Source: Candidatus Omnitrophota bacterium
Lineage (GTDB): Bacteria > Omnitrophota > Gorgyraeia > Tantalellales > Tantalellaceae
DNA length: 64,000 nt
Assembly: GCA_016783605.1 (NCBI GenBank)
Contig: JADHWG010000001.1
Coordinates: 4,712 to 68,711, forward strand
Direction: 5' to 3'
Below are positions 1 to 64,000 of the stretch, in pieces (position 1 is the first letter of the stretch; the number at the start of each line of letters is the position of its first letter). The notes below the pieces were generated by a model. That model was not told the origin of the DNA. It did not search any database and saw only the letters and a program-made list of their open reading frames with translations. A program made the translations under genes and the position numbers.

Positions 1-737
1 AATACCTGACGCCGGCTGCCGTCCTTGCAAAGAATTTCGGTTTCAAGATGCGCGGCGGACCGAAACAACAGATCTTTACGAATCTCTTTTAGTTTTCTTT
101 TATCCCGCGCGCAAATCAGTTTTTCCAGCGGCATTCCAACCAGTTCATTTTCAGAAAACTTGGTAACAACTTCAATGATCGGATTAATTTCTTCTATCGC
201 AAAATCATCCATCCGGCAGATGATAACCATGTCTTTTGAATTTTTGAACAAGTTTTCATAACGCTCCTGGGATTGACGCATACTTTCATATGCCGATTTC
301 TCTTCGGTTATGTCTTGAACCAAAGCTTCTATAACATCTTCTCCCGTAAGAGAATCTTTTTCGATGTAAGAATTGTGCAAAACATATTTGTCTTTATCCT
401 CAAGTGTCTTGAAATGATATTCGTAATTATGAAGTTCACGAGTTGCCTGAAGACGCGCTCTTATACTTTCTTCACCATCCACATAAATAAGAAACTCACT
501 TAAAGAATGTCCTATCACATCTTTTGCCGTCTTATTCCGAAGTTCAAGAATGGAAATAAACCCTTTGTTCATCGCGAGTATAACGCCGTCGGCGCATCTA
601 TATTTGTAATATCCGATATTGGTGTGATCCATAAGACGCTGAAAAGTTTTTCGACGATACTTGTAGACGAAAAATTTACGAAGTGTGTAGAGCAATACGA
701 AGAGGATTAAAAGGTTTGAAATAAGTAAGTATGTCAT
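1..737 (-). CDS. PAS-domain sensor protein, N-terminal part (gene continues beyond window start)
   Basis: Open minus-strand frame from an ATG near 737 running off the window edge. Manual translation gives an N-terminal hydrophobic segment followed by PAS-like repeats (…DVIGHSLSEFLIYVDGEESIRARLQATREL…). This partial ORF is absent from the ORF track. Confidence 0.45.
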   Translation of the reverse strand, partial: MTYLLISNLLILFVLLYTLRKFFVYKYRRKTFQRLMDHTNIGYYKYRCADGVILAMNKGFISILELRNKTAKDVIGHSLSEFLIYVDGEESIRARLQATRELHNYEYHFKTLEDKDKYVLHNSYIEKDSLTGEDVIEALVQDITEEKSAYESMRQSQERYENLFKNSKDMVIICRMDDFAIEEINPIIEVVTKFSENELVGMPLEKLICARDKRKLKEIRKDLLFRSAAHLETEILCKDGSRRQV

Positions 738-845
738 ACTGTTTTTATTATCAGTCCTTTAAACTTTCTTTAGATCCGTTACGAACGATTCATTATACCG
801 TATAAGCTTTTTGTTTCAAAGAATTTCTTCCATCAATCGCTCCCA

Positions 846-893
846 CACCAACCTCGTAGGTTCAACCTCGTAGGTTGAACCTACGAGGTTGGT
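846..893. repeat. family-B triloop-hairpin palindrome cluster
   Basis: caacctcgtaggttcaacctcgtaggttgaacctacgaggttggtg. Confidence 0.7.
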
Positions 894-1355
894 GTTTTTT
901 GGGGGAGGGTGAGTGTAAATTGCTTTAGTTCGCTTTGTAAGGACTTATTTTCTTTGGGTTTTGTGATTGAGAGAGGGAAAAGAGGCGTTATCAGGCTTTT
1001 TCATAGGTTAATTTTTTTTGTAAACTTTTTATACCGAAAGTTGCCTCTTGCTTCTGGTATGATATACTTGTTCTTATAGGGACTTGCACTTTTAGATCTC
1101 ACAGCTCAGACATGGGTCTTTTATAGCTTTTCTCGCCCCCTTTCAAAACAAAAAAATAAAGGTGAAAGAAAAGCTAACTTTTAAAACAGCTTACATAAGC
1201 TGTTTTTTTTATTTGTATTAGCGTAAAGGACACCCACAAGGGGGTGCCACCACTGTATATCAAATTAACTCCCAATTCGTTACCCGAATTGTGACAATAC
1301 GCGCCCACGATCATTATTTCGTTCAAATGGTTTGTATCCTAAAATTTCGTAGGGT

Positions 1356-1584
1356 ATACATTGTCACAATTCAGGTAACAAATCGATAGTGACCGGAACC
1401 ACCCTAACCATTTTGTCCCCTCGTCAATTAATCGGACAAGGCAGGCCTTCCCTACGAATAATATAAAACATGCCCAACAAATCCGTAGGGGCCGGGCCTG
1501 CCCGGCCCTTTTATTCCCATCATCATTGATAACCTTTATATGTCGGTGCCATTATAGACGGTTACCTCAATTGTGACAATGTAC
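1356..1584. mobile_element. MITE-2 copy (~229 bp), with an additional orphan right TIR at ~1281..1300
   Basis: Same TIRs and internal blocks as 61488..61752. Confidence 0.7.
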
Positions 1585-1611
1585 AAGGGGCGCCCTTTAT
1601 GGGTGCCCTTA

Positions 1612-2649
1612 TTAACGGGTGGTTTTCGCCGCGAGCTGACCGCACGCGGCCAGTATATCCGTACCTTTCGATTTGCGTACGGTCACTGTCACTTTATTTT
1701 CCCGCAATATGTTCTTGAACAAAAGCTTCTCTCGCGTGGACACTTTGGCGAGGTCACTTGCGAATATCGGACTGTAATTTATAAGATTAACTTTCGCTTT
1801 CATTTTTTTTGCAAGTTTCGCGAGTTTTCTCGCGTCCCGCGCGGAATCGTTTTGACCGCTTAGCAGAATATATTCCAGAGTGATCAACCTCTTTGTTTTT
1901 TGATGATACGCCAGGCAAGCCGAAAGGAGTTCTTTGAGCGGATATTTGCGGTTCACCGGCACAAGTATATTTCTTAGTTTATCATCCGCCGCGTGTAGGG
2001 AAATTGAAAGCTCTATCTGTAAATTTTCTTCTTTTAAACGATAGATCGCAGGGACTATTCCGCAGGTGGAAATTGTTATTCTTCTCGCGGCGAAGCCCAA
2101 ACCTTCGGGTGAGTTCATTACACGAATGGCATTGATCAAATTATCATAATTGTCCATTGGTTCGCCCATTCCCATAAAAACGATATTGGTTATACTGGAA
2201 GAACTTAACTCCGCGCCTAGCCGCAATTGATCCACTATCTCGCAAATCGTAAGATTACGTTTAAACCGTTTTCGTCCGCTCGCGCAAAACGGGCAGGCGA
2301 ACTTACACCCGACTTGAGTGGATATGCATACCGTACGGCGCGCGCCTTCTTTTATCAGCACCGTTTCGACATATTCTCCGTCTTTTAATTTCCATAAAAA
2401 CTTCTCCGTACCGTCACACGATGTAAGATGCTCCGCGCACTCAACACGCTCAATAACAAATCGACTTTTAAGCGTTTTTATAAAAGTTTTCGGGAGATTC
2501 GTCATTTTGGAAAAAGAATCGGCATTTTTATGATACAGCCATAAAAAAATTTGTTTCGCGCGATGACGAGGCGCGCCCAAAAGCTGAATTTCTTTCTCAA
2601 GTTCCGTAAAACTATAATCCAAGATATTCTTTTTCATTAGCGCCCGCAT
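1612..2649 (-). CDS. rlmN: radical-SAM 23S rRNA/tRNA (adenine-C2) methyltransferase RlmN
   Basis: 345 aa with a CxxxCxxC radical-SAM motif (GCKFACPFCASG) and RlmN-like length and C-terminal region. Confidence 0.8.
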   Translation of the reverse strand: MRALMKKNILDYSFTELEKEIQLLGAPRHRAKQIFLWLYHKNADSFSKMTNLPKTFIKTLKSRFVIERVECAEHLTSCDGTEKFLWKLKDGEYVETVLIKEGARRTVCISTQVGCKFACPFCASGRKRFKRNLTICEIVDQLRLGAELSSSSITNIVFMGMGEPMDNYDNLINAIRVMNSPEGLGFAARRITISTCGIVPAIYRLKEENLQIELSISLHAADDKLRNILVPVNRKYPLKELLSACLAYHQKTKRLITLEYILLSGQNDSARDARKLAKLAKKMKAKVNLINYSPIFASDLAKVSTREKLLFKNILRENKVTVTVRKSKGTDILAACGQLAAKTTR

Positions 2650-3461
2650 CCATTATTTATCCAATCCAGGATGTCACCGAACACTTTTTCTTTTCCACGT
2701 TCTATCGAAAGCGCGTGACACATTTCGGGGTAAACAATAATTTTTTTATCTTTTGTTTTTACCTTTTTGAATATACACTTGCTGACTTCCGGGCTTGCCA
2801 ACGAATCTTTCCCCGCGAGTAAAAATAACACCGGTTTTTTGATCTTTTTGGCGCGAAACAAACTTTTTACTTGAAAAGTAAACGTGCACCATAAGAGTTT
2901 CGCGGTGGCAAATCGGTGTTCGGCGGGATCATTATCCAACAACGTTTGATACTCTTCGTCTCTGGTACACATTCCGGAATCAAACGGCATTTTGAACCGG
3001 CGGCAGGGATTATAAAAATTCGCGGCGAATATCCGAAAATATTCCATAAGAGAAAATTTCAACCGGCTGAAAAAAGCCGGTGAAATTAATATTGTACCGT
3101 CAAAAAGATCTTGACGTGATAACCCCGCGTGAAAAGCGATAAGAGCCCCCATGCTTTCTCCGAGAATAAAAACTTTCTTTCCGGGATGTTCCGCGCGCGC
3201 TTTGCGAGTGAGCGATTCGATATCTTTAAAATACACGTCGAAAGAATCAATATGCCCCTTTTCACAATCCGTTTCGCCGAACCCTTTAAGTTCGATCGCG
3301 TAAGACGAAATACCGCTTTCAAGAAAAAATTCCGCGAGCGCGTCCCACCTGGCACTCTGCGCGCCAAGCCCGTGAATCAGTACAAGAACCGTTTTCGTTT
3401 TGGGTGCCTGCCACTTGCGATACAAAACATCACTATTTTTGTCTTTTATTAAATCCTGCAT
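2637..3461 (-). CDS. alpha/beta-hydrolase (lysophospholipase / monoglyceride lipase-like)
   Basis: HGLG oxyanion motif and GESMG nucleophile elbow; overlaps the rlmN start and is likely co-transcribed with it. Confidence 0.65.
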   Translation of the reverse strand: MQDLIKDKNSDVLYRKWQAPKTKTVLVLIHGLGAQSARWDALAEFFLESGISSYAIELKGFGETDCEKGHIDSFDVYFKDIESLTRKARAEHPGKKVFILGESMGALIAFHAGLSRQDLFDGTILISPAFFSRLKFSLMEYFRIFAANFYNPCRRFKMPFDSGMCTRDEEYQTLLDNDPAEHRFATAKLLWCTFTFQVKSLFRAKKIKKPVLFLLAGKDSLASPEVSKCIFKKVKTKDKKIIVYPEMCHALSIERGKEKVFGDILDWINNGCGR

Positions 3462-3499
3462 GATCTCTTTTTCATGTATTTAGGGTTTTAAACTTTTCT

Positions 3500-3548
3500 G
3501 ATCATAGTTGACAACTTTAGCATATATTGACGTTTCACAGTTGTCAAC
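3500..3548 (-). promoter_or_regulatory. candidate sigma70 promoter embedded in an inverted repeat (TAGTTGACAACT-N23-AGTTGTCAACTA)
   Basis: On the minus strand there is TTGACA-17 nt-TATGCT upstream of the hydrolase-rlmN operon, and the -35 element lies within a 12-bp inverted repeat. Confidence 0.3.
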
Positions 3549-3714
3549 TAGTTGTAAACAAAATACATCAAAATGGGCATATTTGAGGGATAAAGGGCAC
3601 GGCATGCCGTGCCCCTACGAAGTTGCGGGCGGAGTATAAATATTTTTGGTTGGGCATTGTTGAGATTGCTTCGTCCCCGGGGGACGCCTGCGGGGACGAA
3701 GCAATTTTTGGATG

Positions 3715-6700
3715 TTAGAGCGACGAATCGATCTGATCTATACAATCTTTCCAGTCGCTTCGATCTATTCTTTCCATTGGTATGCCGAGGAGAAGTGTTT
3801 CCAACACCAAACGCATTAAAGTAACCGCGGCGCCTATTTGGAGCATCCTTCTTTGCCCGGTTGGAATTTCATTATAGGAAAGCATCAGATATAAGTCTTT
3901 TATGTCAATATCCTGACTGTGCGTTACGGCTCGCATCAGCTTTTTTATGTCCTGAGCGAGAGTTTGTTCACCATTTTCCGCTTTTTGGACATCTTTAGGA
4001 GTGAGACATCCTTGGAGAATACCTATTCTTAAAGCAGTAGACGCGTATAGCCACCCTTTGCCGCTTAATCCTTCTATGTCGGGAAGAGACAAAATTCTTG
4101 TTTGTTTAAGTATGTCCTCCAATTTCTCAGGCATATCAAAATCGCTTTCAGGCTGTATAGCTGTAATATTTGATTCGGTCGCGAATAAAACGGGTATCCT
4201 TACGTCTTCAGGACTTTTCGAACTTAGACTGCTACTGAGCAAATTTACCACACTTTGCTGATCTAACCCTGCTTCACTATTGTATTCTTTAATCTTTACC
4301 GCTCCTTTACCGAAAAGTTTATCCAGATTCCGCTGAGTTTTTTCTTTGGAACCATCACCTGAAAGGCTATCAGAAAACATCTCTTTAGGAACGATAAGAT
4401 CGATCTTGTTTTTCTTTACGAGAGAAGCGTGTTTTTCTAGCATTTCGTATACGTTGTAAACAGCCTGTTCTCCTTCTGTATTAGCATAACTCGCCTCAAC
4501 AATAACTGTCTCACTATGCAAAGTCTTTTTAATCCAGTAGTCGTTAATTTCACGTACCGTGGGTGGTTTTCGGAAATGAAATTTTCTGCCGTCCGGACTC
4601 TCAATTATCAGTCTTCCTTCAATAGAATCCCCGTCTTCCCGAATATCCATGTTTACATCTATCACCTCTCCCGGTCCGAATACAACAATTTTTTCATCTT
4701 TATCCACAAGAAGATTATTGTTATTGATTTCGATCTCTACCGCGCCGCTCTTTACAACAAGCCTATGAGGTCTTTGCACTCCCCCATGTGTTATCCTCTT
4801 TGGCGGACGTTTCTTTTCACCATTAATCGTGATCACGTCCACTTCCTCGGATTTCAGACCATAATCTTTAATAACACCTCTTTCTTCGCTTGCAACAATA
4901 TTTGTTCCTCCTATTTTTTTGCCTTGTTTAAACGGTTTTGCAATTGGAATTTTTCTTTTCAGGGCGGGAACAAATATGTCCAGGATTTCCGCTTCTTGTT
5001 CTAACGTCTCAACTGATACGCTCTTCGCGGAAGCCGGGATCACAAGCAAGAATCCTCCTTTCGCTAAAGACACAATCTTTGCGGTTTTTATATCTCCCCT
5101 CGCGTCTGTAACAGAAATAGTCGCTGATCCTGTTTTAACAGCAAGGATGTGAAGTCCGTGTGTTGATTCCTCCGGTTCTTCCCCTAAAGATAAAACGTTT
5201 TTTCCGTCTGATTGTGCCATAATAATTCTGTCCATTCTGTAAGCACTCTTTACCAGAATGTTGAGTTCCACGCTATCCTTTTCTTGCAATTCTTTTACCC
5301 CCATTTCAGGAAACACAATACCGTTTTCCCGAATAGCGTCTTTGCCTAAAAGTTCTTCGGGAAAATATTTTAGCGCGCTCTTTAACTTCGACAGTGTGAT
5401 CGTCTTCGGCGCATCCGGTGATTCTAAGTTACATGCATCAATATCACCTTCGAGATCCAAATAAAACGGAGCCCCGTTTTTGATAGTTTCGGTTATCGTT
5501 GCGTCTATCCCTTCAGGTTCTTCTACATCTTCATAATATCCTTTTTGCCTGGCAAGCGGCGCGGCTTTTTGCGGTTCAGATTCATTCGCGGTCATTTCGG
5601 CGTGTACTGCCATTACTTCGTTGATCGGGGTAATAGCGGGCATATGTTTCCTGTCCGATATAATTTGAATTGTTTTCGCGAGATCATCATCAAGCTTTGT
5701 TTTTAAATTACTAACATTTGTCGAGCGGTATTCATACTCGGGAATGATCGCCTGTATCCCGGCTTTTTCCATATTTGCAATCTGCCGAGGAGCCGACACT
5801 GCTGTCGGGTCAATTACAGCATGTGTCACACCGGCTGATGCCAAAAATTCCGCCGGAATAATACCGGTATTGGATCCTGTTCCGCGTGTCGCGATATTAT
5901 CTTCGCGACCGTCGATCGTTATTATTTTTTTCTTTTCATCTGTCGTCGCGTCCCGGAATAACTCGCTCACGTCTTCACCGCGAAGTTCGCGAAGAGCCGC
6001 GTCAATGTGAAGCCGGGAAATACAATGAAAAATGTTCACTTTTTCAAGATCCACGCCGGCGTCTTCATAACCTTGTATCCACGGCATCCAGGGACCTTTT
6101 TCGTTTGCCTTAAAGTTGTACAAAAGATCGAGCCCGTCTTTTACACCCGCGGCAGTTTCGGCTAATTTAACCGCGTTCGCGAGGGTGTAAATATAGCGCG
6201 CGACAAACGCGCCGTTATAACCGGCGACCTCTACCATGCCTTCAATGATATCAGCCTTTGTTCCGCCGCCGTAAGAGATTTTCAATCTTTTTCGGTATTC
6301 TTCGCGCAGGTCTTCGATCATATTGTTCCACCAATCGCCTTTCCAAGCATCTTTATCTTTAAAAACATAGCCAAATAGTGTCGCAATATTTTCCGCCTGA
6401 GTTATCTCCATTTCCGAAGGCACTCCCAATTCCAAAAACACAGGTATCTGCTTTTCCAGACGGAATTTCGCGACCTTCTCATGAAGAGATGCTCCACGAA
6501 TCGCTTTAACAGGTTCATACGGATTTATAAACTGGTACAGAACGGTTTCTATCGGCACATTTTCGAACAGTATTTTTATCTGATAGTTTATCTCATAGAC
6601 CGTTGAAATTTCTTCTATGATGCGGCGTTTTACTTCATCTAAGTTATTCAGTATTACCTCGATTGTTTTGGCTATTGTACCTTGTTGGTCTATTATTTTT

Positions 6701-8607
6701 TGCGTGCTAAGATCATTCCACCTTAGATCGTATTCTAAAAACGACGCGTATTTGTCCTCTATCGCGCCTATAATATCCGGGGTCTCATTATTCTCCGCGG
6801 CTTCTTTTGTAACATCATCTACCAGTTTTTTAAATTCAGCCTCAAGTAAAGGCTTCAAAATACCGTAATACGCACCGTATTCTTTATGTGTTTTAATGCC
6901 TTCTATCTCATCAATCTTCTGTACCGCGTCGACCTCATGGCTTAAAGCCCACACAGCTTTCATATCTTCATCATTTGTCAGGTTTTTTTTCAACGCTATT
7001 TCATCCGGCGTAACAGGAAAGAAACGTAAACCTCTTTCATGGTATTCCTTGTCCGTCATAAAGTCACCCCAAGGTCCGACGATCCTATATGCGGCTTTTT
7101 GAAATAAATCTCTTTGCGCGCGTATCGCCACAATACCCATATTCAGATAATCCCTTACCTCAGAATGCCCGATAGCAACCAGCATAGGCGCGCCGACAGG
7201 AATATCATCCGGCGTCATATCAGGCGTGACTATTGTGACAGGTCCTATCGGATCCCACTGGTACCAAACTTCGTTATTGAATCCTTTCACGTGGTTAATT
7301 TTCTTATTTTTAAGCCACAGCTCCTCGAGGATTTCTTCAGCGTCATCAGGTTTCTTGCTGATGAGCGTGGCAAATTGCTCTACGGTAAAGGGCGTATGTT
7401 TACCAAATACCTTTGCCATTTCATAATATCCTTCAAGAGATCCATCGTCTACAACAATTGTCTGCGCTATTATCTCTTCATTTCTGCGAAATATGTCCTC
7501 AAATTTCTTTTCCTGTTTTCGGAGCGCGCTTAGCCTTGCCATGATGGGCCGGATATCCGAGCCCTGCTGATTATTTACCCATTCTTCTTCGCTTTTGAAG
7601 CCAAATGCCGCGATCGCGTCAGACGTCAGTGCTATTAAGCCAAGCGCAATTCGCGTATGAATGTCTTCATGCTGTGCTAAAACTATTTTTTCCGATTCTG
7701 TGAGACGGTCATACGATGATTCCCTCATGTAGTAGTATTCCTCCACGCTTTCCAGACTTCCATATTTTTCATACTGTTTTCTTGTCTCTCTGGTACCGGG
7801 ATGGCATTCAATATCACTCGGCGCTCCAGTTGATTCAATGTATTTTTCGTAAAGTTCATCCGGCAAAACGATAAAATATCCACCGGTTGCGTTGTCTCTC
7901 CTGCCATACATTTTCATAAATTCTTCTTGTATTTTGGCCTTACCATTTGTTCTAAAGCTTACACTTATTTGCCTCTTCAGGTCTTCAATTGTAAGCGTGA
8001 TCGCCAGATTTAGCCTACCGTGCTCCTCCCGCGTCAGCGGTTTATTTCGATTCGCTCCGGTTCGGGCATACCACTCACCCGCCGACCGGGTTGGAAGACC
8101 GGCTTTTCCCCTTGCCCTTATTCTAAACTTATCGAATTCAACTTTGACGCGCGTCCTTATTTCATTCGGAATGTTTTCTTTGCCAAGATTTTTTTCATAT
8201 TTTCCTAAAAAATCCGTAAAAATCGTTTCCCAATCTTTGTCGTTTTCTACGAGTTTCATCCATTCGCTGTGCGCTTCTTTTTCGCTCTCAAAGCTAGGTA
8301 TCATCTCTTTTTTCATCCCATCAAGATAGCTCTCTACACATTTCCCGGTTGCTTCTCTGATCTTGTCAAGAACTCCGTCTTTGCTAATATCCTTGAACCA
8401 CTCTTTCAGGTTTTTCTCTACATCTTTGTCGAGTACAATCCTACTCCCAAATCCGAATTTTAAAGCTGTCGAGAGAGTGTCTTGTGTAGATTCCGGAACG
8501 ACAGAAAAACGCTCTGCCGCGAAAGTCGTATTGCTAAAAGAAAAAGCCAAAACTAAAAAAAGGCTTATTGTTTTACAGAACGTTGATTGTTTGAAATTAC
8601 TTTTCAT
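3715..8607 (-). CDS. giant secreted protein (1630 aa), function unknown; contains an HExxH (HEDIH) motif
   Basis: Long uninterrupted ORF with an N-terminal signal peptide (LFLVLAFSFSNTTFA). No family was recognised by eye. It has a single zincin-like HEDIH motif. Confidence 0.7.
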   Translation of the reverse strand: MKSNFKQSTFCKTISLFLVLAFSFSNTTFAAERFSVVPESTQDTLSTALKFGFGSRIVLDKDVEKNLKEWFKDISKDGVLDKIREATGKCVESYLDGMKKEMIPSFESEKEAHSEWMKLVENDKDWETIFTDFLGKYEKNLGKENIPNEIRTRVKVEFDKFRIRARGKAGLPTRSAGEWYARTGANRNKPLTREEHGRLNLAITLTIEDLKRQISVSFRTNGKAKIQEEFMKMYGRRDNATGGYFIVLPDELYEKYIESTGAPSDIECHPGTRETRKQYEKYGSLESVEEYYYMRESSYDRLTESEKIVLAQHEDIHTRIALGLIALTSDAIAAFGFKSEEEWVNNQQGSDIRPIMARLSALRKQEKKFEDIFRRNEEIIAQTIVVDDGSLEGYYEMAKVFGKHTPFTVEQFATLISKKPDDAEEILEELWLKNKKINHVKGFNNEVWYQWDPIGPVTIVTPDMTPDDIPVGAPMLVAIGHSEVRDYLNMGIVAIRAQRDLFQKAAYRIVGPWGDFMTDKEYHERGLRFFPVTPDEIALKKNLTNDEDMKAVWALSHEVDAVQKIDEIEGIKTHKEYGAYYGILKPLLEAEFKKLVDDVTKEAAENNETPDIIGAIEDKYASFLEYDLRWNDLSTQKIIDQQGTIAKTIEVILNNLDEVKRRIIEEISTVYEINYQIKILFENVPIETVLYQFINPYEPVKAIRGASLHEKVAKFRLEKQIPVFLELGVPSEMEITQAENIATLFGYVFKDKDAWKGDWWNNMIEDLREEYRKRLKISYGGGTKADIIEGMVEVAGYNGAFVARYIYTLANAVKLAETAAGVKDGLDLLYNFKANEKGPWMPWIQGYEDAGVDLEKVNIFHCISRLHIDAALRELRGEDVSELFRDATTDEKKKIITIDGREDNIATRGTGSNTGIIPAEFLASAGVTHAVIDPTAVSAPRQIANMEKAGIQAIIPEYEYRSTNVSNLKTKLDDDLAKTIQIISDRKHMPAITPINEVMAVHAEMTANESEPQKAAPLARQKGYYEDVEEPEGIDATITETIKNGAPFYLDLEGDIDACNLESPDAPKTITLSKLKSALKYFPEELLGKDAIRENGIVFPEMGVKELQEKDSVELNILVKSAYRMDRIIMAQSDGKNVLSLGEEPEESTHGLHILAVKTGSATISVTDARGDIKTAKIVSLAKGGFLLVIPASAKSVSVETLEQEAEILDIFVPALKRKIPIAKPFKQGKKIGGTNIVASEERGVIKDYGLKSEEVDVITINGEKKRPPKRITHGGVQRPHRLVVKSGAVEIEINNNNLLVDKDEKIVVFGPGEVIDVNMDIREDGDSIEGRLIIESPDGRKFHFRKPPTVREINDYWIKKTLHSETVIVEASYANTEGEQAVYNVYEMLEKHASLVKKNKIDLIVPKEMFSDSLSGDGSKEKTQRNLDKLFGKGAVKIKEYNSEAGLDQQSVVNLLSSSLSSKSPEDVRIPVLFATESNITAIQPESDFDMPEKLEDILKQTRILSLPDIEGLSGKGWLYASTALRIGILQGCLTPKDVQKAENGEQTLAQDIKKLMRAVTHSQDIDIKDLYLMLSYNEIPTGQRRMLQIGAAVTLMRLVLETLLLGIPMERIDRSDWKDCIDQIDSSL

Positions 8608-9009
8608 TATTATTTTCCCCCTTCGGTTAAAAACACATAATACGCGTGAGATGATCCTGTTGAACTATCACAAAATCTTCCGCCATTATCTTTCTTTTTC
8701 TCGGAATAATGGGTTTGAAAAAATCTTTTTTAAACACCTTAAAATTGTCTTTCAGAAATCCTGTTTGCCTGAATCGGCTTGATCGCTTCGTACTAAGAAT
8801 GGGTTTTTTTGAGGTATACCAAAGCATGCGTTACTTCACTGTTGAGTTTATTCACATCACTACTAAAGCAAAAAACAACTACCTTCTTTCTAAAGTACCA
8901 AAAAGGGCAAAACAAATCAACCCTTTATTTCTAACTTTTTTTCGATAAACATTGAAGTTATAAGGGCACGGCATGCCGTGCCCCTACGAAGTGGTTGGCG
9001 ATATCCCCC

Positions 9010-9078
9010 ATTTAAATAGGGACGTCACCCATTTAATTAAGAGAACAAATTGAAAATGGGTGACGTCCCTATTTAATG
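9010..9078. repeat. long inverted repeat (25-bp arms: atttaaatagggacgtcacccattt / aaatgggtgacgtccctatttaat)
   Basis: Arms separated by ~18 nt. Shares the GGGACGTCACCC core with the hairpins that flank the HEPN/MNT pair. Confidence 0.6.
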
Positions 9079-9092
9079 AATATTCGCGTTTG

Positions 9093-9545
9093 CTAAAGCA
9101 AATCAGGGGTTATTTCCCATAACAGTTTCCATTTTTCTTGGTATTCGAGACAAATTATGCCGGAATGCTTAAAGGTGATGCTTTCATTTTCTTCGTTTTC
9201 GAAGAGCAAGAGGGAGGTGAGTTTTCGTAAAAACGGGAGGTGCCCCACGATCATTATGTCTCTTCTTACGGCTTCCAATTCTTCTTTGATCTTGGCAACT
9301 TCATCATTAGGATTCAGATCAACTCGTTCATTTATCTCCGTTTTTTCGATATATTCAGTGATTATTTGTACGGTTTCGATCGAACGCATCTTTTTACTGT
9401 GCCATATGCTCGCGACACTGATCTTTTCCGCTTTTATGAACCGTCCCATTTTCTGAGTTTCGTCTTTGCCTTCTTCACTTAAGGGTTTTTGAGGATCTTG
9501 CTCCTCCGTCAAAGAAAGCCCGTGTTGGATCAAATAAAGTTTCAT
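9093..9545 (-). CDS. sixA: phosphohistidine phosphatase SixA (histidine phosphatase superfamily)
   Basis: MKLYLIQHG…RHG-type catalytic motif, ~150 aa. I moved the start to the internal Met because the N-terminal extension in the ORF track reads through a repeat. Confidence 0.65.
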   Translation of the reverse strand: MKLYLIQHGLSLTEEQDPQKPLSEEGKDETQKMGRFIKAEKISVASIWHSKKMRSIETVQIITEYIEKTEINERVDLNPNDEVAKIKEELEAVRRDIMIVGHLPFLRKLTSLLLFENEENESITFKHSGIICLEYQEKWKLLWEITPDLL

Positions 9546-9664
9546 ATGTCTACCCCCCTCTTTAATAACGTTAAAAAACTTTCTCTCCCGGAACCACCTC
9601 GTAGGTGGAACCGGTTGTTCCACCTACGAGGTGGTTCCGGTAAAGGGCACGGCATGCCGTGCCC

Positions 9665-10420
9665 CTACGGGGTTGTATCGGGGTTTGGTTCTTCCCCGTC
9701 TTGTTTTGAGTGAACCATTGGAACAAATCTGACCGGCAGGAGTGTTTTTTTATTCACGCCCTCGGGTGTTTTTTCGATCAGACATAATTCTTGATGAAAA
9801 CTTCCGACGGGGACTATCATTTTGCCGCCGATTTTCAGCTGGTCTATCAATTCTTCCGGCACCTCCGGCGGCGCGGCGGTTATAACGATCGCGTCAAAAG
9901 GGGCGTATTCTTCCCAGCCTTTATATCCATCGCCGTATTTTACATGAACGTTGTCATATCCGAGTTTTTTTAGTCTTTCGCGAGCGGAATCGGCAAGCGG
10001 TTTCAATATTTCGACGCTATAGACATCTTTTACGATTTTTCCCAACACCGCCGCCTGATACCCGCATCCGGTCCCGATCTCAAGAACCCGCGTTTGGTCT
10101 TTCGGCTGAATTTGTTCTGTCATATAGGCGACAATGTACGGTTGGGAAATAGTCTGGCCATATCCGATAGGCAGCGGACAATCGCTGTACGCGGAGTTGA
10201 TCAAGTTTTCCGGCACGAACAAATGTCGTTTGACGCTCGACATCGCGTCCAAAACAGTTTTATCGGTAATGCCTCTGGCGACTATCTGTTCTTCCAGCAT
10301 TTTTTCCCTCATCTCATCAAGCGCTCCATTCTCGGCAATGGCAATAAATTCGCCCGCTGTAAAAGATAAAAGCAGACACATTATGCTAAGCAAAAAATTC
10401 ATCCTGATTTTTCGCTTCAT
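9665..10420 (-). CDS. pcm: protein-L-isoaspartate O-methyltransferase with N-terminal signal peptide
   Basis: SAM-binding motif VLEIGTGCGYQAAVL and the PCMT family C-terminal region. I moved the start to MKRKIR because the track start (MHLRGAIG) is a translation of a palindromic repeat. Confidence 0.8.
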   Translation of the reverse strand: MKRKIRMNFLLSIMCLLLSFTAGEFIAIAENGALDEMREKMLEEQIVARGITDKTVLDAMSSVKRHLFVPENLINSAYSDCPLPIGYGQTISQPYIVAYMTEQIQPKDQTRVLEIGTGCGYQAAVLGKIVKDVYSVEILKPLADSARERLKKLGYDNVHVKYGDGYKGWEEYAPFDAIVITAAPPEVPEELIDQLKIGGKMIVPVGSFHQELCLIEKTPEGVNKKTLLPVRFVPMVHSKQDGEEPNPDTTP

Positions 10421-10549
10421 TTTTGCCTGCTCTTTCGTTTCGCCAAAACTTAACAGCCTTTCATCCCAACTCTTCACCACCCCGATTGCACCTCGTAGGT
10501 GCAATCGGTTGCACCTACGAGGTGCAATCGGGGTGGTGCGAAGGTTTTG

Positions 10550-10708
10550 TTAAAACAATGTATATATGAACGGGGCTACTGCTGATGATTCCGTAAAAAT
10601 GATCAATAATCCCAAAAATATGAGGATTACGATAATCGGCAGAAGCCACCATTTTTTTCTCACTTTTAAAAAATCCCACAATTCTTTCATTATTTCCATT
10701 TTTCCCAT
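10550..10708 (-). CDS. DUF5989 / SxtK-like small membrane protein (52 aa)
   Basis: Manual translation in an alternative frame gives MGKMEIMKELWDFLKVRKKWWLLPIIVILIFLGLLIIFTESSAVAPFIYTLF, the hallmark W..FL..RKKWWL.P…APFIYTLF signature of this family. It lies directly downstream of the SxtJ-like gene. The track instead lists an overlapping spurious ORF (10515..10769). Confidence 0.55.
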   Translation of the reverse strand: MGKMEIMKELWDFLKVRKKWWLLPIIVILIFLGLLIIFTESSAVAPFIYTLF

Positions 10709-10741
10709 GAGAATCCCTTTCTATTCTAAACACCCAAACCA

Positions 10742-10800
10742 AAACACCAACCTCGTAGGTTACTACCAACCTACGAGGTTGGTAGTAACCTACGAGGTTG
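10742..10800. repeat. family-B palindrome cluster (three CCTACGAGG units)
   Basis: aacctcgtaggttactaccaacctacgaggttggtagtaacctacgaggttgg. Confidence 0.7.
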
Positions 10801-10818
10801 GTGTTTTGGTTATTTTAC

Positions 10819-11223
10819 CTAAAACTGTTTTGTCAAATTTTCTTTGGACGGTTTTGTTTGTTTTCTCGTTATCCAATAACTTTTCGCGTTTCTATCGAGT
10901 TTCGCGTCCAATATGTCTTTTCCGAAAATGCGCATCACAAGACCTATCGGAGTAAGTATAGCATAATATACTACTGTCAGGATAATTCTGGTATTCACCC
11001 ATCCTATCGCGTGAGCAACTTTTGTAAACACCTTAAAGACCGGTTTAAGTTTCATCGGAAAAAATATTCCGAATATTAGAGAAACCGCCGAAACAGAAAA
11101 AAACCATTTGTACGCGGTTTGATGATGTTTTAAAAAATGGATGGTGCCGAAAACGCACAGGATCATCCCCAAAACTATTCCGAATTGTCTTAGATCTTTT
11201 TTTTGAACTTTTTTCATAAACAT
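10819..11223 (-). CDS. SxtJ-like small membrane protein
   Basis: 134 aa with 3 transmembrane helices and a …VLGWVNTRIILTVVYY…TPIGLVMR… signature, in the typical position after a carbamoyltransferase gene. Confidence 0.55.
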   Translation of the reverse strand: MFMKKVQKKDLRQFGIVLGMILCVFGTIHFLKHHQTAYKWFFSVSAVSLIFGIFFPMKLKPVFKVFTKVAHAIGWVNTRIILTVVYYAILTPIGLVMRIFGKDILDAKLDRNAKSYWITRKQTKPSKENLTKQF

Positions 11224-11234
11224 CCTACCCGCTC

Positions 11235-13064
11235 TTAATCCAGTTCAAATTCCTCAATTTCTTCTATTCTGAGTCGTTCCCGCGGCTGTTTCTTTTTATC
11301 AACAATGAACGAACCCATAACAAGATAATCCATGTTCGTTCTCATAAAACATTTGTACGCGTCACGCGGGGTACAAACTATCGGCTCCCCCCGCACGTTG
11401 AAAGAAGTGTTAATGACCAAAGGAGATGAATGGTTCTCATCCAGCTTCTTCATCATATCATAATATACCGCGTTATCTTCTCGTTTAACCGTTTGAACTC
11501 TCGCCGAATAATCAACATGTGTTATTGCCGGCACGGTGGATCTTTTAATTTTGAGCTTATCAAGACCTTTGAATTCACTTGTTCCTTCATTCGAAATACG
11601 TTGATTTCCCGCAACAGGCGCGACTATCAACATATAGGGACTTCCGCCTTTTAGTTCGAAATATTCTTCCGTTTCTTCTTCGAGAATACTCGGAGCGAAA
11701 GGTCTGAAAGATTCTCTGAATTTTATCTTCCGGTTGATCAATGACTGCATTTCTTGACTTCGCGCGTCGCCCAGAATGCTTCTGGCGCCAAGCGCGCGCG
11801 GACCGAACTCCATTCTGCCTTGAAACCAACCGACAACTTTCTGCTGTGCGATCAACGCCGCGGTCACTTCCGGCAAAACGTCTCGTTCCACTTTTTCGTA
11901 AGGAATATCGTTTTCAGTAAGAAATTTCTCTATTTTTCCATCACTAAATGATGGGCCTAAAAGACTCGCTTTCTGACTATCTTTATTTTCTTCTCGAGGG
12001 CGGCTTCCTTTAAGATATTCACACCACCCGATGAACGCCGCGCCTATCGCGCCGCCGGCGTCTCCGGAAGCCGGTTGTATCCACATGTTCTCAAAAGGTC
12101 CGTCTCTTAGCAACTTTCCGTTTGCCACGCAGTTTAACGCCACACCTCCCGCTAAACATAAATTGCGGAGGTGAGTTTTTTCTTGAACATATTTCGCCAT
12201 GTTCATAATAACTTTTTCAGTAACAACCTGAACGGATCTTGCCAGATCCATGTGTCTTTCGGTTAAATCGCTTTCTTTCTTGCGCGGAGGCGCACCGAAA
12301 AGCTTGTCAAACTTCTTATTGGTCATCGTAAGACCGGTGCAATAATTAAAATACTTCATATTCAGCTTGAAAGACCCGTCTTCTTTCAAGTCTATCAAAT
12401 TGTCCAGGATCTTGTCCACATACTTGGGCTCTCCGTAAGGAGCGAGCCCCATAAGTTTATATTCACCGGAATTAACTTTAAACCCGCAATAATATGTGAA
12501 TGCCGAGTATAAAAGTCCTAAAGAATGCGGGAACCTTATTTCTTCCAAAAGTTCTATGCCGTCGGAGTTACCTTTTCCGAAACTGACAGTTGTCCATTCA
12601 CCGACACCGTCAACCGTCAAAATTGCCGCTTCGTTAAAAGGAGAAGGATAAAACGCGCTTGCCGCGTGAGAATGATGATGTTCCGGAAAAATGATCTCGC
12701 CTTTATATCCCAAAATATCCCGGATATGTTCTTTCATGAAAAGTTTCTGTTTTATCCATGGAGGCATCGCGGATAGAAAGCTTTTTACCCCAAAAGGCGC
12801 GTAAGCTAAATACGTCTCCAATATTCGTTCAAATTTGATAAACGGTTTATCATAAAAAGCGACTATATTGACGTCCTTGATGGAAATACCGGCCTCTTCC
12901 AAACAATATTGTACGGCTCGCTCCGGGAACGACGGATCGTGTTTCTTTCGAGTAAATCTCTCTTCCTGCGCCGCGGCAAGAATTTCTCCGCCGGCGATAA
13001 GCGCCGCCGCGGAATCATGATAAAACGCTGAAATGCCCAATATATACGTCTTTTTTCCGTCCAT
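11235..13064 (-). CDS. NodU/CmcH-family carbamoyltransferase (SxtI-like)
   Basis: 609 aa with an N-terminal Kae1/YrdC-like ASKHA domain (ILGISAFYHDSAAAL), internal HHxSHAASAF, and a C-terminal carbamoyltransferase domain. Confidence 0.85.
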   Translation of the reverse strand: MDGKKTYILGISAFYHDSAAALIAGGEILAAAQEERFTRKKHDPSFPERAVQYCLEEAGISIKDVNIVAFYDKPFIKFERILETYLAYAPFGVKSFLSAMPPWIKQKLFMKEHIRDILGYKGEIIFPEHHHSHAASAFYPSPFNEAAILTVDGVGEWTTVSFGKGNSDGIELLEEIRFPHSLGLLYSAFTYYCGFKVNSGEYKLMGLAPYGEPKYVDKILDNLIDLKEDGSFKLNMKYFNYCTGLTMTNKKFDKLFGAPPRKKESDLTERHMDLARSVQVVTEKVIMNMAKYVQEKTHLRNLCLAGGVALNCVANGKLLRDGPFENMWIQPASGDAGGAIGAAFIGWCEYLKGSRPREENKDSQKASLLGPSFSDGKIEKFLTENDIPYEKVERDVLPEVTAALIAQQKVVGWFQGRMEFGPRALGARSILGDARSQEMQSLINRKIKFRESFRPFAPSILEEETEEYFELKGGSPYMLIVAPVAGNQRISNEGTSEFKGLDKLKIKRSTVPAITHVDYSARVQTVKREDNAVYYDMMKKLDENHSSPLVINTSFNVRGEPIVCTPRDAYKCFMRTNMDYLVMGSFIVDKKKQPRERLRIEEIEEFELD

Positions 13065-13179
13065 ATTTACCGCTAAACCCTTCTTGACCGCCCGTATTTT
13101 GAACTGTATTATATCTTACAACAAACCACAATTACAAGCCTTGTTTTACCTCCCCCAAACACCCCACCCCCTTCGACAA

Positions 13180-13270
13180 CCTCGTAGGGGCACGGCATGC
13201 CGTGCCCTTTACCACACAAATCACAAATCCCATGAGGGCACGGCATGCCGTTCCCCTACGAAGTTGGTGG
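13180..13270. repeat. BIME-like composite (family-B half-site, REP-A, 28-bp linker, REP-A) in the divergent promoter region
   Basis: caacctcgtaggggcacggcatgccgtgccctttaccacacaaatcacaaatcccatgagggcacggcatgccgttcccctacg. Confidence 0.8.
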
Positions 13271-13346
13271 TGATAAGTGACTGGGCAAGTGATTCTGTTA
13301 AATATTCTTGCTTTTCAGGTTCTAAAAATGTAGACTTGTCTCGGAC

Positions 13347-15005
13347 ATGCATATGAATCTCATAAAATACACTCTAAAATTATTGCGAATTCGGGCAAAC
13401 GCGTTTGAGAAAAACACCAAAGATCCCATTAAAGCGCAGAAAAGGGTTCTTCTGGAGTTTCTTTCTCGTAACCGCAAAACAGAATATGGCTCAAAATATG
13501 GGTTTGGCAACATAAGATCCATCGATGAATACCGGCGGCGCGTTCCTCTAACCGATTATGAAAAACTTCGCCCTCTTGTGGAAAGAATAGCAAAAGGGGA
13601 ACACAACATTCTGACAAAAGACGATCCGGTTTTTTTCAGCATCACAAGCGGCTCGACCGGAAAACCAAAACTCGTTCCCGTAACAAAATATTCCAAAACA
13701 AAAAACGCCCGCGTCATAAACTTGTCAGCGTATTATGTCACACATGATCACCCGAATATTGTTACGGGAAAAATACTCGCGATAGTAAGCCCTGAAATCA
13801 GCGGATATACCCCCTCCGGCATACCTTACGGCGCTGAAAGCGGACATGCTTATAAAAATCTTCCGGGCGCTATAAAAGGTGCTTATTCTCTCCCGTATGA
13901 AGTTTTCGAGATAGACGATTATGACGCGCGTTATTACACCATACTTCGCGTCTCAATGGAACACGATATAACGATCATCGCCACTATGACCCCAAGCACA
14001 ATAATTCTTCTTTGCCAACTGATAGAAAAAGTGCGGGATGACGTTATTGAGGACATTCGAAACGGAACCATTAAAAAAAGCTTAAAGATATCGCCTCCTC
14101 TCAGAAAAGCTTTGGAAAATCAGTTTAAACCCAATTCGAAAAGAGCGAATGAACTTACAAAAATCTTAAAAGAAAAAGGTTCGCTTCTGCCGAAACATTT
14201 CTGGGGCAATCTTCAAGTGATAGAATGCTGGAAACGCGGTTCAATGGAGTTATATCTAAAAAAATTTCCAAAATATTTTGGAAACGTAGCAATCCGCGAC
14301 TTCGGATATTTTTCCAGCGAAATGCGTAGTTCCGTTCCCATGAAAGATGAAGGCGCCGAAGGCGTTTTGGCTATTACGACCAATTTTTACGAATTTATTC
14401 CCCGGGAAGATAAAAACAAAGAAGAAAAAAGAGTGCTTTTATGTAATCAACTGGAGAAGGGGCAGGAATATTTCATCGTGCTCACAACGCCCGGCGGATT
14501 ATGCCGATATAACATCGACGACATGATAAAAGTTACAGGTTTTTTTAATAAAACTCCCATAATCGAGTTTGTTCAGAAAGGAACCAGCGTCACTTCCGCG
14601 GTCGGTGAAAAACTCTATGAATCTCAAATAGTCGAAGCTGTAAAAATCGCGACCGCTAGATTAAATGTGCCGCTTGAACTTTTTGTAGCGGTCGTGGAAT
14701 GGGCGGATTCCGCGCGATACGCTTTTCTAGTGGAATTTATTGAAGACGCAACACAGGAAAAGAAAAAAGAACTTCTGCTCGCTATCGAAAAAGAACTTTG
14801 CCGATTAAATGAGGAATACGATTTTAATAGAACTTCCCAAGAACTAGCGCATCCTGTTTTAAAAGTGCTCGCCCGCGGCAGTTTTGAAAAATTCAGAACG
14901 ACAAAAATAAAAGAAGGCGCCCACGACAGCCATTTCAAACTCCCGCAACTAACTTCAGATCAAACTTTTCAGAAAAATTTCGATATTATTGAAGAAATCG
15001 ATTAG
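13347..15005 (+). CDS. GH3-family adenylate-forming acyl-acid amido synthetase-like protein
   Basis: 552 aa with an SGSTGKPKLVPVT AMP-binding-like motif and the family N-terminal region. Divergently transcribed from the carbamoyltransferase operon. Confidence 0.7.
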   Translation: MHMNLIKYTLKLLRIRANAFEKNTKDPIKAQKRVLLEFLSRNRKTEYGSKYGFGNIRSIDEYRRRVPLTDYEKLRPLVERIAKGEHNILTKDDPVFFSITSGSTGKPKLVPVTKYSKTKNARVINLSAYYVTHDHPNIVTGKILAIVSPEISGYTPSGIPYGAESGHAYKNLPGAIKGAYSLPYEVFEIDDYDARYYTILRVSMEHDITIIATMTPSTIILLCQLIEKVRDDVIEDIRNGTIKKSLKISPPLRKALENQFKPNSKRANELTKILKEKGSLLPKHFWGNLQVIECWKRGSMELYLKKFPKYFGNVAIRDFGYFSSEMRSSVPMKDEGAEGVLAITTNFYEFIPREDKNKEEKRVLLCNQLEKGQEYFIVLTTPGGLCRYNIDDMIKVTGFFNKTPIIEFVQKGTSVTSAVGEKLYESQIVEAVKIATARLNVPLELFVAVVEWADSARYAFLVEFIEDATQEKKKELLLAIEKELCRLNEEYDFNRTSQELAHPVLKVLARGSFEKFRTTKIKEGAHDSHFKLPQLTSDQTFQKNFDIIEEID

Positions 15006-15065
15006 GAACAATTTCTTATTGATTGGAAATCCCCCCAACCCCCTTTTCCAAATGTGGAGAGAAAA

Positions 15066-16070
15066 TTAGAGGGAGCCGGGATCTCTACCCCCTTCTTGCT
15101 CCGTCAAAACTTTTATGAGCTCCAGATTCGTATTCTCATTTACCCTCGCTATATCAGATGCTGGACATCCTTTCGCCGAATACTCTTTCGGATGATTAAA
15201 TTTGGATACAATATTTTTTATCGCTCCTTGAACAAAACTTTCGGAATAATCTCCCGCGACATCAACGCCGACCACTTCTAATTCATGTCTTATAACCCTT
15301 AGCATTGAAAGCAGATCATCCAAAGGAATAGCCCCTTCCGCCCAATTGGTAAGAGAGTCTTTTCTTTGCAGACAATCTTTGTCAATGGACACATAAACGC
15401 GTTTCGTTGGAAAAGATTTAAACACGCCGCGCAAAAATTCCGTTAAATTTTTCTCTTTCAGTTCATCCCAGTAAATTTTAGTGAAAATTCCATGCGGTTC
15501 GGTTTTTATCGACTTGTTCCGCGGAATTTTTCTGAAAAACACTTTGGAAGGGCACTGCCGCCAAGGATATATTTCCACTCTGTCATTTTCGAGAGCAGAA
15601 TAATTTCCCATTTGCGTAGAAAAACCGATCGCGCTTCCGGAACTCGCCCCAAGCAAAAGAACTTTCTTAACAAGACCGTTTTTAAGTGTTTCCGTAACCC
15701 ACGACCCACAGCAAAGTTTTCCGGGAAACACACTCCAATCCGGGTGCTGGTCGATATTAATAACGGTTACGGGCTCTGAGATAGAGTCTATTAAAATACT
15801 GCTCACATGATGAAAATCCCCCGACCCCAGAAAAGTGATCCCTCCATTCGAAAAACCATTAACACGCACGGCAATTTCCTTTTTAGTTTCCTCGTCCATC
15901 CAAAACCGAGCGCGCGGCGCGATATCTCTTAGATCCACAACCTCCGCGTCATACTCTGCGAGAAGCTTTCTCTGCTGGATGAGACTATCGTCAAAATTTA
16001 AAACCCGTATCTTTTCGCTAATAGAGACACTCCCTGAAATCAATTTAAAATAAAAAAAAACTACAATCAA
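15066..16070 (-). CDS. arginase/deacetylase-fold (ureohydrolase-like) protein
   Basis: Motifs resembling the arginase-family metal-binding triad: GSGDFHH, INIDQHPD, VSIDKDCL. Confidence 0.4.
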   Translation of the reverse strand: MIVVFFYFKLISGSVSISEKIRVLNFDDSLIQQRKLLAEYDAEVVDLRDIAPRARFWMDEETKKEIAVRVNGFSNGGITFLGSGDFHHVSSILIDSISEPVTVINIDQHPDWSVFPGKLCCGSWVTETLKNGLVKKVLLLGASSGSAIGFSTQMGNYSALENDRVEIYPWRQCPSKVFFRKIPRNKSIKTEPHGIFTKIYWDELKEKNLTEFLRGVFKSFPTKRVYVSIDKDCLQRKDSLTNWAEGAIPLDDLLSMLRVIRHELEVVGVDVAGDYSESFVQGAIKNIVSKFNHPKEYSAKGCPASDIARVNENTNLELIKVLTEQEGGRDPGSL

Positions 16071-16522
16071 ATATAGTCCGGAGAACTATACTTTGTAAAA
16101 AGCCCTTTATCACTGTCAATGTATCTCTTTACCCGGATATGTCTGGGAGCAATCGCGGTAGTCAGCCATTTCCAGGCTTTCTCGATCTCTTCCGGTTTAA
16201 AATACAATGTCGGACCTTCACCAAAAACTGACTCAATAAGAATTTCATTCATAACTTTTGTCCATGAATGCGCGCCGACAATCGCAATTAGTTCTATATC
16301 TTTCATATGTTTTTTTAGAAACTTAAAAATTTTCCATTCTGATTTAATATTCGCACCCGTCATTTTAGTGGAATCAACCAAAAGCCTAAGCTTATTATTC
16401 GCACCTTCAATCGCCGTTTCCAGTTCCGGAATAAACGCTTCAATCTCTTTAGCAGTAAGTTTTCCTTCAATTGCCATCCCAAAAACACTCGTGTGTTCGT
16501 GCTTGATTTTTTGTATAGACAT
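16067..16522 (-). CDS. SpoIIAA/STAS-like small protein
   Basis: 151 aa; weak resemblance to the STAS fold; overlaps the downstream gene by 4 nt. Confidence 0.35.
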   Translation of the reverse strand: MSIQKIKHEHTSVFGMAIEGKLTAKEIEAFIPELETAIEGANNKLRLLVDSTKMTGANIKSEWKIFKFLKKHMKDIELIAIVGAHSWTKVMNEILIESVFGEGPTLYFKPEEIEKAWKWLTTAIAPRHIRVKRYIDSDKGLFTKYSSPDYI

Positions 16523-16639
16523 TCTTCCTCCTTAGTCTGTCTTGCAATTATCAGATCATTTAGCATCAGAAAAAGGGACAGTCCACGCACTCGCTCCGCT
16601 CGCTTGGGACAGTCCCATTTTCTTTCAAGCCTTATTATG

Positions 16640-16682
16640 TTGCTCATACAAAAATTCGTACCCTTGCCCTCTTGGATGAGGG
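16640..16682 (-). terminator. rho-independent terminator downstream of tRNA-Ser
   Basis: On the minus strand, a CGTACCCTTTTGCCCCTC…GAGGGCAAGGGTACG hairpin followed by a T-run. Confidence 0.5.
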
Positions 16683-16707
16683 GCAAAAGGGTACGAATTG
16701 GTTCGAG

Positions 16708-16795
16708 TGGCGGAGGAAATAGGATTCGAACCTATGGATCATTGCTGATCAACGGTTTTCAAGACCGCCGCATTAAACCGCTCTGCCATTCCTCC
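16708..16795 (-). tRNA. tRNA-Ser (anticodon UGA), long variable arm, CCA encoded
   Basis: Minus-strand cloverleaf: acceptor stem GGAGGAA/UUCCUCC, anticodon arm GGTCTTGAAAACC, 17-nt variable arm, T-arm GGTTCGAATCC. Confidence 0.85.
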
Positions 16796-16828
16796 GGGTT
16801 TCATTATTATTTGAGAACAGTCATTTTA

Positions 16829-17533
16829 TCAAACTTTGGGGGTATTTACAAATTCTAATATTTTTGTGTATATTCCGTTATAGATCTCGAAAGAATTCGC
16901 TGTAGCGGATTTTATAAAGGCTACAAATGAAAGATCTGAAAAAAACGGGCAAAAAACTGCCATTACGACTATGAGGTTGCCTATGAGGATAAGAACTAAT
17001 GAAAAAATAATTCCCGATTTTCCAACATCCGATTGTCTTAATCTTAAGGCGTCTGACGTCATAACAAAGTGAAAAGCCAGTGTAATTCCGACCAGAAAAA
17101 CAAAAATGGCGGACATGAACGGCGGGGTTTTATCAAGTGTTTTAAGGATCCAAAAAATCGGACCCAAAAGAAGTGTATACACAGGTACAAAATAGGGACT
17201 GAGTTCTATGAAGAAATTGGTCTTGGAGGTAACTACGCTTCCGCCTCTCGGAGTTACGTTAAACTCGACAACGGTTCCTCCTGAAAGCCAGGTTGCTAAA
17301 ACATGCGTAAATTCATGTCCGAGAACATAAAGGTATACAGGTTTGGCGACAAATATATGAAAAAGAAGATATAAGAGAACTCCCCTTTCAAACAGATGGA
17401 ACAGGTTGCTGTCTAACCCCATATCCATGATCGCGCCATAAAAAGCTTTTGCCGTTCCGATTGCCACGGGCAGTAGAATAATGCCTAATATTGTTTTTAT
17501 AATTCTTGAAAACATACTTTTTATATATCTCAT
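16829..17533 (-). CDS. peptidase M50B-like membrane metalloprotease-like protein
   Basis: Multi-TM protein with an HExxH motif in a YVLGHEFTHVLATWLSGG context. Confidence 0.5.
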   Translation of the reverse strand: MRYIKSMFSRIIKTILGIILLPVAIGTAKAFYGAIMDMGLDSNLFHLFERGVLLYLLFHIFVAKPVYLYVLGHEFTHVLATWLSGGTVVEFNVTPRGGSVVTSKTNFFIELSPYFVPVYTLLLGPIFWILKTLDKTPPFMSAIFVFLVGITLAFHFVMTSDALRLRQSDVGKSGIIFSLVLILIGNLIVVMAVFCPFFSDLSFVAFIKSATANSFEIYNGIYTKILEFVNTPKV

Positions 17534-17546
17534 ACCCCAATTGCAC

Positions 17547-18860
17547 CTACGAGGTGCAATTGGGGTATGAGTTGGAATTGTGGTTTGGGGTGATTTTATC
17601 AGCGCCGAAATATGGTTTTAATGCTTCGGGGATTGTAATTGAACCATCTTTTGTTTGATAAATTTCAAGGAGTGCCACTACAAGCCTTGGAAGCGCCACA
17701 CCGGACGCATTTAGTGTGTGTACATATTTTGGTTTTTGTTTTTTGTTTTTCGATTGATATTTTATATTCGCGCGGCGCGCCTGAAAATCTGAAAAAACTG
17801 AACAGCTTGATACTTCCAGCCATCTTTTGCTTCCCGGCGCCCAAAGTTCTATATCATAACATTTGTGCGCGGCAAAACTTATGTCGCTTGTGCAAAGTTC
17901 GAGTACGCGATATGGAAGATCCATTTTTTTTAGGATGTCTTCCGCGTTCCGGAGCAAAGTTTCCAGTTCTTTCATTGATTCATCGGGATGAGTGAACTTG
18001 ACCATTTCAACTTTATCGAATTGGTGTACGCGAATGAGTCCCCGCGTATCTTTACCGTAGGAACCGGCTTCTCTTCTAAAACACGCGGTTGACGCGGTAT
18101 AGTAGATGGGAAGCGATTCCTCTTTTATCACCTCATCCGCGTGAAGATTGGTAAGAGGGACTTCCGCCGTCGGGATAAGGAAAAGATCCTCTTCTTGGAT
18201 CTTATACATGTCTTCGGCAAGCTTTGGAAGTTGTCCGGTTCCCCTCATGCTCTTACTATTGGCTAACACTGGGGGACAAATCTCTTTATATCCGTGCTCT
18301 TTCACGTGCACGTCTATCATAAAGTTTATAAGCGCTCTCTCAAGTTTGGCTCCGGCGCCGACAAAAAGCGGGAATCCGGATCCTGTTATCTTTGCCGCGC
18401 GTTCAAAATCCAAGATCCCGTTTATCTTTCCAAGTTCAATGTGATCGCGAGGAGTAAACGATATTTTGGGGATCTTTCCCCATTCTCTTACCTTTTTATT
18501 GTCTTTTTCACTTTTCCCGACGGGCACGCTTTCATGCGGCACATTCGGGATCATATCAACAATCGTTTTAAATTTCTTTTCCACCTCGCCGAGCGTGTTA
18601 TCCAATTTGCTTATTTTTTCAGAAATTTTGTTAACTTTTTCTTTGGCGCCTTCGGCGTCTTTTTTTTGTTTTATCAATTCACCGATCTTTTTTGAGGCTT
18701 CGTTTTTTTTGCGTTTTAAGGCCTCGACTTCTTGAAGCAAATCTCTTCTGATTTGGTCAACTTTTAAAAATTTATCCACCAGTTCAGGTTTATCCGATCT
18801 ATTCTTAAGCGCTTTTTTTACAATATCGGAGTTTTCTCTTATGAATTTTGCCTCAAGCAT
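17547..18860 (-). CDS. serS: seryl-tRNA synthetase
   Basis: N-terminal coiled-coil arm plus class II aaRS core (437 aa). The last ~13 codons and the stop are supplied by a family-B palindromic repeat. Confidence 0.9.
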   Translation of the reverse strand: MLEAKFIRENSDIVKKALKNRSDKPELVDKFLKVDQIRRDLLQEVEALKRKKNEASKKIGELIKQKKDAEGAKEKVNKISEKISKLDNTLGEVEKKFKTIVDMIPNVPHESVPVGKSEKDNKKVREWGKIPKISFTPRDHIELGKINGILDFERAAKITGSGFPLFVGAGAKLERALINFMIDVHVKEHGYKEICPPVLANSKSMRGTGQLPKLAEDMYKIQEEDLFLIPTAEVPLTNLHADEVIKEESLPIYYTASTACFRREAGSYGKDTRGLIRVHQFDKVEMVKFTHPDESMKELETLLRNAEDILKKMDLPYRVLELCTSDISFAAHKCYDIELWAPGSKRWLEVSSCSVFSDFQARRANIKYQSKNKKQKPKYVHTLNASGVALPRLVVALLEIYQTKDGSITIPEALKPYFGADKITPNHNSNSYPNCTS

Positions 18861-18937
18861 CTCTTTTTTCCTTTCTTATAAAGCTTTTTTACTTTGGAAC
18901 TTGTATTATTTATAACACGTCCTTATTATTTATGCAA

Positions 18938-19899
18938 CTACCCCTTAATAACGCCTATTGGACGCATTTTTGCGACTTTTTTTGATAGTCCGGCGTTTTG
19001 GACTATATCTACCACATTCGTTACGTCTTTATACGCGTCTGACGCTTCTTCTCCAAGCGTATCTCGACCTGTATATCGTACAATAATGCCCTTATCGGCG
19101 AGTTCTCGAACGATGGAACGCCCTCGTGTGATCTTTTTGGCCAATGTACGCGACATCAATCTTCCCGCGCCGTGACATGTGGAATTAAACGTCTCTCGCG
19201 CCTCTTTTGTTCCGCTTAAAAGATAGGAACACGTGCCCATATCTCCCGGAATTATTACGGGCTGACCCGTTCGTCTATATTTTACCGGCAGGTCTTTGTG
19301 TCCCGGACCTAACGCGCGTGTGGCTCCCTTACGATGAACGCATAACGCGCGTAATTTGCCTTTAATTTCATAATTTTCTATTTTTCCGATATTATGCGCC
19401 ACATCATAAACCAAATGTAGACCTAAAGATTCAGCACTCGCGCCAAACACTTCTTCAAAAACTCCGCGTGTTAAATGCATTATCACTTGCCGGTTACACC
19501 ACGCGTAATTCGCCGCCGCGCGCATGGCGCCGAGATACGCTTCGCCTTCTTCGCTTTTAACCGGCACGCACGCGAGTTGACGATCCGGCATGTTTATTCC
19601 GAATTTTGACATCAGTTTTATCATGCTTGCCGCGTAATCACCGCACACTTGGTGTCCGAATCCTCTGGAGCCTGTATGTATCATTACCGTAATTTGTCCT
19701 TTTCTATACCGAATATTTTTGCTTCTTTTTCGCTGTAAATTTCATCCACCACCTGCACTTCAAGAAAATGGTTGCCCGAACCTAACGTCCCGGACTGTTT
19801 TTGTCCGCGCTGACGCGCGCGGAGCAACATCTTTTTCAAAAAGATCCGTCCGCATAAACCTTACGCCGCAATTTGATACTACAAAATTGTTAGCGATAA
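18938..19899 (-). pseudogene. rtcB: rtcB RNA ligase, disrupted: -1 frameshift in an A-run plus loss of the N-terminal ~120+ aa
   Basis: The C-terminal 248-aa ORF carries MIHTGSRGFGHQ…HGAGR. An upstream different frame carries [19 protein letters not shown]…FGIEK and terminates where the C-frame begins ([10 protein letters not shown]). Only ~90 bp, all of it repeat, separates this from the archease stop. Confidence 0.6.
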
Positions 19900-19912
19900 A
19901 ATTATGAACCGC

Positions 19913-19976
19913 GAAACAACCTCGTAGGTTGAACCTACGAGGTTGACGGAGGGGTGCAACTTACGAGGTTGTTTCG
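19913..19976. repeat. family-B triloop-hairpin palindrome cluster (CCTCGTAGG / CCTACGAGG) nested in a larger inverted repeat
   Basis: ccgcgaaacaacctcgtaggttgaacctacgaggttg…cttacgaggttgtttcgcgg; occupies the position where the rtcB 5' region should be. Confidence 0.7.
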
Positions 19977-19992
19977 CGGTGGAATTGGGAGT

Positions 19993-20412
19993 TTATACGT
20001 CGAAAACTATGGCGACCTCATATCCCATAATGGTTTCTTTTATTACTACGTCGTGGTACGTCGCGGCCTTTATTCCCAATTTTATCCTGTCATCTTCTTC
20101 TATCATTTGTCCCTTTACGTCCGCGATGAGTTTATTGTTGTATAAACTTACGATATTGAACTCATAGAACAGTACACTTTTTTTATATCCCGCGTACAAA
20201 ACTTCATTAAGCCACGCGATAAGAAGACTTTCCGTATCGGAAGCTTCCACTTCTATTCTTTGTGTGTTTGTACACACCAATCCATTAAGATCCGCCATCA
20301 AATCAAACATCGCGTATGCCGCGTTCTCAAAAAGTTTCGGTAAATTGTTTCCTCGAATTAAAGCGGCAACATCAGCGGTATGCGGGATTTGTTTGTAGTT
20401 TTTCATGACCAC
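19993..20412 (-). CDS. archease (RtcB cofactor)
   Basis: 139 aa with the N-terminal HTADVA motif typical of archease. Confidence 0.75.
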   Translation of the reverse strand: MVMKNYKQIPHTADVAALIRGNNLPKLFENAAYAMFDLMADLNGLVCTNTQRIEVEASDTESLLIAWLNEVLYAGYKKSVLFYEFNIVSLYNNKLIADVKGQMIEEDDRIKLGIKAATYHDVVIKETIMGYEVAIVFDV

Positions 20413-20516
20413 CTCCTCATGAAATTATAGCTAAAAAAGAATATATGAGCCCATATGCCCGTATCTTTATTATAGCAAAGAGCGCGCGCTTAAACAGCTA
20501 AAAATAATTTGGCAAA

Positions 20517-20573
20517 CAAAAGACAAAAACCGCGGGAGCATATATATGCATTCCCGCGGTTTTTGTCTTTTAT
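20517..20573. terminator. bidirectional intrinsic terminator (20-bp perfect stem)
   Basis: aaaagacaaaaaccgcggga-[gcatatatatgcat]-tcccgcggtttttgtctttt. Confidence 0.6.
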
Positions 20574-20590
20574 TGTAACGCTATTGATAA

Positions 20591-20674
20591 CTACTTCTTT
20601 TTTCTCGCCTTTGCTTTTTTGGGAGCGCTTTTCTTACATTCCTTCTTAGCACTTTTTTTAGCACTTTTTTTCAT
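20591..20674 (-). CDS. 27-aa Lys/Ala-rich peptide (MKKSAKKSAKKECKKSAPKKAKARKKK)
   Basis: Strong Shine-Dalgarno site (GAGGAGGTG) 7 nt upstream of the ATG, immediately after the LysW-like gene and followed by the terminator above. Not in the ORF track because it is shorter than 60 aa. Confidence 0.4.
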   Translation of the reverse strand: MKKSAKKSAKKECKKSAPKKAKARKKK

Positions 20675-20703
20675 ATTTCACCTCCTCATCAGAAATATAC
20701 ATA

Positions 20704-20937
20704 CTATTCTCCCCATCTATCACGTTCATCGTCTCCGTAAAAATCGTGAAAATCAAAATTTTCCTCTTCTTCTTCGGATTCTTCTATTTCTCGGAGTCTT
20801 ACAACAGGATCGACCCCCACTACTTCCAATTCTGCTTCACAATTCAAACAATAAATTATATCCCCAAGTTCAACTTCGTCTTCTATTTCTATGGCATCCA
20901 AACAACTAGGACACTTTGTTATCTCTCGCTTAACCAT
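20704..20937 (-). CDS. LysW/ArgW-like amino-group carrier protein (Zn-ribbon with C-terminal …DRWGE)
   Basis: CPSC…CLNC zinc ribbon, an AELEVVGVDPV segment matching the LysW core, an acidic tail, and a terminal WGE like LysW's EDWGE. Confidence 0.55.
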   Translation of the reverse strand: MVKREITKCPSCLDAIEIEDEVELGDIIYCLNCEAELEVVGVDPVVRLREIEESEEEEENFDFHDFYGDDERDRWGE

Positions 20938-20976
20938 TTCCTCTCCTCAAATATTATTGATTTATTTAAAAATATT

Positions 20977-21309
20977 TTATTCCTCTTCTTCGTATAGGTA
21001 TATTGACACAATCTGATTCTTCCCGTCTTTAACTATACATTCTACTGACACCTCACTGCCCGCTTTAATCTCCTCCAAAGAATCTATATTCTCCAATTCC
21101 GTATCCGCGGTAATTTCGTATATCATGCTCTTTTCCGTATCAAGATCAAAATCATACTCATTGAGAGTAACGGAACCGTCCGAAATACTCACAACTGTCC
21201 CATACGCAGAATCTACCAAATCCTCTTGTTCCTGAGCAACAGCAAACACAGAAAACATTGTCACCGATAAAACTACACTTATTACCGCCATTAAAAAAAA
21301 TTTTCTCAT
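20977..21309 (-). CDS. small secreted acidic protein
   Basis: Signal peptide; 110 aa; overlaps the arsR-family gene by 4 nt. Confidence 0.45.
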   Translation of the reverse strand: MRKFFLMAVISVVLSVTMFSVFAVAQEQEDLVDSAYGTVVSISDGSVTLNEYDFDLDTEKSMIYEITADTELENIDSLEEIKAGSEVSVECIVKDGKNQIVSIYLYEEEE

Positions 21310-21665
21310 TTAATTTTCCTCCTTTTTTTGTTGTTTTTTCTACTTTCCAATTTTTTAAAATCTTCTTTGAATACCGCTAAGTCTTTTAGTCCATTTGTAA
21401 TTGAATTAAGTAGTTCTTTGTGCGCTGTATTTGTAGGGCTTGCTAAAAAATAATGTACGTTATTCCCCTCCCTCCTATCTCCGACAATACCTGTCAACCT
21501 TAACCGCGTAAGATGTTTAGATATGTTTGACTGATTTTTATCAAGTATTTCACAAAGTTCGGTCACATTTATTTCCCGCTTGTGTTTAAGAAGGTTAATT
21601 ATTCTTAAGCGTGTATCATCAGCTAACGATTTTAGTATTTGTCGGGCTTTTTTAATTTTCATCAT
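21306..21665 (-). CDS. ArsR/SmtB-family transcriptional regulator
   Basis: LADDTRLRIINLL…ELCEIL…QSNISKHL helix-turn-helix (HTH) motif. Confidence 0.8.
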   Translation of the reverse strand: MMKIKKARQILKSLADDTRLRIINLLKHKREINVTELCEILDKNQSNISKHLTRLRLTGIVGDRREGNNVHYFLASPTNTAHKELLNSITNGLKDLAVFKEDFKKLESRKNNKKRRKIK

Positions 21666-21689
21666 ATCTCATCCTAGTGCACCAAAATA

Positions 21690-21713
21690 CAGATTAAAGC
21701 ATATGAGTATATG
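21690..21713. promoter_or_regulatory. operator-like inverted repeat gcatatgag-N6-ctcatatgc upstream of the arsR-family gene
   Basis: 9-bp perfect arms located 25 bp upstream of the regulator start; ArsR/SmtB operators are AT-rich inverted repeats. A weaker copy (atatgagcccatat) lies at ~20447 upstream of archease. Confidence 0.3.
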
Positions 21714-21864
21714 CTCATATGCGAATGTAGTTTACTATAAAATTGCCCTAAGTCAAGAGCAAAAGATAACTTTTTTCATAGGAATATTTCTAAAAATTCT
21801 CTTAAAAATAGAGGCAAATCCCAAGGCAGGAATACAACAAAAATAGCCGTTTATAGGCTTAGAT

Positions 21865-22518
21865 TTAGAACGCTATTTTTACTTTGAGCCCTATTGCGTT
21901 GTTATATGTCCATTTTTTATTATTTTTATTCAGTTCCCACAGATAAAAAACATCTGTTTTCAGCTGTTTTAACCATTTCGCTTTTAGTCCCAGATATAAA
22001 CGATTTCGTGTAAGTTGATCTCCATAAAAATCCACAAAAACTTCGTCGGCGGCATAAGGATTTATATGAAATTTGGTCAATTTCCAGGGAGAGAAAACTG
22101 AAAATTTATTTCTATATCTCCACTTAGGAGTCCTTCCATCACCACACCTTAGTTCAAGGCGGTTTCTGTCCGCAATTTCCATATTCTGCCACGCTTTCTT
22201 AAGAATGACCTCACCGTATGGACGGTTTTCTCCTTTCCACCGGTCGGCTTTTTTTTCGTATATCTGGCGATAAGCCAATCCAAGATCAAGCCCCTTTGTC
22301 ACATTATATGTAACACCCAAATCCGTATGTTCATAATATAACACTGACATATCGCCGCCTATTCGCAGTTCCTCTTCAACCTTTAGTTTCAATTTGTCAT
22401 TAACTTTTTTCTCAATGGTTTCCGCGTTCCAAAACTGTAGATCTCCGTTCTCAAAAGCAAAACTCGGAACAACTAAAAATACATTGATAATAAGAATCCC
22501 AATTAATATCTTTTGCAT
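21865..22518 (-). CDS. DUF2490-like outer-membrane beta-barrel protein
   Basis: Signal peptide, alternating amphipathic strands, terminal aromatic residue (F). Confidence 0.45.
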   Translation of the reverse strand: MQKILIGILIINVFLVVPSFAFENGDLQFWNAETIEKKVNDKLKLKVEEELRIGGDMSVLYYEHTDLGVTYNVTKGLDLGLAYRQIYEKKADRWKGENRPYGEVILKKAWQNMEIADRNRLELRCGDGRTPKWRYRNKFSVFSPWKLTKFHINPYAADEVFVDFYGDQLTRNRLYLGLKAKWLKQLKTDVFYLWELNKNNKKWTYNNAIGLKVKIAF

Positions 22519-22520
22519 TT

Positions 22521-24179
22521 TTATCCTTTCTGTATTTTCATTTTTCCAGCTACACCTTGCGCAATATTTGTTAAATGATCGCCTATTTTTTCAAAATTAT
22601 CAACCAAATCAATAAAAACTAATCCTGCTTTTAAATTACATATGCCTTCATTCAACCGATTAACATGTCTATTCTTTAGTTCTTTTTGTAAATTGTTTAT
22701 TGTTATCTCGTGCGCTAAAACTTGTTCTGCTTTGTCAATATCTCTATTCTTCAGAGCATCTTTGGTATCTGACATCATTTCCCTAAGCTCCCTCCACAGA
22801 TCGTTTAATTCTTCATTGGCTTCATTTGAAAAAGAAAGCTTTTCATCTTTTTTTCTTTCAAATAGCTCAACAATATTTTCAGAATGGTCTCCGATCCTTT
22901 CGATATCATTAACGCTGTGAATTAATACCGGAAGCTCTTCCGATTCTTCCTGCGGGATTTCACGTTCTGAAAGCTCAACAAGGTATTGGGTTATTTCTGA
23001 CTGAAGCCCGTCTACAATTTGCTCTAAATTTGAAACTGTCCTCAAAGGACTTTTATAATTACCCAAAAAAGCTTTTACAGCACTAGAGACGGATTCGCAT
23101 GCTAAATCCAACATCCGCACACTCTCCATGCGCGCCTGCTGCATAGCTATTGGCGGGGTATCTAATAAATGTTTTTCTAAATATTGAGCGCCCATCTCAA
23201 CCGAATCTTTTCTTTTTGGGACCATCCAAATGCTGATTTTCTCAAGAAATCCTACAAATGGTAAAAACACTATAGTGTTAAACACATTGAACACACTATG
23301 AGCAACTGCAATATAAAACATTACGTTTTGTGTGGTTAATTGGCCCGGAATTATAAAGTTAACTCCCTTAATAAACCAGCCTGTATATACGAAAAAAAGC
23401 ATATACGTTACGCCTATTACGTTAAACAATGTATGTGCCATGGCCGCACGGCGGGCATTTAAATTAGTGCCTATCGCGGCTAATTGCGCGGTAATGGTTG
23501 TTCCTATATTGTCGCCAAGTATTATCGGAATAGCCGCGGGAAAAGTTATAAGACCATTGAAGGCTAAAACCTGCACTATCGCGATAGTAGCGCTTGAACT
23601 TTGCAAAAGTACTGTAAAAATAATTCCGATCAAAACCCCCAGCAGAGGATTATTGCTAAAAGTAACGAATACAGTTTTAATATGCGCGCTTTGTTTTAAA
23701 GGTTCAAAAGCATCTTTCAGAAATGAAAGCCCGATAAAAAGCATACCAAAACCCATAAGCACCTGTCCCCAAAATCTTACATTTCGGGTTCTTCCTAGAT
23801 GCATCATACCGAATCCCACACCGATAGCCGGAAGAGCATAATTGGTAATCTTGAAAATTCCCATTGATGAAACCAGCCATGCAGTAAACGTTGTCCCAAT
23901 GTTGGCTCCCATGATAACACTAATGGCTTGTTTTAAAACCAATAGTCCCGCATTGACAAACCCTACTACCATAACAGTAGTCGCACTGGAAGACTGGATT
24001 AAACACGTTACCCCGGCACCGACTAAAACGCCTACCACAGAAATTTTAGTTGCCATGTGAAGAATGTTTTTTATTTTTTCACCAGCTATTTTTTTCAATC
24101 CTTTTGACATAAATTGCATGCCGAGAAAGAAAAATCCAAGCCCTCCAATCAAATTGAAAATTAGTTCTTTCATAATCAT
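22521..24179 (-). CDS. Na+/phosphate symporter (NptA family) with C-terminal PhoU-like domains
   Basis: 552 aa with duplicated Na/Pi cotransporter membrane repeats and a C-terminal PhoU-like helical region. Confidence 0.8.
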   Translation of the reverse strand: MIMKELIFNLIGGLGFFFLGMQFMSKGLKKIAGEKIKNILHMATKISVVGVLVGAGVTCLIQSSSATTVMVVGFVNAGLLVLKQAISVIMGANIGTTFTAWLVSSMGIFKITNYALPAIGVGFGMMHLGRTRNVRFWGQVLMGFGMLFIGLSFLKDAFEPLKQSAHIKTVFVTFSNNPLLGVLIGIIFTVLLQSSSATIAIVQVLAFNGLITFPAAIPIILGDNIGTTITAQLAAIGTNLNARRAAMAHTLFNVIGVTYMLFFVYTGWFIKGVNFIIPGQLTTQNVMFYIAVAHSVFNVFNTIVFLPFVGFLEKISIWMVPKRKDSVEMGAQYLEKHLLDTPPIAMQQARMESVRMLDLACESVSSAVKAFLGNYKSPLRTVSNLEQIVDGLQSEITQYLVELSEREIPQEESEELPVLIHSVNDIERIGDHSENIVELFERKKDEKLSFSNEANEELNDLWRELREMMSDTKDALKNRDIDKAEQVLAHEITINNLQKELKNRHVNRLNEGICNLKAGLVFIDLVDNFEKIGDHLTNIAQGVAGKMKIQKG

Positions 24180-24280
24180 TTTGGTTTCTCCTGATTGTTT
24201 TTGTCTAAATGTTTAAAGAAAGTATATATCTTTCATGTGAGTAAATGATGAAGAAAATGTGAAGATTTGATGAAGAAGGG

Positions 24281-24407
24281 GCTGTCGCAAAATACCCCCA
24301 AAATGTCATCCTCGCAAACGCGGGGATCTATAAGTCTAAGAATTACAATATGTTACAGATCCCCGCGTCCGCGAGGATGACAGAAAAAGGTGTTTTGCGA
24401 CAGTCCC
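24281..24407. mobile_element. MITE-like inverted-repeat element (relative of MITE-1); TIR GGGRCTGTCGCAAAAYACC
   Basis: ~125-bp imperfect hairpin with ~19-bp TIRs and possible AAGAA flanking duplication. It shares tcatcct / gatct(c)tata motifs with MITE-1. Confidence 0.5.
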
Positions 24408-24430
24408 AAGAATGATTCTGGTTTTTCGTA

Positions 24431-25858
24431 TTATTTAGGAAATATCATTGTAATTTTTGTACCTTTGCCAACTTCGCTGTCTATTTGAATATCTCCTTTT
24501 TGAAGTTTCATAATATGTTTTACTATCGCAAGACCCAGCCCCGTCCCTCCGACTTCACGGGAACGAGCTTTATCTACCCTATAAAACCTTTCAAAAACAC
24601 GAATCAAATGTTCTTTAGGTATTCCGATACCGTTATCTTCAATAGTAGCAACAAGATTTGCGCCAACATCAAAAATAGAGACTTTAATCTGCCCTTGAGT
24701 TCCGGTATATTTAACGGCGTTATCAATTAAATTTATAAAAATTTGGGCGACTTGTTCTTTATCGCCTCTCAGAAAAAAATCGTCACCTCTATAATCTACA
24801 TTAAGTGTCTGTTTTTTTAAAGAAACTACATTGTTGAATTCAGAAACAACTTCATCCAGCAAATATCTTATGTCAAATTCGGCCTGTTCAACTTTTCCTT
24901 CTAAATGCTCTATTTCTGTAAGCGCAAGTAAATCATTCACAATATTATTGATCCGTTTTGTATGTTTTTTTATTATTTCTAGAAACTTCTTAGCATTCTT
25001 TTTGTCGTTAATCGCGCCATCTTCAAGTGTTTCAATAAATCCTTGTATTGATGTAAGCGGAGTTTTTAATTCATGTGATACATTTGCTACAAAATCCGTT
25101 CTAATTTTATCCATCTTTTTTAAGTTGGATATTTTGTGCTCTAGTTTATCCGCCATAAGATTGAACGAATCTGCTAATTCTTCTAATTCGTTATTTGTTT
25201 TAATCTTCACTCTTTTGGTTAAATCTCCTTCCGCAATGCTCCGCGCCATATCGTTCATATTACGAAAAGGTAAACTTATTTTTCTGGAAATAAAATATCC
25301 TATGACTAAAGTTATCAAAATAGCCATAACCCCGCCTAAAACAAAAAACCTACGGATAATTCCCAACTCTTTCCGGATATCTACAAGTGGAACTGCCACA
25401 CGAATAAAACCTTGTTCTATACCATTTTCAATTACAGGAACCGCGATATACTTCATGTAAAACTTAAGAGTTTCACTGTAACGAGTACTCTCTCCTACCC
25501 CTTCTTCATATGCGGTAACAATTTCTTCCCTATCTACATGATTTTCCATCAAATCAGAGACTGTTTCAGAATCGTATACTACTTTCCCGCTTTTATCTAT
25601 AACACTGATTCTTAAATTCAATAATTCAGAAAGTTCTTCCGTTTTGCTATTAATGACATCATATCTCTTTCCAGTTAAGTCCTTTTCTAAAATGTTTCTT
25701 ACCAGCATTAAATTGCTCGTTAATTTGTCAGATATTTTTTCTTCATAATATTTTTCAATCCGTGAAGTAACTGAAAAATTTAAAACAAATATTGCAACCA
25801 ATATCAGAAATATTTCCGCTCCCAGAATTTTCCATATTATTTTAGTACGCATAGTCAT
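24431..25858 (-). CDS. sensor histidine kinase (TM-HAMP-HisKA-HATPase), PhoR-like
   Basis: H-box SHELKTPLTSI; N/G1/G2 boxes; adjacent to the Na/Pi transporter. Confidence 0.85.
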   Translation of the reverse strand: MTMRTKIIWKILGAEIFLILVAIFVLNFSVTSRIEKYYEEKISDKLTSNLMLVRNILEKDLTGKRYDVINSKTEELSELLNLRISVIDKSGKVVYDSETVSDLMENHVDREEIVTAYEEGVGESTRYSETLKFYMKYIAVPVIENGIEQGFIRVAVPLVDIRKELGIIRRFFVLGGVMAILITLVIGYFISRKISLPFRNMNDMARSIAEGDLTKRVKIKTNNELEELADSFNLMADKLEHKISNLKKMDKIRTDFVANVSHELKTPLTSIQGFIETLEDGAINDKKNAKKFLEIIKKHTKRINNIVNDLLALTEIEHLEGKVEQAEFDIRYLLDEVVSEFNNVVSLKKQTLNVDYRGDDFFLRGDKEQVAQIFINLIDNAVKYTGTQGQIKVSIFDVGANLVATIEDNGIGIPKEHLIRVFERFYRVDKARSREVGGTGLGLAIVKHIMKLQKGDIQIDSEVGKGTKITMIFPK

Positions 25859-26532
25859 TCCTCTTTAAGCCTGTATCCGGCACCGCGAACCGTTTCGATA
25901 TAATTTCGCGCTGTTTTAAGTTTTTTTCTAATGGATTTTATATGCGCATCAATCGTTCTGTCATAACTTTCAGAATCATATCCAAAGATATTATCTAAAA
26001 GTTTATTTCTGGTTATCACTACCCCGGGCCGCTGAATCATAAATTCTAAAATTTTAAACTCGGTATGTGTCAACAAAACCTCTTTGTCACGGACATACAC
26101 CTTGTGTTTTACACTATCAACCAATAAAATCCCCCTCGCCGTCTTTTGAGACAACTTTGGGCTATCCGCTCTTCTTAAAACCGCCTTAATCCTTGCACTT
26201 AATTCCCTCGGACTAAAAGGTTTTGTTAAATAGTCGTCCGCCCCCAATTCTAAACCGGCAACCTTATCTGCTTCCCGCGACTTTGCCGTAAGCATAATAA
26301 GAGGGATACACCTTGTTAGTTCATTATTTTTTAAAAGTCTACAAACTTCAAAACCATCAATATCAGGAAGCATCAAATCCAAAAGAACTATATCCGGTCT
26401 ATCTTTTTTTGCCGAAGAGAAGCCTTGCTTGCCGGTAAATGAAGCCAATACGGCATACTGTTCCTTCTCTAAATTGTATTTGATCATCTCAACAATATCT
26501 TTATCATCTTCTATGATAAGAACTTTCTTCAT
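25855..26532 (-). CDS. OmpR/PhoB-family response regulator
   Basis: REC domain (LIIEDD…D…K) plus a winged-helix C-terminus. I moved the start to MKKVLII. Confidence 0.85.
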   Translation of the reverse strand: MKKVLIIEDDKDIVEMIKYNLEKEQYAVLASFTGKQGFSSAKKDRPDIVLLDLMLPDIDGFEVCRLLKNNELTRCIPLIMLTAKSREADKVAGLELGADDYLTKPFSPRELSARIKAVLRRADSPKLSQKTARGILLVDSVKHKVYVRDKEVLLTHTEFKILEFMIQRPGVVITRNKLLDNIFGYDSESYDRTIDAHIKSIRKKLKTARNYIETVRGAGYRLKEE

Positions 26533-26590
26533 AAGCGAACCCTTCTTTACAAAATTACATTCACCATTCTCACTCAATTTATATGTCACA

Positions 26591-27952
26591 TTATAAATCT
26601 ACAACTTGAATTTCATTTGTATCGTTTATACTATTCATAAAGTCGTAAATTTTATTATCAAAAATTATGTCACTTTCAGCGATCGGTCTTTTTAAGCGGA
26701 TGCCTTCCAGGGCGCGGCATCGGCTTAACGCGACATAGGTCTGTCCATGAGTAAAAGCGCCGCGGCCGATATCTATCATAACTTTATCGAACGTCTGCCC
26801 CTGACTTTTGTGTATTGTTATCGCCCATGCCAATTTTATTGGATATTGTTTAAAACAACCGATAACTTTTTCCTCGATATTGTCAGTTTTTTTATTGTGA
26901 GAATATCGTATTTTTTCCCAAGTCATTTTGGGAACGTCACAAATTTTCTGATCTATACTCACCCGTATCAAACTGTCGGAGAGTTCTACAACCCTGCATA
27001 TCGTCCCGTTCACCCATTGTTTTTTAGGATCGTTTTTAACCATGATCACCTGGGCGCCGGTTTTCAGCGTAATATCTTTTTCGACCGGATAATCTTTATC
27101 TTTAAATTCTCCTTCTATTGAGGCGGAATATGTGAATTCTTCATTCGAAATTTGAGCGAGACGCTTTTTGTTAATTCTTTCCGCGACACTATTCGTTGCC
27201 GTTAACGTCACAACTCCTTCATTCTCCTCTCGATTATCACTATCTACTCTTTCGTTCAAACCAAAAAGATCGTCCGCGGCGCATATCTTTTCTCGGACTT
27301 TATTTAAGAGAGAGATAAATTTCTCATCTTTTTGCCTGTATATTTTACTGAGATCGATCGTTCTCAATTTAATTTCTCTAAATACGTTAGCGCTGAAAAA
27401 ATATGGACTGGTGTATCTCTGTTTTAGAATATCTTCGAATTCTTTGTTAACGACCGGCGGCAACTGAAAAAGGTCCCCGAACAAGATCATCCTCGCGCCT
27501 CCAAACGCCGAATTCATTTCATTTCTGTTCAATCTAAGCGAAGAATCTATCCCATCCAGCAGATCCGCCCTTACCATAGACGCCTCATCAATAACAACAG
27601 CATCAATGCGATGCATCAGATCATCTTTATATAAGCGTTTAATGTGGTCGCGCAGAATAAACCTCGGCGGAAACCTGAAAAAGGAATGAATCGTTTGTCC
27701 ATGCACTTTGATAGCCGCGACCCCGGTCGGCGCCAATACAACGATATTCTTTCGGGTGTTCATCCTGAAATATTCCAAGAGAGTTGACTTCCCCGTTCCG
27801 GCTTTCCCCGTAATAAAAATATGTTCACGAGAATTCTCCAAAAGTTCAAATGCCGCGCGAAATTCGTCATTAAACTCAAAGTCGGTCGGAAGTTCCGTTT
27901 TTGTCTCTCGTACAAGTTCATTTTTAAAATCATCCGGCATACTTAACTCCAA
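26591..27952 (-). CDS. Pif1/RecD-family (AAA_30) DNA helicase
   Basis: Walker A GKAGTGKST, VIDEASM, and C-terminal AITIHKSQGQTFD / GQTYVALSR motifs. Confidence 0.7.
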   Translation of the reverse strand: MELSMPDDFKNELVRETKTELPTDFEFNDEFRAAFELLENSREHIFITGKAGTGKSTLLEYFRMNTRKNIVVLAPTGVAAIKVHGQTIHSFFRFPPRFILRDHIKRLYKDDLMHRIDAVVIDEASMVRADLLDGIDSSLRLNRNEMNSAFGGARMILFGDLFQLPPVVNKEFEDILKQRYTSPYFFSANVFREIKLRTIDLSKIYRQKDEKFISLLNKVREKICAADDLFGLNERVDSDNREENEGVVTLTATNSVAERINKKRLAQISNEEFTYSASIEGEFKDKDYPVEKDITLKTGAQVIMVKNDPKKQWVNGTICRVVELSDSLIRVSIDQKICDVPKMTWEKIRYSHNKKTDNIEEKVIGCFKQYPIKLAWAITIHKSQGQTFDKVMIDIGRGAFTHGQTYVALSRCRALEGIRLKRPIAESDIIFDNKIYDFMNSINDTNEIQVVDL

Positions 27953-28086
27953 TCACAAAATCTTTACTTTGTCATCCCCCCTATTGTATCAACACACCGC
28001 GGTGATACAACCGTTTTTCCCCTCACTTAGTTACCTTTTTGTCGGTTCTGAGTTCAAAGCAGCTCGTCACTAACAAAAACAGGAAC

Positions 28087-28127
28087 ATCTCCCTTGCGGG
28101 TGACGTCCCTGTTTTTTCTTTTTTTGT
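28087..28127. repeat. hairpin-terminator repeat, copy 1 (aacaggaacatctcccttgcgggtgacgtccctgtt)
   Basis: Near-identical to copy 2 at 29225..29265 and in the same orientation. The two copies bracket the HEPN/MNT pair. Confidence 0.7.
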
Positions 28128-28595
28128 TTAAAACTTGAACTGCTGTTGTGGGTTTTCCTTCCTAATCTCTTTTTTAATAATCTGAATAAACTTAGTTGCC
28201 GAACTTAAGGCATTCTTTGCGTCAGTATTTGAAAGATTCAATTTCCACGGTTCATAGATGAATTTATTACGGTTTTTTCTCATATAATCAAATTTTGCGG
28301 TTAATGCTTTATATTCCGCACCCAAAAAATATTCCGTGAAACCCACAACTGTTTTGTGTTGGAAATTTGTTGTAGGTCTGAAGCCTTTTATGAATACAAA
28401 CGCTCTTGCCGCGTGAAGCATGGCGTTATAAGCCATCTCATATGAACATGTCTCATCTATCGCAAGTGTTTTTTCACTGGCCTTCAGTTTACTCTCTGCA
28501 GCCTGTATCAACTTCTCTATCTGACCTACTCCTATCTTCTCCCTTTTAATAAGCTTCTTTTCTAAATATTCATTCAAAAATTTATCAGAGTTCAT
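28128..28595 (-). CDS. HEPN-domain protein (putative toxin of a HEPN/MNT pair)
   Basis: 155 aa all-helical, with an Rx6H motif (FRPTTNFQH). Overlaps the upstream nucleotidyltransferase gene by 11 nt. Confidence 0.55.
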   Translation of the reverse strand: MNSDKFLNEYLEKKLIKREKIGVGQIEKLIQAAESKLKASEKTLAIDETCSYEMAYNAMLHAARAFVFIKGFRPTTNFQHKTVVGFTEYFLGAEYKALTAKFDYMRKNRNKFIYEPWKLNLSNTDAKNALSSATKFIQIIKKEIRKENPQQQFKF

Positions 28596-29157
28596 TTGCT
28601 GTTCCCTTTATTAATATTTTTTTTCCTTTCACTACCGCAGAGACAAAAGAATCTTTCTTCGCTTTTTCTTTTTTATATTCCTTTTCCGTATATGTCGTGT
28701 AATTGACTTCTCGGAACAATTCTTTTTCGAGTCCACTTATAACTGTTATTAAGTTGTTCTCATCAATATTGTCACCTATTAAAAACAGGTCTACATCACT
28801 ATCGTTTCTCTCATCTCCTTTAGCGAAGGATCCGTATACGAATGCCATCCTAATGCCATTTATAGCTATTATGGCGTCACTAAGATATTTGATGATTCCT
28901 TCTGTTTTGTGAAAAATATTTTTTAACTCTTCATATATGGGACTCCTCTTATTTAATGAAAAAAGCTTAATGTTTCCCACGCTTCTAACATTAAGCATCC
29001 CCAAAGAAAGAAGTTTTTTTAACTCCCGGTGTACATTTCCAACGGATATCTTATGCATTGAAGCCAACTGCCGGGTATAGAACTCATTGTCGGGTTCACC
29101 AAAGAACGTGCTCAATATGATCTGTCTGGTTTTTGATCCTAATATTTCTTTAAACAT
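28585..29157 (-). CDS. winged-HTH plus minimal nucleotidyltransferase (MNT) protein
   Basis: GSFAKGDERNDSDVDLFL nucleotidyltransferase (NTase) signature (GSx9-13DxD) with an N-terminal HTH. Confidence 0.7.
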   Translation of the reverse strand: MFKEILGSKTRQIILSTFFGEPDNEFYTRQLASMHKISVGNVHRELKKLLSLGMLNVRSVGNIKLFSLNKRSPIYEELKNIFHKTEGIIKYLSDAIIAINGIRMAFVYGSFAKGDERNDSDVDLFLIGDNIDENNLITVISGLEKELFREVNYTTYTEKEYKKEKAKKDSFVSAVVKGKKILIKGTANEL

Positions 29158-29224
29158 ATTGTTCCTCTTTCGAGAACAATTGTACTCATATTGAGAACAT
29201 AAGTCAAGCTTAATTTCAAAATGA

Positions 29225-29265
29225 AAACAGGGACATCTCCCTTGCGGGTGACATCCCTGTTTTTA
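29225..29265. repeat. hairpin-terminator repeat, copy 2
   Basis: aacagggacatctcccttgcgggtgacatccctgtt followed by a T-run. Confidence 0.7.
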
Positions 29266-29416
29266 TAGAAACTGTTCATTTTTTATACATATCAGATATA
29301 TTTACACTTTTGCTTATATATTCTGCTCTTTTTGCATATAAGAATTTTTCTGAATGAGACCCTCCTCAAATGACTATCATTGAATAAGTACCTTTTCGGA
29401 GATAAAGAGATAAGAA

Positions 29417-29662
29417 CTATTGGTTATTGCCGATGAGGGCCAGTTTTTTAGTCCTGTTCCATTTCTTAAGCTGGATTTCGCGGTTTCTGGCTGTGGATTT
29501 ATCAGGATGCTCTTCCTGATAAACAAGTTCAACCGGGAGGCGCATTCTGGTGTATCTACTTGCCTTCTTTTTGTTGTGGCGTTCGACTCTTTTTGTAACG
29601 TCCGTGGTTATGCCGACATAGAGTTTGCCGTCATTGCATTGTAAAATATAAAGATACCACAT
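29417..29662 (-). CDS. GIY-YIG nuclease superfamily protein (UPF0213-like)
   Basis: YILQCNDGKLYVGITTDVTKRVERHN motif; I moved the start to MWYLY. Confidence 0.75.
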   Translation of the reverse strand: MWYLYILQCNDGKLYVGITTDVTKRVERHNKKKASRYTRMRLPVELVYQEEHPDKSTARNREIQLKKWNRTKKLALIGNNQ

Positions 29663-29693
29663 AAGCTTTGGTATGCCGTAAATTTGCATGATA

Positions 29694-29960
29694 CTGGCCC
29701 CTCGACTCGCTCTTCGAGCTCGCTCGGGGTCAAATATAAAAAGTCCCGATTAAGTGTTTTTTAACCGGGACTTCTTTTTCGCGTTACGTTTTTCTGGTCC
29801 CTCAACTCGCTAAAATGCTCCTTCTCGTCGCATTTCTTCACGCTCGTTCGGGATCAATTTTCGCGTTCGCGAAAATTGGTCCCTCAACTCGCTAAAATGC
29901 TCCTTCTCGTCGCATTTCTTCACGCTCGTTCGGGATCAATTTTCGCGTTCGCGAAAATTG
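29694..29960. repeat. tandem repeat: one degenerate plus two perfect 82-bp units abutting the tRNA-Lys 3' end
   Basis: The unit gtccctcaactcgctaaaatgctccttctcgtcgcatttcttcacgctcgttcgggatcaattttcgcgttcgcgaaaattg occupies 29797..29878 and 29879..29960. The last unit overlaps the tRNA CCA. On the tRNA strand each unit ends …GGGAC followed by CA. Confidence 0.8.
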
Positions 29961-30034
29961 GTGAGCCGCCTTGGACTCGAACCAAGCACCCACGCCTTAA
30001 AAGGGCGTTGCTCTACCGGATGAGCTAGCGGCCC
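29959..30034 (-). tRNA. tRNA-Lys (anticodon UUU), CCA encoded
   Basis: Acceptor stem GGGCCGC/GCGGCUC, anticodon arm ACGCC-CUUUUAA-GGCGU, T-arm GGTTCGAGTCC. Confidence 0.85.
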
Positions 30035-30054
30035 GATACTTTAACGTATCAGTA

Positions 30055-30621
30055 TCAGTTCATTATTTCTTTTTCTTTTTCAGCTAAAATTGTTTCCAGT
30101 TTTTTTGTGTAGTCAGTCGTCAATTTCTGTACTTTGTCTTTTGTAAGAAATTTGTCGTCTTCGGTCATTTTGTTATCTTTTTCAAATTTCGCGGCTACGT
30201 CGTTCGCGTGATGACGTGCGTTTCGTATTGAAACTTTTCCTTCTTCAACTATTCTGTGAAGCACTTTTACAAGTTCAACTCGTCTCTCTTTTGTTAACTG
30301 CGGCATGGAAAGACGTATAAGTTTGCCGTCGTTTATCGGGGTTATCCCTATGTCGGATGTCAGGATCGCTTTCTCTATCGGGTCCATGGAAGACTTATCC
30401 CACGGCTGGATCACTATCATACGCGGTTCCGGAATGGTTATATTCGCCAATTGTTTAAGCGGCGTTTTTGTGCCGTAATAATCTATTTTCACACTGTCAA
30501 CCAAACTCGGATGAGCTCTTCCGGTCCTGATGCTTGAAAATTGTTTTTTAACGGCCTCGAGCGCTGTTTTCATTTTAAGTTCGGACTCTTTTACAACTCT
30601 GTCAATTTCTGTTTGAATCAT
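30055..30621 (-). CDS. frr: ribosome recycling factor
   Basis: 188 aa with full-length family similarity. Confidence 0.9.
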   Translation of the reverse strand: MIQTEIDRVVKESELKMKTALEAVKKQFSSIRTGRAHPSLVDSVKIDYYGTKTPLKQLANITIPEPRMIVIQPWDKSSMDPIEKAILTSDIGITPINDGKLIRLSMPQLTKERRVELVKVLHRIVEEGKVSIRNARHHANDVAAKFEKDNKMTEDDKFLTKDKVQKLTTDYTKKLETILAEKEKEIMN

Positions 30622-30632
30622 AAAAACCTCCC

Positions 30633-31361
30633 TTAAGCGATCATCGTACCTATTTTTTCTCCGAGAATGGCGCGTTTTATGTTTCCTTTTTTCTTCATAT
30701 TAAAAACCACTATCGGCAAACTGTTATCCATACAAAGGCTTACCGCTGTTGAATCCATAACTTTCAGTTTGTTTTTCAGAACTTCCATGTAGTCAAGTTT
30801 TTCGAACTTTTTCGCGTCTTTGTATTTTACGGGATCCTTTGAATATACCCCGTCAACTTTTGTCGCCTTTAGAACCATGTCGGCTCCGATCTCTATCGCT
30901 CTGAGCGCGGCGGCGGTGTCAGTCGTAAAATACGGGTTTCCGGTTCCGCACACGAATATTACGACACGTTTTTTTTCCATGTGCCGTACGGCTCGACGGC
31001 GAATGTATGGTTCAGCAAGTTCACACATATCTATCGCCGTTAAAACCCGCGTATCCACTCCCGCTTTTTCCAAAGCGTCCTGAAGCGCGAGCCCGTTCAG
31101 CATTGTCGCCAACATTCCCATATAATCGGCGGTGGATCTGTCCATTCCTTTGGCGGCGGCGGACAAACCGCGAAAAATATTTCCTCCGCCTATAACTACC
31201 GCGATCTCCGCGGAGGATTTGCTTATTTCTTTTATTTCAAGAGAAATTGATTTTACAACCTCGGGATCCACTCCATATCCCAATTTACCCATAAGCGCTT
31301 CACCGCTTATTTTAAGTACTACACGTCTGAGTTTTTTCGTTTTCTTTGTCATTATTTCCAC
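30633..31361 (-). CDS. pyrH: UMP kinase
   Basis: Amino-acid kinase fold; the sequence [10 protein letters not shown] near the N-terminus and GGGN are its conserved motifs. Confidence 0.9.
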
Positions 31362-31508
31362 TTCAACCAGTTTTCACTACTCCACCAACTAACACCAATT
31401 CACGGGCGGACGCAAGGCCCGCCCCTACACTTTACCATCCCCGATTCCACCTACGAGGTGGAATCGGGGGGACTAACGATTTTAAAGGTTTTTCTTTTGG
31501 ACTTTAAA

Positions 31509-31547
31509 TTTTGTCATCCCCGCTTAGCGCCTGCGGGGACAAGCTTG
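31509..31547. repeat. family-D palindrome (ttgtcatccccgcttagcgcctgcggggacaagcttg)
   Basis: Second copy at 40062..40098; related hairpin at 3662..3708. Confidence 0.6.
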
Positions 31548-31557
31548 TCATTCTATC

Positions 31558-32148
31558 TCAATATTCTTCTCCCACTTCAAACCTTGTGAACCTTTTTACC
31601 ACAATGTTCTCTCCAAGTTTCGCGATAAGTTGTGTCAGAAGTTCTTTTATCTTAAGGTTCGGGTCCTTTATAAAAGGCTGTTCTAAAAGACATACTTCCG
31701 AAAAATATTTGGAAAGCTTGCCTTCAACGATCTTTTCCGTCACGTTCGCGGGTTTGCCTTTAATCTGACTTCTGTATATCTCTTTTTCTTTTTCGATCGA
31801 TCTTTTAGGTACGCTCTCTATCGAAACATACATGGGATTCGCCGCGGCTACCTGCATGGCAAGTTCTTTTGTTATTTTTCTGAAGTCACCGTTTCTCGCG
31901 ACAAAATCCGTTTCACAGTTCACTTCAAGAAGAACTCCAATCCTGTTGCCGGTATGGATATAACATTCCACTAATCCCTGTCCCGCGATACGTGATGCTT
32001 TTTTCGCGGCTTTCGCTATACCTTTTTTTCTTAAAATGTCCACCGCTTTTTCGATATCACCGCCGGATTCTTTAAGAGCGCTTTTGCATTCCATCATCCC
32101 CGCGGATGTTTTAAATCTTAATTTTTTTACCGCTTCCAAAATATTCAT
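31558..32148 (-). CDS. tsf: elongation factor Ts (short form)
   Basis: [15 protein letters not shown]-like N-terminus. I moved the start to MNILEAV, which has a GGAGGGG ribosome-binding site. Confidence 0.85.
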
Positions 32149-32171
32149 TTCTTGTTCCCCTCCGTTTATCA

Positions 32172-33107
32172 TTATTCTTCCGTAGTGTCGAGTTTTATAT
32201 CCCCTTCTAAAAGTTCATCTTCCGAAGCCGGTTTGACCCCAGACTCCTCGGGGGACACTTTTTTAGGCTCTTTAGGCGCCGCTTCCTCGTTCGAAACCTG
32301 TTCACTCGTAGCCGCTTCTTTAGGCGGAATGACTTCGGGCGCTGTTTCCGGCTCTTTCGTTTCCGCCTCGGGTGTCTTTATTTCCGCTTCATCGCTTTCG
32401 GTTTTTTTCGGGACAATAGTTCCTCGCGCTCCTTTTAAAACCGCTTCGGCGAGTGTGGAAACAATATATTTTACGGACCTGATGGCATCGTCGTTACCGG
32501 GTATCGGATATTCTATCATTTCCGGGTCGCAATTGGTATCAATCAGAGCAATAACGGGGATCCCGATCTTGCGCGCTTCTTTAATCGCGATGTTTTCCGC
32601 CTCCGCGTCAACAACAATAAGACAATTCGGAAGCACGTTCATCTCTCTTACGCCTTCCAAGTTTTTGAGAAGTTTATATTCGTCTTTGTCTATATGGGCT
32701 TTTTCTTTTTTTGACAAAGATTCATAAACTTCGCTTTTTTTCATTTCTTGAATATGGTTAAGCTTTTCAACACTTTTTCTGATGGTCGTGAAGTTGGTAA
32801 GGCATCCCCCAAGCCATCTTTCGTTAACATAAAACATCCCGCATCTCTTAGCTTCGTCTTTTATTGTATCTTTCGCTTGTTTTTTTGTTCCCGCGAAAAG
32901 TACTGTTTTTCTTTCCGCGGCGAGAGTCATAAGAAACTCTTCCGCGCGAGCTAAGGCCTCTTCCGTTTTCTTGAGGTCTATTATATATATTCCGCTTCTT
33001 TCTCCGAAAATATATTTCTCCATTTTCGGGTTCCACTTATTTGTCTGATGCCCGAAATGTACACCGTTCTCCAAAAGTTCTCTTATTACCTTTGATCTCA
33101 TCGCCAT
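32172..33107 (-). CDS. rpsB: 30S ribosomal protein S2 with acidic/Pro-rich C-terminal extension
   Basis: Conserved S2 core (first ~230 aa) plus a ~80-aa low-complexity tail. Confidence 0.9.
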
Positions 33108-33283
33108 GTCCTTCTCCTTCTTACTTCGGTCTGTCTCGCATTTTACGCGATTAAAAATTTTGATACACTCAAAATCATCGCGCGCAAAAAGACGTAACCG
33201 TTTTAATGTTAAAATCGCATTATAACTGAACGATTATTATATAAAAAATCAGCATAAATTCAAGCAAAATATGCTTTTTTGTC

Positions 33284-33413
33284 GTAGGGGCACGGCATGC
33301 CGTGCCATTTACCGCACCAATCATCGATCCAATGAGGGCACGGCATGCCGTGCCATTTACCGCACCAATCATCGATCCAATGAGGGCACGGCATGCCGTG
33401 CCCCTACGAGGTT
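33284..33413. repeat. BIME-like array: three REP-A palindromes (GGGCACGGCATGCCGTGCC) separated by an identical 28-bp linker
   Basis: Cores at ~33288, 33336 and 33384; linker atttaccgcaccaatcatcgatccaatga. Its 'spacers' are identical, so it is not a CRISPR. Confidence 0.8.
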
Positions 33414-33433
33414 GTTTTAGAACGTGTTAAAAT

Positions 33434-35251
33434 TTACACCTCTTGATCTGCAAATTGTATTTCGTAAAGCCTTTTATATAAAGGACTTGTGCTGAGAAGC
33501 TCGTCGTGCGAGCCCATACCTTTGATCTTTCCTTTATCTATGACTACAATCTTATCGGCATGTTTTATCGTGCTTAAGCGATGCGCGATCACAATTACCG
33601 TACGACCTTTCATTAGGTTATTGATCGCGTCCTGCACAAGTTTCTCGCTTTCGGTATCCAACTGAGAAGTTGCTTCGTCAAATATGAGGATCGGCGGGTT
33701 CTTGTATACGGCTCTGGCTATCGCGATCCTTTGCCGTTGTCCTCCGGATATTTTAAGACCTCTTTCTCCGATCATGGTCTCATATCCGGAAGGGAATTCT
33801 TTTATGAATCTATGCGCGTTGGCCGCTTTCGCGACACGTACAAGCTGTTTTTCGTCGATGTCTTCGTGTCCGTAACTTATGTTTTCTTTCACCGTATCGT
33901 TAAAAAGAAGTGTTTCCTGTGTTACAAACCCTATTTTTTCTCTAAGCTCTTTTATTGAAACGTCCTTTAAGTCTACCCCGTCAATCGTAACACTACCCGT
34001 ACCGGGATCATAAAACCTGGGGATAAGATTCACCAATGTGCTTTTGCCTCCCCCGGAAGGCCCGACAAGAGCAACTATTGTTCCTTTCTCTATCTTAAGA
34101 TCTATCCCTGAAAGAACGTTTTCCTTATCATATTTGAACGAAACGTTATTTATCTGAATATCTTTTTCAAAAGCTCCCAAAGAAACGGGATTTTCTTTTT
34201 CCACTATCGTAACCGGTTCATCCCAAAGATCGAAAATGCGATCCGCCGCGGCAAGAGCCTGTTGGTTTATTCCGTAAACGTTGCTTAACTTTTTTACCGG
34301 TTTCATCATTGAAAAAACCGCGGCGATAAACGTTGAAAAAACTCCCACCGACAAACTGCCGCTGACAATGTCTTTGCCCGCCATCCACAATATTACTGCC
34401 ACACAGAAAACTCCCATGCATTCGGTCATGGGGCTTACTATCTTCATTCTTTTTACGGATTTCATGTTCAATCGAAAAAACGTCTGGTTATGTTCTTTAA
34501 AACGTTTCCATTCATAATCCTGCATGCAAAATGATTTCACCAATTTTACGCCGGATATCGTCTCAAGAAGCATGTTGTTGATGTCGCCGATCTTTTCCTG
34601 CGAACTCTTGCTGATTTTCCTAAGCCTCTTACCTATTTTTACAACCGGATACAAGATCATCGGGAACAAAATAAGACTGACGAGTATGAGTTTCCACGAA
34701 ACTCCCATATAGATCGCGCCGGCCAAAATGGCCGTGTAACATATGATCTGTATGGGCTGATAAAACGTGTCCGCCAGACCACTGCTAATGGCGTCTCTGA
34801 TCACCGCCGCGTCATACGTGATACGCGACATTAACTGACCCGTAGGGTTATGGCTGTAGAAATCCATTGAAAGGGACTGTAATTTCTTATACGTCTCGTT
34901 TTTAACGTCACGAATAACACGTTGGCTAACATCTGTCATCAAATAATTCTGAAAAAATTCAAAGATGCCTTTAAGAACAAACATCACAACCACGAGAATT
35001 GTCAAAGTGTTCAGAAGCTGTAGCGCCGGCATTTCGTTGATCTTGGTGATAATATCCGTAAGAAATTGCGGAACCGGAACCCCCTGAGGCACAGCTATCT
35101 GTTTGCCTGTTATTACCCTGTCAATCAAGGGTATGAGTAGACCCAGCGGAGACGCGCTGAAAAGTGTAGACAAGATCATACACCCGACAGCCATGGCAAA
35201 GATCCAGCCATGAGGCACAATAAGTTTTATAAATCTGAAATAACTCTTCAT
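33434..35251 (-). CDS. ABC transporter permease/ATPase fusion, MsbA-like lipid exporter
   Basis: 6-TM domain plus Walker A GPSGGGKST, LSGGQRQR and Walker B IFDEATS. Confidence 0.8.
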   Translation of the reverse strand: MKSYFRFIKLIVPHGWIFAMAVGCMILSTLFSASPLGLLIPLIDRVITGKQIAVPQGVPVPQFLTDIITKINEMPALQLLNTLTILVVVMFVLKGIFEFFQNYLMTDVSQRVIRDVKNETYKKLQSLSMDFYSHNPTGQLMSRITYDAAVIRDAISSGLADTFYQPIQIICYTAILAGAIYMGVSWKLILVSLILFPMILYPVVKIGKRLRKISKSSQEKIGDINNMLLETISGVKLVKSFCMQDYEWKRFKEHNQTFFRLNMKSVKRMKIVSPMTECMGVFCVAVILWMAGKDIVSGSLSVGVFSTFIAAVFSMMKPVKKLSNVYGINQQALAAADRIFDLWDEPVTIVEKENPVSLGAFEKDIQINNVSFKYDKENVLSGIDLKIEKGTIVALVGPSGGGKSTLVNLIPRFYDPGTGSVTIDGVDLKDVSIKELREKIGFVTQETLLFNDTVKENISYGHEDIDEKQLVRVAKAANAHRFIKEFPSGYETMIGERGLKISGGQRQRIAIARAVYKNPPILIFDEATSQLDTESEKLVQDAINNLMKGRTVIVIAHRLSTIKHADKIVVIDKGKIKGMGSHDELLSTSPLYKRLYEIQFADQEV

Positions 35252-35454
35252 ATGTATTCACCTTACGTTATAATACTCGGGAAAATCCTTAAACCCAGAT
35301 ATTGCATTAGAACATGGCGAAGAATGCAATATCTGGGTTAAACATAACTGGTAAATCTTAGCACACATGCCCGCTATTGTCGAGAATTTCAGCATCCCCC
35401 ACCCAACACCCAATGCTAACTTTTATTATCTTAACCCACCTTGCTGGCAACTTC

Positions 35455-35535
35455 GTAGGGGCACGGCATGCCGTGCCCTTTATCACACAAATCACCAATC
35501 CCATGAGGGCACGGCATGCCGTGCCCCTACGAGGT
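35455..35535. repeat. BIME-like composite: REP-A, linker tttatcacacaaatcaccaatcccatga, REP-A, fused to a family-B half-site
   Basis: The same architecture recurs at 13180..13270. Confidence 0.8.
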
Positions 35536-35649
35536 GGAATTGATGTTATGAGACTCACCGTGTAAATACTTGCTCATGACACTCAATAATGATATAATTC
35601 CTCGGTAACGTTTTAGTGACTTTAATAGCAATCTTACACGGAGATTTTA

Positions 35650-36603
35650 ATGGAAAAACTTCGAATCGCCGTAATAGGCGCGGGACATCTTGGCTCTCTG
35701 CATACCAAAATATATGCCGCGTTAAAACATAAAATGGAACTCGATCTGGTTGGTGTCGCGGACGTAAAAAAAAGTGTCGCCAAAGAAGTCGCGCGGAAAT
35801 ATAATACAAATTATTTTACAAATTATAACGATCTTATGGATAAGGTGGATGCCGTAAGCATCGTTGTCCCCACCAGTCTGCATTACGCGGTCGCGAAAGA
35901 TTTTTTGAAAGCCGGCAAAGACGTCTTGATCGAAAAGCCCGTCACGAAAACTCTGGAAGAAGTGAACGAACTCATAACTCTCGCCAAGGCTAAAGATCTT
36001 ATTATGCAGGTCGGACATATCGAAAGGTTTAATTCCGCCGTCAGAGCCGTGGAGCCGTTTCTTAAAAAACCGAAATTTATCGAATGTCAAAGACTCGGTT
36101 CCATAAGCAGAAAGCGCCGGATCAAAGATGTCGGCGTTGTGCTTGACCTGATGATCCACGACATTGACATCATCTTGGGGCTGGTTAATTCCACGGTTAA
36201 AAACATTGAAGCCGTAGGCATAAGCACGGTTTCAGATCATGAAGATATCGCGAATGTGCGTCTCACTTTTCAGAACAACGTGATCGCGGATATTACCGCC
36301 AGCCGCGTAACAAAAGAGGAAACCCGCAAGATCAGAATTTTTCAGGAAAACTCTTATATACTTCTGGATTTTCTGCACCAGGAAGCTTCCCTGTTCCAAG
36401 GCTCGGATAAAAAACTTCTTAAAGAAAAGATCAAGATCAAGAAAAAGGAACCCTTAAAGGTCGAGCTTAAATCTTTCATAAATTCTGTTTTAACGAGAAA
36501 GAAACCCATAGTTTCCGGGTATGAAGGAAAACAAGCGCTTGAAGTCGCGCTCGCGATCTTGGAAAAAATAAATTCCAAAATGAACCCGGCGCTTATTAGT
36601 TAA
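35650..36603 (+). CDS. Gfo/Idh/MocA-family NAD(P)-dependent oxidoreductase (GnnA-like, next to lpxB)
   Basis: N-terminal Rossmann motif IAVIGAGHLGSLH, with family-typical length and C-terminal domain. Confidence 0.65.
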   Translation: MEKLRIAVIGAGHLGSLHTKIYAALKHKMELDLVGVADVKKSVAKEVARKYNTNYFTNYNDLMDKVDAVSIVVPTSLHYAVAKDFLKAGKDVLIEKPVTKTLEEVNELITLAKAKDLIMQVGHIERFNSAVRAVEPFLKKPKFIECQRLGSISRKRRIKDVGVVLDLMIHDIDIILGLVNSTVKNIEAVGISTVSDHEDIANVRLTFQNNVIADITASRVTKEETRKIRIFQENSYILLDFLHQEASLFQGSDKKLLKEKIKIKKKEPLKVELKSFINSVLTRKKPIVSGYEGKQALEVALAILEKINSKMNPALIS

Positions 36604-36625
36604 CCTCAAAAACACAACATTAATA

Positions 36626-37762
36626 ATGAATAAAAATATCCTCATAATATCCGGTGAACCTTCCGGCGACATGCGCGGAGGAGAATTGGTAAAGGAACTC
36701 TCAAAACTGGTTCCTGATCTTGAGTTCTGGGGTATCGGCGGCGACTCGATGAAACGTGAAGGCGTGTCTCTCTCTGAACATATTCGGGATTTTTCGTTTG
36801 TGGGAGCGTGGGAAGTTCTTTGTAATCTTGGCAAGATCCGTTCTCAATACAAAGATCTAACGGAACTTATTCTGAAAAAAAAACCACGCGCGGCTATTTT
36901 GATTGATTATCCCGGTTTTAATTTACGAATAGCGCGGTTTTTATATGAGCACAAAATTCCCGTGATCTATTACATCATCCCCCAGGTGTGGGCGTGGGGA
37001 GCGGGCAGAGTGAAGCATTTGAGAGATCATGTGGATAAAACTCTTGTTCTCTTTAAATTTGAAGAAACCTTTTTAACCAAGCGTGGAGTAAACGCTGAAT
37101 TCGCGGGTCATCCTTTGGTAGACACTGTCGCGCCTCCGGCGAATGAAAAACGCGAAGAAACCGTTCCGGATCACTTTACGATCGCGCTTTTGCCGGGCTC
37201 AAGAAAACATGAAGTTCAGAGTTTACTCCCTGTCATGCTCCAAACCGCCGAAAAGATCAGTCTTAAAAAACCGGGGATCCGTTTCATTGTCGCGGAAAAT
37301 TCCAACGTAGATAGGTCCTTATACGATTCGCTTCTTTCGCCTTACGCGCATCTCTCCATTACACGTGTTACAAACAAAACGTTTAACGCGCTAGATATGG
37401 CCGACTTCGCCATCATAACTTCGGGGACGGCGACACTTGAGGCGGCTCTCTTAAAAAAACCAATGATCATCACATATAAAGCGGCTTTCATCACTTTCGT
37501 TTTATACCACATAGTTAATAAAGCCCCTTTTCTCGGATTGGTTAATATCATAGCGGGGAAAAAAATCGTTCCGGAACTTCTTCAGAATGACGCAAAAAGC
37601 GAAAAATTGGCCGCCGAAACGTTAGAGATAATTTCGCGTCCGGATAAAATGCGCGAAACAAAAGAAGCCCTCCAAAAAGTCGCCGACGCGTTAGGCGAAA
37701 AAGGCGCCGCTTTAAGAGCCGCCCGATCCATCGCCAAATTCCTTCGTGAAAAAAATATTTAA
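36626..37762 (+). CDS. lpxB: lipid-A-disaccharide synthase
   Basis: LpxB N-terminus ILIISGEPSGD…GIGGD and GT-B fold, full length (378 aa). Confidence 0.85.
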   Translation: MNKNILIISGEPSGDMRGGELVKELSKLVPDLEFWGIGGDSMKREGVSLSEHIRDFSFVGAWEVLCNLGKIRSQYKDLTELILKKKPRAAILIDYPGFNLRIARFLYEHKIPVIYYIIPQVWAWGAGRVKHLRDHVDKTLVLFKFEETFLTKRGVNAEFAGHPLVDTVAPPANEKREETVPDHFTIALLPGSRKHEVQSLLPVMLQTAEKISLKKPGIRFIVAENSNVDRSLYDSLLSPYAHLSITRVTNKTFNALDMADFAIITSGTATLEAALLKKPMIITYKAAFITFVLYHIVNKAPFLGLVNIIAGKKIVPELLQNDAKSEKLAAETLEIISRPDKMRETKEALQKVADALGEKGAALRAARSIAKFLREKNI

Positions 37763-37902
37763 TACACACATCATCCAATACCGTAAATTAATAGGACGAG
37801 AGGCCAATCACTAGCCTACGAGAATAGTGGTTGAAAGTTGTTGTTCCTTCGTTTTTCGAAAAAGGAATAGATTCATCCGAAAGAAAATGTTTATGGAATG
37901 AA

Positions 37903-37932
37903 AACGCCCACCTTTTAAAGTGGGCGTTTTAA
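37903..37932. terminator. bidirectional intrinsic terminator (aaacgcccaccttttaaagtgggcgtttt)
   Basis: Perfect 10-bp stem flanked by A/T runs, ~140 bp downstream of the 223-aa ORF. Confidence 0.6.
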
Positions 37933-38070
37933 ACTTTCCAGTGCCTAGTCAGTGACCACTACAACCACCCCCACTGGATAGGACAGAGGTTGGGCCATCC
38001 TGACATCTCAACTACGTAGTAGATAGTGCCATGTTTTCACCAAGAAGTCAAGGCTTCTTTATTAATGCTA

Positions 38071-38742
38071 CTATCTAGCTATATCCCTCCCTCTATATGG
38101 ACGAGACCGACAGATTTTCTTCAATAACTCTAGCTCATTATCAGGAGTATAAGCTGTTACAAAGCTCATAGGAGAACCGGCCTTTTTCTTAGTAACAATC
38201 AAGTAATTATTGACCTTATTCTCATACTTTTTCGTCACTTCATCTTTATACCTAATGAGAAACTGCATAACATAGTAATATGTAATCCAGTTGTCTTCAT
38301 TTAATTCATATATTTGTGTAGCATTTTCAAGTGTATATTTTATCCAGGGTAGTCTTTTTGCTCTACTTCGTTGAAAATTTTCGTCAGTTTTTATTTTTTT
38401 ACCCGTAAACGGATCTTTAAATAGACTATCAAACACTTTGTCTCCCAGCGTCACGATTCTACCGTACTTATCTTTGCTCCCTTTAGGAATTTTCCTCAAG
38501 TAATATTCTAAAGCCTCGTCTTGGCTTAAATTTTCTTTTCTCATCAAAATCGCAAGTTCATCCGTACATTCAATGGGGCGGACTTTGAGATTGAAATCTG
38601 TTACCAAATCTATTGCTTCATGTATCATTACAGGCTTCAAATTTGGCTTTCTATATGCGATTTGCTTAAAGGATAATACTTTCAGAATAGTACAGAATAT
38701 ATTTCCTAAATAATTTCTGTTTGCTTTTGAAAAAGTTCTCAA
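38071..38742 (-). CDS. hypothetical 223-aa protein (no recognisable family) in AT-rich islet
   Basis: ORF at about 33% GC, against ~47% in the flanks. Its start overlaps the stop of the upstream PilZ gene (ATGA). Confidence 0.5.
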   Translation of the reverse strand: MRTFSKANRNYLGNIFCTILKVLSFKQIAYRKPNLKPVMIHEAIDLVTDFNLKVRPIECTDELAILMRKENLSQDEALEYYLRKIPKGSKDKYGRIVTLGDKVFDSLFKDPFTGKKIKTDENFQRSRAKRLPWIKYTLENATQIYELNEDNWITYYYVMQFLIRYKDEVTKKYENKVNNYLIVTKKKAGSPMSFVTAYTPDNELELLKKICRSRPYRGRDIAR

Positions 38743-39077
38743 TTGTGAAGAAAAGTTCTGTTTTTTATTCTTTGTTCAAAGCAAATATGTTCTTTAATTT
38801 TTTTAGATAATTCGGTATTTTTGCTCCTAAATTTTATGCCACTATTCTTAGATTGAGCCCATACAACTTCTCCGCTTATTCCATGTGTTTTCAAATATCG
38901 ATCAAACGAAATATGTAAAAATACGCTACTCCCTTTAGGGATATCCGCAGAAGCCCTTAGACCTGTCAAACTAATATCTTTGCAAACAGAATCTACTTTA
39001 CGACCTCCAGGCTTCAACAAATAAGCAATTTTAACATCTTTTGATGGAACCCGTATGTGATCCCTATTTTCTTTCAT
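38739..39077 (-). CDS. PilZ-domain protein (putative c-di-GMP receptor)
   Basis: RxxxR (RDHIR) and D-x-S-x-x-G (DISLTG) c-di-GMP-binding motifs in a 112-aa protein. Confidence 0.55.
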   Translation of the reverse strand: MKENRDHIRVPSKDVKIAYLLKPGGRKVDSVCKDISLTGLRASADIPKGSSVFLHISFDRYLKTHGISGEVVWAQSKNSGIKFRSKNTELSKKIKEHICFEQRIKNRTFLHN

Positions 39078-39164
39078 TAAAAAATATTCCTCTATCCTAA
39101 TGTTGAAACAGACATTTAACTTACGAGATTAAGCGGTTCCGCTCTATTTACCAACGACTATTCG

Positions 39165-39962
39165 CTACAAAACCTGCAGAACAATTTTGTTGATGTTCGC
39201 TATGTCTATTGTTTCTCTTCGGTCAATAAGAAACATTTTCGTGCTTTCCACCGCGAGAGCGCTGAATCCGTTTTCCGCCAAAAGCCTCATTGTGTCGGCT
39301 CCGACGGTCGGGACATCCCATCTCGAGTCTTGTTTCGGCCGACTCACTTTCACCATTACGCAGGCTCTTCCGGCAATTCCAAAAGCTCTTTTTATCACCT
39401 CATCCGTTCCTTCCATCGCCTCGACCGCGATCACTGTTTTATCTTTCACGATCAAGGTTTGCCCTATATCCATACCGGCGATCTGTTTTGCGATCGCGTA
39501 TCCGAATTCTATGTCGCGGCGAATTTTTTCATCGGGCTGAACGGCGCTTAAGACACCTTTTTCCGGCACAAGATGTGATAAATATTCTTTTCCGTCCATC
39601 ACTTCTATTCCGATTTTTTTTAGATGACGCGTAATCTCTTCCAAAATGGAATAGTCTTCCTTGTTTTTTAACTTTTTTAACGCGTTTTCGGCTTCCGTGT
39701 CGTATTTTTCGCTAAACAACACTTTTTTGTCTACCTTACCTAAAAGCGCCAAATGACGGATCCGCTCTCGGACCAGCAAAAAGGCAAATTTCGCGTATTG
39801 ACCGATCTCGACCCAATAAACTTTATGCGCGTCGCGCACGGCTTTCTCCGACGCCATGCCTCGAAGCGCGAATACCACCACTTTTTCTTCTCTGGCGGTC
39901 GCTTGCTTAATAAATTCTAACGGAAGACTCCCGCCGCCCGCTATTAATCCGATTTTTTTCAT
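39165..39962 (-). CDS. lpxI: UDP-2,3-diacylglucosamine hydrolase LpxI (DUF1009)
   Basis: IGLIAGGGSLP N-terminus plus DUF1009 architecture, in the lipid A cluster. The track start MKNLPPRQPRRLHLRGAI is a repeat translation, so I moved the start to MKKIGLI. Confidence 0.65.
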   Translation of the reverse strand: MKKIGLIAGGGSLPLEFIKQATAREEKVVVFALRGMASEKAVRDAHKVYWVEIGQYAKFAFLLVRERIRHLALLGKVDKKVLFSEKYDTEAENALKKLKNKEDYSILEEITRHLKKIGIEVMDGKEYLSHLVPEKGVLSAVQPDEKIRRDIEFGYAIAKQIAGMDIGQTLIVKDKTVIAVEAMEGTDEVIKRAFGIAGRACVMVKVSRPKQDSRWDVPTVGADTMRLLAENGFSALAVESTKMFLIDRRETIDIANINKIVLQVL

Positions 39963-39982
39963 GATATTGTCTGATTGTCTCA

Positions 39983-40047
39983 CCCCCTCGACAACCTCGT
40001 AGATTGCACCTCGTAGGTGCAACCTACGAGGTTGTCGAGGGGGTAAA
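39983..40047. repeat. family-B triloop-hairpin palindrome cluster
   Basis: caacctcgtagattgcacctcgtaggtgcaacctacgaggttg. Confidence 0.7.
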
Positions 40048-40105
40048 TTTTTCAATTTCTTTTGTCATCCCCGCTTAACGCCTGCGGGGACAAGCTTGAA
40101 TTTTG

Positions 40106-40558
40106 TCATTTGTCATTCTTAGAAACTATACTGAACATCAGATCCGCTTCGGCTACGACTTTGCCTTCGACGCTCGCTTTTCCGTGAGTCTGCACGATAT
40201 TTTCCCGCACGTGTTTAGTCACCTTTACGTCAAAAAGAAGCTGATCGCCCGGGACGACAGGTTTACGGAATTTCGCGTTATTGATCGTCATGAAAAACGC
40301 TATCTTTTCTTGGTTTTCTCCGTCAAGCAAAGCAAGAATACCGCTTGTCTGCGCGAGAGCTTCGATCATAAGAACTCCGGGCATTATCGGTTCAGCCGGA
40401 AAATGGCCCTGAAAAAACAGTTCATTCATGGTTACATTTTTGATCGCCTTTATCCATTCGCCTTCCTTATAATCTAAGACCCTATCCACCAAAAGAAAAG
40501 GATATCTATGTGGAAGCCGTTTCATGATTTCTTTAATATCAAGTGTTTTCTCAGCCAT
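40106..40558 (-). CDS. fabZ: 3-hydroxyacyl-ACP dehydratase
   Basis: LPHRYPFLLVD…FFQGHFP hotdog motifs. Confidence 0.9.
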   Translation of the reverse strand: MAEKTLDIKEIMKRLPHRYPFLLVDRVLDYKEGEWIKAIKNVTMNELFFQGHFPAEPIMPGVLMIEALAQTSGILALLDGENQEKIAFFMTINNAKFRKPVVPGDQLLFDVKVTKHVRENIVQTHGKASVEGKVVAEADLMFSIVSKNDK

Positions 40559-40581
40559 TGTTTTCTCCTTATGTTTTGTTA

Positions 40582-41418
40582 TTATTTCTTACAGACATAT
40601 TTTTCATAGATTCTTCTCATCATTTTCACGTTTAAATCGTGTCCGGAACGTTTCGCTTCAACACGTCCGATTATCGGCAGACCCAGCAAATATAAGTCTC
40701 CTACAAGATCCAGTATTTTATGTCTCACCGGCTCGTTCTCGAAACGAAAAGAGGTCTCTACCGGTCCGGTTTCATCGAGAACAAGCGTGTTTTCGTATGT
40801 CGCTCCGCGACCAAGCCCGGCTTTTAAAAGGGCTTCCGCTTCAGCCTTCAAACAAAAAGTTCGGGCCGGAGCAATTTCTTTTTTGAAAGTTTCACGCACC
40901 CGGCACATTTTTAGTGTTTCATCTTTTATCGCGCCAGAGGCGTACTCCATTTGATATGAAACACTGAATTCCGCGTCCGGAAAGATCGAGAGAGAGTTTT
41001 CTCCGACAGAAACTTCTTCTTTTTCGGAAATTTTTATAAATTCGCGTTCTTCCGGTTGTTCTTTGATCCCGGCGTTTGTTAATCCTTCAAGAAATTCTAT
41101 GGAACTTCCCCCGGCGGCCGGCAGTTCCGCGCCGTCAAGTTCCACGATAAGAGAATCTATTTCCAGAGCCCATAACGCCGCTAAAAAATGTTCAACGGTC
41201 TGAACTTCTCCGGCAGAGGAAGAAAGCACGGTTCGTCGTTGGCCGGAAGAAAACATCGCCTCGCTTAGAGGAAATACGGGACGCGTTTCGAGATCGGTTC
41301 TTTTAAAAATTATGCCGGAGCCGGCATCGTTTGGTTTACACACAACTCGGGTCTCCCGCCCGGTTTGAAGCGCTTTACCTTCAAAACTTATTTCTTTCTC
41401 TATTGTTTTTTTCTTCAT
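40582..41418 (-). CDS. lpxC: UDP-3-O-acyl-GlcNAc deacetylase
   Basis: Full-length LpxC (278 aa) with a conserved HKxLD-like region. Confidence 0.9.
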   Translation of the reverse strand: MKKKTIEKEISFEGKALQTGRETRVVCKPNDAGSGIIFKRTDLETRPVFPLSEAMFSSGQRRTVLSSSAGEVQTVEHFLAALWALEIDSLIVELDGAELPAAGGSSIEFLEGLTNAGIKEQPEEREFIKISEKEEVSVGENSLSIFPDAEFSVSYQMEYASGAIKDETLKMCRVRETFKKEIAPARTFCLKAEAEALLKAGLGRGATYENTLVLDETGPVETSFRFENEPVRHKILDLVGDLYLLGLPIIGRVEAKRSGHDLNVKMMRRIYEKYVCKK

Positions 41419-41487
41419 CTTTTGTTCGGTATCTTCTTGTTATACAATTACACTAATTAATCGTACATTTTAATGTTTTTCCATTTT

Positions 41488-41553
41488 ATTCGGGCACATG
41501 CAATGTGCCCCTACAATTCGGGCAAATCTATTCGGGCACATGCAATGTGCCCC
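41488..41553. repeat. family-C palindromes, two copies (TTCGGGCACATGCAATGTGCCC)
   Basis: Also present at 48496..48557 (two copies) and 49309..49330. Confidence 0.75.
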
Positions 41554-41736
41554 CACAATTTGTTTTGGCCGCCAAGCGGACCCATGTGTCCGCCCGCCTT
41601 GCTATCCCGGGATCTCGTATGTCCCCAACAATAGTTTAGTTTGAACACCTAAATATACGCATACACAAAGGCCAACACCTCGCTTCTTGAGAATATTGGC
41701 CTTTATAAATTTTTGGCTTCGGTTGTTTTTATTTTT

Positions 41737-42255
41737 TTATTTCTCACTGTTTAGTTTTTTTATCACTTGGTCCGTAAGTTCATATTTTTCGTTGGCGAAC
41801 ATAATGTTTCTCGAATCAAAAATATAGTCGTATTCGTCTTCTTTTCCCAATTTTTCAACCACTTTTTGGATGTCCTCGACAACTTCTTTGAACATATCGT
41901 TTTCTTTGCCCAAAAGTTCCTGACGAGCTTCCCGCTCAAACTCTTGTATTTCAAGAGATTTATCGTTTATCTGTTTCATCTTTTTTTCTTTCGCGGAGCC
42001 GGTTAAAAGTTCCGCTTCATCTCTCAATTTTGATATGGCCTCTATCATTTTGTCGCGTTTCGCTTGGCGGTCTTCGGTCAAATCGTCAATACTGTCTTTC
42101 ATGGTTTTGGTTTTATCGTATTCATAAAAAGCTTTCCTTAGGTCTACATACCCGACCTTACCGTTTTCCGCCATAACAAAAGAGGGTTTCATTAAAAAAA
42201 GAACTGCCGCTACCATGAACATAACAACTGTTTTTCTACCCATTTTTTTCATCAT
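41737..42255 (-). CDS. skp: periplasmic chaperone Skp/OmpH
   Basis: Signal peptide plus coiled-coil, located upstream of bamA. Confidence 0.7.
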   Translation of the reverse strand: MMKKMGRKTVVMFMVAAVLFLMKPSFVMAENGKVGYVDLRKAFYEYDKTKTMKDSIDDLTEDRQAKRDKMIEAISKLRDEAELLTGSAKEKKMKQINDKSLEIQEFEREARQELLGKENDMFKEVVEDIQKVVEKLGKEDEYDYIFDSRNIMFANEKYELTDQVIKKLNSEK

Positions 42256-42268
42256 CTTCTCCTTTTGA

Positions 42269-44587
42269 TTAAAATCCGTGGCTTACGCTAAAATAAAACT
42301 GTCCTTCTTTTTTGTCGCCTTCATTGTCATTAAGCGGGTATCCGTAATCAAGCTTTACCGGTCCGATAGGAGTTTTTACCCGCACACCGACACCGACACC
42401 TTGTTTATATTCGGAATCTGAAAACATTTCGCTGAACTGCGTTGTTACATTTCCGACATCGTAAAAAACCGCGCCTTTTATTACTCTTTTGAATAGCGGG
42501 AAAGTAACTTCCGCGTTTCCGATCAAAAGCGCTTTACCTCCGACAACTATGTTTTTATCGACCGAGTCTCTCGGGCCCACACCTCTTTCTTTATATCCCC
42601 TTATGGTTGTCGCGCCTCCGACATAAAACCTTTCGTATATCGGCACAGAATCGGTATTGGCATAATTTTCAACAACTCCGCCTCTGCCGGAAAGTTCCAA
42701 AACCACTCTATCGACAATACTGTGAAAAATGTTCGAATATCCGTAAAACTTGTAAAAATCTCTGTCCCCGCCGATAAACCCGCCGGCATTTTCCAAGGCA
42801 AACCCGGTAACAAGACCTTTTGACGGTGAATACTGATTATCCCTCGAATCATATTTCATGCGCCACGTCAATCTGCTTAAAGCATTCGCCCCTCTTTCGT
42901 CTTTAAGAGCGTTACTCGCCTCATTCGGCAGTTCGCTTATGTTGACTTCTTCGAGGTTATATAAAAGTCCGGTGCTCACAGTATCGGACAGATCTTTACC
43001 CAGTCTCAGCGACCCTCCTGTGCGTCTTTCCGCATAATCATATCCTGACGTTCCCAACTTTTTATGTTCGTTCCTGTAAAGGTCGAATCCGAATAAACAT
43101 GGATAATCGAATATCCATGGATCCGTCCAACTCACATAATAGTTGTTCTTCGCGCTACCGGCTTCGGCTCTGACAACAAGATCTTGTCCGCTTCCCGTGA
43201 AAGTGGGAAAATTCAAAATATCAAAATTGCGCTGACGGATCTGCACAAATCCGATAAACGCGTCAACAGAACTATATCCACCGCCCAGAGAAAAGTCGCC
43301 CGTTTTTGTTTCTTTCACCGTTACGTTCAAATTTTTAACATTTTTCTGTTTTGTCGGAACGGTTTCGAGATACACATCTTCGAAAAAACCTAAGTTGTAA
43401 ATACGTTCTTTACCTTTTTTAAGCTGTTTACCGTCATATTTTTCGCCCGGATACGTTCTTAATTCTCGGCGTATGACTTTATCTTTTGTTTTTGTGTTGC
43501 CGACAATATTAACTTTGCCGACAAACGTCTCTTCTTTCGCGTTGATATCATACGTGAGATCCATCCGATCGTTCGACGCGTCATATTGATGAAGCAAGTT
43601 CACTTCCGCGTTCATATATCCCTTGTCGTAGTAGAGCATACGGATTTTTTCGACGTCTTCTTTTATTTTCTCATAGTCAAACGTATCTCCTGACTTTAGT
43701 TTTATTTCTTTACGCACTTCTTTTTCCGGAAAAACAAGATTGCCTTGAAGCGAAACTTTTCCTATCAGATACTTGTTACCCTCGTTCACAACAACTATGG
43801 CTATGATCTTTTTTTTGTCCTCGGTATACTCGGTCCTACCGGTAACCTGCGCGTCTAAAAAGCCTTTACTTCTGTAAGCGGCTCTTACTCTGTCCAAATC
43901 GGCCTGGAATTTATCCTCATCAAACGCGCCTTTTTGAAGAAACCAAAATTCCGGTTTGATAGCCATGTATTTCTTTATTTCGTTTTCGGAAAGGTTTTTA
44001 TTCCCTTCCACCTTAATGGCTTTTACCTTGAGCGCCACACCTTCGTTTATCTGAAATGTAACTATCGCTTTTCCGGTTTCGGGATTGGTTTTAGCTTTAT
44101 AGTTAACTTTAACCTTATTGTAGCCCTCTTCCAGATAAAAGTTCTTTAGAGCCGCGGCATCCTGTTGAGCAAGATGAAAATCCAAAAGGGTGCCTTTTTT
44201 TATGACTATTTTTTGTTCCAATTTCGCTTTCTTTATGCGGGAAGCGCCTTTGATCTCGATTTTCGCGATAATTGGTTTTTCAACCACCGTAAAAATAACC
44301 ACAACTCCTTCCGGACGAAACTTGGTTTCGACAAATACGTCCGAAAAATATCCCATCGCGTAGAGACGTTTCAGTTCTTTGTTCAGTGCTCCTTTTTCAA
44401 ATACATTTCCCTTGCGCAATTTGATCTTGTTCAAAATGGTGGCTGTACTGATAGCGTGATTTCCCTTAACTTGGATATCTATTATCTTTTTCACGCTCTT
44501 ATCGCTAATATCCGAATGCGCGGTAGGATAAAATACACTGGCCGCTAACACAAAAGTGAAAATGATCACGAGTAATCGTTTTCTCAT
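42269..44587 (-). CDS. bamA: outer membrane protein assembly factor BamA
   Basis: POTRA repeats plus a C-terminal Omp85 barrel ending in …GF. Confidence 0.9.
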   Translation of the reverse strand: MRKRLLVIIFTFVLAASVFYPTAHSDISDKSVKKIIDIQVKGNHAISTATILNKIKLRKGNVFEKGALNKELKRLYAMGYFSDVFVETKFRPEGVVVIFTVVEKPIIAKIEIKGASRIKKAKLEQKIVIKKGTLLDFHLAQQDAAALKNFYLEEGYNKVKVNYKAKTNPETGKAIVTFQINEGVALKVKAIKVEGNKNLSENEIKKYMAIKPEFWFLQKGAFDEDKFQADLDRVRAAYRSKGFLDAQVTGRTEYTEDKKKIIAIVVVNEGNKYLIGKVSLQGNLVFPEKEVRKEIKLKSGDTFDYEKIKEDVEKIRMLYYDKGYMNAEVNLLHQYDASNDRMDLTYDINAKEETFVGKVNIVGNTKTKDKVIRRELRTYPGEKYDGKQLKKGKERIYNLGFFEDVYLETVPTKQKNVKNLNVTVKETKTGDFSLGGGYSSVDAFIGFVQIRQRNFDILNFPTFTGSGQDLVVRAEAGSAKNNYYVSWTDPWIFDYPCLFGFDLYRNEHKKLGTSGYDYAERRTGGSLRLGKDLSDTVSTGLLYNLEEVNISELPNEASNALKDERGANALSRLTWRMKYDSRDNQYSPSKGLVTGFALENAGGFIGGDRDFYKFYGYSNIFHSIVDRVVLELSGRGGVVENYANTDSVPIYERFYVGGATTIRGYKERGVGPRDSVDKNIVVGGKALLIGNAEVTFPLFKRVIKGAVFYDVGNVTTQFSEMFSDSEYKQGVGVGVRVKTPIGPVKLDYGYPLNDNEGDKKEGQFYFSVSHGF

Positions 44588-45945
44588 TAGAAACCTTCTT
44601 CCTCTTTTTCCAGCCTGGATAAATTGCTGAATTTTGTATATTCCGGTAAAAACGCGAGTTTTATCGTGCCTACCGGGCCGTGTCTTTGTTTCGCGATTAT
44701 CAGTTCCGCCACGCCCTTATTTTCTTCGGTGGGGTTATAATATTCTTCCCTCAAGAGCAGCATGACCAGATCCGCGTCCTGTTCAATGGCTCCGGATTCT
44801 CTTAGATCCGAAAGTTGAGGCCGGTGATCCGCTCTTTGCTCCACCGCCCTTGAAAGCTGGCTGATGGCTATAAGCGGCACGTCCAATTCGCGCGCCAACG
44901 CTTTCATGGATCTGGATATTTCAGATATCTCTTGCTGACGATTCTCATTTCTCGTCTCCCCCCGCATAAGCTGCAAGTAGTCTATGATAATAAGTTGGAT
45001 GTCATGCTTGGCTTTTAGTCTTCTCGCTTTAGCCCTTATTTCGAGAGCGGATATTCCGGGAGTGTCATCTATATAGATCGGAGATTCTGAAAGTTTCCCC
45101 GCGGCTGTTACAAGCTTCGGCCAATCTGATTGAGCAAAAAATCCCGTACGCACTTTGTGGGCGTTGACTCCGGCTATGGAGCAAAGCATTCTTTGCGCGA
45201 GCTGTTCTTTGGACATTTCCAAACTGAAATATACTGAAGGAACCTTTTTCACCACACCCGCGTATTCGAGCATGGAAATCGCAAGAGCGCTTTTTCCCAT
45301 GGAAGGTCGTCCGGCAAGAACAAGAAGATCCGATTTTTGAAGACCGGCAGTCATTACATCCAGGTCATGGAACCCCGTCGGGATGCCGGTAATATTCTCT
45401 TTTCGTTGGTATAGTCTATCGATCGTTTCAATACTTTCTTTGACGATCTCTTTCATCCCGGAAATACTCATACTCTTTTTCTGGTTTGAAGTAATGTCAA
45501 AGATGAGTTTTTCCGCCCTGTCCAAAAGGCTGTTAACTTCACTGGCAGGTTCAAAACTTTCACCGACGATTTTGGTAGCGGTGTCTATTAATTTTCTCAG
45601 GAGATATTTTTCGCGTACGATCTTGGAATAATGGTTGATGTTAGCGGATGTCGGAATGCTTGTGGCAAGTTCTGAAATATACGCCGGACCTCCGACATTG
45701 TCCAGAACGTTTCGTTTTTTCAGTTCTTCCGTAAGTGTGACTATGTCGACAGCTTCGTTTTCATCATACAATTTGATTATGGCTTGGAATATTTCACGAT
45801 GGCTTTGGGAATAAAAAGCGGTCCGTTCTAAATGCTCTACGGCGCTGGATATGGCGTCCCGGTCGATCAGCATCGCTCCCAAGACAGCCACTTCCGCCTC
45901 CATGTTTTGCGGAGGCACTTTTTCGATAAGCGTTTTCGGAATCAT
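44587..45945 (-). CDS. dnaB: replicative DNA helicase
   Basis: DnaB N-terminal domain, Walker A GRPSMGKSA, and the RecA-like C-terminal domain. Confidence 0.9.
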   Translation of the reverse strand: MIPKTLIEKVPPQNMEAEVAVLGAMLIDRDAISSAVEHLERTAFYSQSHREIFQAIIKLYDENEAVDIVTLTEELKKRNVLDNVGGPAYISELATSIPTSANINHYSKIVREKYLLRKLIDTATKIVGESFEPASEVNSLLDRAEKLIFDITSNQKKSMSISGMKEIVKESIETIDRLYQRKENITGIPTGFHDLDVMTAGLQKSDLLVLAGRPSMGKSALAISMLEYAGVVKKVPSVYFSLEMSKEQLAQRMLCSIAGVNAHKVRTGFFAQSDWPKLVTAAGKLSESPIYIDDTPGISALEIRAKARRLKAKHDIQLIIIDYLQLMRGETRNENRQQEISEISRSMKALARELDVPLIAISQLSRAVEQRADHRPQLSDLRESGAIEQDADLVMLLLREEYYNPTEENKGVAELIIAKQRHGPVGTIKLAFLPEYTKFSNLSRLEKEEEGF

Positions 45946-45988
45946 TTGATTTTTTTCGGAAAGGATCGGGAAAGTTCAAAAAATTTTG

Positions 45989-46435
45989 TTATTCTTTAAC
46001 TATCCAGATCCTCGCCTCGGCCTTAACTTCCGGATGAAGCCGGATTTCAATATTATAAACACCGAGCGCTTTTATCGGTTCTTCCAGAGCTATTTTTCGT
46101 CTGTCGATCTCAATGCCTTCGTCTTTTAGAACCTCGGCTATCATTTCAGCCGTCACGGTTCCGAACAGTTTATCTTTTTCTCCGGCACGAACGGAAATGG
46201 TACATGAAACGGCTTTGATCTTCTCGGCGAGTTCGAGACAATTATCTTTAATTTTCTGTTCCCGGCGGCGCCTTTCTTGTTTCTTTTGCTCAAGTATTTT
46301 AAGCGCGCCTTTATTGGACTCAATAACTAATTTTCTGGGAATTAAATAATTTCGGGCATAGCCGTCCTTCACTTCTAATTCGTCCCCGATACCACCCAAC
46401 TTGTCCACATCTTTCATTAAAATTACTTTCATCAC
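45989..46435 (-). CDS. rplI: 50S ribosomal protein L9
   Basis: [14 protein letters not shown]-terminus. Confidence 0.9.
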
Positions 46436-46713
46436 GCTCTCCTCGGCCTTCTACGCGCCAACCCTTCTTTTATCTTCACAAAAGGAAGTAGTGCCGCTAA
46501 ACGCGCTCTTTTTACGGCGCCGGCAACCATCCTCTGATGTTTCGCGCAATTACCGGTGATACGAGAAGTTATGATTCTTCCTCTGTCGGATATAAATTTG
46601 TTCAAGAAATCAACATCCTTGTAATCAAGAGATTCAATCTTGTTTCTGCACAATCGGCAAGGTCTTTTTTTTAGAATTTTTCTGGTCTTCTTTTCCACTT
46701 TCTTCTTTTTCAT
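46432..46713 (-). CDS. rpsR: 30S ribosomal protein S18
   Basis: CRLCR…DYKDV…LNKFISDRG family motifs. Confidence 0.85.
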
Positions 46714-46775
46714 AATTTTTCACTCACTATTGTTAGTGCTCCCTCTTAAGTTAAACGCCATTGTTCCTTAAAATA

Positions 46776-47258
46776 TTAGAACGGAGTTTGGTCACTTCCG
46801 CCACCGGATTCCGCCCCTACATCTATCGACTCCACTCCATTGAAACTATTTTCTCTTTGTTCGGGTTTTGCGGCTTTAGGCGCTGAATCAAACCCGCTGT
46901 CTCTCTGAGATTGCTGATTTTTATCACGTGAGCCAAGGAATTGCACACTTGTTGCGACAACGTCCACGGCGTTTCTCTTCTGCCCTTCAGGAGTTTCCCA
47001 CGTACGGGATTTCAGCCGTCCCTCAACCAAAACCTGTCTGCCTTTTGTAAGATATTCTCCACAAATTTCCGCCATCTTCCCCCATACGACAACACGAAGG
47101 AACGACGTATCTTCTTTTCTTTCTCCGGCGTTGTCTTTATAGGTCCTGTTAACCGCCACGCTAAAATTAGCTACTGCCGAACCGCTTGGAACATATCTCA
47201 GTTCCGGATCTCTCGTCAAATTGCCCATTAAAAAAACTTTGTTCATGCTGGCAGCCAT
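46776..47258 (-). CDS. ssb: single-stranded DNA-binding protein
   Basis: OB-fold N-terminus MNKVFLMGNLTRDPELRY and an acidic C-terminal tail …DQTPF. Confidence 0.85.
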   Translation of the reverse strand: MAASMNKVFLMGNLTRDPELRYVPSGSAVANFSVAVNRTYKDNAGERKEDTSFLRVVVWGKMAEICGEYLTKGRQVLVEGRLKSRTWETPEGQKRNAVDVVATSVQFLGSRDKNQQSQRDSGFDSAPKAAKPEQRENSFNGVESIDVGAESGGGSDQTPF

Positions 47259-47361
47259 GATCCCTCCTACGTTGTTTGTGGATACAGTACCGCATAACGA
47301 ATAACCCGGAGAGAAAATTTCTATTTCCCTCCGCGCTCACGCCTTACGCGCTACTCTTAAT

Positions 47362-47652
47362 TCAACCTGCTAAATCTATCAACGACCTCAGTATATCAGT
47401 ATTTATGTTGAACATTCTCTGTATTTTTGAAATACTTTCGGGCACAGCAGAGAAGGTAACCTCATAATATATACCGCTATTGTTCTTCTTAATAGGATAT
47501 GCGAGATTTTTTCTGCCTATCATATTATCCTTCAGGATCTTTCCTGAATTGTCGTTGATAACCGCAGTTATACTGCGCTTCACATCATCGATCGCTTCGG
47601 GTTTTTCCGGAGTGATGATGAAAAGTCCTGTGTATGATCTTACTTTTTCCAT
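47362..47652 (-). CDS. rpsF: 30S ribosomal protein S6
   Basis: rpsF-ssb-rpsR-rplI gene order and a 96-aa protein. Confidence 0.85.
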   Translation of the reverse strand: MEKVRSYTGLFIITPEKPEAIDDVKRSITAVINDNSGKILKDNMIGRKNLAYPIKKNNSGIYYEVTFSAVPESISKIQRMFNINTDILRSLIDLAG

Positions 47653-47716
47653 ATTTTACCACCATTTTTGATTGTTAAATAATAACACACATACCCACCA
47701 CATTCAAGAGTTAATT

Positions 47717-47855
47717 GAGGGGTCGGGGAGTTTCCCGACTCCTCATCCTGAAGCCCAAAGGGCTGAAGGATCTCTATAGATTCTTTTGGAAGATTAACAA
47801 GAGATCCTTCGCTTTGCTCAGGATGAGTGGTCGGAGAAAAACTCCCCGACCCCTC
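47717..47855. mobile_element. MITE-1, copy 1 (139 bp; TIR GAGGGGTCGGGGAG; TSD AGTTAATT)
   Basis: ~60-bp imperfect inverted arms; identical 8-bp direct repeats flank the element at 47709..47716 and 47856..47863; inserted next to a REP-A copy. Confidence 0.8.
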
Positions 47856-47885
47856 AGTTAATTGAGGGCACGGCATGCCGTGCCC

Positions 47886-48434
47886 CTACGAAATCGGCAT
47901 ATTCGTTCTATCTTCACGAATCCACATTTGGGCGGCTTGGGAGGCATTTTGTATCGCTTCTTTTATTTGAGCTCGTTCTCCGCGCGGGAAAGACGCCAAT
48001 ACATACGAAGAGGTGTCTCCGGTAACCGCCGCGCCTATCCCAACCCTAAGTCTGGCGAAATCAGGTCCGATTCTATCAATTATTGATTGAAGCCCGTTAT
48101 GTCCGCCCGCGCTCCCCTTTTCACGAAACCTTATGCTTCCAAGCGGAAGATTAAAATCGTCGCTTATCACCAATACGTCTTTCGCCTTATCTTCGGCTTT
48201 AGACGCGAGAACCGCGTTTACCGCTTCTCCGGACAAATTCATGTATGTTGACGGCCTAAACAGCATCACTTCCCGTCCTTTTACACGTCCAATCCCATAT
48301 GTCCCGTTAAAACCTTTTTTCCCAAGCCGAATTCTATGCGTTTCGGAAAGAGTTTTGATCACCATAAATCCGACATTGTGTCTTGTGTTTCTATACCGCA
48401 ATCCCGGATTTCCTAATCCAACAATGATTTTCAT
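47886..48434 (-). CDS. pth: peptidyl-tRNA hydrolase
   Basis: N-terminus MKIIVGLGNPG…RHN. I moved the start to the internal Met. Confidence 0.85.
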   Translation of the reverse strand: MKIIVGLGNPGLRYRNTRHNVGFMVIKTLSETHRIRLGKKGFNGTYGIGRVKGREVMLFRPSTYMNLSGEAVNAVLASKAEDKAKDVLVISDDFNLPLGSIRFREKGSAGGHNGLQSIIDRIGPDFARLRVGIGAAVTGDTSSYVLASFPRGERAQIKEAIQNASQAAQMWIREDRTNMPIS

Positions 48435-48566
48435 TATGCAAACTCCAACTTTCGCAGGCTGTGCCCTATCCACCTACGAGGCGGAATAGCTTCTTGAGGC
48501 ACATGCAATGTGCCCGTTCGATTCGGGCAAATTTATTCGGGCACATTGCATGTGCCCGTTCGAATC

Positions 48567-49283
48567 TTATTTGTCCTTTTTCTCGTGAGTTGCTTCCTGA
48601 CCGGCTTCGGCTTCGGCTCCGGCTTCGCCTTCTTCTTCCTTCTTACCCTTCTTAATAACTTCCGGTTCTTCCGTTTCTTCTTCGGAAAGTTCTTCTTTTT
48701 CCTCTTCCTCTTCCACTTTCGGCAGATGTACGGAAGCTATAACCTTTTCAGGGTCGTCCAAAACATGAACGTCCTGCGGGAATTCCACATCTTTAATGTG
48801 AAGAGCGTCGCCGATATGCAAGTTCTCGACATTCACCGTGATCTCGTCCGGAATGGCCGTAGGCATACATTCCATCTCAATTTCCCAAACTACCTGCGCC
48901 AACACGCCTTCTTCCTCTTTCACTCCGACTGCTTCGCCTTTGGCGACAACCGGAACTTTAACTTTGAGTTTTTCCTTAAGAGAAATTTCGTGAAAATCAA
49001 CGTGTACCACTTCGTCACTGACCGGATCAAGCTGAATTTCCTGAACAATAACCGTTTTCTTCAGATGTTTTTCCTCACCGGTTATATCCATGCTGATGAT
49101 CGCGTTGCCGCCGGCTTCCGTATGAAGAGCTCTCCACAGATCTTTTTTACCGATCTGAACATTTGCTCCCAGCTTGCCTCCTCTGTATACTACGGCGGGA
49201 ATTTCTCCGATCTTTCTTAGATGCTTACATCCGCTTTTCCCGAAATCTTTTCGAACTACCGCTTTTAGTGTTATCTTTTCCAT
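48567..49283 (-). CDS. rplY: 50S ribosomal protein L25 / general stress protein Ctc, with acidic-Lys C-terminal extension
   Basis: L25 beta-barrel N-domain, Ctc-type C-domain, and a low-complexity tail. Confidence 0.8.
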   Translation of the reverse strand: MEKITLKAVVRKDFGKSGCKHLRKIGEIPAVVYRGGKLGANVQIGKKDLWRALHTEAGGNAIISMDITGEEKHLKKTVIVQEIQLDPVSDEVVHVDFHEISLKEKLKVKVPVVAKGEAVGVKEEEGVLAQVVWEIEMECMPTAIPDEITVNVENLHIGDALHIKDVEFPQDVHVLDDPEKVIASVHLPKVEEEEEKEELSEEETEEPEVIKKGKKEEEGEAGAEAEAGQEATHEKKDK

Positions 49284-49330
49284 TTACTTCACCTCTCCTT
49301 GATGTTTATTCGGGCACATGCAATGTGCCC

Positions 49331-50269
49331 CTACGATTCGAACAATGCACTTACCGATTCTTCATTATGAATGCGCCGTATCGCTTCCGAAAATAACGGG
49401 GCAACAGATAGTTGCACTATTTTGTCCAACTGTTTTGTTTTTTCCACCCTGATCGTATCCGTTACGACCAACTTTTTAATTTCAGATTTTTTTATTCTTT
49501 CTATCGCCGGTCCGCACAACACCGCGTGCGTGATCGCCGCGTAAATGTCTTTCGCGCCGTGCTTTTTAAGCGCACGCGCCGCTTCCGCCAAGCTTCCCGC
49601 GGTTGCCACGATATCGTCCACCATAATAACGTTTTGTCCTTTGACGTCGCCCATAATATGCATAACTTCGGCGTCAGTGTCATTTATGCGTCTTTTGTCA
49701 ACTATGGCCAGATCCGCGTTAAATCGTTTCGCGTAAGCTCTTGCCATTTTAATTCCGCCAACATCTGGAGAGACGATCACAACATCTTTCAATTTTTCCC
49801 GTTTAAAATATTCTTCAAATATGCTTATGGCATATAAATGATCCAACGGAATATCAAAAAATCCTTGAAGCTGTCCCGCGTGCAGATCCACTGTAAGAAC
49901 TCTCGTCGCTCCGGCACGCGTAAGCAAATTCGCGACAAGTTTCGCCGTAATGGGAACTCTCGGTTGATCTTTTCTGTCCTGCCTCGCGTATCCATAATAG
50001 GGCAAAACCGCGGTGATCCTGCGGGCGGACGCCCTTTTTACCGCGTCGATCATTATCAAAAGCTCCATAAGATTCTCATTCGCGGGATGTGAAGTGGACT
50101 GTACAAGAAACACATCTTTCCCTCTGACGTTTTGCTCTATCTTTACACGCGTTTCACCGTCACAAAACTTATCCACCTTTATCTTTCCCTGCCCGACTCC
50201 CAATTCTTCGCAAATATTTTTTGCCAACCTCGCGCACGTATTCCCAGCGAAAACCATTAATTTATCCAT
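49331..50269 (-). CDS. prs: ribose-phosphate pyrophosphokinase
   Basis: PRPP-binding loop DDIVATAGS and full-length 312 aa. Confidence 0.9.
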   Translation of the reverse strand: MDKLMVFAGNTCARLAKNICEELGVGQGKIKVDKFCDGETRVKIEQNVRGKDVFLVQSTSHPANENLMELLIMIDAVKRASARRITAVLPYYGYARQDRKDQPRVPITAKLVANLLTRAGATRVLTVDLHAGQLQGFFDIPLDHLYAISIFEEYFKREKLKDVVIVSPDVGGIKMARAYAKRFNADLAIVDKRRINDTDAEVMHIMGDVKGQNVIMVDDIVATAGSLAEAARALKKHGAKDIYAAITHAVLCGPAIERIKKSEIKKLVVTDTIRVEKTKQLDKIVQLSVAPLFSEAIRRIHNEESVSALFES

Positions 50270-50335
50270 AATGCAATCACCCCTTCGTTAGTATATCGTT
50301 GCCATAACCCTCTTGACAACCTCGTAGGTTGATCA

Positions 50336-50440
50336 ACGTTATACGTTACACGTTTCACGTAGCAGGTTACATGTTTCCCGCCGGAGGCGGGTCCGCCTTT
50401 GGCGGAAAGCGTGTAACGTGCCACGTGCAACATGTAGCAT
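50336..50440. repeat. family-H palindrome (gttacacg…tttcccgccggaggcgggtccgcc…cgtgtaac)
   Basis: Second copy at 55797..55900 with a shared 24-bp GC-rich core. Confidence 0.65.
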
Positions 50441-50449
50441 AAATTAATT

Positions 50450-50588
50450 GAGGGGTCGGGGAGTTTCCCGACTCCTCATCCTGAAGCCCAAAGGGCTGAA
50501 GGATCTCTATAGGTTCTTTTGGAAAATTAACAAGAGATCCTTCGCTTTGCTCAGGATGAGTGGTCGGAGAAAAACTCCCCGACCCCTC
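50450..50588. mobile_element. MITE-1, copy 2 (139 bp; TSD AATTAATT)
   Basis: Same TIRs as copy 1; 8-bp direct repeats at 50442..50449 and 50589..50596. Confidence 0.8.
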
Positions 50589-50590
50589 AA

Positions 50591-51856
50591 TTAATTCAAA
50601 TCCGCCCCTACTTGTTTGCGCACCCGCGCGGGAACTCCCATTACCGTTTCTCCGGCGGCGACATCTTTATTTTTCGTAACAACACTTCCCGCGCCTATTT
50701 TCGCGCCTTTCCCAATTTTTACCGGCGCAACAAAAATTGCGCCGACTCCTACAAACACATCATCTTCTATTATCGTGTTAAACTTTTTCTCACCATCATA
50801 ATTCGCGGTGATCACTCCCGCGCCGACATTCACTCGCTTGCCGACTACGGCGTCCCCCAGATACGTGTGATGTTTCACCCGCGTTTTGGTTCCTATTTTT
50901 GTCCGGCAAACTTCCACAAAATTTCCTATTTCAACTTCTTCCGCAAGCCGCGAACCGCCGCGAAGCCTGGCAAAGGGCCCGATCCGGCAGGCCGCCTTAA
51001 TTTCAACATCGGCTTCAATAACCGTATTCGGAAAAATTATGGTTTCAGCTTCGATCTTTGCCGATTCATCTATGTATGTCGACTCCGGAGCGATTATGGT
51101 CACTCCTTTTTTCATTAACTTCTCGAGAGTTTTTCTGTTCATAATAGTATTCGCGCGCGCCAGATCTTCTCTTGAATTTATCCCTACCGCCTCTTCCGCG
51201 CCGCAACCGACCGCAACCGCTTTTTTCCCATTCTTCACAAAGAGATCAATAACATCCGTCAGATAAAACTCTTTTTTCTTCTCGTTGATCTTAACGCGTT
51301 TTATAAATTCTTCAAGGCCATCTCGAAGAAAACAATAAGTTCCGACATTTATCTCTTTAATTTCTTTTTGAGCTTGTGTCGCGTCTTTTTCCTCACAAAT
51401 CGCCGAGACATTTCCATCCGCGCCGCGAATGATTCGCCCGTATTCCCCCGCGTCGGTTAAAACCGAAGTTAATACCGTACACCCCGCCTTCTCTGAAAAA
51501 TGTGTATCCATCAAATTTCGATAAGTCGCACTTGTTATGAGAGGCGCATCAGCGCACGTTACCAATACGTCTTTTTCTTTCGTAAGACCGTCCAGCGCCT
51601 GTTTCAGGGCGTCTGCCGATCCCAAAAGTTTTTTTTGTTCAACAAACTTTAGTTTTTCACCTGTCAAAGAACTTTTGATCTGCTCCGCGTTATATCCTAC
51701 AACAACCGTAATGTCCGTTATACCGGAGGATCTAAGATTTTCTATAACTCTTCCCAATATCGTCTTCGATCCAACTTTGTGCAATACTTTGGGAAGACCG
51801 GATTTCATCCTGGTCCCTTTACCCGCCGCCAAAACAACCGCCGTAATGTTATTCAT
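50591..51856 (-). CDS. glmU: bifunctional GlcNAc-1-P uridyltransferase / GlcN-1-P acetyltransferase (GlmU-like)
   Basis: N-terminal nucleotidyltransferase motif LAAGKGTRM and a C-terminal left-handed beta-helix with hexapeptide repeats. Confidence 0.75.
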   Translation of the reverse strand: MNNITAVVLAAGKGTRMKSGLPKVLHKVGSKTILGRVIENLRSSGITDITVVVGYNAEQIKSSLTGEKLKFVEQKKLLGSADALKQALDGLTKEKDVLVTCADAPLITSATYRNLMDTHFSEKAGCTVLTSVLTDAGEYGRIIRGADGNVSAICEEKDATQAQKEIKEINVGTYCFLRDGLEEFIKRVKINEKKKEFYLTDVIDLFVKNGKKAVAVGCGAEEAVGINSREDLARANTIMNRKTLEKLMKKGVTIIAPESTYIDESAKIEAETIIFPNTVIEADVEIKAACRIGPFARLRGGSRLAEEVEIGNFVEVCRTKIGTKTRVKHHTYLGDAVVGKRVNVGAGVITANYDGEKKFNTIIEDDVFVGVGAIFVAPVKIGKGAKIGAGSVVTKNKDVAAGETVMGVPARVRKQVGADLN

Positions 51857-51953
51857 CTTTCTGTTTCCTTAAGTTCCCACCGATAATTGGCTACCCGATG
51901 CTGTCCATAGCCTAATTTCAAACATCAATTTTGTCAACTATTTGAGGGGTCGG

Positions 51954-52064
51954 GGAGTTTTTCGACCCCTCATCCTGAAGCCCAAAGGGCTGAAGGATCT
52001 CTATAGATCCTTCGCTTCGCCCAAGATGACACCTTTGCAAGAGGGGAAAACTCCCCGACCCCTC
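51954..52064. mobile_element. MITE-1, copy 3 (111 bp internal-deletion variant; TSD AACTATTT)
   Basis: Same TIRs; 8-bp direct repeats at 51946..51953 and 52065..52072. Confidence 0.75.
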
Positions 52065-52237
52065 AACTATTTATCAAAATGCCCATCCGTCGCTACAGAA
52101 GCGATTTTATAAAATTGGAGTGAAATTTTATTTGACAAATAGTGTTCTTTCATGTACACTTTACGTAGGATTTGATTCAAGGGACTGGGGATTCCCGGTC
52201 GGCAAAAAGCTCTGACGTAAGTCGGAGCTTTTTGTTT

Positions 52238-52978
52238 TTATGGAAATATTTTTAATCCCTGTATCCTCCCATCACCTCTGTAAAATTTTGTCTTTATAAT
52301 ATCGTACGCAGGATTCGGCTTATTATGACTATGTACGTACCGGGCGACCGGATAGGCCACCAAATCCGCTAATTGCGTACCTACCACATTCATCATCTTG
52401 GGAATAAATTTTAGTTTAAAATCTATCTTTTTAAACCGTTCCGCGGGGATATAATTGGTGCCTTGGCTGGCAATTCTTAGAAAACTTAACATTAAATTAT
52501 TATCTTCTTTTTTGCCACGGCTTTCCGCGATGAGTTGAACCCCGTCTTGTTTTTTCTCTTCAAGCAAAGGCAAGAGCCTCTCCATGCAAAATATCATTGC
52601 CAAATCATACGGATTCTCCGCCAATATACCATATTTTTCCTTATGATCCTGCTTTTTTATTACAGAAACTATCAATTGATAGTTTGAATCCGACATTATT
52701 CGATTTAATTCTCTATAAAACTCCTCGCGTTTAACAGGATTGGTAAGAATGCCAAAATCTCGCTGAGCTTTGCGTATATCCCGCGAATGAATGATAACTG
52801 CCTCGTGCCCAAAAAAATCCATTTTGAGTTGATTGATCGCTGGAGAAATTTTGTGGTTGTATATCGTTTTCTCACAAACAAACATCGCGAGAGCAAAGAA
52901 AGGAAAGTCCTTGTCTACAAGCTCAAGTGAATGATCGCCGCTTTCATCCAGGTATACTATTACCGACATTTGACACAT
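52238..52978 (-). CDS. DUF3800-family protein
   Basis: N-terminal IVYLDESGD signature of DUF3800. Confidence 0.6.
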   Translation of the reverse strand: MCQMSVIVYLDESGDHSLELVDKDFPFFALAMFVCEKTIYNHKISPAINQLKMDFFGHEAVIIHSRDIRKAQRDFGILTNPVKREEFYRELNRIMSDSNYQLIVSVIKKQDHKEKYGILAENPYDLAMIFCMERLLPLLEEKKQDGVQLIAESRGKKEDNNLMLSFLRIASQGTNYIPAERFKKIDFKLKFIPKMMNVVGTQLADLVAYPVARYVHSHNKPNPAYDIIKTKFYRGDGRIQGLKIFP

Positions 52979-53124
52979 CCTTTTTCTTCAAGCCCTTTTA
53001 CAATCTTAGTTACATGAGCATAATTTGTTTTCTCTCCTCGAGCCCCTCGCGTCCATTTTTCTGCAATAGTCCTTTTACCCATATTTCAATTGCTCTGCGA
53101 TTTTCAGCCTTTGGCTGAAAATCG

Positions 53125-53198
53125 ATGGCTGGCGGGCAAGGACTCGAACCTTGACAAGCAGCTCCAAAAGCTGCGGTGCTACCATTACACTACCCGCC
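53125..53198 (-). tRNA. tRNA-Gln (anticodon UUG), U1:A72, CCA encoded
   Basis: Acceptor stem UGGCGGG/CCCGCCA, anticodon arm GCAGC-UUUUGGA-GCUGC, T-arm CAAGGTTCGAGTCCTTG, and a downstream terminator hairpin gattttcagcctttggctgaaaatc. Confidence 0.8.
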
Positions 53199-53204
53199 AT
53201 TTGA

Positions 53205-53262
53205 TCTCGTTGACGAACCAACGATCAACGATCAACGAACCAACGATCAACGAACCAACGAA
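53205..53262. repeat. short tandem repeat (CGATCAA / CGAACCAA units) immediately upstream of tRNA-Gln
   Basis: The run cgaaccaacgatcaacgatcaacgaaccaacgatcaacgaaccaacgaac lies between the spoVG stop and the tRNA 5' end. Confidence 0.7.
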
Positions 53263-53760
53263 CTACAATTCTATATCTTTGCCATCGGAAACATCAATGG
53301 TTTCTGGCACAACATCGGTCGCGGAAGGTTCCGATCCGGAAGGTTTGGTAAACAAAGTCTTCTCTTCGGCTTTTTCGCTTTTGGGAACAGGCGCTGAATT
53401 TTCGTTATACGCCTTTAAAATTTGTTCCTGTATATACACCCTGCATTCCTGAGTTATCGGATGAGCTATGTCCATATGGCTGTTATACTTTTCGTTTTCA
53501 GAGCCGGCAGAAAAAACTTGTGGTCTTTGCTCGCTTCCGCATTGATTGCAATATTTGCTTCCAACAACATTTTTAAATCTGCATTTGCCGCACGCGTCCA
53601 CCGCTTTTCTTGAAGGCATCGCGACAAAAAGACCACTATTCCCCTGGATAACCTTGACGTTCCTCACAACAAACCAGTCATCAAACGTCATCGTCGCGAA
53701 CGCCTTAAGTTTGCCGTCTTTACTTTCTGTCGGAAAAATTCTGACTTCCGTGATTTTCAT
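53263..53760 (-). CDS. spoVG: SpoVG-family protein with inserted Zn-ribbon and extended C-terminus
   Basis: N-terminus MKITEVRIFP…GKLKAFATMTFDDWFVVRNVKVIQGNSGLFVAMPSRK and a later DIAHPIT match SpoVG. Between them lies an insertion CGKCRFKNVVGSKYCNQCG. Confidence 0.7.
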   Translation of the reverse strand: MKITEVRIFPTESKDGKLKAFATMTFDDWFVVRNVKVIQGNSGLFVAMPSRKAVDACGKCRFKNVVGSKYCNQCGSEQRPQVFSAGSENEKYNSHMDIAHPITQECRVYIQEQILKAYNENSAPVPKSEKAEEKTLFTKPSGSEPSATDVVPETIDVSDGKDIEL

Positions 53761-53812
53761 CCATAGCTCCTTTCCGTTGAGATTAGTCCATAGCAGATAA
53801 CATAAGCAACTC

Positions 53813-54748
53813 TCAGTACGTACTTACCACACATATCCGCCAATTTTCTTCTTTCGGAAATGCGCCAAGAAGTCTCTTCTCCGCCTGCCGCACAACCTCC
53901 TCGTCAAAAATCCCAAAAACAGTAGAACCGCTTCCGGATAAAAGAGTACCAAGCGCGCCGGCACCTTCTAATTCACGAAACACCTTTTTTAAAACGGGAA
54001 ATTCTCGTAATACTATTGGCTGTAAATCGTTATGAAGATTTTTTGCCAAACTCCCGCTGTTTTTATCCTCCAAAAAAGCGCTGAACATTCTATCAAGGGC
54101 TATATCCTTTGTCAAGCCAAAAGGGGAAAAGCGCCCGTATACGTCTTTTGTTAAGATTTTAAACGGCGGTATTACAAGCACATGCCAAATTTTGCGTTCA
54201 AACTCGAGTTTCGTAATAATGTCTCCGCGACCCTTTCCGCAGGCGAAGTTCGCGTCATTCAAAAAAAAAGGAACATCCGCGCCCAACTTGCCGGCAATGT
54301 CCAAAAGTGAGGTTTTGTTAAGCTTCTGCCCCGTTATTTTGTTCATCGCGCGCAATATCGCCGCGGCATCACTGGAACCTCCACCTAGTCCGCCGCCGGA
54401 AGGAATGTTCTTTTTAAGCTTAATAATAAAATTGTCGTTAACGGCGGCCTTTTCCTTAAAAAGCCTGACCGTGCGGCCCATTAAACTGTCGGAACAAACC
54501 GGAATGGACGGATCGTCACATTCGATCCGGATGCCGGTATCAGTTTCATCACCCCCGATTCCACCTCGTAGGTGGAACTCGTTCCACCTACGAGGTGGAA
54601 TCGGGGTACGATCATCAATTACATCAATGTTGATCTCGTCACAGAGTGAAATTTTTTCGAAGATCGTCTCGATGGAATGATATCCATCATTCCTCTTATT
54701 GAGAACTCTTAAGAATAGGTTCACTTTGGCAGGCGCGGTAATAAACAT
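53813..54748 (-). CDS. ispE: 4-diphosphocytidyl-2-C-methyl-D-erythritol kinase with an in-frame 18-codon palindromic-repeat insertion
   Basis: GHMP kinase motifs (APAKVNLFL; PSGGGLGGGSSDAAA). The segment …PIPPRRWNEFHLRGGIGG… is the translation of a family-B double hairpin (54548..54602). I moved the start to MFITAPAKV. Confidence 0.75.
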   Translation of the reverse strand: MFITAPAKVNLFLRVLNKRNDGYHSIETIFEKISLCDEINIDVIDDRTPIPPRRWNEFHLRGGIGGDETDTGIRIECDDPSIPVCSDSLMGRTVRLFKEKAAVNDNFIIKLKKNIPSGGGLGGGSSDAAAILRAMNKITGQKLNKTSLLDIAGKLGADVPFFLNDANFACGKGRGDIITKLEFERKIWHVLVIPPFKILTKDVYGRFSPFGLTKDIALDRMFSAFLEDKNSGSLAKNLHNDLQPIVLREFPVLKKVFRELEGAGALGTLLSGSGSTVFGIFDEEVVRQAEKRLLGAFPKEENWRICVVSTY

Positions 54749-54831
54749 GATGTATGTCCTTATATAAACGAATGATCTATGGAGATCCTTCGCTTCGCTC
54801 AGGATGAGGGGTCGAGAAATACCCCGCCCCC

Positions 54832-55779
54832 TCATTTACGTTTTAACAGATCTTCCATTTCCCTTACGATATCATCCACCCGCAGCCCGAAATGTTCATA
54901 CAATTCGTCCGGAGCGCCGCTTACTCCAAATTTTCCCTTTATGCCCATAAGCTTCATAGGACAAGGCTTTTCCTGAACGATCACTTCCGCGACAGCGCTT
55001 CCCAGCCCGCCATAAACGGTATGTTCTTCCACTGTCAAGATCGCCCCGGTTTCTTCCGCCGCGTTTATTATTGTTTCCTTATCGATCGGACACGGTGTGT
55101 GCAAATTTATTACACGGATATTTATTCCTTTAGATTTCAAAACTTCCGCCGCTTCGATCGCGCTTGTAACCAAATGCCCGCACGCGACTATCGTAGCATC
55201 GTTTCCCTCGGTCACGACATCCGCTTTACCTATCTTAAATTCCGATGTTCGTTTTAATATCGGAACTTTGACGCGTCCCAATCTGATATATACGGGCCCG
55301 GGTATATCCGCCGCCTGGAGAGTCGCTAAATTCGCCTCTTCAGAATCTGCCGGAACGACAACCGTCATATTCGGAATGATCCTCATAAGCGCGATCTCCT
55401 CCAACGCTTGGTGGGTCGCCCCGTCTTCTCCGACTGAAATTCCTCCGTGACTTCCGATAATATTCACATTCAAATTCATGTATGCCACCGACACTCTGAC
55501 CTGATCCCACGCGCGTCCGGAAGCAAACGCTCCGAACGTACACGCGAACGGTATCTTTCCCGAAAGCGCCAGTCCCGCCGCCGCGCATATCATATCCTGT
55601 TCGGCTACACCATGACTGATAAAACGCTCCGGATATTTTTCTTTAAACCAATTGGCTCTCACCGATTCCGTTAGATCCGCGGATAAAACAACTACATCTT
55701 TATTGGTCCGCCCCAAGTCAAGTAAAGCTTTCCCGAATCCGTCCCTGGTTGCCTCGCGCTCCGCACCTTTTTCTTTCAT
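54832..55779 (-). CDS. transketolase, C-terminal (pyrimidine-binding) subunit
   Basis: Split-type transketolase C-half of 315 aa. Confidence 0.85.
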   Translation of the reverse strand: MKEKGAEREATRDGFGKALLDLGRTNKDVVVLSADLTESVRANWFKEKYPERFISHGVAEQDMICAAAGLALSGKIPFACTFGAFASGRAWDQVRVSVAYMNLNVNIIGSHGGISVGEDGATHQALEEIALMRIIPNMTVVVPADSEEANLATLQAADIPGPVYIRLGRVKVPILKRTSEFKIGKADVVTEGNDATIVACGHLVTSAIEAAEVLKSKGINIRVINLHTPCPIDKETIINAAEETGAILTVEEHTVYGGLGSAVAEVIVQEKPCPMKLMGIKGKFGVSGAPDELYEHFGLRVDDIVREMEDLLKRK

Positions 55780-55919
55780 TCATAACTCCCAATTTTATGT
55801 TACACGCTGCAGGTTTCAGGTTTCAGGTTTTCCCGCCGGAGGCGGGTCCGCCTCCGGCGGGAAACCTGAAACCTGAACCGTGTAACATGCAACGTATTCA
55901 CCAGCCAACTATCAACCGG

Positions 55920-56978
55920 CTAACCAAAATACCCCGGCGGTGCCTGTACAACTTTTTTTACCGACAACTTCTTTCTGCTAAAATTAAAAACATCTTTTTC
56001 CGTCGCTTTTAAACTCGCGTTTTCCAATTGGTCTTCCATTATTAGGAAATCAAATTTTTTAAATTTATATCCGCATACAACTCTGTTCACTATTTTCACG
56101 ATCTCTTCTATCTTTCTTCTGTGTTGTTTGGTTTTGTTTTCGCCCGCGTCGTGATCGGATATTTTAAACTTAACAAGAAAGGTTTTAATTTCGTCTGTCG
56201 AAATAAAATTACTTTCAACATTTTCGTATTTGAAAAGTTTTTTTAGATCTTCTTCACCGCGGAATCCGAGTTTTACTCGATTGGCGATCTGCGCCGCGAG
56301 AAACTCTTCCATCGTCGCGTCTTTCAAATAAAATTTCCCGCGCCAATATCCTATATCTGAAAGCCTTGTGGGCGCGCTTCTAAAAAAATCGTCCATCACG
56401 CCTTGGCGCGTTTTTTCTTCCACGCTGAAATTGTCAAATATTTTTTCTATCGATCTTTCTTTTTTTGCTTGAGGCGTAAGATTGATACTGAAAAGCGTGC
56501 GTCTAAACGATTCGCTTCTCGAAATATTTCGATACATCCCAAGCTTCACGTCTTCGACATATTTTATTATCACAACCTGCAGTTCCGGAAGCCTGGCATC
56601 CTGCGCGATAACGCAATAAAACTTTATATCCGCGTCCGTACTGAGAACAACTCGTGACGCGATGAGCAGAAGATTACTGATCGTATCCCAAGCTTCGGAA
56701 CTGATGCCGAGTCCCGCGTCAAGAAGCCCTTCCATAGGATAATATATTCCCATCGTCCGGCCTTTTACCGTAACGTCGACGTCCATGTCGTATTCGTCTT
56801 TGCAAACGAACTTGACGGCTTCGGGAAGCTTTTCTTTGGGGAATGACGGTTCGCATCCGGAAAAAGAAAATAATATCGCCATTAAACCAAGATAGGCCGC
56901 GCTTTCAGCGAAAATATTTTTAAAACCGCGTTTACGCACGGTTATCCCACTTTTTTTCTTCTTCTTCGTCAGATTCAT
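55920..56978 (-). CDS. lipoprotein of unknown function
   Basis: Lipobox LFSFSGC after a basic N-terminus; overlaps the end of the FtsH-like gene. Confidence 0.45.
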   Translation of the reverse strand: MNLTKKKKKSGITVRKRGFKNIFAESAAYLGLMAILFSFSGCEPSFPKEKLPEAVKFVCKDEYDMDVDVTVKGRTMGIYYPMEGLLDAGLGISSEAWDTISNLLLIASRVVLSTDADIKFYCVIAQDARLPELQVVIIKYVEDVKLGMYRNISRSESFRRTLFSINLTPQAKKERSIEKIFDNFSVEEKTRQGVMDDFFRSAPTRLSDIGYWRGKFYLKDATMEEFLAAQIANRVKLGFRGEEDLKKLFKYENVESNFISTDEIKTFLVKFKISDHDAGENKTKQHRRKIEEIVKIVNRVVCGYKFKKFDFLIMEDQLENASLKATEKDVFNFSRKKLSVKKVVQAPPGYFG

Positions 56979-58635
56979 CCGGTCCGGAACTTTCTTTTTC
57001 CCCATATTCTGAAAAAATGGCTATAATTTCATCATATTCCAACTCTTCTCGCTCTAAAAGTTCCGAAGCGAATCTGTCAAGGATCGTTCTTTTTTCCATA
57101 AGCACCGTTTCAACTTCTTTCAAACATCCTGACATTATTTTGTTCGTATCTTTATTCAGCGCGATCCTGACATCTTCGGAAAGCTGTTCTTTCGGTATTA
57201 TGGTAAAATCTCCGATGAGACCGGATTTGCCCATTCCAAGCTGCCAAACCATGCTGTGGGCTATCCCCATCGCCTTTTGAAAATCAGAACTCACACCGCT
57301 GGTGGAAGTCCCGAATTTGATTTTTTCCGCCGCGAATCCGCCGAAAGCTATCATTATGTCCGAAAACAAATGTTCTCTGCTATGAGAATGCAGTTCTTCT
57401 TTTTCCGGCGACCATACAACACCAAGCGCGCCTTTTCTCGGAATAATACTCGCTTTAAAAACGCTTTTTGACGGCGCTTTCAAAAACGTCGTGATCAAGT
57501 GTCCGGACTCATGATACGCCGTCATTTCTCTTTCCTTGGGCGTTACCGTAAGACGATATTTGATACCGAGATCGACTCTCTCAAAAGCTTCACTTATTTC
57601 CTTAAGTCCGATAACGGGTTTTCTGTGTCTGGTCGCGATAAGCGCGGATTCTTTCACGATGTTCGCGATATCCGCCGGACTTTTGCCGACGGCGCGGCGC
57701 GCGAGACGTCCTAAATTAAGTTCCGACTCCGCTTTCACTTTATCAAGATAGAATTTAAAAAGTTCTTCTCTATCATCCTGAGACGGTTTTGTTATCATAA
57801 TTTTTCTGTCAAATCTGCCGGGCCTGAGAAGCGCCTGATCGAGATGCTGTTCATACGCGTTGGTCGCGCCGATCACAACGATATTGTCGTCTTTACCTTT
57901 AAGTCCGTCCATTTCGGCAAGCATCTGATTTAATGTGCTGTTGGTTTCCTGACCTCCCATAAAACTGAATGTTCTGCTTCTTCCTATTGCGTCTATTTCA
58001 TCGATGAAAATAATACATCCTCCGAACCCGTACGCCAGATCCCGCGCCTTTTTGAACAGTTTTCTGACGCGTGAAGCACCCACTCCTACAAACACTTCCA
58101 CAAATTCGCTTCCCGACATCGAAATGAACGGCATATTCGCCTCCGTCGATATCGCTTTAGCCAAATATGTTTTTCCGCATCCCGGAGGTCCCAACATAAG
58201 AAGCCCTTTAATTACGTTGCCGCCCATTTTTTGTACCCCTGCTCTATCCCGGATGAGCTGAACGATCTCGCCGGCCTCTTGTTTCGCGTCATGCATGCCG
58301 ATAACATCGTTCCATTTTATCGCTATGTCTTTGCCTTTTATGGGTGCCTTATCCAATTTGGCAAAACCGCCGCGCATAAAGGTTAAATACATAAACACGA
58401 ATATCCCGGCATGGATCCCGGCCATTATGAATTGAACCGGCATTGTCGCAATGGTCATCTTGCGATAAAAGGATTCTAAAGACATTAGCCCTATCACCGA
58501 AAGGATCAAAAGGATAATGACGATCGCAGAGACGATGATCATAGTTTTGTATTGCCTGATATACATCCTTATTCTTCTGCTAAGCATGATCATATTTTTT
58601 TCTCCTTTTTTCGTTACTGATAATTCTCTCGCCAT
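56932..58635 (-). CDS. FtsH-like AAA+ ATPase / M41 zinc metalloprotease paralog with very short periplasmic loop
   Basis: Two TM helices ~15 aa apart; Walker A GPPGCGKT; second region of homology; HESGH in an M41-like domain; 567 aa. Confidence 0.7.
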
Positions 58636-58724
58636 CCGCCGGCGATCAAAATTGACGACGCGCCTTTCGCCGGCAACCTCGTAGGGGCACGGCGTGCCGT
58701 GCCCCTACGTTGATTATCCGATCC

Positions 58725-58905
58725 GTTTTTTCTCTTTGTCAATTAATCGGACAAGGCAGGCCTTGTCCCTACGAACAATATAAAACATACCCAACAAATC
58801 GTAGGGGCCGGGCCTGCCCGGCCCTTTTATCCCCATCATCATTGATAACCTTTATGTGTTGGTGCCATTATAAACGGTTACCTGAATTGTGACAATATAC
58901 ACCCT
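58725..58905. mobile_element. MITE-2, 5'-truncated copy, flanked by a 35-bp duplication of the transketolase-N 3' end
   Basis: Right TIR ggttacctgaattgtgacaat is present and the left TIR is absent. Direct repeats ttgattatcc(g/a)atccgttttttctctt(t/c)gtcaa lie at ~58711..58745 and ~58906..58940. Confidence 0.65.
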
Positions 58906-58917
58906 ACCATTTATTGA

Positions 58918-59757
58918 TTATCCAATCCGTTTTTTCTCTTCGTCAAGCTCTTTTAACGCTTCCGTTAACTCTTCTTTTTTCGGCGCGATACCGTGCCACT
59001 GGGCTTTGTTCTCTATGAACGATACGCCTTTTCCTTTTGTCGTATTCGCGATCAAAATTGATGGAGCACCTTTCGCTTTTCGCGCGTCAGAAAATCCTTT
59101 TCTCAGTTCTTCAAAATCATGCCCGTCGACTTCCGTCACGTGCCATCCGAAACTTTTCCATTTGCCGCAATATTCTCCCAGATCCATCACGTCGCAGCAG
59201 AATCCGTCTATTTGAAGTTTGTTAAAATCAATTATCCCGCACAAGTTATCAAGTTTGTAATGCGCCGCCGTCATCGCCGCTTCCCAAACTTGGCCTTCAT
59301 TGGTTTCTCCGTCTCCCATTAAACAATAAACGCGGGAATCCACATTGTCCATTTTGTCCGCGATCGCCATTCCGAGGGCTACCGAAAGCCCCTGCCCCAA
59401 AGATCCGCTCGATATTTCCACTCCGGGAAGACCGAATTGCGGATGGCCCTGAAGGCGCGACCCTAACTGTCTCAAAGTCCCGAGCTCCTCTTTTTGAAAA
59501 AAACCTTTCTCGGCCAATACCGCGTATAGTGCCGGACATCCATGTCCTTTTGAAAGAATAAATTTGTCGCGGTTTCTTTCTTTCCAATTTTCCGGAGTAA
59601 TGTCCATCTCTTCGAAATATAAAGCCACCAAAATTTCCACTATCGATAACGACCCGCCCGTATGCCCGCTTCCGGCTTTTGACAGCATCGTCAATACATC
59701 CCGCCTTATTTCTATCGCTTTCTCCTTCAGTTCGCCCGTCGTGATCTTTTCTTTCAT
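58918..59757 (-). CDS. transketolase, N-terminal (TPP-binding) subunit
   Basis: GSGHTGGSLS and GDGE…NEG TPP motifs. I moved the start to MKEKITT because the K-rich track N-terminus is unlikely. Confidence 0.85.
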   Translation of the reverse strand: MKEKITTGELKEKAIEIRRDVLTMLSKAGSGHTGGSLSIVEILVALYFEEMDITPENWKERNRDKFILSKGHGCPALYAVLAEKGFFQKEELGTLRQLGSRLQGHPQFGLPGVEISSGSLGQGLSVALGMAIADKMDNVDSRVYCLMGDGETNEGQVWEAAMTAAHYKLDNLCGIIDFNKLQIDGFCCDVMDLGEYCGKWKSFGWHVTEVDGHDFEELRKGFSDARKAKGAPSILIANTTKGKGVSFIENKAQWHGIAPKKEELTEALKELDEEKKRIG

Positions 59758-61289
59758 CTTTTTCTTTCTCTTTTGCTTCTGGTCTTTTTTAGTTTTTTTC
59801 TTATTTCTTTTCTCTTGGGATCCAGTTCCAGAGCTCTTTTCCACTCTCCTCCGGCCTCAACGAGCTTCTCTTGGGCGAAATATACGTCTCCAAGATGTTC
59901 ACGAATAATCGCGTCATCCGGTAAATATTTTACCGCTTTTTCAAGCCAACCTCGCGCGTTTTGAAGTTCACCTTTTTTAAAATACGTCCACCCCAAGCTA
60001 TCAAGATATTCTCCGGTGGACGGTTCCGCGGCAACCGCTTTTTGAAGAAGCCGAACTGCTTCGTCCAACTTGATCCCTTCACTGGCATACATATATCCGA
60101 GCTGATTTAATGCAGACGGCATATCATCCGAGACACGAATAACATCCTCCAAGACAGCTATCGCTTCCATTCGTCTTTGATCTTGTTCAAGGATATCGGC
60201 CAGATACAATTTAAATCTGACGTTCTCGGGATCTTTTTTGATTGCCTTAAGATAATATTCTTCGGCTTTTTTGTAACGCTTTTTCTGATTCTCAAGGGAT
60301 CCGAGTGAAGCATAAATAACCGCGTCCGAGATACCGTTTTCCAGCGCGGTAAGTAAAACCTTTTCCGCTTCGGTATATTTTTTTTCAGAGACGTATATGC
60401 CGAAATTCCTGAGATACGGCGCCGGCGAACGCTTTTCCATCCGCATTAATATTTCGTTTTGTCTCAGGGCTTTGTCCGGTTCATTAAGCCGCGCGTAAAG
60501 CGTCCCAAGCCTTATATGCGCTTCAATAAGTTCCGAATCGAGATCTATCACTTTCCTGTATTGTTCTACAGCTTCGGAATGTTTCCCGCCTATTTCATAA
60601 ATAAATCCGAGAACCATCTGGGCTTCAAGATAGTTTTTATCAAGTTCGATCGCTTTGGTAAGATTTTTTTCAGCTTCCGTTAAGAGATTTAATTTGCCGT
60701 AAATAACGCCCAAATTGAAATAAAGATACTCGTCGTTCTTCTTTTTCTGAAGCATCTTTTCATACACTTCGGCCGCTTTATCATATTCCCGCTGAACAAT
60801 AAAGAGATCCGATAAGAACGTAAGCACTTTCAGATTCTCTGGCTCATATTTCAGCGCTTTTTCGTGCAGTTCTTGAGCTTTATCAAATTCGCCTTTGGTG
60901 GTATACACCGCCGCCAAAAAAAGATGAGCTTTTATGTTCCGCTCATCCAATTCCAACGCTTTTTCCAGCACGACACGAGCCTTATCCGCCTTTTCCAGAA
61001 TCAGAAAATCCGCGCCCAATCTGAGATACACTTCCACAGCTTCATCCGGCGCGAAGGGCAGCACCTTCTCGTACTCACCAATCGCTTTCTCCTGTTCGTC
61101 AAAATTGTCATACACCGCTCCGGCTATGAAATGCGCGAGCGCCGTCGAAATTTCTCTGAGTTTCGGATCTTCCATCCGCGCCGAATCAATTGCCACAGTT
61201 GAAACCGCCTCAGCGCAAGACGCTTGAGGTGCGCTTAAGAACAAAAAACTCATAAAAAAGAAAATAACAGCAAAGATCTTATTCGTCAC
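59754..61289 (-). CDS. TPR-repeat protein with signal peptide
   Basis: At least 10 tetratricopeptide repeats and a basic C-terminal tail. Confidence 0.7.
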   Translation of the reverse strand: MTNKIFAVIFFFMSFLFLSAPQASCAEAVSTVAIDSARMEDPKLREISTALAHFIAGAVYDNFDEQEKAIGEYEKVLPFAPDEAVEVYLRLGADFLILEKADKARVVLEKALELDERNIKAHLFLAAVYTTKGEFDKAQELHEKALKYEPENLKVLTFLSDLFIVQREYDKAAEVYEKMLQKKKNDEYLYFNLGVIYGKLNLLTEAEKNLTKAIELDKNYLEAQMVLGFIYEIGGKHSEAVEQYRKVIDLDSELIEAHIRLGTLYARLNEPDKALRQNEILMRMEKRSPAPYLRNFGIYVSEKKYTEAEKVLLTALENGISDAVIYASLGSLENQKKRYKKAEEYYLKAIKKDPENVRFKLYLADILEQDQRRMEAIAVLEDVIRVSDDMPSALNQLGYMYASEGIKLDEAVRLLQKAVAAEPSTGEYLDSLGWTYFKKGELQNARGWLEKAVKYLPDDAIIREHLGDVYFAQEKLVEAGGEWKRALELDPKRKEIRKKLKKTRSKRERKR

Positions 61290-61487
61290 TTAAGTTATAC
61301 CTTTCTCTTCTTGTGCCGGTCTCTTCTCATTCTTTTTTTCCGTTTATGTCTTTTAACTTTTTTTATTTTTCTTTTCTTCCCACAGGGCATGCCGTTTCCA
61401 CCTCCTTAAATCGGCTGTAACATAGTAGGGTACAGACATGCCTGTACCTACCCTATTAACGGACAAGCACAGGGGCCTGTCCCTTGT

Positions 61488-61752
61488 ATATTGTCACAAT
61501 TCAGGTAACAAATCGATAGTGACCGGGGGGCCACCCGACCATTTTATCCCCTCTTCAATTAATCGGACAAGGCAGGCCTTGTCCCTACGAATAATATAAA
61601 GCATATCACAACAAATCGTACGAATAATATAAAACATGCCACAACAAATCGTAGGGGCCGGGCCTGCCCGGCCCTTTTATCCCCATCATTATTGATAACC
61701 CTTATATGTTGGTGTCATTATAAACGGTTACCTGAATTGTGACAATGTACAC
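61488..61752. mobile_element. MITE-2, complete copy (~265 bp; TIR ATTGTCACAATTCAGGTAAC)
   Basis: Left TIR tattgtcacaattcaggtaac and right TIR gttacctgaattgtgacaatgtaca. Internal conserved blocks aattaatcggacaaggcaggccttgtccctacga and gtaggggccgggcctgcccggccc. Confidence 0.75.
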
Positions 61753-61757
61753 CCTAC

Positions 61758-62636
61758 CTAATATATCACCTTGTTTAACGGATATTCTATGAATCCTTCC
61801 GCGCCGGCTTTTCTTAGGCGCGGGATCAGTTTTTTTAGCGTCTCTTCATCTATAACCGTTTCGATATCCACCCATTTTTCGTCAAAAAGCATGGAAACGG
61901 TCGGAGTTTTTATCGCCGGAAGGATCTTTATTATCTTTTTCACGTCAACTTTCCTGGCGTTCATTTTTAGACCTACTTTTCCTTCGGCAAGGATAGCTCC
62001 CCTCAGAAGCAAAGTTATTCGCTCTATCTTTTCTTTTTTCCACGCGTCCCTCCACGCCTTCTTGTTGGCAATAAACCGCGTGGTTGATTCGCAAACGGTC
62101 TCCACGATCTTTAAGTCATTAGCTCTAAGACTGTTACCGGTTTCGGTCACCTCAACGATCGCGTCTATGCCCATTTTGGGTTTGACTTCCGTCGCTCCCC
62201 AACTGAACTCCACTTCCGCTTTTACGTTTTTTTTTCGAAGAAACCGCTTGGTGACATTAACCAGTTCCGTCGCCACTTTTTTCCCTTTGAGATCTTTTAC
62301 GCCTTTAATACTCGAACCTTTAAGCACCGCGAGAACCCACTTAACCGGTTTCATACTTTGTTTCGCATAAACAAGTTCCGCCACTTTTTTTACATCCGAA
62401 GAATTCTCTTCTATCCAGTCATTCCCCGTTATCCCGCAATCGATGATCCCGTCTTCGACATAACGAGACATTTCCTGCGCTCTAAACAGAATCACCTCTA
62501 TCTCATCATCATCGATATCCGGGAAATACGACCTTGAAGATATTTTGATCTTATATCCCGCTTTATCGAACAGTCTTACCGTGGCTTCCTGAAGGCTCCC
62601 TTTTGGAATGCCTATTTTTAATACTTTTTTACTCAT
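61758..62636 (-). CDS. hisG: ATP phosphoribosyltransferase (long form)
   Basis: [11 protein letters not shown]-terminus; 292 aa including the C-terminal regulatory domain. Confidence 0.85.
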
Positions 62637-62855
62637 GATTTATCCTCACTTTTCGAACTTTTTAGATATGGACATAGTCCTACCGCCCGTATTGTCGTAT
62701 ACGAAAGTTTCCGTGTCAATTGTATATCAATCCCGGATTATAGTCAATAGACTTGTATGGATGCAGCATACTGTGCTCTTACAAATTTTTTGGCATAATG
62801 TACCAAAGAAAACGACAATTATCCGTAGGGGCACGGCATGCCGTGCCCTAATTAT

Positions 62856-63926
62856 TCAGGAGGCGTGAGGCTCAATAACAACCTTAATGGATGCCCCCGC
62901 TTCGGAAACCAGTTTAAATCCCAGCGCCGTTTCTGACAAAGGCAGGCGATGTGTTATCATTTCCTTGACATTCACCCCTCCGGCGCGAATTAATTCTATC
63001 GCTTCTATCGCGTCCAAAGGGCTATTCCCGTATGACGGCACTAAAGTTATGCCTTTTTTCCAAAATTCGTTAACCGGTATAGCAAGTTCCATATCGGGAT
63101 CTGTCGGCGCGAAGAATAAAACCGTCCCGCCTTTTTCCACCGATCGAAACCCTTGAATAAACGCGGATATTGCCCCGGTTGACACGATCACGATGTCCGC
63201 TAAGGCGCCTTTCGTAGCCGAGAGCATTTCTTTCGTAACGTCGGTATCCGCAGGGATAACGTGATCCGCGCCGAATTTACGCGCGAGTTTAAGCCGCTCT
63301 TCGTTGATATCCGTGGCAATTATGCGCCCCGCGCCGGCATTCCGGGCCAAAGATATGTGAAGAAGTCCGGAAATACCGCTCCCCAGAACCAAAACACTTT
63401 TTCCCGGACTCATCCCGGCGATTCTTTGGCCTCTCAGAACACAAGCCAAAGGTTCAATAAAAACCCCTTCTTCGAAAGAAACTTCGTTCGGCAACAAAAA
63501 AATACCGCGATCCACGTTAATGGACGGCACGCGAATATATTCCGCGAATCCTCCCGGATCATAATTTGTATTCTGGAGCGTTTCGCAGACGGTATGATTC
63601 CCACGAAGACAATGGCGACACGTGTTGCACGGCACATGGTGCGACACAAAAACCCTGTCTCCTATCTTATGCTTTTTTACGTCTTCGCCCACATCAACAA
63701 TAACACCCGCGATCTCATGCCCCAAAACCAAAGGCGCTTTTTTAATGCGATACCACTCCATCACATCACTGCCGCAAATGCCGCTGGCTATAACTTTGAC
63801 CAACACTTCACGTGACGAAATTTTCGGCGTCGGCACTTCTTCGATCCGTACGTCACGATTATTATAATATTTGGCAACACGCATGGTGTCTTTGATTTCA
63901 ATCATACTAAAATCTTCCTCCAGCAT
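62856..63926 (-). CDS. Zn-dependent alcohol dehydrogenase (MDR superfamily; threonine/sorbitol dehydrogenase-like)
   Basis: GHE…GxxV catalytic-zinc motif, structural zinc cysteines CNTCRHC, and a GxGxxG NAD-binding loop. Confidence 0.8.
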   Translation of the reverse strand: MLEEDFSMIEIKDTMRVAKYYNNRDVRIEEVPTPKISSREVLVKVIASGICGSDVMEWYRIKKAPLVLGHEIAGVIVDVGEDVKKHKIGDRVFVSHHVPCNTCRHCLRGNHTVCETLQNTNYDPGGFAEYIRVPSINVDRGIFLLPNEVSFEEGVFIEPLACVLRGQRIAGMSPGKSVLVLGSGISGLLHISLARNAGAGRIIATDINEERLKLARKFGADHVIPADTDVTKEMLSATKGALADIVIVSTGAISAFIQGFRSVEKGGTVLFFAPTDPDMELAIPVNEFWKKGITLVPSYGNSPLDAIEAIELIRAGGVNVKEMITHRLPLSETALGFKLVSEAGASIKVVIEPHAS

Positions 63927-63956
63927 TCACGGGCGGGGAAACGTGCGCCACTTGTA

Positions 63957-64000
63957 CATTGTCATAATTCAGGTAACAAATCGATAGTGACCGGGACCAC
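63957..64000. mobile_element. MITE-2, left end of a further copy running off the window
   Basis: acattgtcataattcaggtaacaaatcgatagtgaccggg. Confidence 0.6.

Follow-up and report, generated by a model that had tools for sequence, protein, structure and literature searches.

The stretch of Candidatus Omnitrophota DNA analyzed here (64,000 nucleotides, hereafter the window) carries on its minus strand ispE, an essential gene for isoprenoid synthesis which codes for 4-diphosphocytidyl-2-C-methyl-D-erythritol kinase (53813..54748). The coding sequence begins with an ATG at 54748 and specifies 311 amino acids, a length that includes the insertion described below. The product scores 176.4 bits against the IspE profile TIGR00154 (cut-off 138.7) with the match split in two stretches by the insertion, and solved IspE structures are found as matches to it both by sequence and by fold. 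An earlier note on this DNA had taken 53813-54835 as the gene, but that interval is a stop-to-stop open reading frame of 340 amino acids whose first 29 codons (MRGRGISRPLILSEAKDLH..., 54749..54835, minus strand) are a false N-terminal extension as judged from the starts of homologous proteins. Near homologues start with MFITAPAK and are 286 amino acids in length, and the NCBI protein likewise starts at MFITAP. The false extension overlaps another repeat family whose plus-strand translation reads 'EILRFAQDE', and an ENA gene call (P0121) took the long form of 340 amino acids. The order of genes around ispE is conserved with relatives. The NCBI pipeline labels the protein merely as 'hypothetical protein'.

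Nucleotide and protein alignments with orthologues reveal that ispE contains an insertion of 75 nucleotides (54539..54613, minus strand), which amounts to 25 codons (amino acids 44-68, IDDRTPIPPRRWNEFHLRGGIGGDE) rather than the 18 proposed earlier. The empty site is seen as a clean gap of 75 nt in six assembled contigs from relatives (L001, L002, L003, L005, L006 and L007), the closest of which are the Logan assemblies L006 and L007 with 93% nucleotide identity in ispE. At the protein level the window IspE has 311 residues versus 286 in all closest relatives, the alignment gap being a clean 25 residues, and the insert is missing from all 120 other IspE homologues compared (121 with the window protein). 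These alignments bear out the prediction of the earlier note that the insertion is lineage-specific, and judged from the sequences it is real and private to one population. A deletion in all of the relatives was considered and rejected, as 120 homologues are without the segment and the segment belongs to a dispersed repeat family.

An identical filled allele occurs on an ENA SPAdes contig of ~9x coverage, which agrees with the window at 99.988% identity over 16.2 kb (2 differences in 16,199 positions), and the product of 340 amino acids is recorded on three ENA contigs. This recovery of one allele from an NCBI metagenome-assembled contig and from ENA SPAdes contigs speaks against the possibility that a chimeric read or fold-back made the ispE palindrome as an assembly or sequencing artefact. 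The source is indeed a metagenome-assembled genome, and fold-back in amplified libraries can yield perfect hairpins. However, the insert also keeps the reading frame, comes from a family present at 17 window loci and has related copies at orthologous sites in relatives, so that we regard an artefact as barely credible.

Read on the minus strand, the insertion consists of GATCGTA, a palindrome of 54 nt, GT and the second copy of a 12-nt target repeat; the palindrome thus has 7 nt of extra sequence on one side and 2 nt on the other, to which an imperfect direct repeat (12-13 nt) of the target is added. The palindrome (54553..54606) is a perfect two-unit element of a repeat family that we call family B, with 26-nt arms and a 2-nt centre, and is laid out as CCCCGATTCCACCT-CGT-AGGTGGAAC/TC/GTTCCACCT-ACG-AGGTGGAATCGGGG. 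Its centre reads GTAG-GTGGAAC-TC-GTTCCAC-CTAC, with the dimer partners 2 bp apart. A double copy in the ispE frame had been noted previously; its presence and its frame hold, but it had been placed at 54548..54602. Four of the six frames of the element are open and the frame in use is without a stop. The outer 14-nt arms equal those of a single-unit copy between tsf and pyrH (31439..31469), and the predicted folding energy of the palindrome is -55.2 kcal/mol for RNA (z = -9.0) and -33.1 kcal/mol for DNA. As read from the sequence, the candidate target-site duplication consists of a first copy GATGTAATTGAT (54614..54625, minus strand) and a second copy GATGAAACTGAT (54539-54550, minus strand) that is identical to the first at 10 of 12 positions, and the lone GATGTTACTGAT in the empty-site relative L002 matches either copy at 10 of 12 positions. 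Because the target repeats differ at two of 12 positions yet the 54-nt palindrome is perfect, either the insertion is not very recent and its symmetry has been maintained, or the 'duplication' is partly a matter of chance in a GAT-rich stretch.

The insert lies at the solvent-exposed tip of a beta-hairpin (beta2-beta3). This hairpin-tip segment is 14 amino acids long in 107 of the 121 homologues and reaches 39 in the window IspE alone. The turn tolerates changes in length, as two other homologues have 20-23 amino acids at the same segment; the longer loop of one homologue (P0023) was tested as another palindromic insert and turned out not to be one. An AlphaFold2 model of the window IspE has a mean pLDDT of 90.7, with values below 50 at residues 54-69, between the strands at 24-44 and 73-77. 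The model aligns with solved IspE structures at TM scores of 0.81-0.89 (0.86-0.89 in a Foldseek comparison with 2v2q, 4emd and 1uek). The surface-loop location put forward in the earlier note is thus upheld by structure prediction: the insert comes out as a disordered loop, and the IspE fold around it is modelled with confidence.

Outside the insert the gene is kept intact by purifying selection, with a dN/dS of 0.17-0.27 relative to four empty-site relatives, and in the alignment all invariant GHMP/IspE motifs, including the catalytic ones, are retained. Because of this dN/dS, the conserved catalytic motifs and a TIGR00154 score above the cut-off, we judge the insert-bearing ispE to be still functional. 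The opposite view, that the gene is decaying or inactive with its pathway step dispensable or supplied by another copy, could draw on the uninformative NCBI product name, on the nearby rtcB, which is clearly a pseudogene and abuts a family-B element, and on the fact that Omnitrophota include reduced, host-dependent lineages. Against it stand the intact open reading frame of 311 codons, the constraint on its sequence, the complete set of motifs and the synteny with relatives, and we consider such decay very improbable.

Family B is built on CCTCGTAGG/CCTACGAGG and has the core (C/A)ACCT-CGT/ACG-AGGT(G/T). Within the 64-kb window CACCTNNNAGGTG has 9 matches versus 0.01 expected and CCTACGAGG has 24 matches at 17 loci versus 0.16 expected, and 9 of the 11 perfect hairpins counted over the whole window (arms of at least 12 nt) have a CGTAG/CTACG core. 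The family is thus far more abundant than chance would allow. The earlier count of at least 12 loci needs correction: strict family-B cores occur at about 11 loci, a number that rises to 17 when REP-A-linked copies are added. Units are 13-31 nt in length and composites 43-75 nt with perfect arms. The arms are perfectly complementary within each element, differ between elements, and the palindromes reach into unique flanks. Every family-B element contains CGTAG/CTACG, not always at the canonical end of a stem-loop: GTAG is located in the loop of single units and in a GTAG-stem-loop-stem-CTAC centre in two-unit forms. Three-unit intergenic palindromes are present at 10737..10811 (36-nt perfect arms) and 845..895 (24-nt arms), and another element is located between the genes for archease and an rtcB remnant (19908..19980). 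The rtcB remnant is a 5'-truncated, frameshifted pseudogene that adjoins this element.

The REP-A unit consists of a CGTAG head and GGGCACGGCATGCCGTGCCC, a GC-rich palindrome, and has GTAG at one end as do GTAG-tagged REPs. A head of 9-12 nt, CAACCTCGTAGG, is common to family B and REP-A (GTAGG + GGGCACGGCATGCCGTGCCC). REP-A units form a REPIN-like inverted doublet with a 26-nt spacer at 13177..13266 and a second doublet with a near-identical spacer at 35450-35535. The window repeats agree with GTAG-tagged REPs in being short palindromic units in many copies (17 loci in 64 kb), in their extragenic location (16/17 loci, with only one internal to a gene), in abutting or overlapping the 3' ends of open reading frames at two loci (serS and pcm), and in the frequent occurrence of inverted dimers and REPIN-like doublets. 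MITEs are non-autonomous derivatives of DDE transposons and are defined by terminal inverted repeats, a target-site duplication of fixed length and a parent IS with the same inverted repeats. Considered as possible MITEs, the window repeats present a 12-13-nt imperfect direct repeat (10/12) at the ispE insert and outer arms that differ between copies. No target duplication like that at ispE is evident at the other copies examined; an empty site upstream of serS was sought for this purpose, but in relatives these intergenic regions have other repeats and have diverged too far for such a site to be defined. In an Rfam scan of the window the only hits were three tRNAs, with none of the known RNA families matching the repeats, and identities as CRISPR, tRNA or riboswitch were rejected given this result and the lack of spaced arrays. 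The family-B 22-mer CACCTACGAGGTGSAATYGGGG has no match in the GTDB representative genomes, a collection without the source genome and close carriers.

Two genes in the window end within repeats. The serS coding sequence (17547..18860, minus strand; TIGR00414, 530 bits) continues for 20 residues beyond the end of its profile match, and a single-unit family-B palindrome with 20-nt arms and a 3-nt loop is located at its end (17529..17571). The TAG stop codon of serS (17547-17549) is provided by the CGTAG loop, and the last seven codons (SYPNCTS) are inside the palindrome. Donation of the final codons and the stop had already been noticed and is sustained, with the palindrome spanning more than the 17541..17567 assigned to it. 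In relatives, serS ends as ...KITPTI* without a repeat in L010, and a two-unit element occupies the same site in L009. At the end of pcm, whose profile match ends 11 residues before the stop, the GTAG head of a REP-A unit (9645..9669, minus strand) forms the stop codon at 9665-9667. We propose that in both genes the native stop was lost, that translation would run into the repeat and that the TAG of the GTAG tag would then end it.

The copies at the 5' side of genes have a different effect. A two-unit family-B palindrome between sixA and pcm (9588..9640) gives a false N-terminal extension of sixA, another with 30-nt arms upstream of pcm (10475..10538) gives the false extension ...PIAPRRCNRLHLRGAIG..., a three-unit palindrome upstream of lpxI (39982..40044) gives ...PRRLHLRGAI... 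and a degenerate unit upstream of pth (48461..48487) gives a false extension of 14 codons. In the stop-to-stop open reading frames the NCBIfam profiles start at residue 78 of pcm, 27 of sixA, 15 of pth and 37 of lpxI, in agreement with the view of the earlier note that the leader copies are misleading. This comparison of profile starts confirms that these copies create false N-terminal extensions only, and they simply open spurious upstream reading frames. The repeats thus mislead gene callers and naming pipelines, as seen in the 'hypothetical protein' IspE and the 29 false residues of its ENA call, and several neighbouring genes have either spurious N-terminal extensions or repeat-derived C-termini.

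We think it very probable that the ispE insert is a tolerated selfish REP-type palindrome, a two-unit copy that survived as a passenger and not as a new functional module. A GTAG/CTAC-tagged REP-type palindromic family would have proliferated in this Omnitrophota lineage with nearly all copies extragenic, and a two-unit family-B copy would have landed in ispE. Three features may account for its survival there: a length of 75 nt that is a multiple of three, a stop-free frame and an exposed hairpin tip. Under these conditions IspE would keep its fold and carry a disordered loop of 25 residues. The ispE insert is probably neutral, and the overall pattern is in keeping with the persistence of those insertions of a selfish REP-type repeat that are neutral and preserve the frame.

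The earlier note had instead concluded that the repeats are being domesticated into coding sequence. For ispE this would mean that the repeat peptide PIPPRRWNEFHLRGGIG has gained a function in the protein, for example by forming a surface for new interactions, and that selection on the protein preserves it. In favour of this, an essential gene under purifying selection has retained the insert, separately assembled contigs carry it in identical form, and expression of RPE-bearing proteins is known from Rickettsia (PMC3733652). However, among 121 homologues only one population has the peptide, which the structure model shows as disordered, and the family, with 16 of 17 loci outside genes, yields unrelated peptides in its other frames. 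Because the DNA palindrome is still 100% perfect, with no codon-level divergence seen, nothing points to a reshaping of the insert by protein-level selection. Additionally, a search of 5.8 billion clusters with translated repeats (a 60-aa synthetic concatenation) gave 11 word-sharing candidates with none at E <= 10, which speaks only weakly against widespread translated copies as the search is unable to score such short matches, the source protein with its 19/19 identical stretch being unscored as well. We do not retain the conclusion of domestication, which appears very improbable.

The 26-bp perfect RNA stem (-55 kcal/mol) in the ispE mRNA could nonetheless have a cost or a regulatory effect, and a further explanation is that the hairpin is kept for a function at the nucleic acid level. 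It may act as an mRNA stem that throttles translation or as an RNase III site that tunes ispE and the downstream spoVG, or as a protein-binding or gyrase site in the DNA. Such a role would suit the extreme stability of the stem and its perfect symmetry in spite of the divergence of the flanking direct repeats at two of 12 positions, and in other settings REPs affect termination and the stability of mRNA (PMC3733652). Relatives manage without the hairpin, however, and the other large family-B members are equally perfect palindromes. Because all large members are perfect wherever they are located, symmetry belongs to the family rather than to the ispE site, and we hold a function of this type to be very unlikely. 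The presence of filled and empty ispE alleles at 93% DNA identity constitutes a clean natural experiment that could show how an essential GHMP kinase bears a 25-residue loop together with a 26-bp mRNA hairpin.

How family B came to be mobilized is a separate issue. There is no gene for a RAYT or other transposase in the 64-kb window and the HUH motif is absent from it. In a REPtron a cognate RAYT (Y1 transposase) gene has REPs on its flanks, and for REP-A this association is seen in genomes other than that of the window. The exact REP-A 24-mer turns up in at least 117 stretches, which come from representative genomes of many phyla. One of these (L118) has a Y1_Tnp/RAYT-like open reading frame that is flanked on both sides by REP-A and also contains REP-A, and another (L076) has a RAYT-like open reading frame containing REP-A; their Y1_Tnp scores are 31.4 bits for L076 and 20.9 bits for L118, the latter under the gathering score of 23. 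REP-A is an exact 24-30-mer common to many phyla that is sometimes in frame within its own RAYT-like transposase, and this spread and in-frame embedding hint at a very widely exchanged REP-RAYT system. Family B could be mobilized by a RAYT-type Y1 transposase acting on GTAG hairpins. IS200/RAYT-type transposition leaves no target duplication, so that the imperfect direct repeat of 12-13 nt on either side of the ispE insert argues for another mechanism of insertion, whether in its place or in addition.

Replication template switching is an alternative or additional route, one that would explain both the perfect arms and the doubling of units in situ. Quasipalindrome template switching (the Ripley model and work of the Lovett laboratory) is established in laboratory strains as a source of point and short-patch mutations and is not known to generate dispersed repeat families. 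The model would explain the symmetric arms that differ between elements, the extension of the palindromes into unique flanks and the change in unit number at serS (one unit in the window, two in L009), and it may have acted on the window repeats. In its full form the proposal is that family B, instead of transposing as an ordinary REP does, derives from the REP head (CAACCT-CGT-AGGTTG), acts as its own template and gains nested units in situ, first a second and then a third, through intrastrand template switching, that the ispE insert came about by a replication-based process other than RAYT/IS200 transposition, and that REP-A belongs to a widely exchanged REP-RAYT system. We offer this as a tentative and rather doubtful scheme. 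If template switching does operate, copies would stay symmetric while diverging from one another and a gene-borne copy could later expand or contract.

Several known systems invite comparison with these repeats. Textbook REPs are extragenic by definition, have GTAG at the foot of a single stem-loop and are usually located immediately 3' of open reading frames. REP and REPIN-RAYT systems were reportedly treated by Bertels and Rainey in 2011. As in these systems (Nunvar et al. 2010, PMC2817692), REP-A combines a GTAG(G) head with a GC-rich stem-loop behind it and is arranged in inverted doublets around a conserved spacer, and in L118 identical REP-A copies flank a Y1-transposase gene on both sides. 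In contrast, the ispE element is a family-B derivative that shares only the CAACCTCGTAGG head with REP-A.

A second likeness is to the Rickettsia palindromic elements (RPE), which are said to have been described by Ogata and colleagues in 2000. Their in-frame fusions are summarized in PMC10969869 and also in PMC3733652. Like an RPE, the ispE element is a selfish palindrome in frame in a working housekeeping gene, where it adds a peptide at a surface position and leaves the fold intact, and in both cases the survival of those insertions that spare frame and fold accounts for the pattern. By sequence, the ispE element is not a member of RPE-1 to RPE-10. RPE sequences are unrelated to family B and their host is an intracellular alphaproteobacterium. 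RPE-1 is about 100-150 bp and RPE-4/6 are short and CGTC-tagged, while the ispE element is a GTAG-tagged palindrome of 54 nt in an insert of 75 nt. RPEs are also frequent in genes (44 insertions in R. conorii) as compared to one intragenic locus out of 17 in the window.

A further close match is to the intragenic GTAG/CGTC REPs of Di Nocera et al. 2013 (BMC Genomics 14:522, PMC3733652), more than half of which are dimers or groups encoding 20-30 amino acids. About 10% of the intragenic REPs in that study are at the 3' ends of open reading frames, most of the N-terminal ones represent misannotation, and the GTAG-tagged ones are most numerous in Opitutus terrae of the PVC superphylum, an affiliation that the Omnitrophota host matches. 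The window repeats are likewise short, GTAG/CTAC-bearing, mostly extragenic and occasionally in frame, with some copies at the 3' ends of open reading frames and with N-terminal 'intragenic' copies that are mostly misannotation. Partners in O. terrae GTAG-17/19 dimers are 1-2 bp apart as compared to 2 bp in the ispE element, and tRNA synthetase genes are among the decorated genes in both cases (serS in the window). The differences are that family B has GTAG in the loop or at the nested-stem junction, has up to three nested units and has perfect arms, that the ispE insert has an imperfect direct repeat of 12-13 nt at its flanks, and that both the phylum of the host, Omnitrophota, and the gene hit, ispE, are new. 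The repeats are of a kind already described, namely in-frame REP dimers, REPs at the ends of open reading frames and spurious N-terminal REPs, and no new kind of system is revealed. What the window adds is that REP-type selfish palindromes reach coding sequence in the uncultured phylum Omnitrophota, in parallel with RPEs in Rickettsia and GTAG REPs in Opitutus.

The minus-strand ispE gene at 53813-54748 encodes a 311-aa protein that carries, in frame, a palindromic repeat belonging to a family dispersed through the window. The protein, from a metagenome-assembled Omnitrophota bacterium, has the same sequence as NCBI MBL7072202.1 (locus tag ISS33_00310), encoded on a 68.8-kb contig, and is recognized as IspE both by profile (TIGR00154, 176 bits vs a cut-off of 138.7) and by sequence matches to solved IspE structures. 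Additionally, an AlphaFold2 model of it matches 2v2q, 4emd, 1uek and 1oj4 in fold at TM values of 0.81-0.89. The gene order transketolase - ispE - spoVG - ... - glmU - prs is conserved with relatives. The earlier note had given the gene the interval 53813-54835, which is indeed a 340-codon open reading frame on the minus strand, but the gene proper begins with the ATG at 54748 (MFITAPAKVNL...), the start found in the NCBI protein and in all near homologues. The insert has had consequences for annotation, as NCBI names this clear IspE a "hypothetical protein", the TIGR00154 match is broken by the insert into two stretches, and an ENA gene call is the 340-aa ORF, which places 29 false N-terminal residues on IspE. 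There is also a dispersed repeat that translates as "EILRFAQDE..." (54779-54835 and ~50531-50600; also 47711-47863, 50448-50596 and 51936-52012), one copy of which forms the N-terminal extension falsely given to ispE; in two relatives' contigs (L009 and L011) a related "GAATTCGCTTCGCTCAACATTGTCATCC" unit is repeated in tandem upstream of serS.

The repeat within ispE is a perfect palindrome of 26 + 2 + 26 nt at 54553-54606, with the sequence CCCCGATTCCACCT-CGT-AGGTGGAAC-TC-GTTCCACCT-ACG-AGGTGGAATCGGGG. Its membership in a dispersed family, as originally proposed, is confirmed by counts in the window that are far above chance: CACCTNNNAGGTG matches 9 times vs 0.01 expected, CCTACGAGG matches 24 times, at 17 loci, vs 0.16 expected, and of the 11 perfect hairpins whose arms reach 12 nt or more, 9 have a CGTAG/CTACG core. 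Sixteen of the 17 repeat loci in the window are extragenic. Two-unit elements of this family (family B) can be read as GTAG-stem-loop-stem-CTAC inside an outer palindrome, the centre of the ispE element being GTAG-GTGGAAC-TC-GTTCCAC-CTAC, and four of the six frames through the ispE element are open. As RNA the insert has a folding energy of -55.2 kcal/mol (z = -9.0), and its perfect stem of 26 bp could impede ribosomes or recruit RNase III, so the insert may be costly or have regulatory side effects.

All of the best homologues of the window IspE (66-92% identical outside the gap) have 286 aa, and the protein alignment contains a single clean 25-residue gap that corresponds to residues 44-68, IDDRTPIPPRRWNEFHLRGGIGGDE. 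Protein and DNA alignments agree on an insert of 25 codons (75 nt), so the earlier description of an in-frame insertion stands while its size of 18 codons does not. The coding strand of the insert consists of GATCGTA, the 54-nt palindrome, GT and GATGAAACTGAT. Comparison with orthologues shows that the insert is lineage-specific. For example, a 286-aa member of the window IspE's 90%-identity cluster (P0122), found in two Logan assemblies, each of a separate SRA run, has an ispE that is 93.1% identical to that of the window in DNA and exactly 75 nt shorter, and four more relatives' contigs are empty at the insertion site. The filled allele is seen more than once: an ENA SPAdes contig (L008), which shares 99.988% identity with the window across 16.2 kb, has the same insert, and three ENA contigs list the 340-aa product. 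The final 12 nt of the insert repeat the GATGTAATTGAT directly preceding it with 10/12 identity, and each of these flanking copies also matches the lone GATGTTACTGAT of an empty-site relative (L002) at 10/12 positions. This resembles a 12-13-nt target duplication, a reading that is only suggestive because the stretch is GAT-rich.

Placement of the insert in a surface loop, also claimed in the earlier note, is supported by an alignment of 121 IspE homologues and by the AlphaFold2 model. Between the conserved strands "EINID" and "IRIEC" lie 14 residues in 107 of the 121 homologues and 39 only in the window protein; two others have 20 and 23 residues there, and the turn therefore tolerates length change. 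In the model (mean pLDDT 90.7, pTM 0.89) the insert is a low-confidence coil that links strand 24-44 to strand 73-77, its residues 54-69 having pLDDT <50, and strand topology would place the tip and the DGYH cytidine-binding turn at opposite ends of the beta1-beta2 ribbon. Invariant GHMP/IspE positions are kept, and dN/dS values of 0.17-0.27 against four empty-site relatives (dS 0.17-0.52, insert left out) indicate that the window ispE is under purifying selection.

It had been proposed that these repeats are being domesticated into coding sequence. We do not retain this view, as the peptide is private to one population and modelled as disordered, its DNA is still a 100% perfect palindrome, and nothing points to selection on it. 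The repeats are selfish and mostly extragenic, and the ispE case is most likely one of survivorship of harmless insertions and not recruitment of a new module. A two-unit family-B copy would have inserted into ispE and would have been survivable since 75 nt is divisible by three, the repeat is read in a frame free of stops and the site is an exposed hairpin tip; the enzyme would simply have gained a disordered loop. Since a single unit would lengthen the gene by 52 nt and disrupt the frame, the insert must have come as, or very fast become, the two-unit form.

That unit number changes in place is seen at the 3' end of serS (17547-18860, minus strand), where the TIGR00414 profile falls 20 residues short of the stop. 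A palindrome at 17529-17571 contains the final seven codons (SYPNCTS) together with the TAG stop, which is the CGTAG loop; this confirms the earlier reading that a repeat copy supplies the end and the stop of serS. SerS of the closer relative L009 (89% identical) ends ...NFNCTDPNRTS* at the loop TAG, and that of L010 (83% identical) ends ...KITPTI* without a repeat of this type. One unit of the element is thus present in the window, two in L009 (~3640-3710) and none in L010 (~8380-8420). L010 has at this place a different palindrome, TTAAATAGGGACGTCTCCCATTTAA, holding its TAA stop. In every large element the arms are perfect, yet arm sequences differ between elements, and units within one element match each other (TTCC in ispE, TTGC at 10475, GGAACC at 9588). 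Together with the one- and two-unit serS sites, this suggests that symmetry is regenerated locally, for which intrastrand template switching at hairpins would be a possible mechanism.

A second repeat-supplied stop, absent from the earlier list, is that of pcm, whose ORF extends 11 residues beyond the PIMT profile end and whose TAG (9665-9667) is the GTAG head of a unit of another repeat family, REP-A, at 9645-9669. Leader copies at pcm, sixA, pth and lpxI had been described as creating misleading extensions, and this is confirmed by NCBIfam profiles that begin at residues 78, 27, 15 and 37, respectively, of the stop-to-stop ORFs; the upstream repeats thus lie outside these genes.

REP-A is a textbook REP, with a GTAG(G) head followed by a GC-rich palindrome, GGGCACGGCATGCCGTGCCC. 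It occurs in the window at 3592-3619, 8961-8988, 9645-9669, 13177-13266, 33289-33411, 35450-35535 and 58680-58709, both singly and, at 13177-13266 and 35450-35535, as REPIN-like inverted doublets with a conserved 26-nt spacer. The spacer is almost identical in both doublets, TTTA(C/T)CACACAAATCAC(A/C)AATCCCATGA, which suggests that the doublet is the copied unit. In the window genome the extended REP-A head, CAACCTCGTAGG, is also the left half of the CAACCT-CGT-AGGTTG unit of family B, so the tag is common to both families. REP-A is not specific to this genome. Its exact 24-mer, GGCACGGCATGCCGTGCCCCTACG, was matched in GTDB representative genomes of many phyla, in at least 117 stretches, with Acidobacteriota, Planctomycetota, Chloroflexota, Cyanobacteria, Chlorobiaceae, Omnitrophota, one CPR genome and cultured Nostoc and Iodobacter isolates among the matches listed, mostly in unrelated flanks. 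A literature search found no paper containing the REP-A sequence. In a Chlorobiaceae MAG (L118, 4380-5120) a RAYT-like Y1-transposase ORF has REP-A in frame inside it, copies on both flanks and a GTAG as its own stop, and a Dehalococcoidia MAG (L076, 1895-2509) has REP-A in frame inside a similar ORF; in both the repeat lies just after the HUH motif (...VMPNHVHGI...RGTACRAPT...). The L118 locus appears to be a REPtron in which the transposase itself bears its own REP, and REP-A would therefore be the REP of a RAYT-type system. No RAYT-type transposase gene was found within the 64-kb window, and for the window organism and for family B the RAYT link is inferred.

Several other features were observed in the window. 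An rtcB remnant at 18938-19905 lacks its N-terminal third, with ORF 18938-19741 spanning only Pfam RtcB positions 169-426 and the preceding ~50 residues in another frame; its truncated 5' end adjoins a family-B element at 19908-19980, and in L010 serS directly follows archease, without rtcB. BLAST of L008 against the window shows a dispersed repeat of 140-180 nt in at least three copies that are 88-94% identical (1357-1585, 58739-58908, 61483-61758). A further palindromic family, TTAAATAGGGACGTCACCCATTTAA / AAATGGGTGACGTCCCTATTTAA, occurs at 9012-9076 and 29221-29266, and a related copy overlaps the L010 serS stop. A small GIY-YIG nuclease ORF (Pfam PF01541, 72 bits) in 29417-30034 adjoins a tRNA gene (29962-30034) and has beside it an inverted-repeat pair, CAATTTTCGCGTTCGCGAAAATTG, at 29855-29960; it may be another selfish element.

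A literature search for these repeat sequences, and for repeats of this kind in Omnitrophota, found no paper. The classic example of palindromic repeats lying in frame within housekeeping genes is that of the Rickettsia palindromic elements (PMC10969869), a pattern that Di Nocera et al. 2013 extended to GTAG- and CGTC-tagged REPs (PMC3733652). Several species have such REPs inside genes, above all Opitutus terrae (PVC superphylum) and R. conorii, with tRNA synthetase genes among their targets (PMC3733652). Over half of these intragenic copies form dimers or groups that encode 20-30 aa, with partners 1-2 bp apart in O. terrae dimers, ~10% are at ORF 3' ends, and N-terminal copies are mostly misannotation (PMC3733652). 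Every element of the ispE, serS and leader findings has a counterpart among the GTAG/CGTC REPs.

Follow-up and report, generated by a model that had tools for sequence, protein, structure and literature searches.

Microhomology-mediated illegitimate recombination and template switching are sources of duplications and deletions with short junctions, of templated insertions, and of transposon excision between target repeats. REP-targeting insertion sequences (ISs) have been described in Proteobacteria for elements such as IS1397/ISKpn1, IS621, ISPpu9/10, ISPa11 and ISRm22, and belong to the IS3, IS110, IS4, IS256 and IS5 families (Tobes and Pareja 2006, PMC1525189). Members of the IS481 family duplicate 2–15 bp of their target, most commonly 6 bp (PMC10045372). 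The duplications made by IS481, IS1202 and IS481EU elements fall into discrete classes about 10 bp apart (4–6, 15–17 and 24–29 bp), and more than one class can occur in a family (Kojima and Bao 2023, PMC10045372).

We analysed a stretch of 64,000 nucleotides from a Candidatus Omnitrophota bacterium (hereafter the window, to which all coordinates refer), in which a truncated MITE copy lies between a transketolase gene and a repeated copy of that gene's end.

The tktN–ftsH spacer and its duplicated gene end

The spacer under study separates two genes on the minus strand:

58918–59757, minus strand: tktN, transketolase N-terminal subunit, 279 aa (stop TAA at 58918–58920; Pfam Transketolase_N; exact protein MBL7072206.1)
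56932–58593, minus strand: downstream gene for an ftsH-like AAA/M41 protease, 553 aa (Pfam AAA and Peptidase_M41; ATG at 58593–58591 after AGGAG)

The tktN orthologues have a common C-terminus (...ALKELDEEKKR..), and the ftsH start is called identically in public assemblies, with a conserved leader from 58617. The spacer gave no match to a known RNA element (best Rfam match E 0.42), and no source was found for the 22 nt at 58620–58641, which are unique in the window.

Within the spacer, a 33-nt direct repeat (31/33 identical, blastn E 8e-11) brackets a one-ended MITE copy:

58914–58946, minus strand: Y, right copy of the repeat and genuine tktN end (repeat comparison and alignment with relatives)
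58710–58742, minus strand: Y', left copy of the repeat, an orphan gene-end copy (repeat comparison)
58909–58913, minus strand: ancestral 3' flank, TAAAT in the gene direction (TGAAT in relatives; homology to relative L053 runs through 58909)
58743–58901, minus strand: truncated MITE-2 copy, 159 nt (alignment with complete copies, 93–95% identity, and comparison with the parent IS in L013)
58736–58742, no strand: joint between Y' and the MITE interior, with microhomology (alignment with complete copies and the gene end)

The left copy reads TTGATTATCCGATCCGTTTTTTCTCTTTGTCAA and the right copy TTGATTATCCAATCCGTTTTTTCTCTTCGTCAA; the window holds no further copy of the 33-mer, and none is expected from 100 shuffles. 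If one 5-nt indel is allowed, the duplication reaches a CCCTAC box (58703–58742 versus 58902–58946). Y takes in the last eight codons of tktN (DEEKKRIG) with 2 nt of the Leu codon before them, the stop and 4 nt of 3' flank, and equals the orthologous sequence of relatives at 92% identity, save for a 1-nt frameshift common to Y and Y'. Two changes in Y' are absent from both Y and the relatives, and the TAAAT flank adjoins Y only and is missing beside Y'. Since Y agrees with its orthologues, Y' carries two extra changes and the lineage-specific frameshift is in both, Y is the true end of tktN, an ending that its orthologues share, and Y' is a later, unconstrained copy. These comparisons bear out the initial annotation's view of the left copy as an orphan pseudo-3'-end, its placement of the repeat and its choice of the right copy as the genuine gene end; the repeat is a 33-mer at 31/33, not a 35-mer, and Y covers eight codons plus 2 nt of Leu, not ten codons.

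A 42-aa chimeric ORF (58714–58842, ending in ...KEKKRIG and a stop) is a possible annotation trap; orphan gene-end copies and small chimeric ORFs can mislead annotators.

The spacer recurs in at least five independent public assemblies. Its 324 nt are base-for-base the same in contigs of ERZ24794672, ERZ24794676 and ERZ24794666 and differ by one SNP in ERZ24794679 (SPAdes contigs from four samples, coverage about 4–57x). A Logan contig from ERR13325269 extends to the right TIR of the MITE (window 58878), and one from SRR12042682 begins inside the MITE and crosses the joint between MITE and duplicate. The MITE, Y', REP and X' joints are read through with 0 mismatches by a Logan contig from another sequencing project. 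MITE copies do break assemblies elsewhere (MAG PL25a_bin.80, L023), which would lend itself to a chimeric assembly path through repeated MITE copies; the agreement among four samples and with the contig from the other project makes such an artefact extremely improbable, as do the two SNPs of Y' itself, which reads must carry. An apparent length polymorphism at about 55810–55830, between the window and contig L020, was rejected, being only a scaffold gap filled with Ns within an array of heptamers.

The MITE-2 family, its parent IS and its REP target

The MITE copy in the spacer retains only one TIR (58877–58901) and so lacks the two ends of a mobilisable element; the retained end (TIR plus TGTAT, 58877–58901) is the one that precedes the transposase gene in the parent IS. 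It has lost the opposite TIR together with about 40 nt more (about 65–72 nt in all), and the gene-end copy stands in their place. This stump is a dead remnant of a MITE-2 family member and is no longer mobile. The family's TIR, ATTGTCACAATTCAGGTAAC, is found at 58877–58896 (minus strand), at both ends of 1360–1580 and 61490–61746, and at 63958; a solo TIR copy lies at 1279–1298. The other copies in the window are as follows:

61485–61751, minus strand: complete MITE-2 copy A, 4-bp duplication CCCT, directly after the hisG stop (empty site seen in a relative)
1355–1585, minus strand: complete MITE-2 copy B, 4-bp duplication AGGG (coordinates including terminal TGTAY)
63953–64000, minus strand: MITE-2 copy D, cut by the window end (complete in public contig L020)

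The initial annotation had recognized all of these. Its partial copy at 63957 corresponds to copy D, whose TIR lies at 63958, and the complete copies that it placed at 1356..1584 and 61488..61752 are present, with bounds that become 1355–1585 and 61485–61751 once TGTAY is included. The truncated copy does lack its left TIR, as that annotation held, and its span is 58743–58901 of MITE-specific sequence, not 58725..58905.

The complete copies in the window are 231–267 bp long with 25-nt TIRs, and the family is short, non-coding and present in several copies, as befits MITEs; others in metagenomes range from 163 to 364 bp, and family matches also occur in Auribacterota MAGs. In MAG PL25a_bin.80 TIRs stand at contig ends, and L023 ends inside a TIR.

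Contig L013 carries a 1046-bp element with the same 25–29-nt TIRs and one 324-aa transposase ORF. This is a single ORF without frameshifted orfAB, with Pfam domains HTH_29/HTH_32, rve and rve_3, and its best NCBIfam match is NF033577 transpos_IS481 (E 4e-60), at 203.6 bits against a cut-off of 224 bits; the next match is IS3, at 73.8 bits. The termini (TGTAT...ATACA), the size and the 4-bp target duplication fit the IS481 family. The MITE and the L013 IS have in common the TIRs plus about 5 and about 12 nt of adjoining sequence, and besides both IS ends the MITE retains the promoter-like region and the start of the transposase gene. MITE-2 is derived by deletion from an IS481-like insertion sequence of roughly 1 kb.

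On either side of the stump and of Y' lie parts of a REP-like target:

58674–58709, no strand: REP-like element, perfect 14+2+14 palindrome CGTAGGGGCACGGC GT GCCGTGCCCCTACG (58680–58709) with outer arm CAACCT (58674–58679)
58902–58907, no strand: CCCTAC half of a REP target box, in which CCCT (58902–58905) is the family's usual 4-bp target, beside the intact MITE end

The motif GGGCACGGCATGCCGTGCCC occurs 13 times in the window (13 hairpins), in doublets and triplets with a 48-nt period. The hairpins are GC-rich, palindromic, extragenic, present in many copies and often paired, as are REP/BIME elements.

The MITE-2 family targets the GTAGGG/CCCTAC box flanking these hairpins and duplicates 4 bp. 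In 11 of 14 complete copies the duplication is AGGG/CCCT (once AGGT), within the GTAGGG–G-hairpin box, and the sequence abutting an element end is nearly always GTAGGG or hairpin-CCCT (window and 20+ loci in other genomes and metagenomes); single ends from other genomes show the same two flank types. For copy A, the empty site in relative L053, TAAGTAGGGACAGGCC, can be set against the filled site, TAGGTAGGG–MITE–AGGGACAGGCC, and the pair displays a 4-bp duplication. A fixed insertion orientation with respect to the REP box was considered and rejected, since the same IS end is found at either flank type in MAG PL25a_bin.80. No flank duplicate of comparable length was seen at the other family ends screened (window and 40 loci), and duplications of 15, 25 bp or more were absent both from the 14 complete copies and from all ends screened. 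In the tktN–ftsH spacer, the intact MITE end adjoins the CCCTAC at 58902–58907 and the left duplicate starts at the CCCTAC within the REP palindrome, at 58703–58708, so that the canonical target marks the start of the duplicated unit.

Origin of the gene-end copy

The left joint lies exactly at a TCGTCAA (now TTGTCAA) that the gene and the complete MITEs share, a 7-nt microhomology. It ends the sole significant similarity between the left part of the MITE and the gene end, and to the left of TCGTCAA the complete MITE copies carry unrelated sequence. A gene-like motif in the MITE interior, already pointed out by the initial annotation, is real: CCATTTTGTCCCCTCGTCAA matches the gene's CCGTTTTTTCTCTTCGTCAA at 16 of 20 positions (shuffle p about 0.01–0.02). 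That stretch, sitting at the very position in question, is what would speak for the left 33-mer being merely part of the MITE, with no host duplication. The alignments refute this: three complete copies have CCATTTTRTCCCCTCKTCAA after MITE sequence and a TIR, not TTGATTATCCGATCCG... after a REP hairpin, and Y' matches the gene end at 31/33 and the relatives' gene ends at 29/33. The two copies also match each other better than the MITE interior matches the left copy (31/33 against about 12–13 of 18–20), the comparison by which the initial annotation would have discarded the duplication; we give this possibility practically no weight.

We consider it probable that the locus arose by a canonical insertion followed by microhomology-mediated recombination or template switching. 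A MITE-2 copy would have inserted normally into the CCCT of a REP hairpin a few bases behind the tktN stop. A later illegitimate recombination or template switch between the TCGTCAA in the last codons of tktN and that in the MITE interior would have cost the element the part between its left CCCT and TCGTCAA, the far end (one TIR and about 40 nt) being replaced by a duplicate of the stretch that runs from CCCTAC to GTCAA. The exchange could have been a single unequal one, between a filled and an empty sister copy, or a short tandem duplication could have been followed by excision between the 4-bp repeats; by either route tktN would have kept its true end throughout. The canonical filled junction would then read GCCGTGCCCCT–TGTAY, that is GCCGTGCCCCT+TGTAYATTGTCACAA, with a complete MITE, and the empty site without a MITE would read GCCGTGCCCCTAC(C/G)ATTTATTGATTATCC.

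This reconstruction builds on what the sequences show directly: how the locus is put together, which of the two copies ends the gene, where the family inserts and that it duplicates 4 bp, the microhomology at which MITE and duplicate join, and the agreement between assemblies. The order of events and the molecular route we infer. A metagenome scan with a gene-end 25-mer retrieved no pre-insertion allele, searches for identical tktN, hisG and ftsH proteins brought up this allele alone, from a single population, and relatives L053–L056 (92%) and L001 and L002 (88% and 75%) have different spacers with no REP at the site, no MITE and no X'. As no empty-site or full-length-MITE allele of the locus was found among the sequences searched, the intermediate states are likewise reconstructed. 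Two details sit awkwardly with the simplest version. At the joint between Y' and the REP element the ancestral TAAAT is missing and a G stands in place of the right copy's C (ccctacG-ttgatt versus ccctacCATTTAttgatt), so that an extra small deletion and substitution, or another switch point, must be assumed; and Y' has diverged somewhat further from Y, with 3 substitutions plus one indel over about 40 nt, than the stump, with 2 private changes over 159 nt, has from its family, a borderline difference based on few sites.

The initial annotation had raised two origins, of which illegitimate recombination between the MITE interior and the gene end fits the joint at TCGTCAA, and an unusually long target duplication finds no support in the family, given the 4-bp duplications in 11 of 14 copies, the empty/filled pair and the absence of any other long flank repeat among the ends screened. 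The present structure alone does not formally separate the recombination route from a very long target duplication plus a microhomology deletion. By the latter account, an aberrant transposition duplicated 45 bp or more of target, with one strand transfer at CCCT and the other about four helical turns off, within the final tktN codons, and a deletion at the 7-nt microhomology then took away the far TIR along with about 40 nt of the MITE; before that, the far TIR would have abutted ...CTCTTCGTCAA(G..), in a junction CTCTTCGTCAAG...+TGTAYATTGTCACAA. We keep this account in play because IS481/IS1202 relatives make stepped duplications (PMC10045372). The gene-side repeat from CCCT to GTCAA measures 45 nt (58902–58946), in phase with a series of 4 + 4x10, and an intact end abutting CCCT is required here too. 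Against it, 45 bp or more exceeds the maximum reported for the superfamily (about 29 bp; PMC10045372), long duplications are absent from the complete copies and other ends screened, the second cut site has no AGGG/CCCT box, and the repeats do not both abut termini, the right one adjoining the TIR side and the left one the MITE interior. A second event, the deletion at TCGTCAA, would still be needed, and the patch X' would be left unexplained. We regard a long duplication as rather unlikely. If true, it would bear on the spacing of the two strand transfers in IS481-type transpososomes and would carry the stepped series of IS481-type transposases (4/15/25 bp) on to about 45 bp.

Direct repeats that include a gene's 3' end and flank an insert, with the gene restored, also recall site-specific integration by an element bearing the gene end as attP, with attL/attR repeats as the outcome. 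The 159-nt insert encodes no integrase or recombinase and is part of a DDE-transposon derivative; other copies show 4-bp duplications and lack such a repeat, and one boundary of the repeat falls at a microhomology within the element. We find integration hardly credible.

The spacer contains a second sequence that matches tktN:

58642–58670, minus strand: X', second patch derived from tktN (25/29 to 59048–59076, blastn E 3e-5; codons AKGAPSILIA)
59048–59076, minus strand: X, source of X' inside tktN, 100 nt further up the gene (GCG on both sides)

X' lies 40 nt from the Y' duplicate and forms a 31-nt insertion in the REP arm (58644–58674), between the copies of a 7-nt duplication, CGCCGGC (58637–58643 and 58668–58674), with 2–3-nt microhomologies at its joints. 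It is a templated insertion that fits the preferred course of microhomology recombination or template switching. With its patch of 24–29 nt, its 2–3-nt microhomologies and its 7-nt local duplication, X' shows the same kind of process at this spot. A milder variant of the long-duplication account is that the spacer records error-prone, multi-step template switching, set off when the transposase cut the site, in which both patches were copied from tktN; we regard this, too, as rather unlikely. This patch, the REP targeting and the start of the duplicate at the canonical CCCT had all escaped the initial annotation. A tandem duplication of the last 163 nt of the gene, as a common source of both patches, was rejected on the order X'–REP–Y'–MITE–Y–101 nt–X, and also because TAAAT follows Y, not the last copy. 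The idea that REP hairpins generally capture gene fragments was likewise rejected, a window-wide direct-repeat scan finding patches only here.

Two promoter-like sites face ftsH:

58867–58895, minus strand: promoter-like site in the retained TIR (TTGTCA-17-TATAAT, 11/12; a sigma-70-like consensus match only, which may not be the host's)
58713–58742, minus strand: promoter-like site inside Y' (TTGACA-18-GATAAT, 11/12; a sigma-70-like consensus match only)

The first of these consensus matches precedes the transposase gene in the parent IS, and a substitution in Y' changes TTGACG to TTGACA in the second. One or both might drive or modulate ftsH, and the arrangement might have been selected. Two 11/12 matches in the right direction, one improved by a substitution specific to Y', are in keeping with this, as is the orientation of the four MITE copies in the region, all of which (4/4) place the transposase-side end beside the stop codon of the gene before them and point towards the gene after them. 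Both sites match only a consensus, a sigma-70-like one that may not be that of Omnitrophota; relatives manage without the sites, the sample is one population, and four of four in one orientation is weak. We think co-option doubtful. Most likely, the extra gene-end copy and the immobile MITE stump are neutral scars in the tktN–ftsH spacer.

Relation to known elements and mechanisms

The locus itself, a neutral-looking scar, is of little consequence. As an example from an uncultivated phylum, it shows how an IS481-like element that targets REPs, and the MITEs derived from it, settle right behind stop codons, and how microhomology events then remodel insertion sites and leave the gene unharmed. 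The IS481-like family, with strict targeting of the GTAGGG box and a 4-bp duplication, adds a sixth IS family to the REP-targeting list.

Like IS481 elements and their MITE derivatives, the parent is about 1 kb long, has TGT...ACA termini and TIRs, duplicates a short target and encodes its HTH and rve (DDE) domains in a single ORF. Unlike them, it scores 203.6 bits, below the 224-bit cut-off, and duplicates 4 bp, not the commonest 6 bp (PMC10045372); the MITE-2 family strictly targets the REP box, and the tktN–ftsH copy is one-ended and immobile. As with the known REP-targeting ISs, insertion is into extragenic palindromes at a position fixed relative to the hairpin, whereas the MITE-2 parent is IS481-like and from Omnitrophota, and its site is a GTAGGG box at the foot of the hairpin.

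The long duplications of the IS481EU/IS1202 group (Kojima and Bao 2023, PMC10045372) come from the same transposase superfamily, and 45 nt would be in phase with their 10-bp steps. The known classes end at about 29 bp, however, the MITE-2 family shows none of 15 or 25 bp, and one repeat here stops at a microhomology within the element, an outcome that target duplication by itself does not yield. The resemblance to microhomology-mediated recombination lies in joints at 7-nt (Y') and 2–3-nt (X') microhomologies, in patches copied in direct orientation from 170–400 nt off, and in one boundary at the 4-bp target repeat; the locus differs in that the process is known here from its product alone and that the joint between Y' and the REP element needs an additional small change.

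A gene-end repeat beside a truncated MITE-2 copy

The direct repeat that the initial annotation placed around a copy of MITE-2 (a family of small non-autonomous elements) is real, with positions 58710–58742 and 58914–58946 identical at 31 of 33 sites. It is 33 nt long, not 35 as first given, and has no further copies within the window. The element does lack its left terminal inverted repeat (TIR), a single TIR lying between the repeats at 58877–58896 and followed by the terminal ATACA to 58901, while MITE-specific sequence starts at 58743 rather than 58725. All lie at or just behind the end of tktN, the transketolase N-terminal subunit gene, whose product is identical to MBL7072206.1 and whose close homologues are all Omnitrophota MAG proteins.

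Genes and spacer features (gene order, all minus strand: hisG, TPR protein gene, tktN, ftsH-like gene, further genes; spacer in plus-strand reading)
58918–59757, minus: tktN
56932–58593, minus: ftsH-like AAA/M41 protease gene
58594–58917: tktN–ftsH spacer, 324 nt, holding the repeat and the MITE-2 stump
58637–58643: CGCCGGC, after the ftsH leader
58644–58667: core of a second tktN-derived patch
58668–58674: CGCCGGC, second occurrence
58674–58709: REP arm and perfect palindrome, ending ...GTGCCCCTACG
58710–58742: left-hand repeat copy, ending ...TTGTCAA
58743–58901: MITE interior TTAATCGG... to TIR and ATACA
58902–58913: CCCTAC C ATTTA
58914–58946: right-hand repeat copy (2 nt of a Leu codon, last eight tktN codons, TAA stop, 4 nt of flank), then the remainder of tktN, including the patch source (59048–59076)

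Across its full length the spacer has the same sequence in SPAdes contigs of four ENA samples (one with 1 SNP), and a Logan contig, assembled from a run unrelated to these, spans the MITE, duplicate and REP joints with 0 mismatches; an assembly artefact is therefore ruled out.

The two transketolase halves are set apart, with the ftsH-like gene and a 339-aa protein (no Pfam match) between tktN and the Transket_pyr/Transketolase_C gene (window 56932–59757; 10114–11061 on L020, a public contig of the same region).

Orthologues end in ...ALKELDE(E/Q)EK.., and the right-hand copy is therefore a genuine coding end, as annotated, and not MITE-derived. In 92%-identical relatives (L053–L056) the sequence is ...gagaaaaaaagattggataatcaaTGAat..., and the lineage of the window carries a 1-nt frameshift (aaaaaacgg), common to both repeat copies, that makes an earlier TAA. 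Apart from this, the right-hand copy matches the relatives and continues into the ancestral flank (TAAAT for TGAAT). The left-hand copy, described initially as an orphan pseudo-3'-end, has two further, private substitutions and lacks that flank, and is therefore a later, unconstrained copy of the gene end. The frameshift turns ...KKRLDNQ-stop (L053 3812–3846, L054, L056) into ...KKRIG-stop (58918–58946), two codons earlier; the former stop persists out of frame as TAA at 58911–58913.

Nothing points to a function for this scar. Two candidate sigma-70-like sites, identified by consensus only, face ftsH (TTGTCA-17-TATAAT in the TIR and TTGACA-18-GATAAT in the left-hand copy, the latter improved by a substitution there), and an Rfam search of the spacer found no RNA element. 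A chimeric 42-aa ORF (58714–58842, minus) runs from a relic transposase start codon in the MITE in frame into the left-hand copy and ends ...DKEKKRIG-stop, like TktN; it is likely meaningless, and a trap for gene callers.

The MITE-2 family and its target

A genome-collection scan with the MITE-2 TIR led to a 1046-bp element on contig JAGLIU010000267 of an Omnitrophota MAG (L013), with TIRs of 25–29 nt identical to those of MITE-2 and one ORF of 324 aa (domains HTH, rve and rve_3). Among NCBIfam models this transposase scores highest with IS481 (203.6 bits, below the cut-off of 224); IS3 comes next with 74 bits. Both ends of the IS survive in MITE-2, and with them the promoter-like TTGTCA-17-TATAAT and the region where the transposase gene starts; MITE-2 is thus derived by deletion from an IS481-like IS.

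Other MITE-2 copies and REP-like hairpins in the window
1355–1585 and 61485–61751: complete MITE-2 copies B and A
63953 onward: MITE-2 copy D, interrupted by the window end
3595, 8964, 9645, 13188/13236, 33288–33403, 35459/35507, 47866, 58685, 62829: REP-like hairpins

Flanks of MITE-2 or IS ends in other MAGs always read ...GTAGGG/ or hairpin...CCCT/ (slashes mark boundaries). Fourteen complete copies were compared, from the window, from L013 and from metagenome loci; 11 of them are flanked by a perfect 4-bp duplication (AGGG or CCCT, in one case AGGT), one insertion being counted twice on two contigs. The duplication falls in the box at the base of a GC-rich hairpin. L053 retains the empty site of window copy A, which reads hisG-TAA GTAGGGACAGGCC..., and the filled site in the window reads hisG-TAG GTAGGG/MITE/AGGGACAGGCC....

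The target hairpins form a REP-like family, GGGCACGGCATGCCGTGCCC, with 13 copies within the window and outer arms CAACYTCGTAG and CTACGARGTTG, often arranged as inverted doublets, or a triplet, at 48-nt spacing; the hairpin at 58680–58709 bears both arms, like a collapsed doublet. The window also holds a second hairpin family, GGGCACATGCAATGTGCCC (41487–41560 and 48492–49338), a perfect tandem duplication (29795–29958, 2 x 82 nt, 100% identical), and a long palindrome, cccgccggaggcggacccgcctccggcggg (~55720–55830; L020 9949–10062), between inverted arrays of the heptamer AAACCTG and CAGGTTT. The copy number of this array is probably uncertain or variable, because the public scaffold has an N-gap within it.

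The autonomous IS in L013 (1–1050, its contig beginning 4 nt ahead of the IS) has inverted rather than direct flanks, CCCT left and AGGG right, and may be a recombinant of two copies or have been placed between two hairpins. Copy A has an internal 33-nt tandem duplication (61586–61651, TACGAATAATATAAA.CAT..CACAACAAATCG, 91%) not found in copies B, C (the stump) or D. A solo TIR fragment (1279–1298, GTTACCCGAATTGTGACAAT, then ACGCG CCCAC), 57 nt left of copy B, is probably a leftover of another insertion. All four MITE-2 copies of the region (1561–1585, 58877–58901, 61727–61751, L020 1569–1807) lie ~0–26 nt from the stop of the upstream minus-strand gene, and in 4/4 the end with the transposase-promoter-like site is the one closest to the stop and points towards the following gene, which may reflect chance or selection.

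Origin of the junction

The intact end of the stump adjoins CCCT, matching the family rule, and the expected partner flank (hairpin...CCCT/) is the palindrome at 58680–58709. If one 5-nt indel is allowed, the duplication thus extends from CCCTAC to GTCAA (left 40 nt, right 45 nt). At the far boundary the sequence is CCATTTTGTCCCCTCGTCAA/TTAATCGG in complete MITEs and CCGTTTTTTCTCTTCGTCAA/GCTC in the gene; the stump lacks ~65 nt (the 25-nt TIR and 40 nt). The annotated resemblance of MITE interior to gene end holds: the best local alignment of the left part of the MITE with the gene end has 16/20 identity (shuffle p ~0.01–0.02) and closes, at the joint, with 7 nt that match exactly. This supports illegitimate recombination, one of the two origins offered in the annotation.

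The simplest history we infer has two steps: MITE-2 would have inserted canonically into CCCT of the REP behind tktN, and an illegitimate exchange or template switch would then have joined the two TCGTCAA sites, of gene end and MITE interior. With an empty sister copy as partner, a single unequal exchange would yield the observed product; the reciprocal product would have a truncated tktN and be lost. Otherwise the same outcome would be reached if a short tandem duplication arose first and excision between the 4-bp repeats came later. The joint between left-hand copy and REP reads tcaa/cgtagggg, not tcaataaatggtagggg, and would require an additional 5-nt loss and one substitution, or another switch point.

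The annotation's other proposal, an unusually long target duplication, would here mean at least 45 bp and a later microhomology deletion. It is unlikely, yet carries some weight: IS481, IS1202 and IS481EU elements do make stepped duplications of ~4–6, 15–17 and 24–29 bp, even inside one family (PMC10045372), and a length of 45 nt would keep to the same phase. Against it, 45 bp exceeds all known cases, no MITE-2 family copy has a long duplication, and a second event is needed as well.

Two further candidates were rejected. The complete copies and the match to the relatives' gene ends contradict a left 33-mer belonging to MITE-2, and the 4-bp duplications of other copies and the empty/filled pair contradict att-type integration.

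A second patch and known REP-targeting elements

The second patch (58642–58670) matches tktN 59048–59076 at 25/29 positions (E 3e-5), has no further copy in the window and is not present in the relatives. Its sequence, taken in the direction of the gene, is ctacgaggttGCCGGCG[aaaggcgcgtcgtcaattttgatc]GCCGGCGgatggcg; once the 24 nt in brackets (aaaggcgcgtcgtcaattttgatc) and one GCCGGCG are removed, the REP arm matches that of the REP at 3595 (gttgcgggcgga) at 11/12 positions. The core's source in tktN has GCG on either side, and 7-nt repeats CGCCGGC (58637–58643 and 58668–58674) bracket the patch in the REP arm. From its sequence, the patch looks like a templated insertion with 2–3-nt microhomologies and a local duplication of 7 nt. 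The spacer thus records a further event of the class that gave the left-hand copy, and this patch cannot be a target duplication. Divergence from source is 14% for the patch and 6% for the left-hand copy, and the patch looks older, on few sites.

The MITE-2 copy behind tktN belongs to a known type of element, being an IS481-like, REP-targeting MITE; it is dead, and was remodelled by a process that is likewise of a known type. REP-targeting ISs are already known in five other families (PMC1525189).
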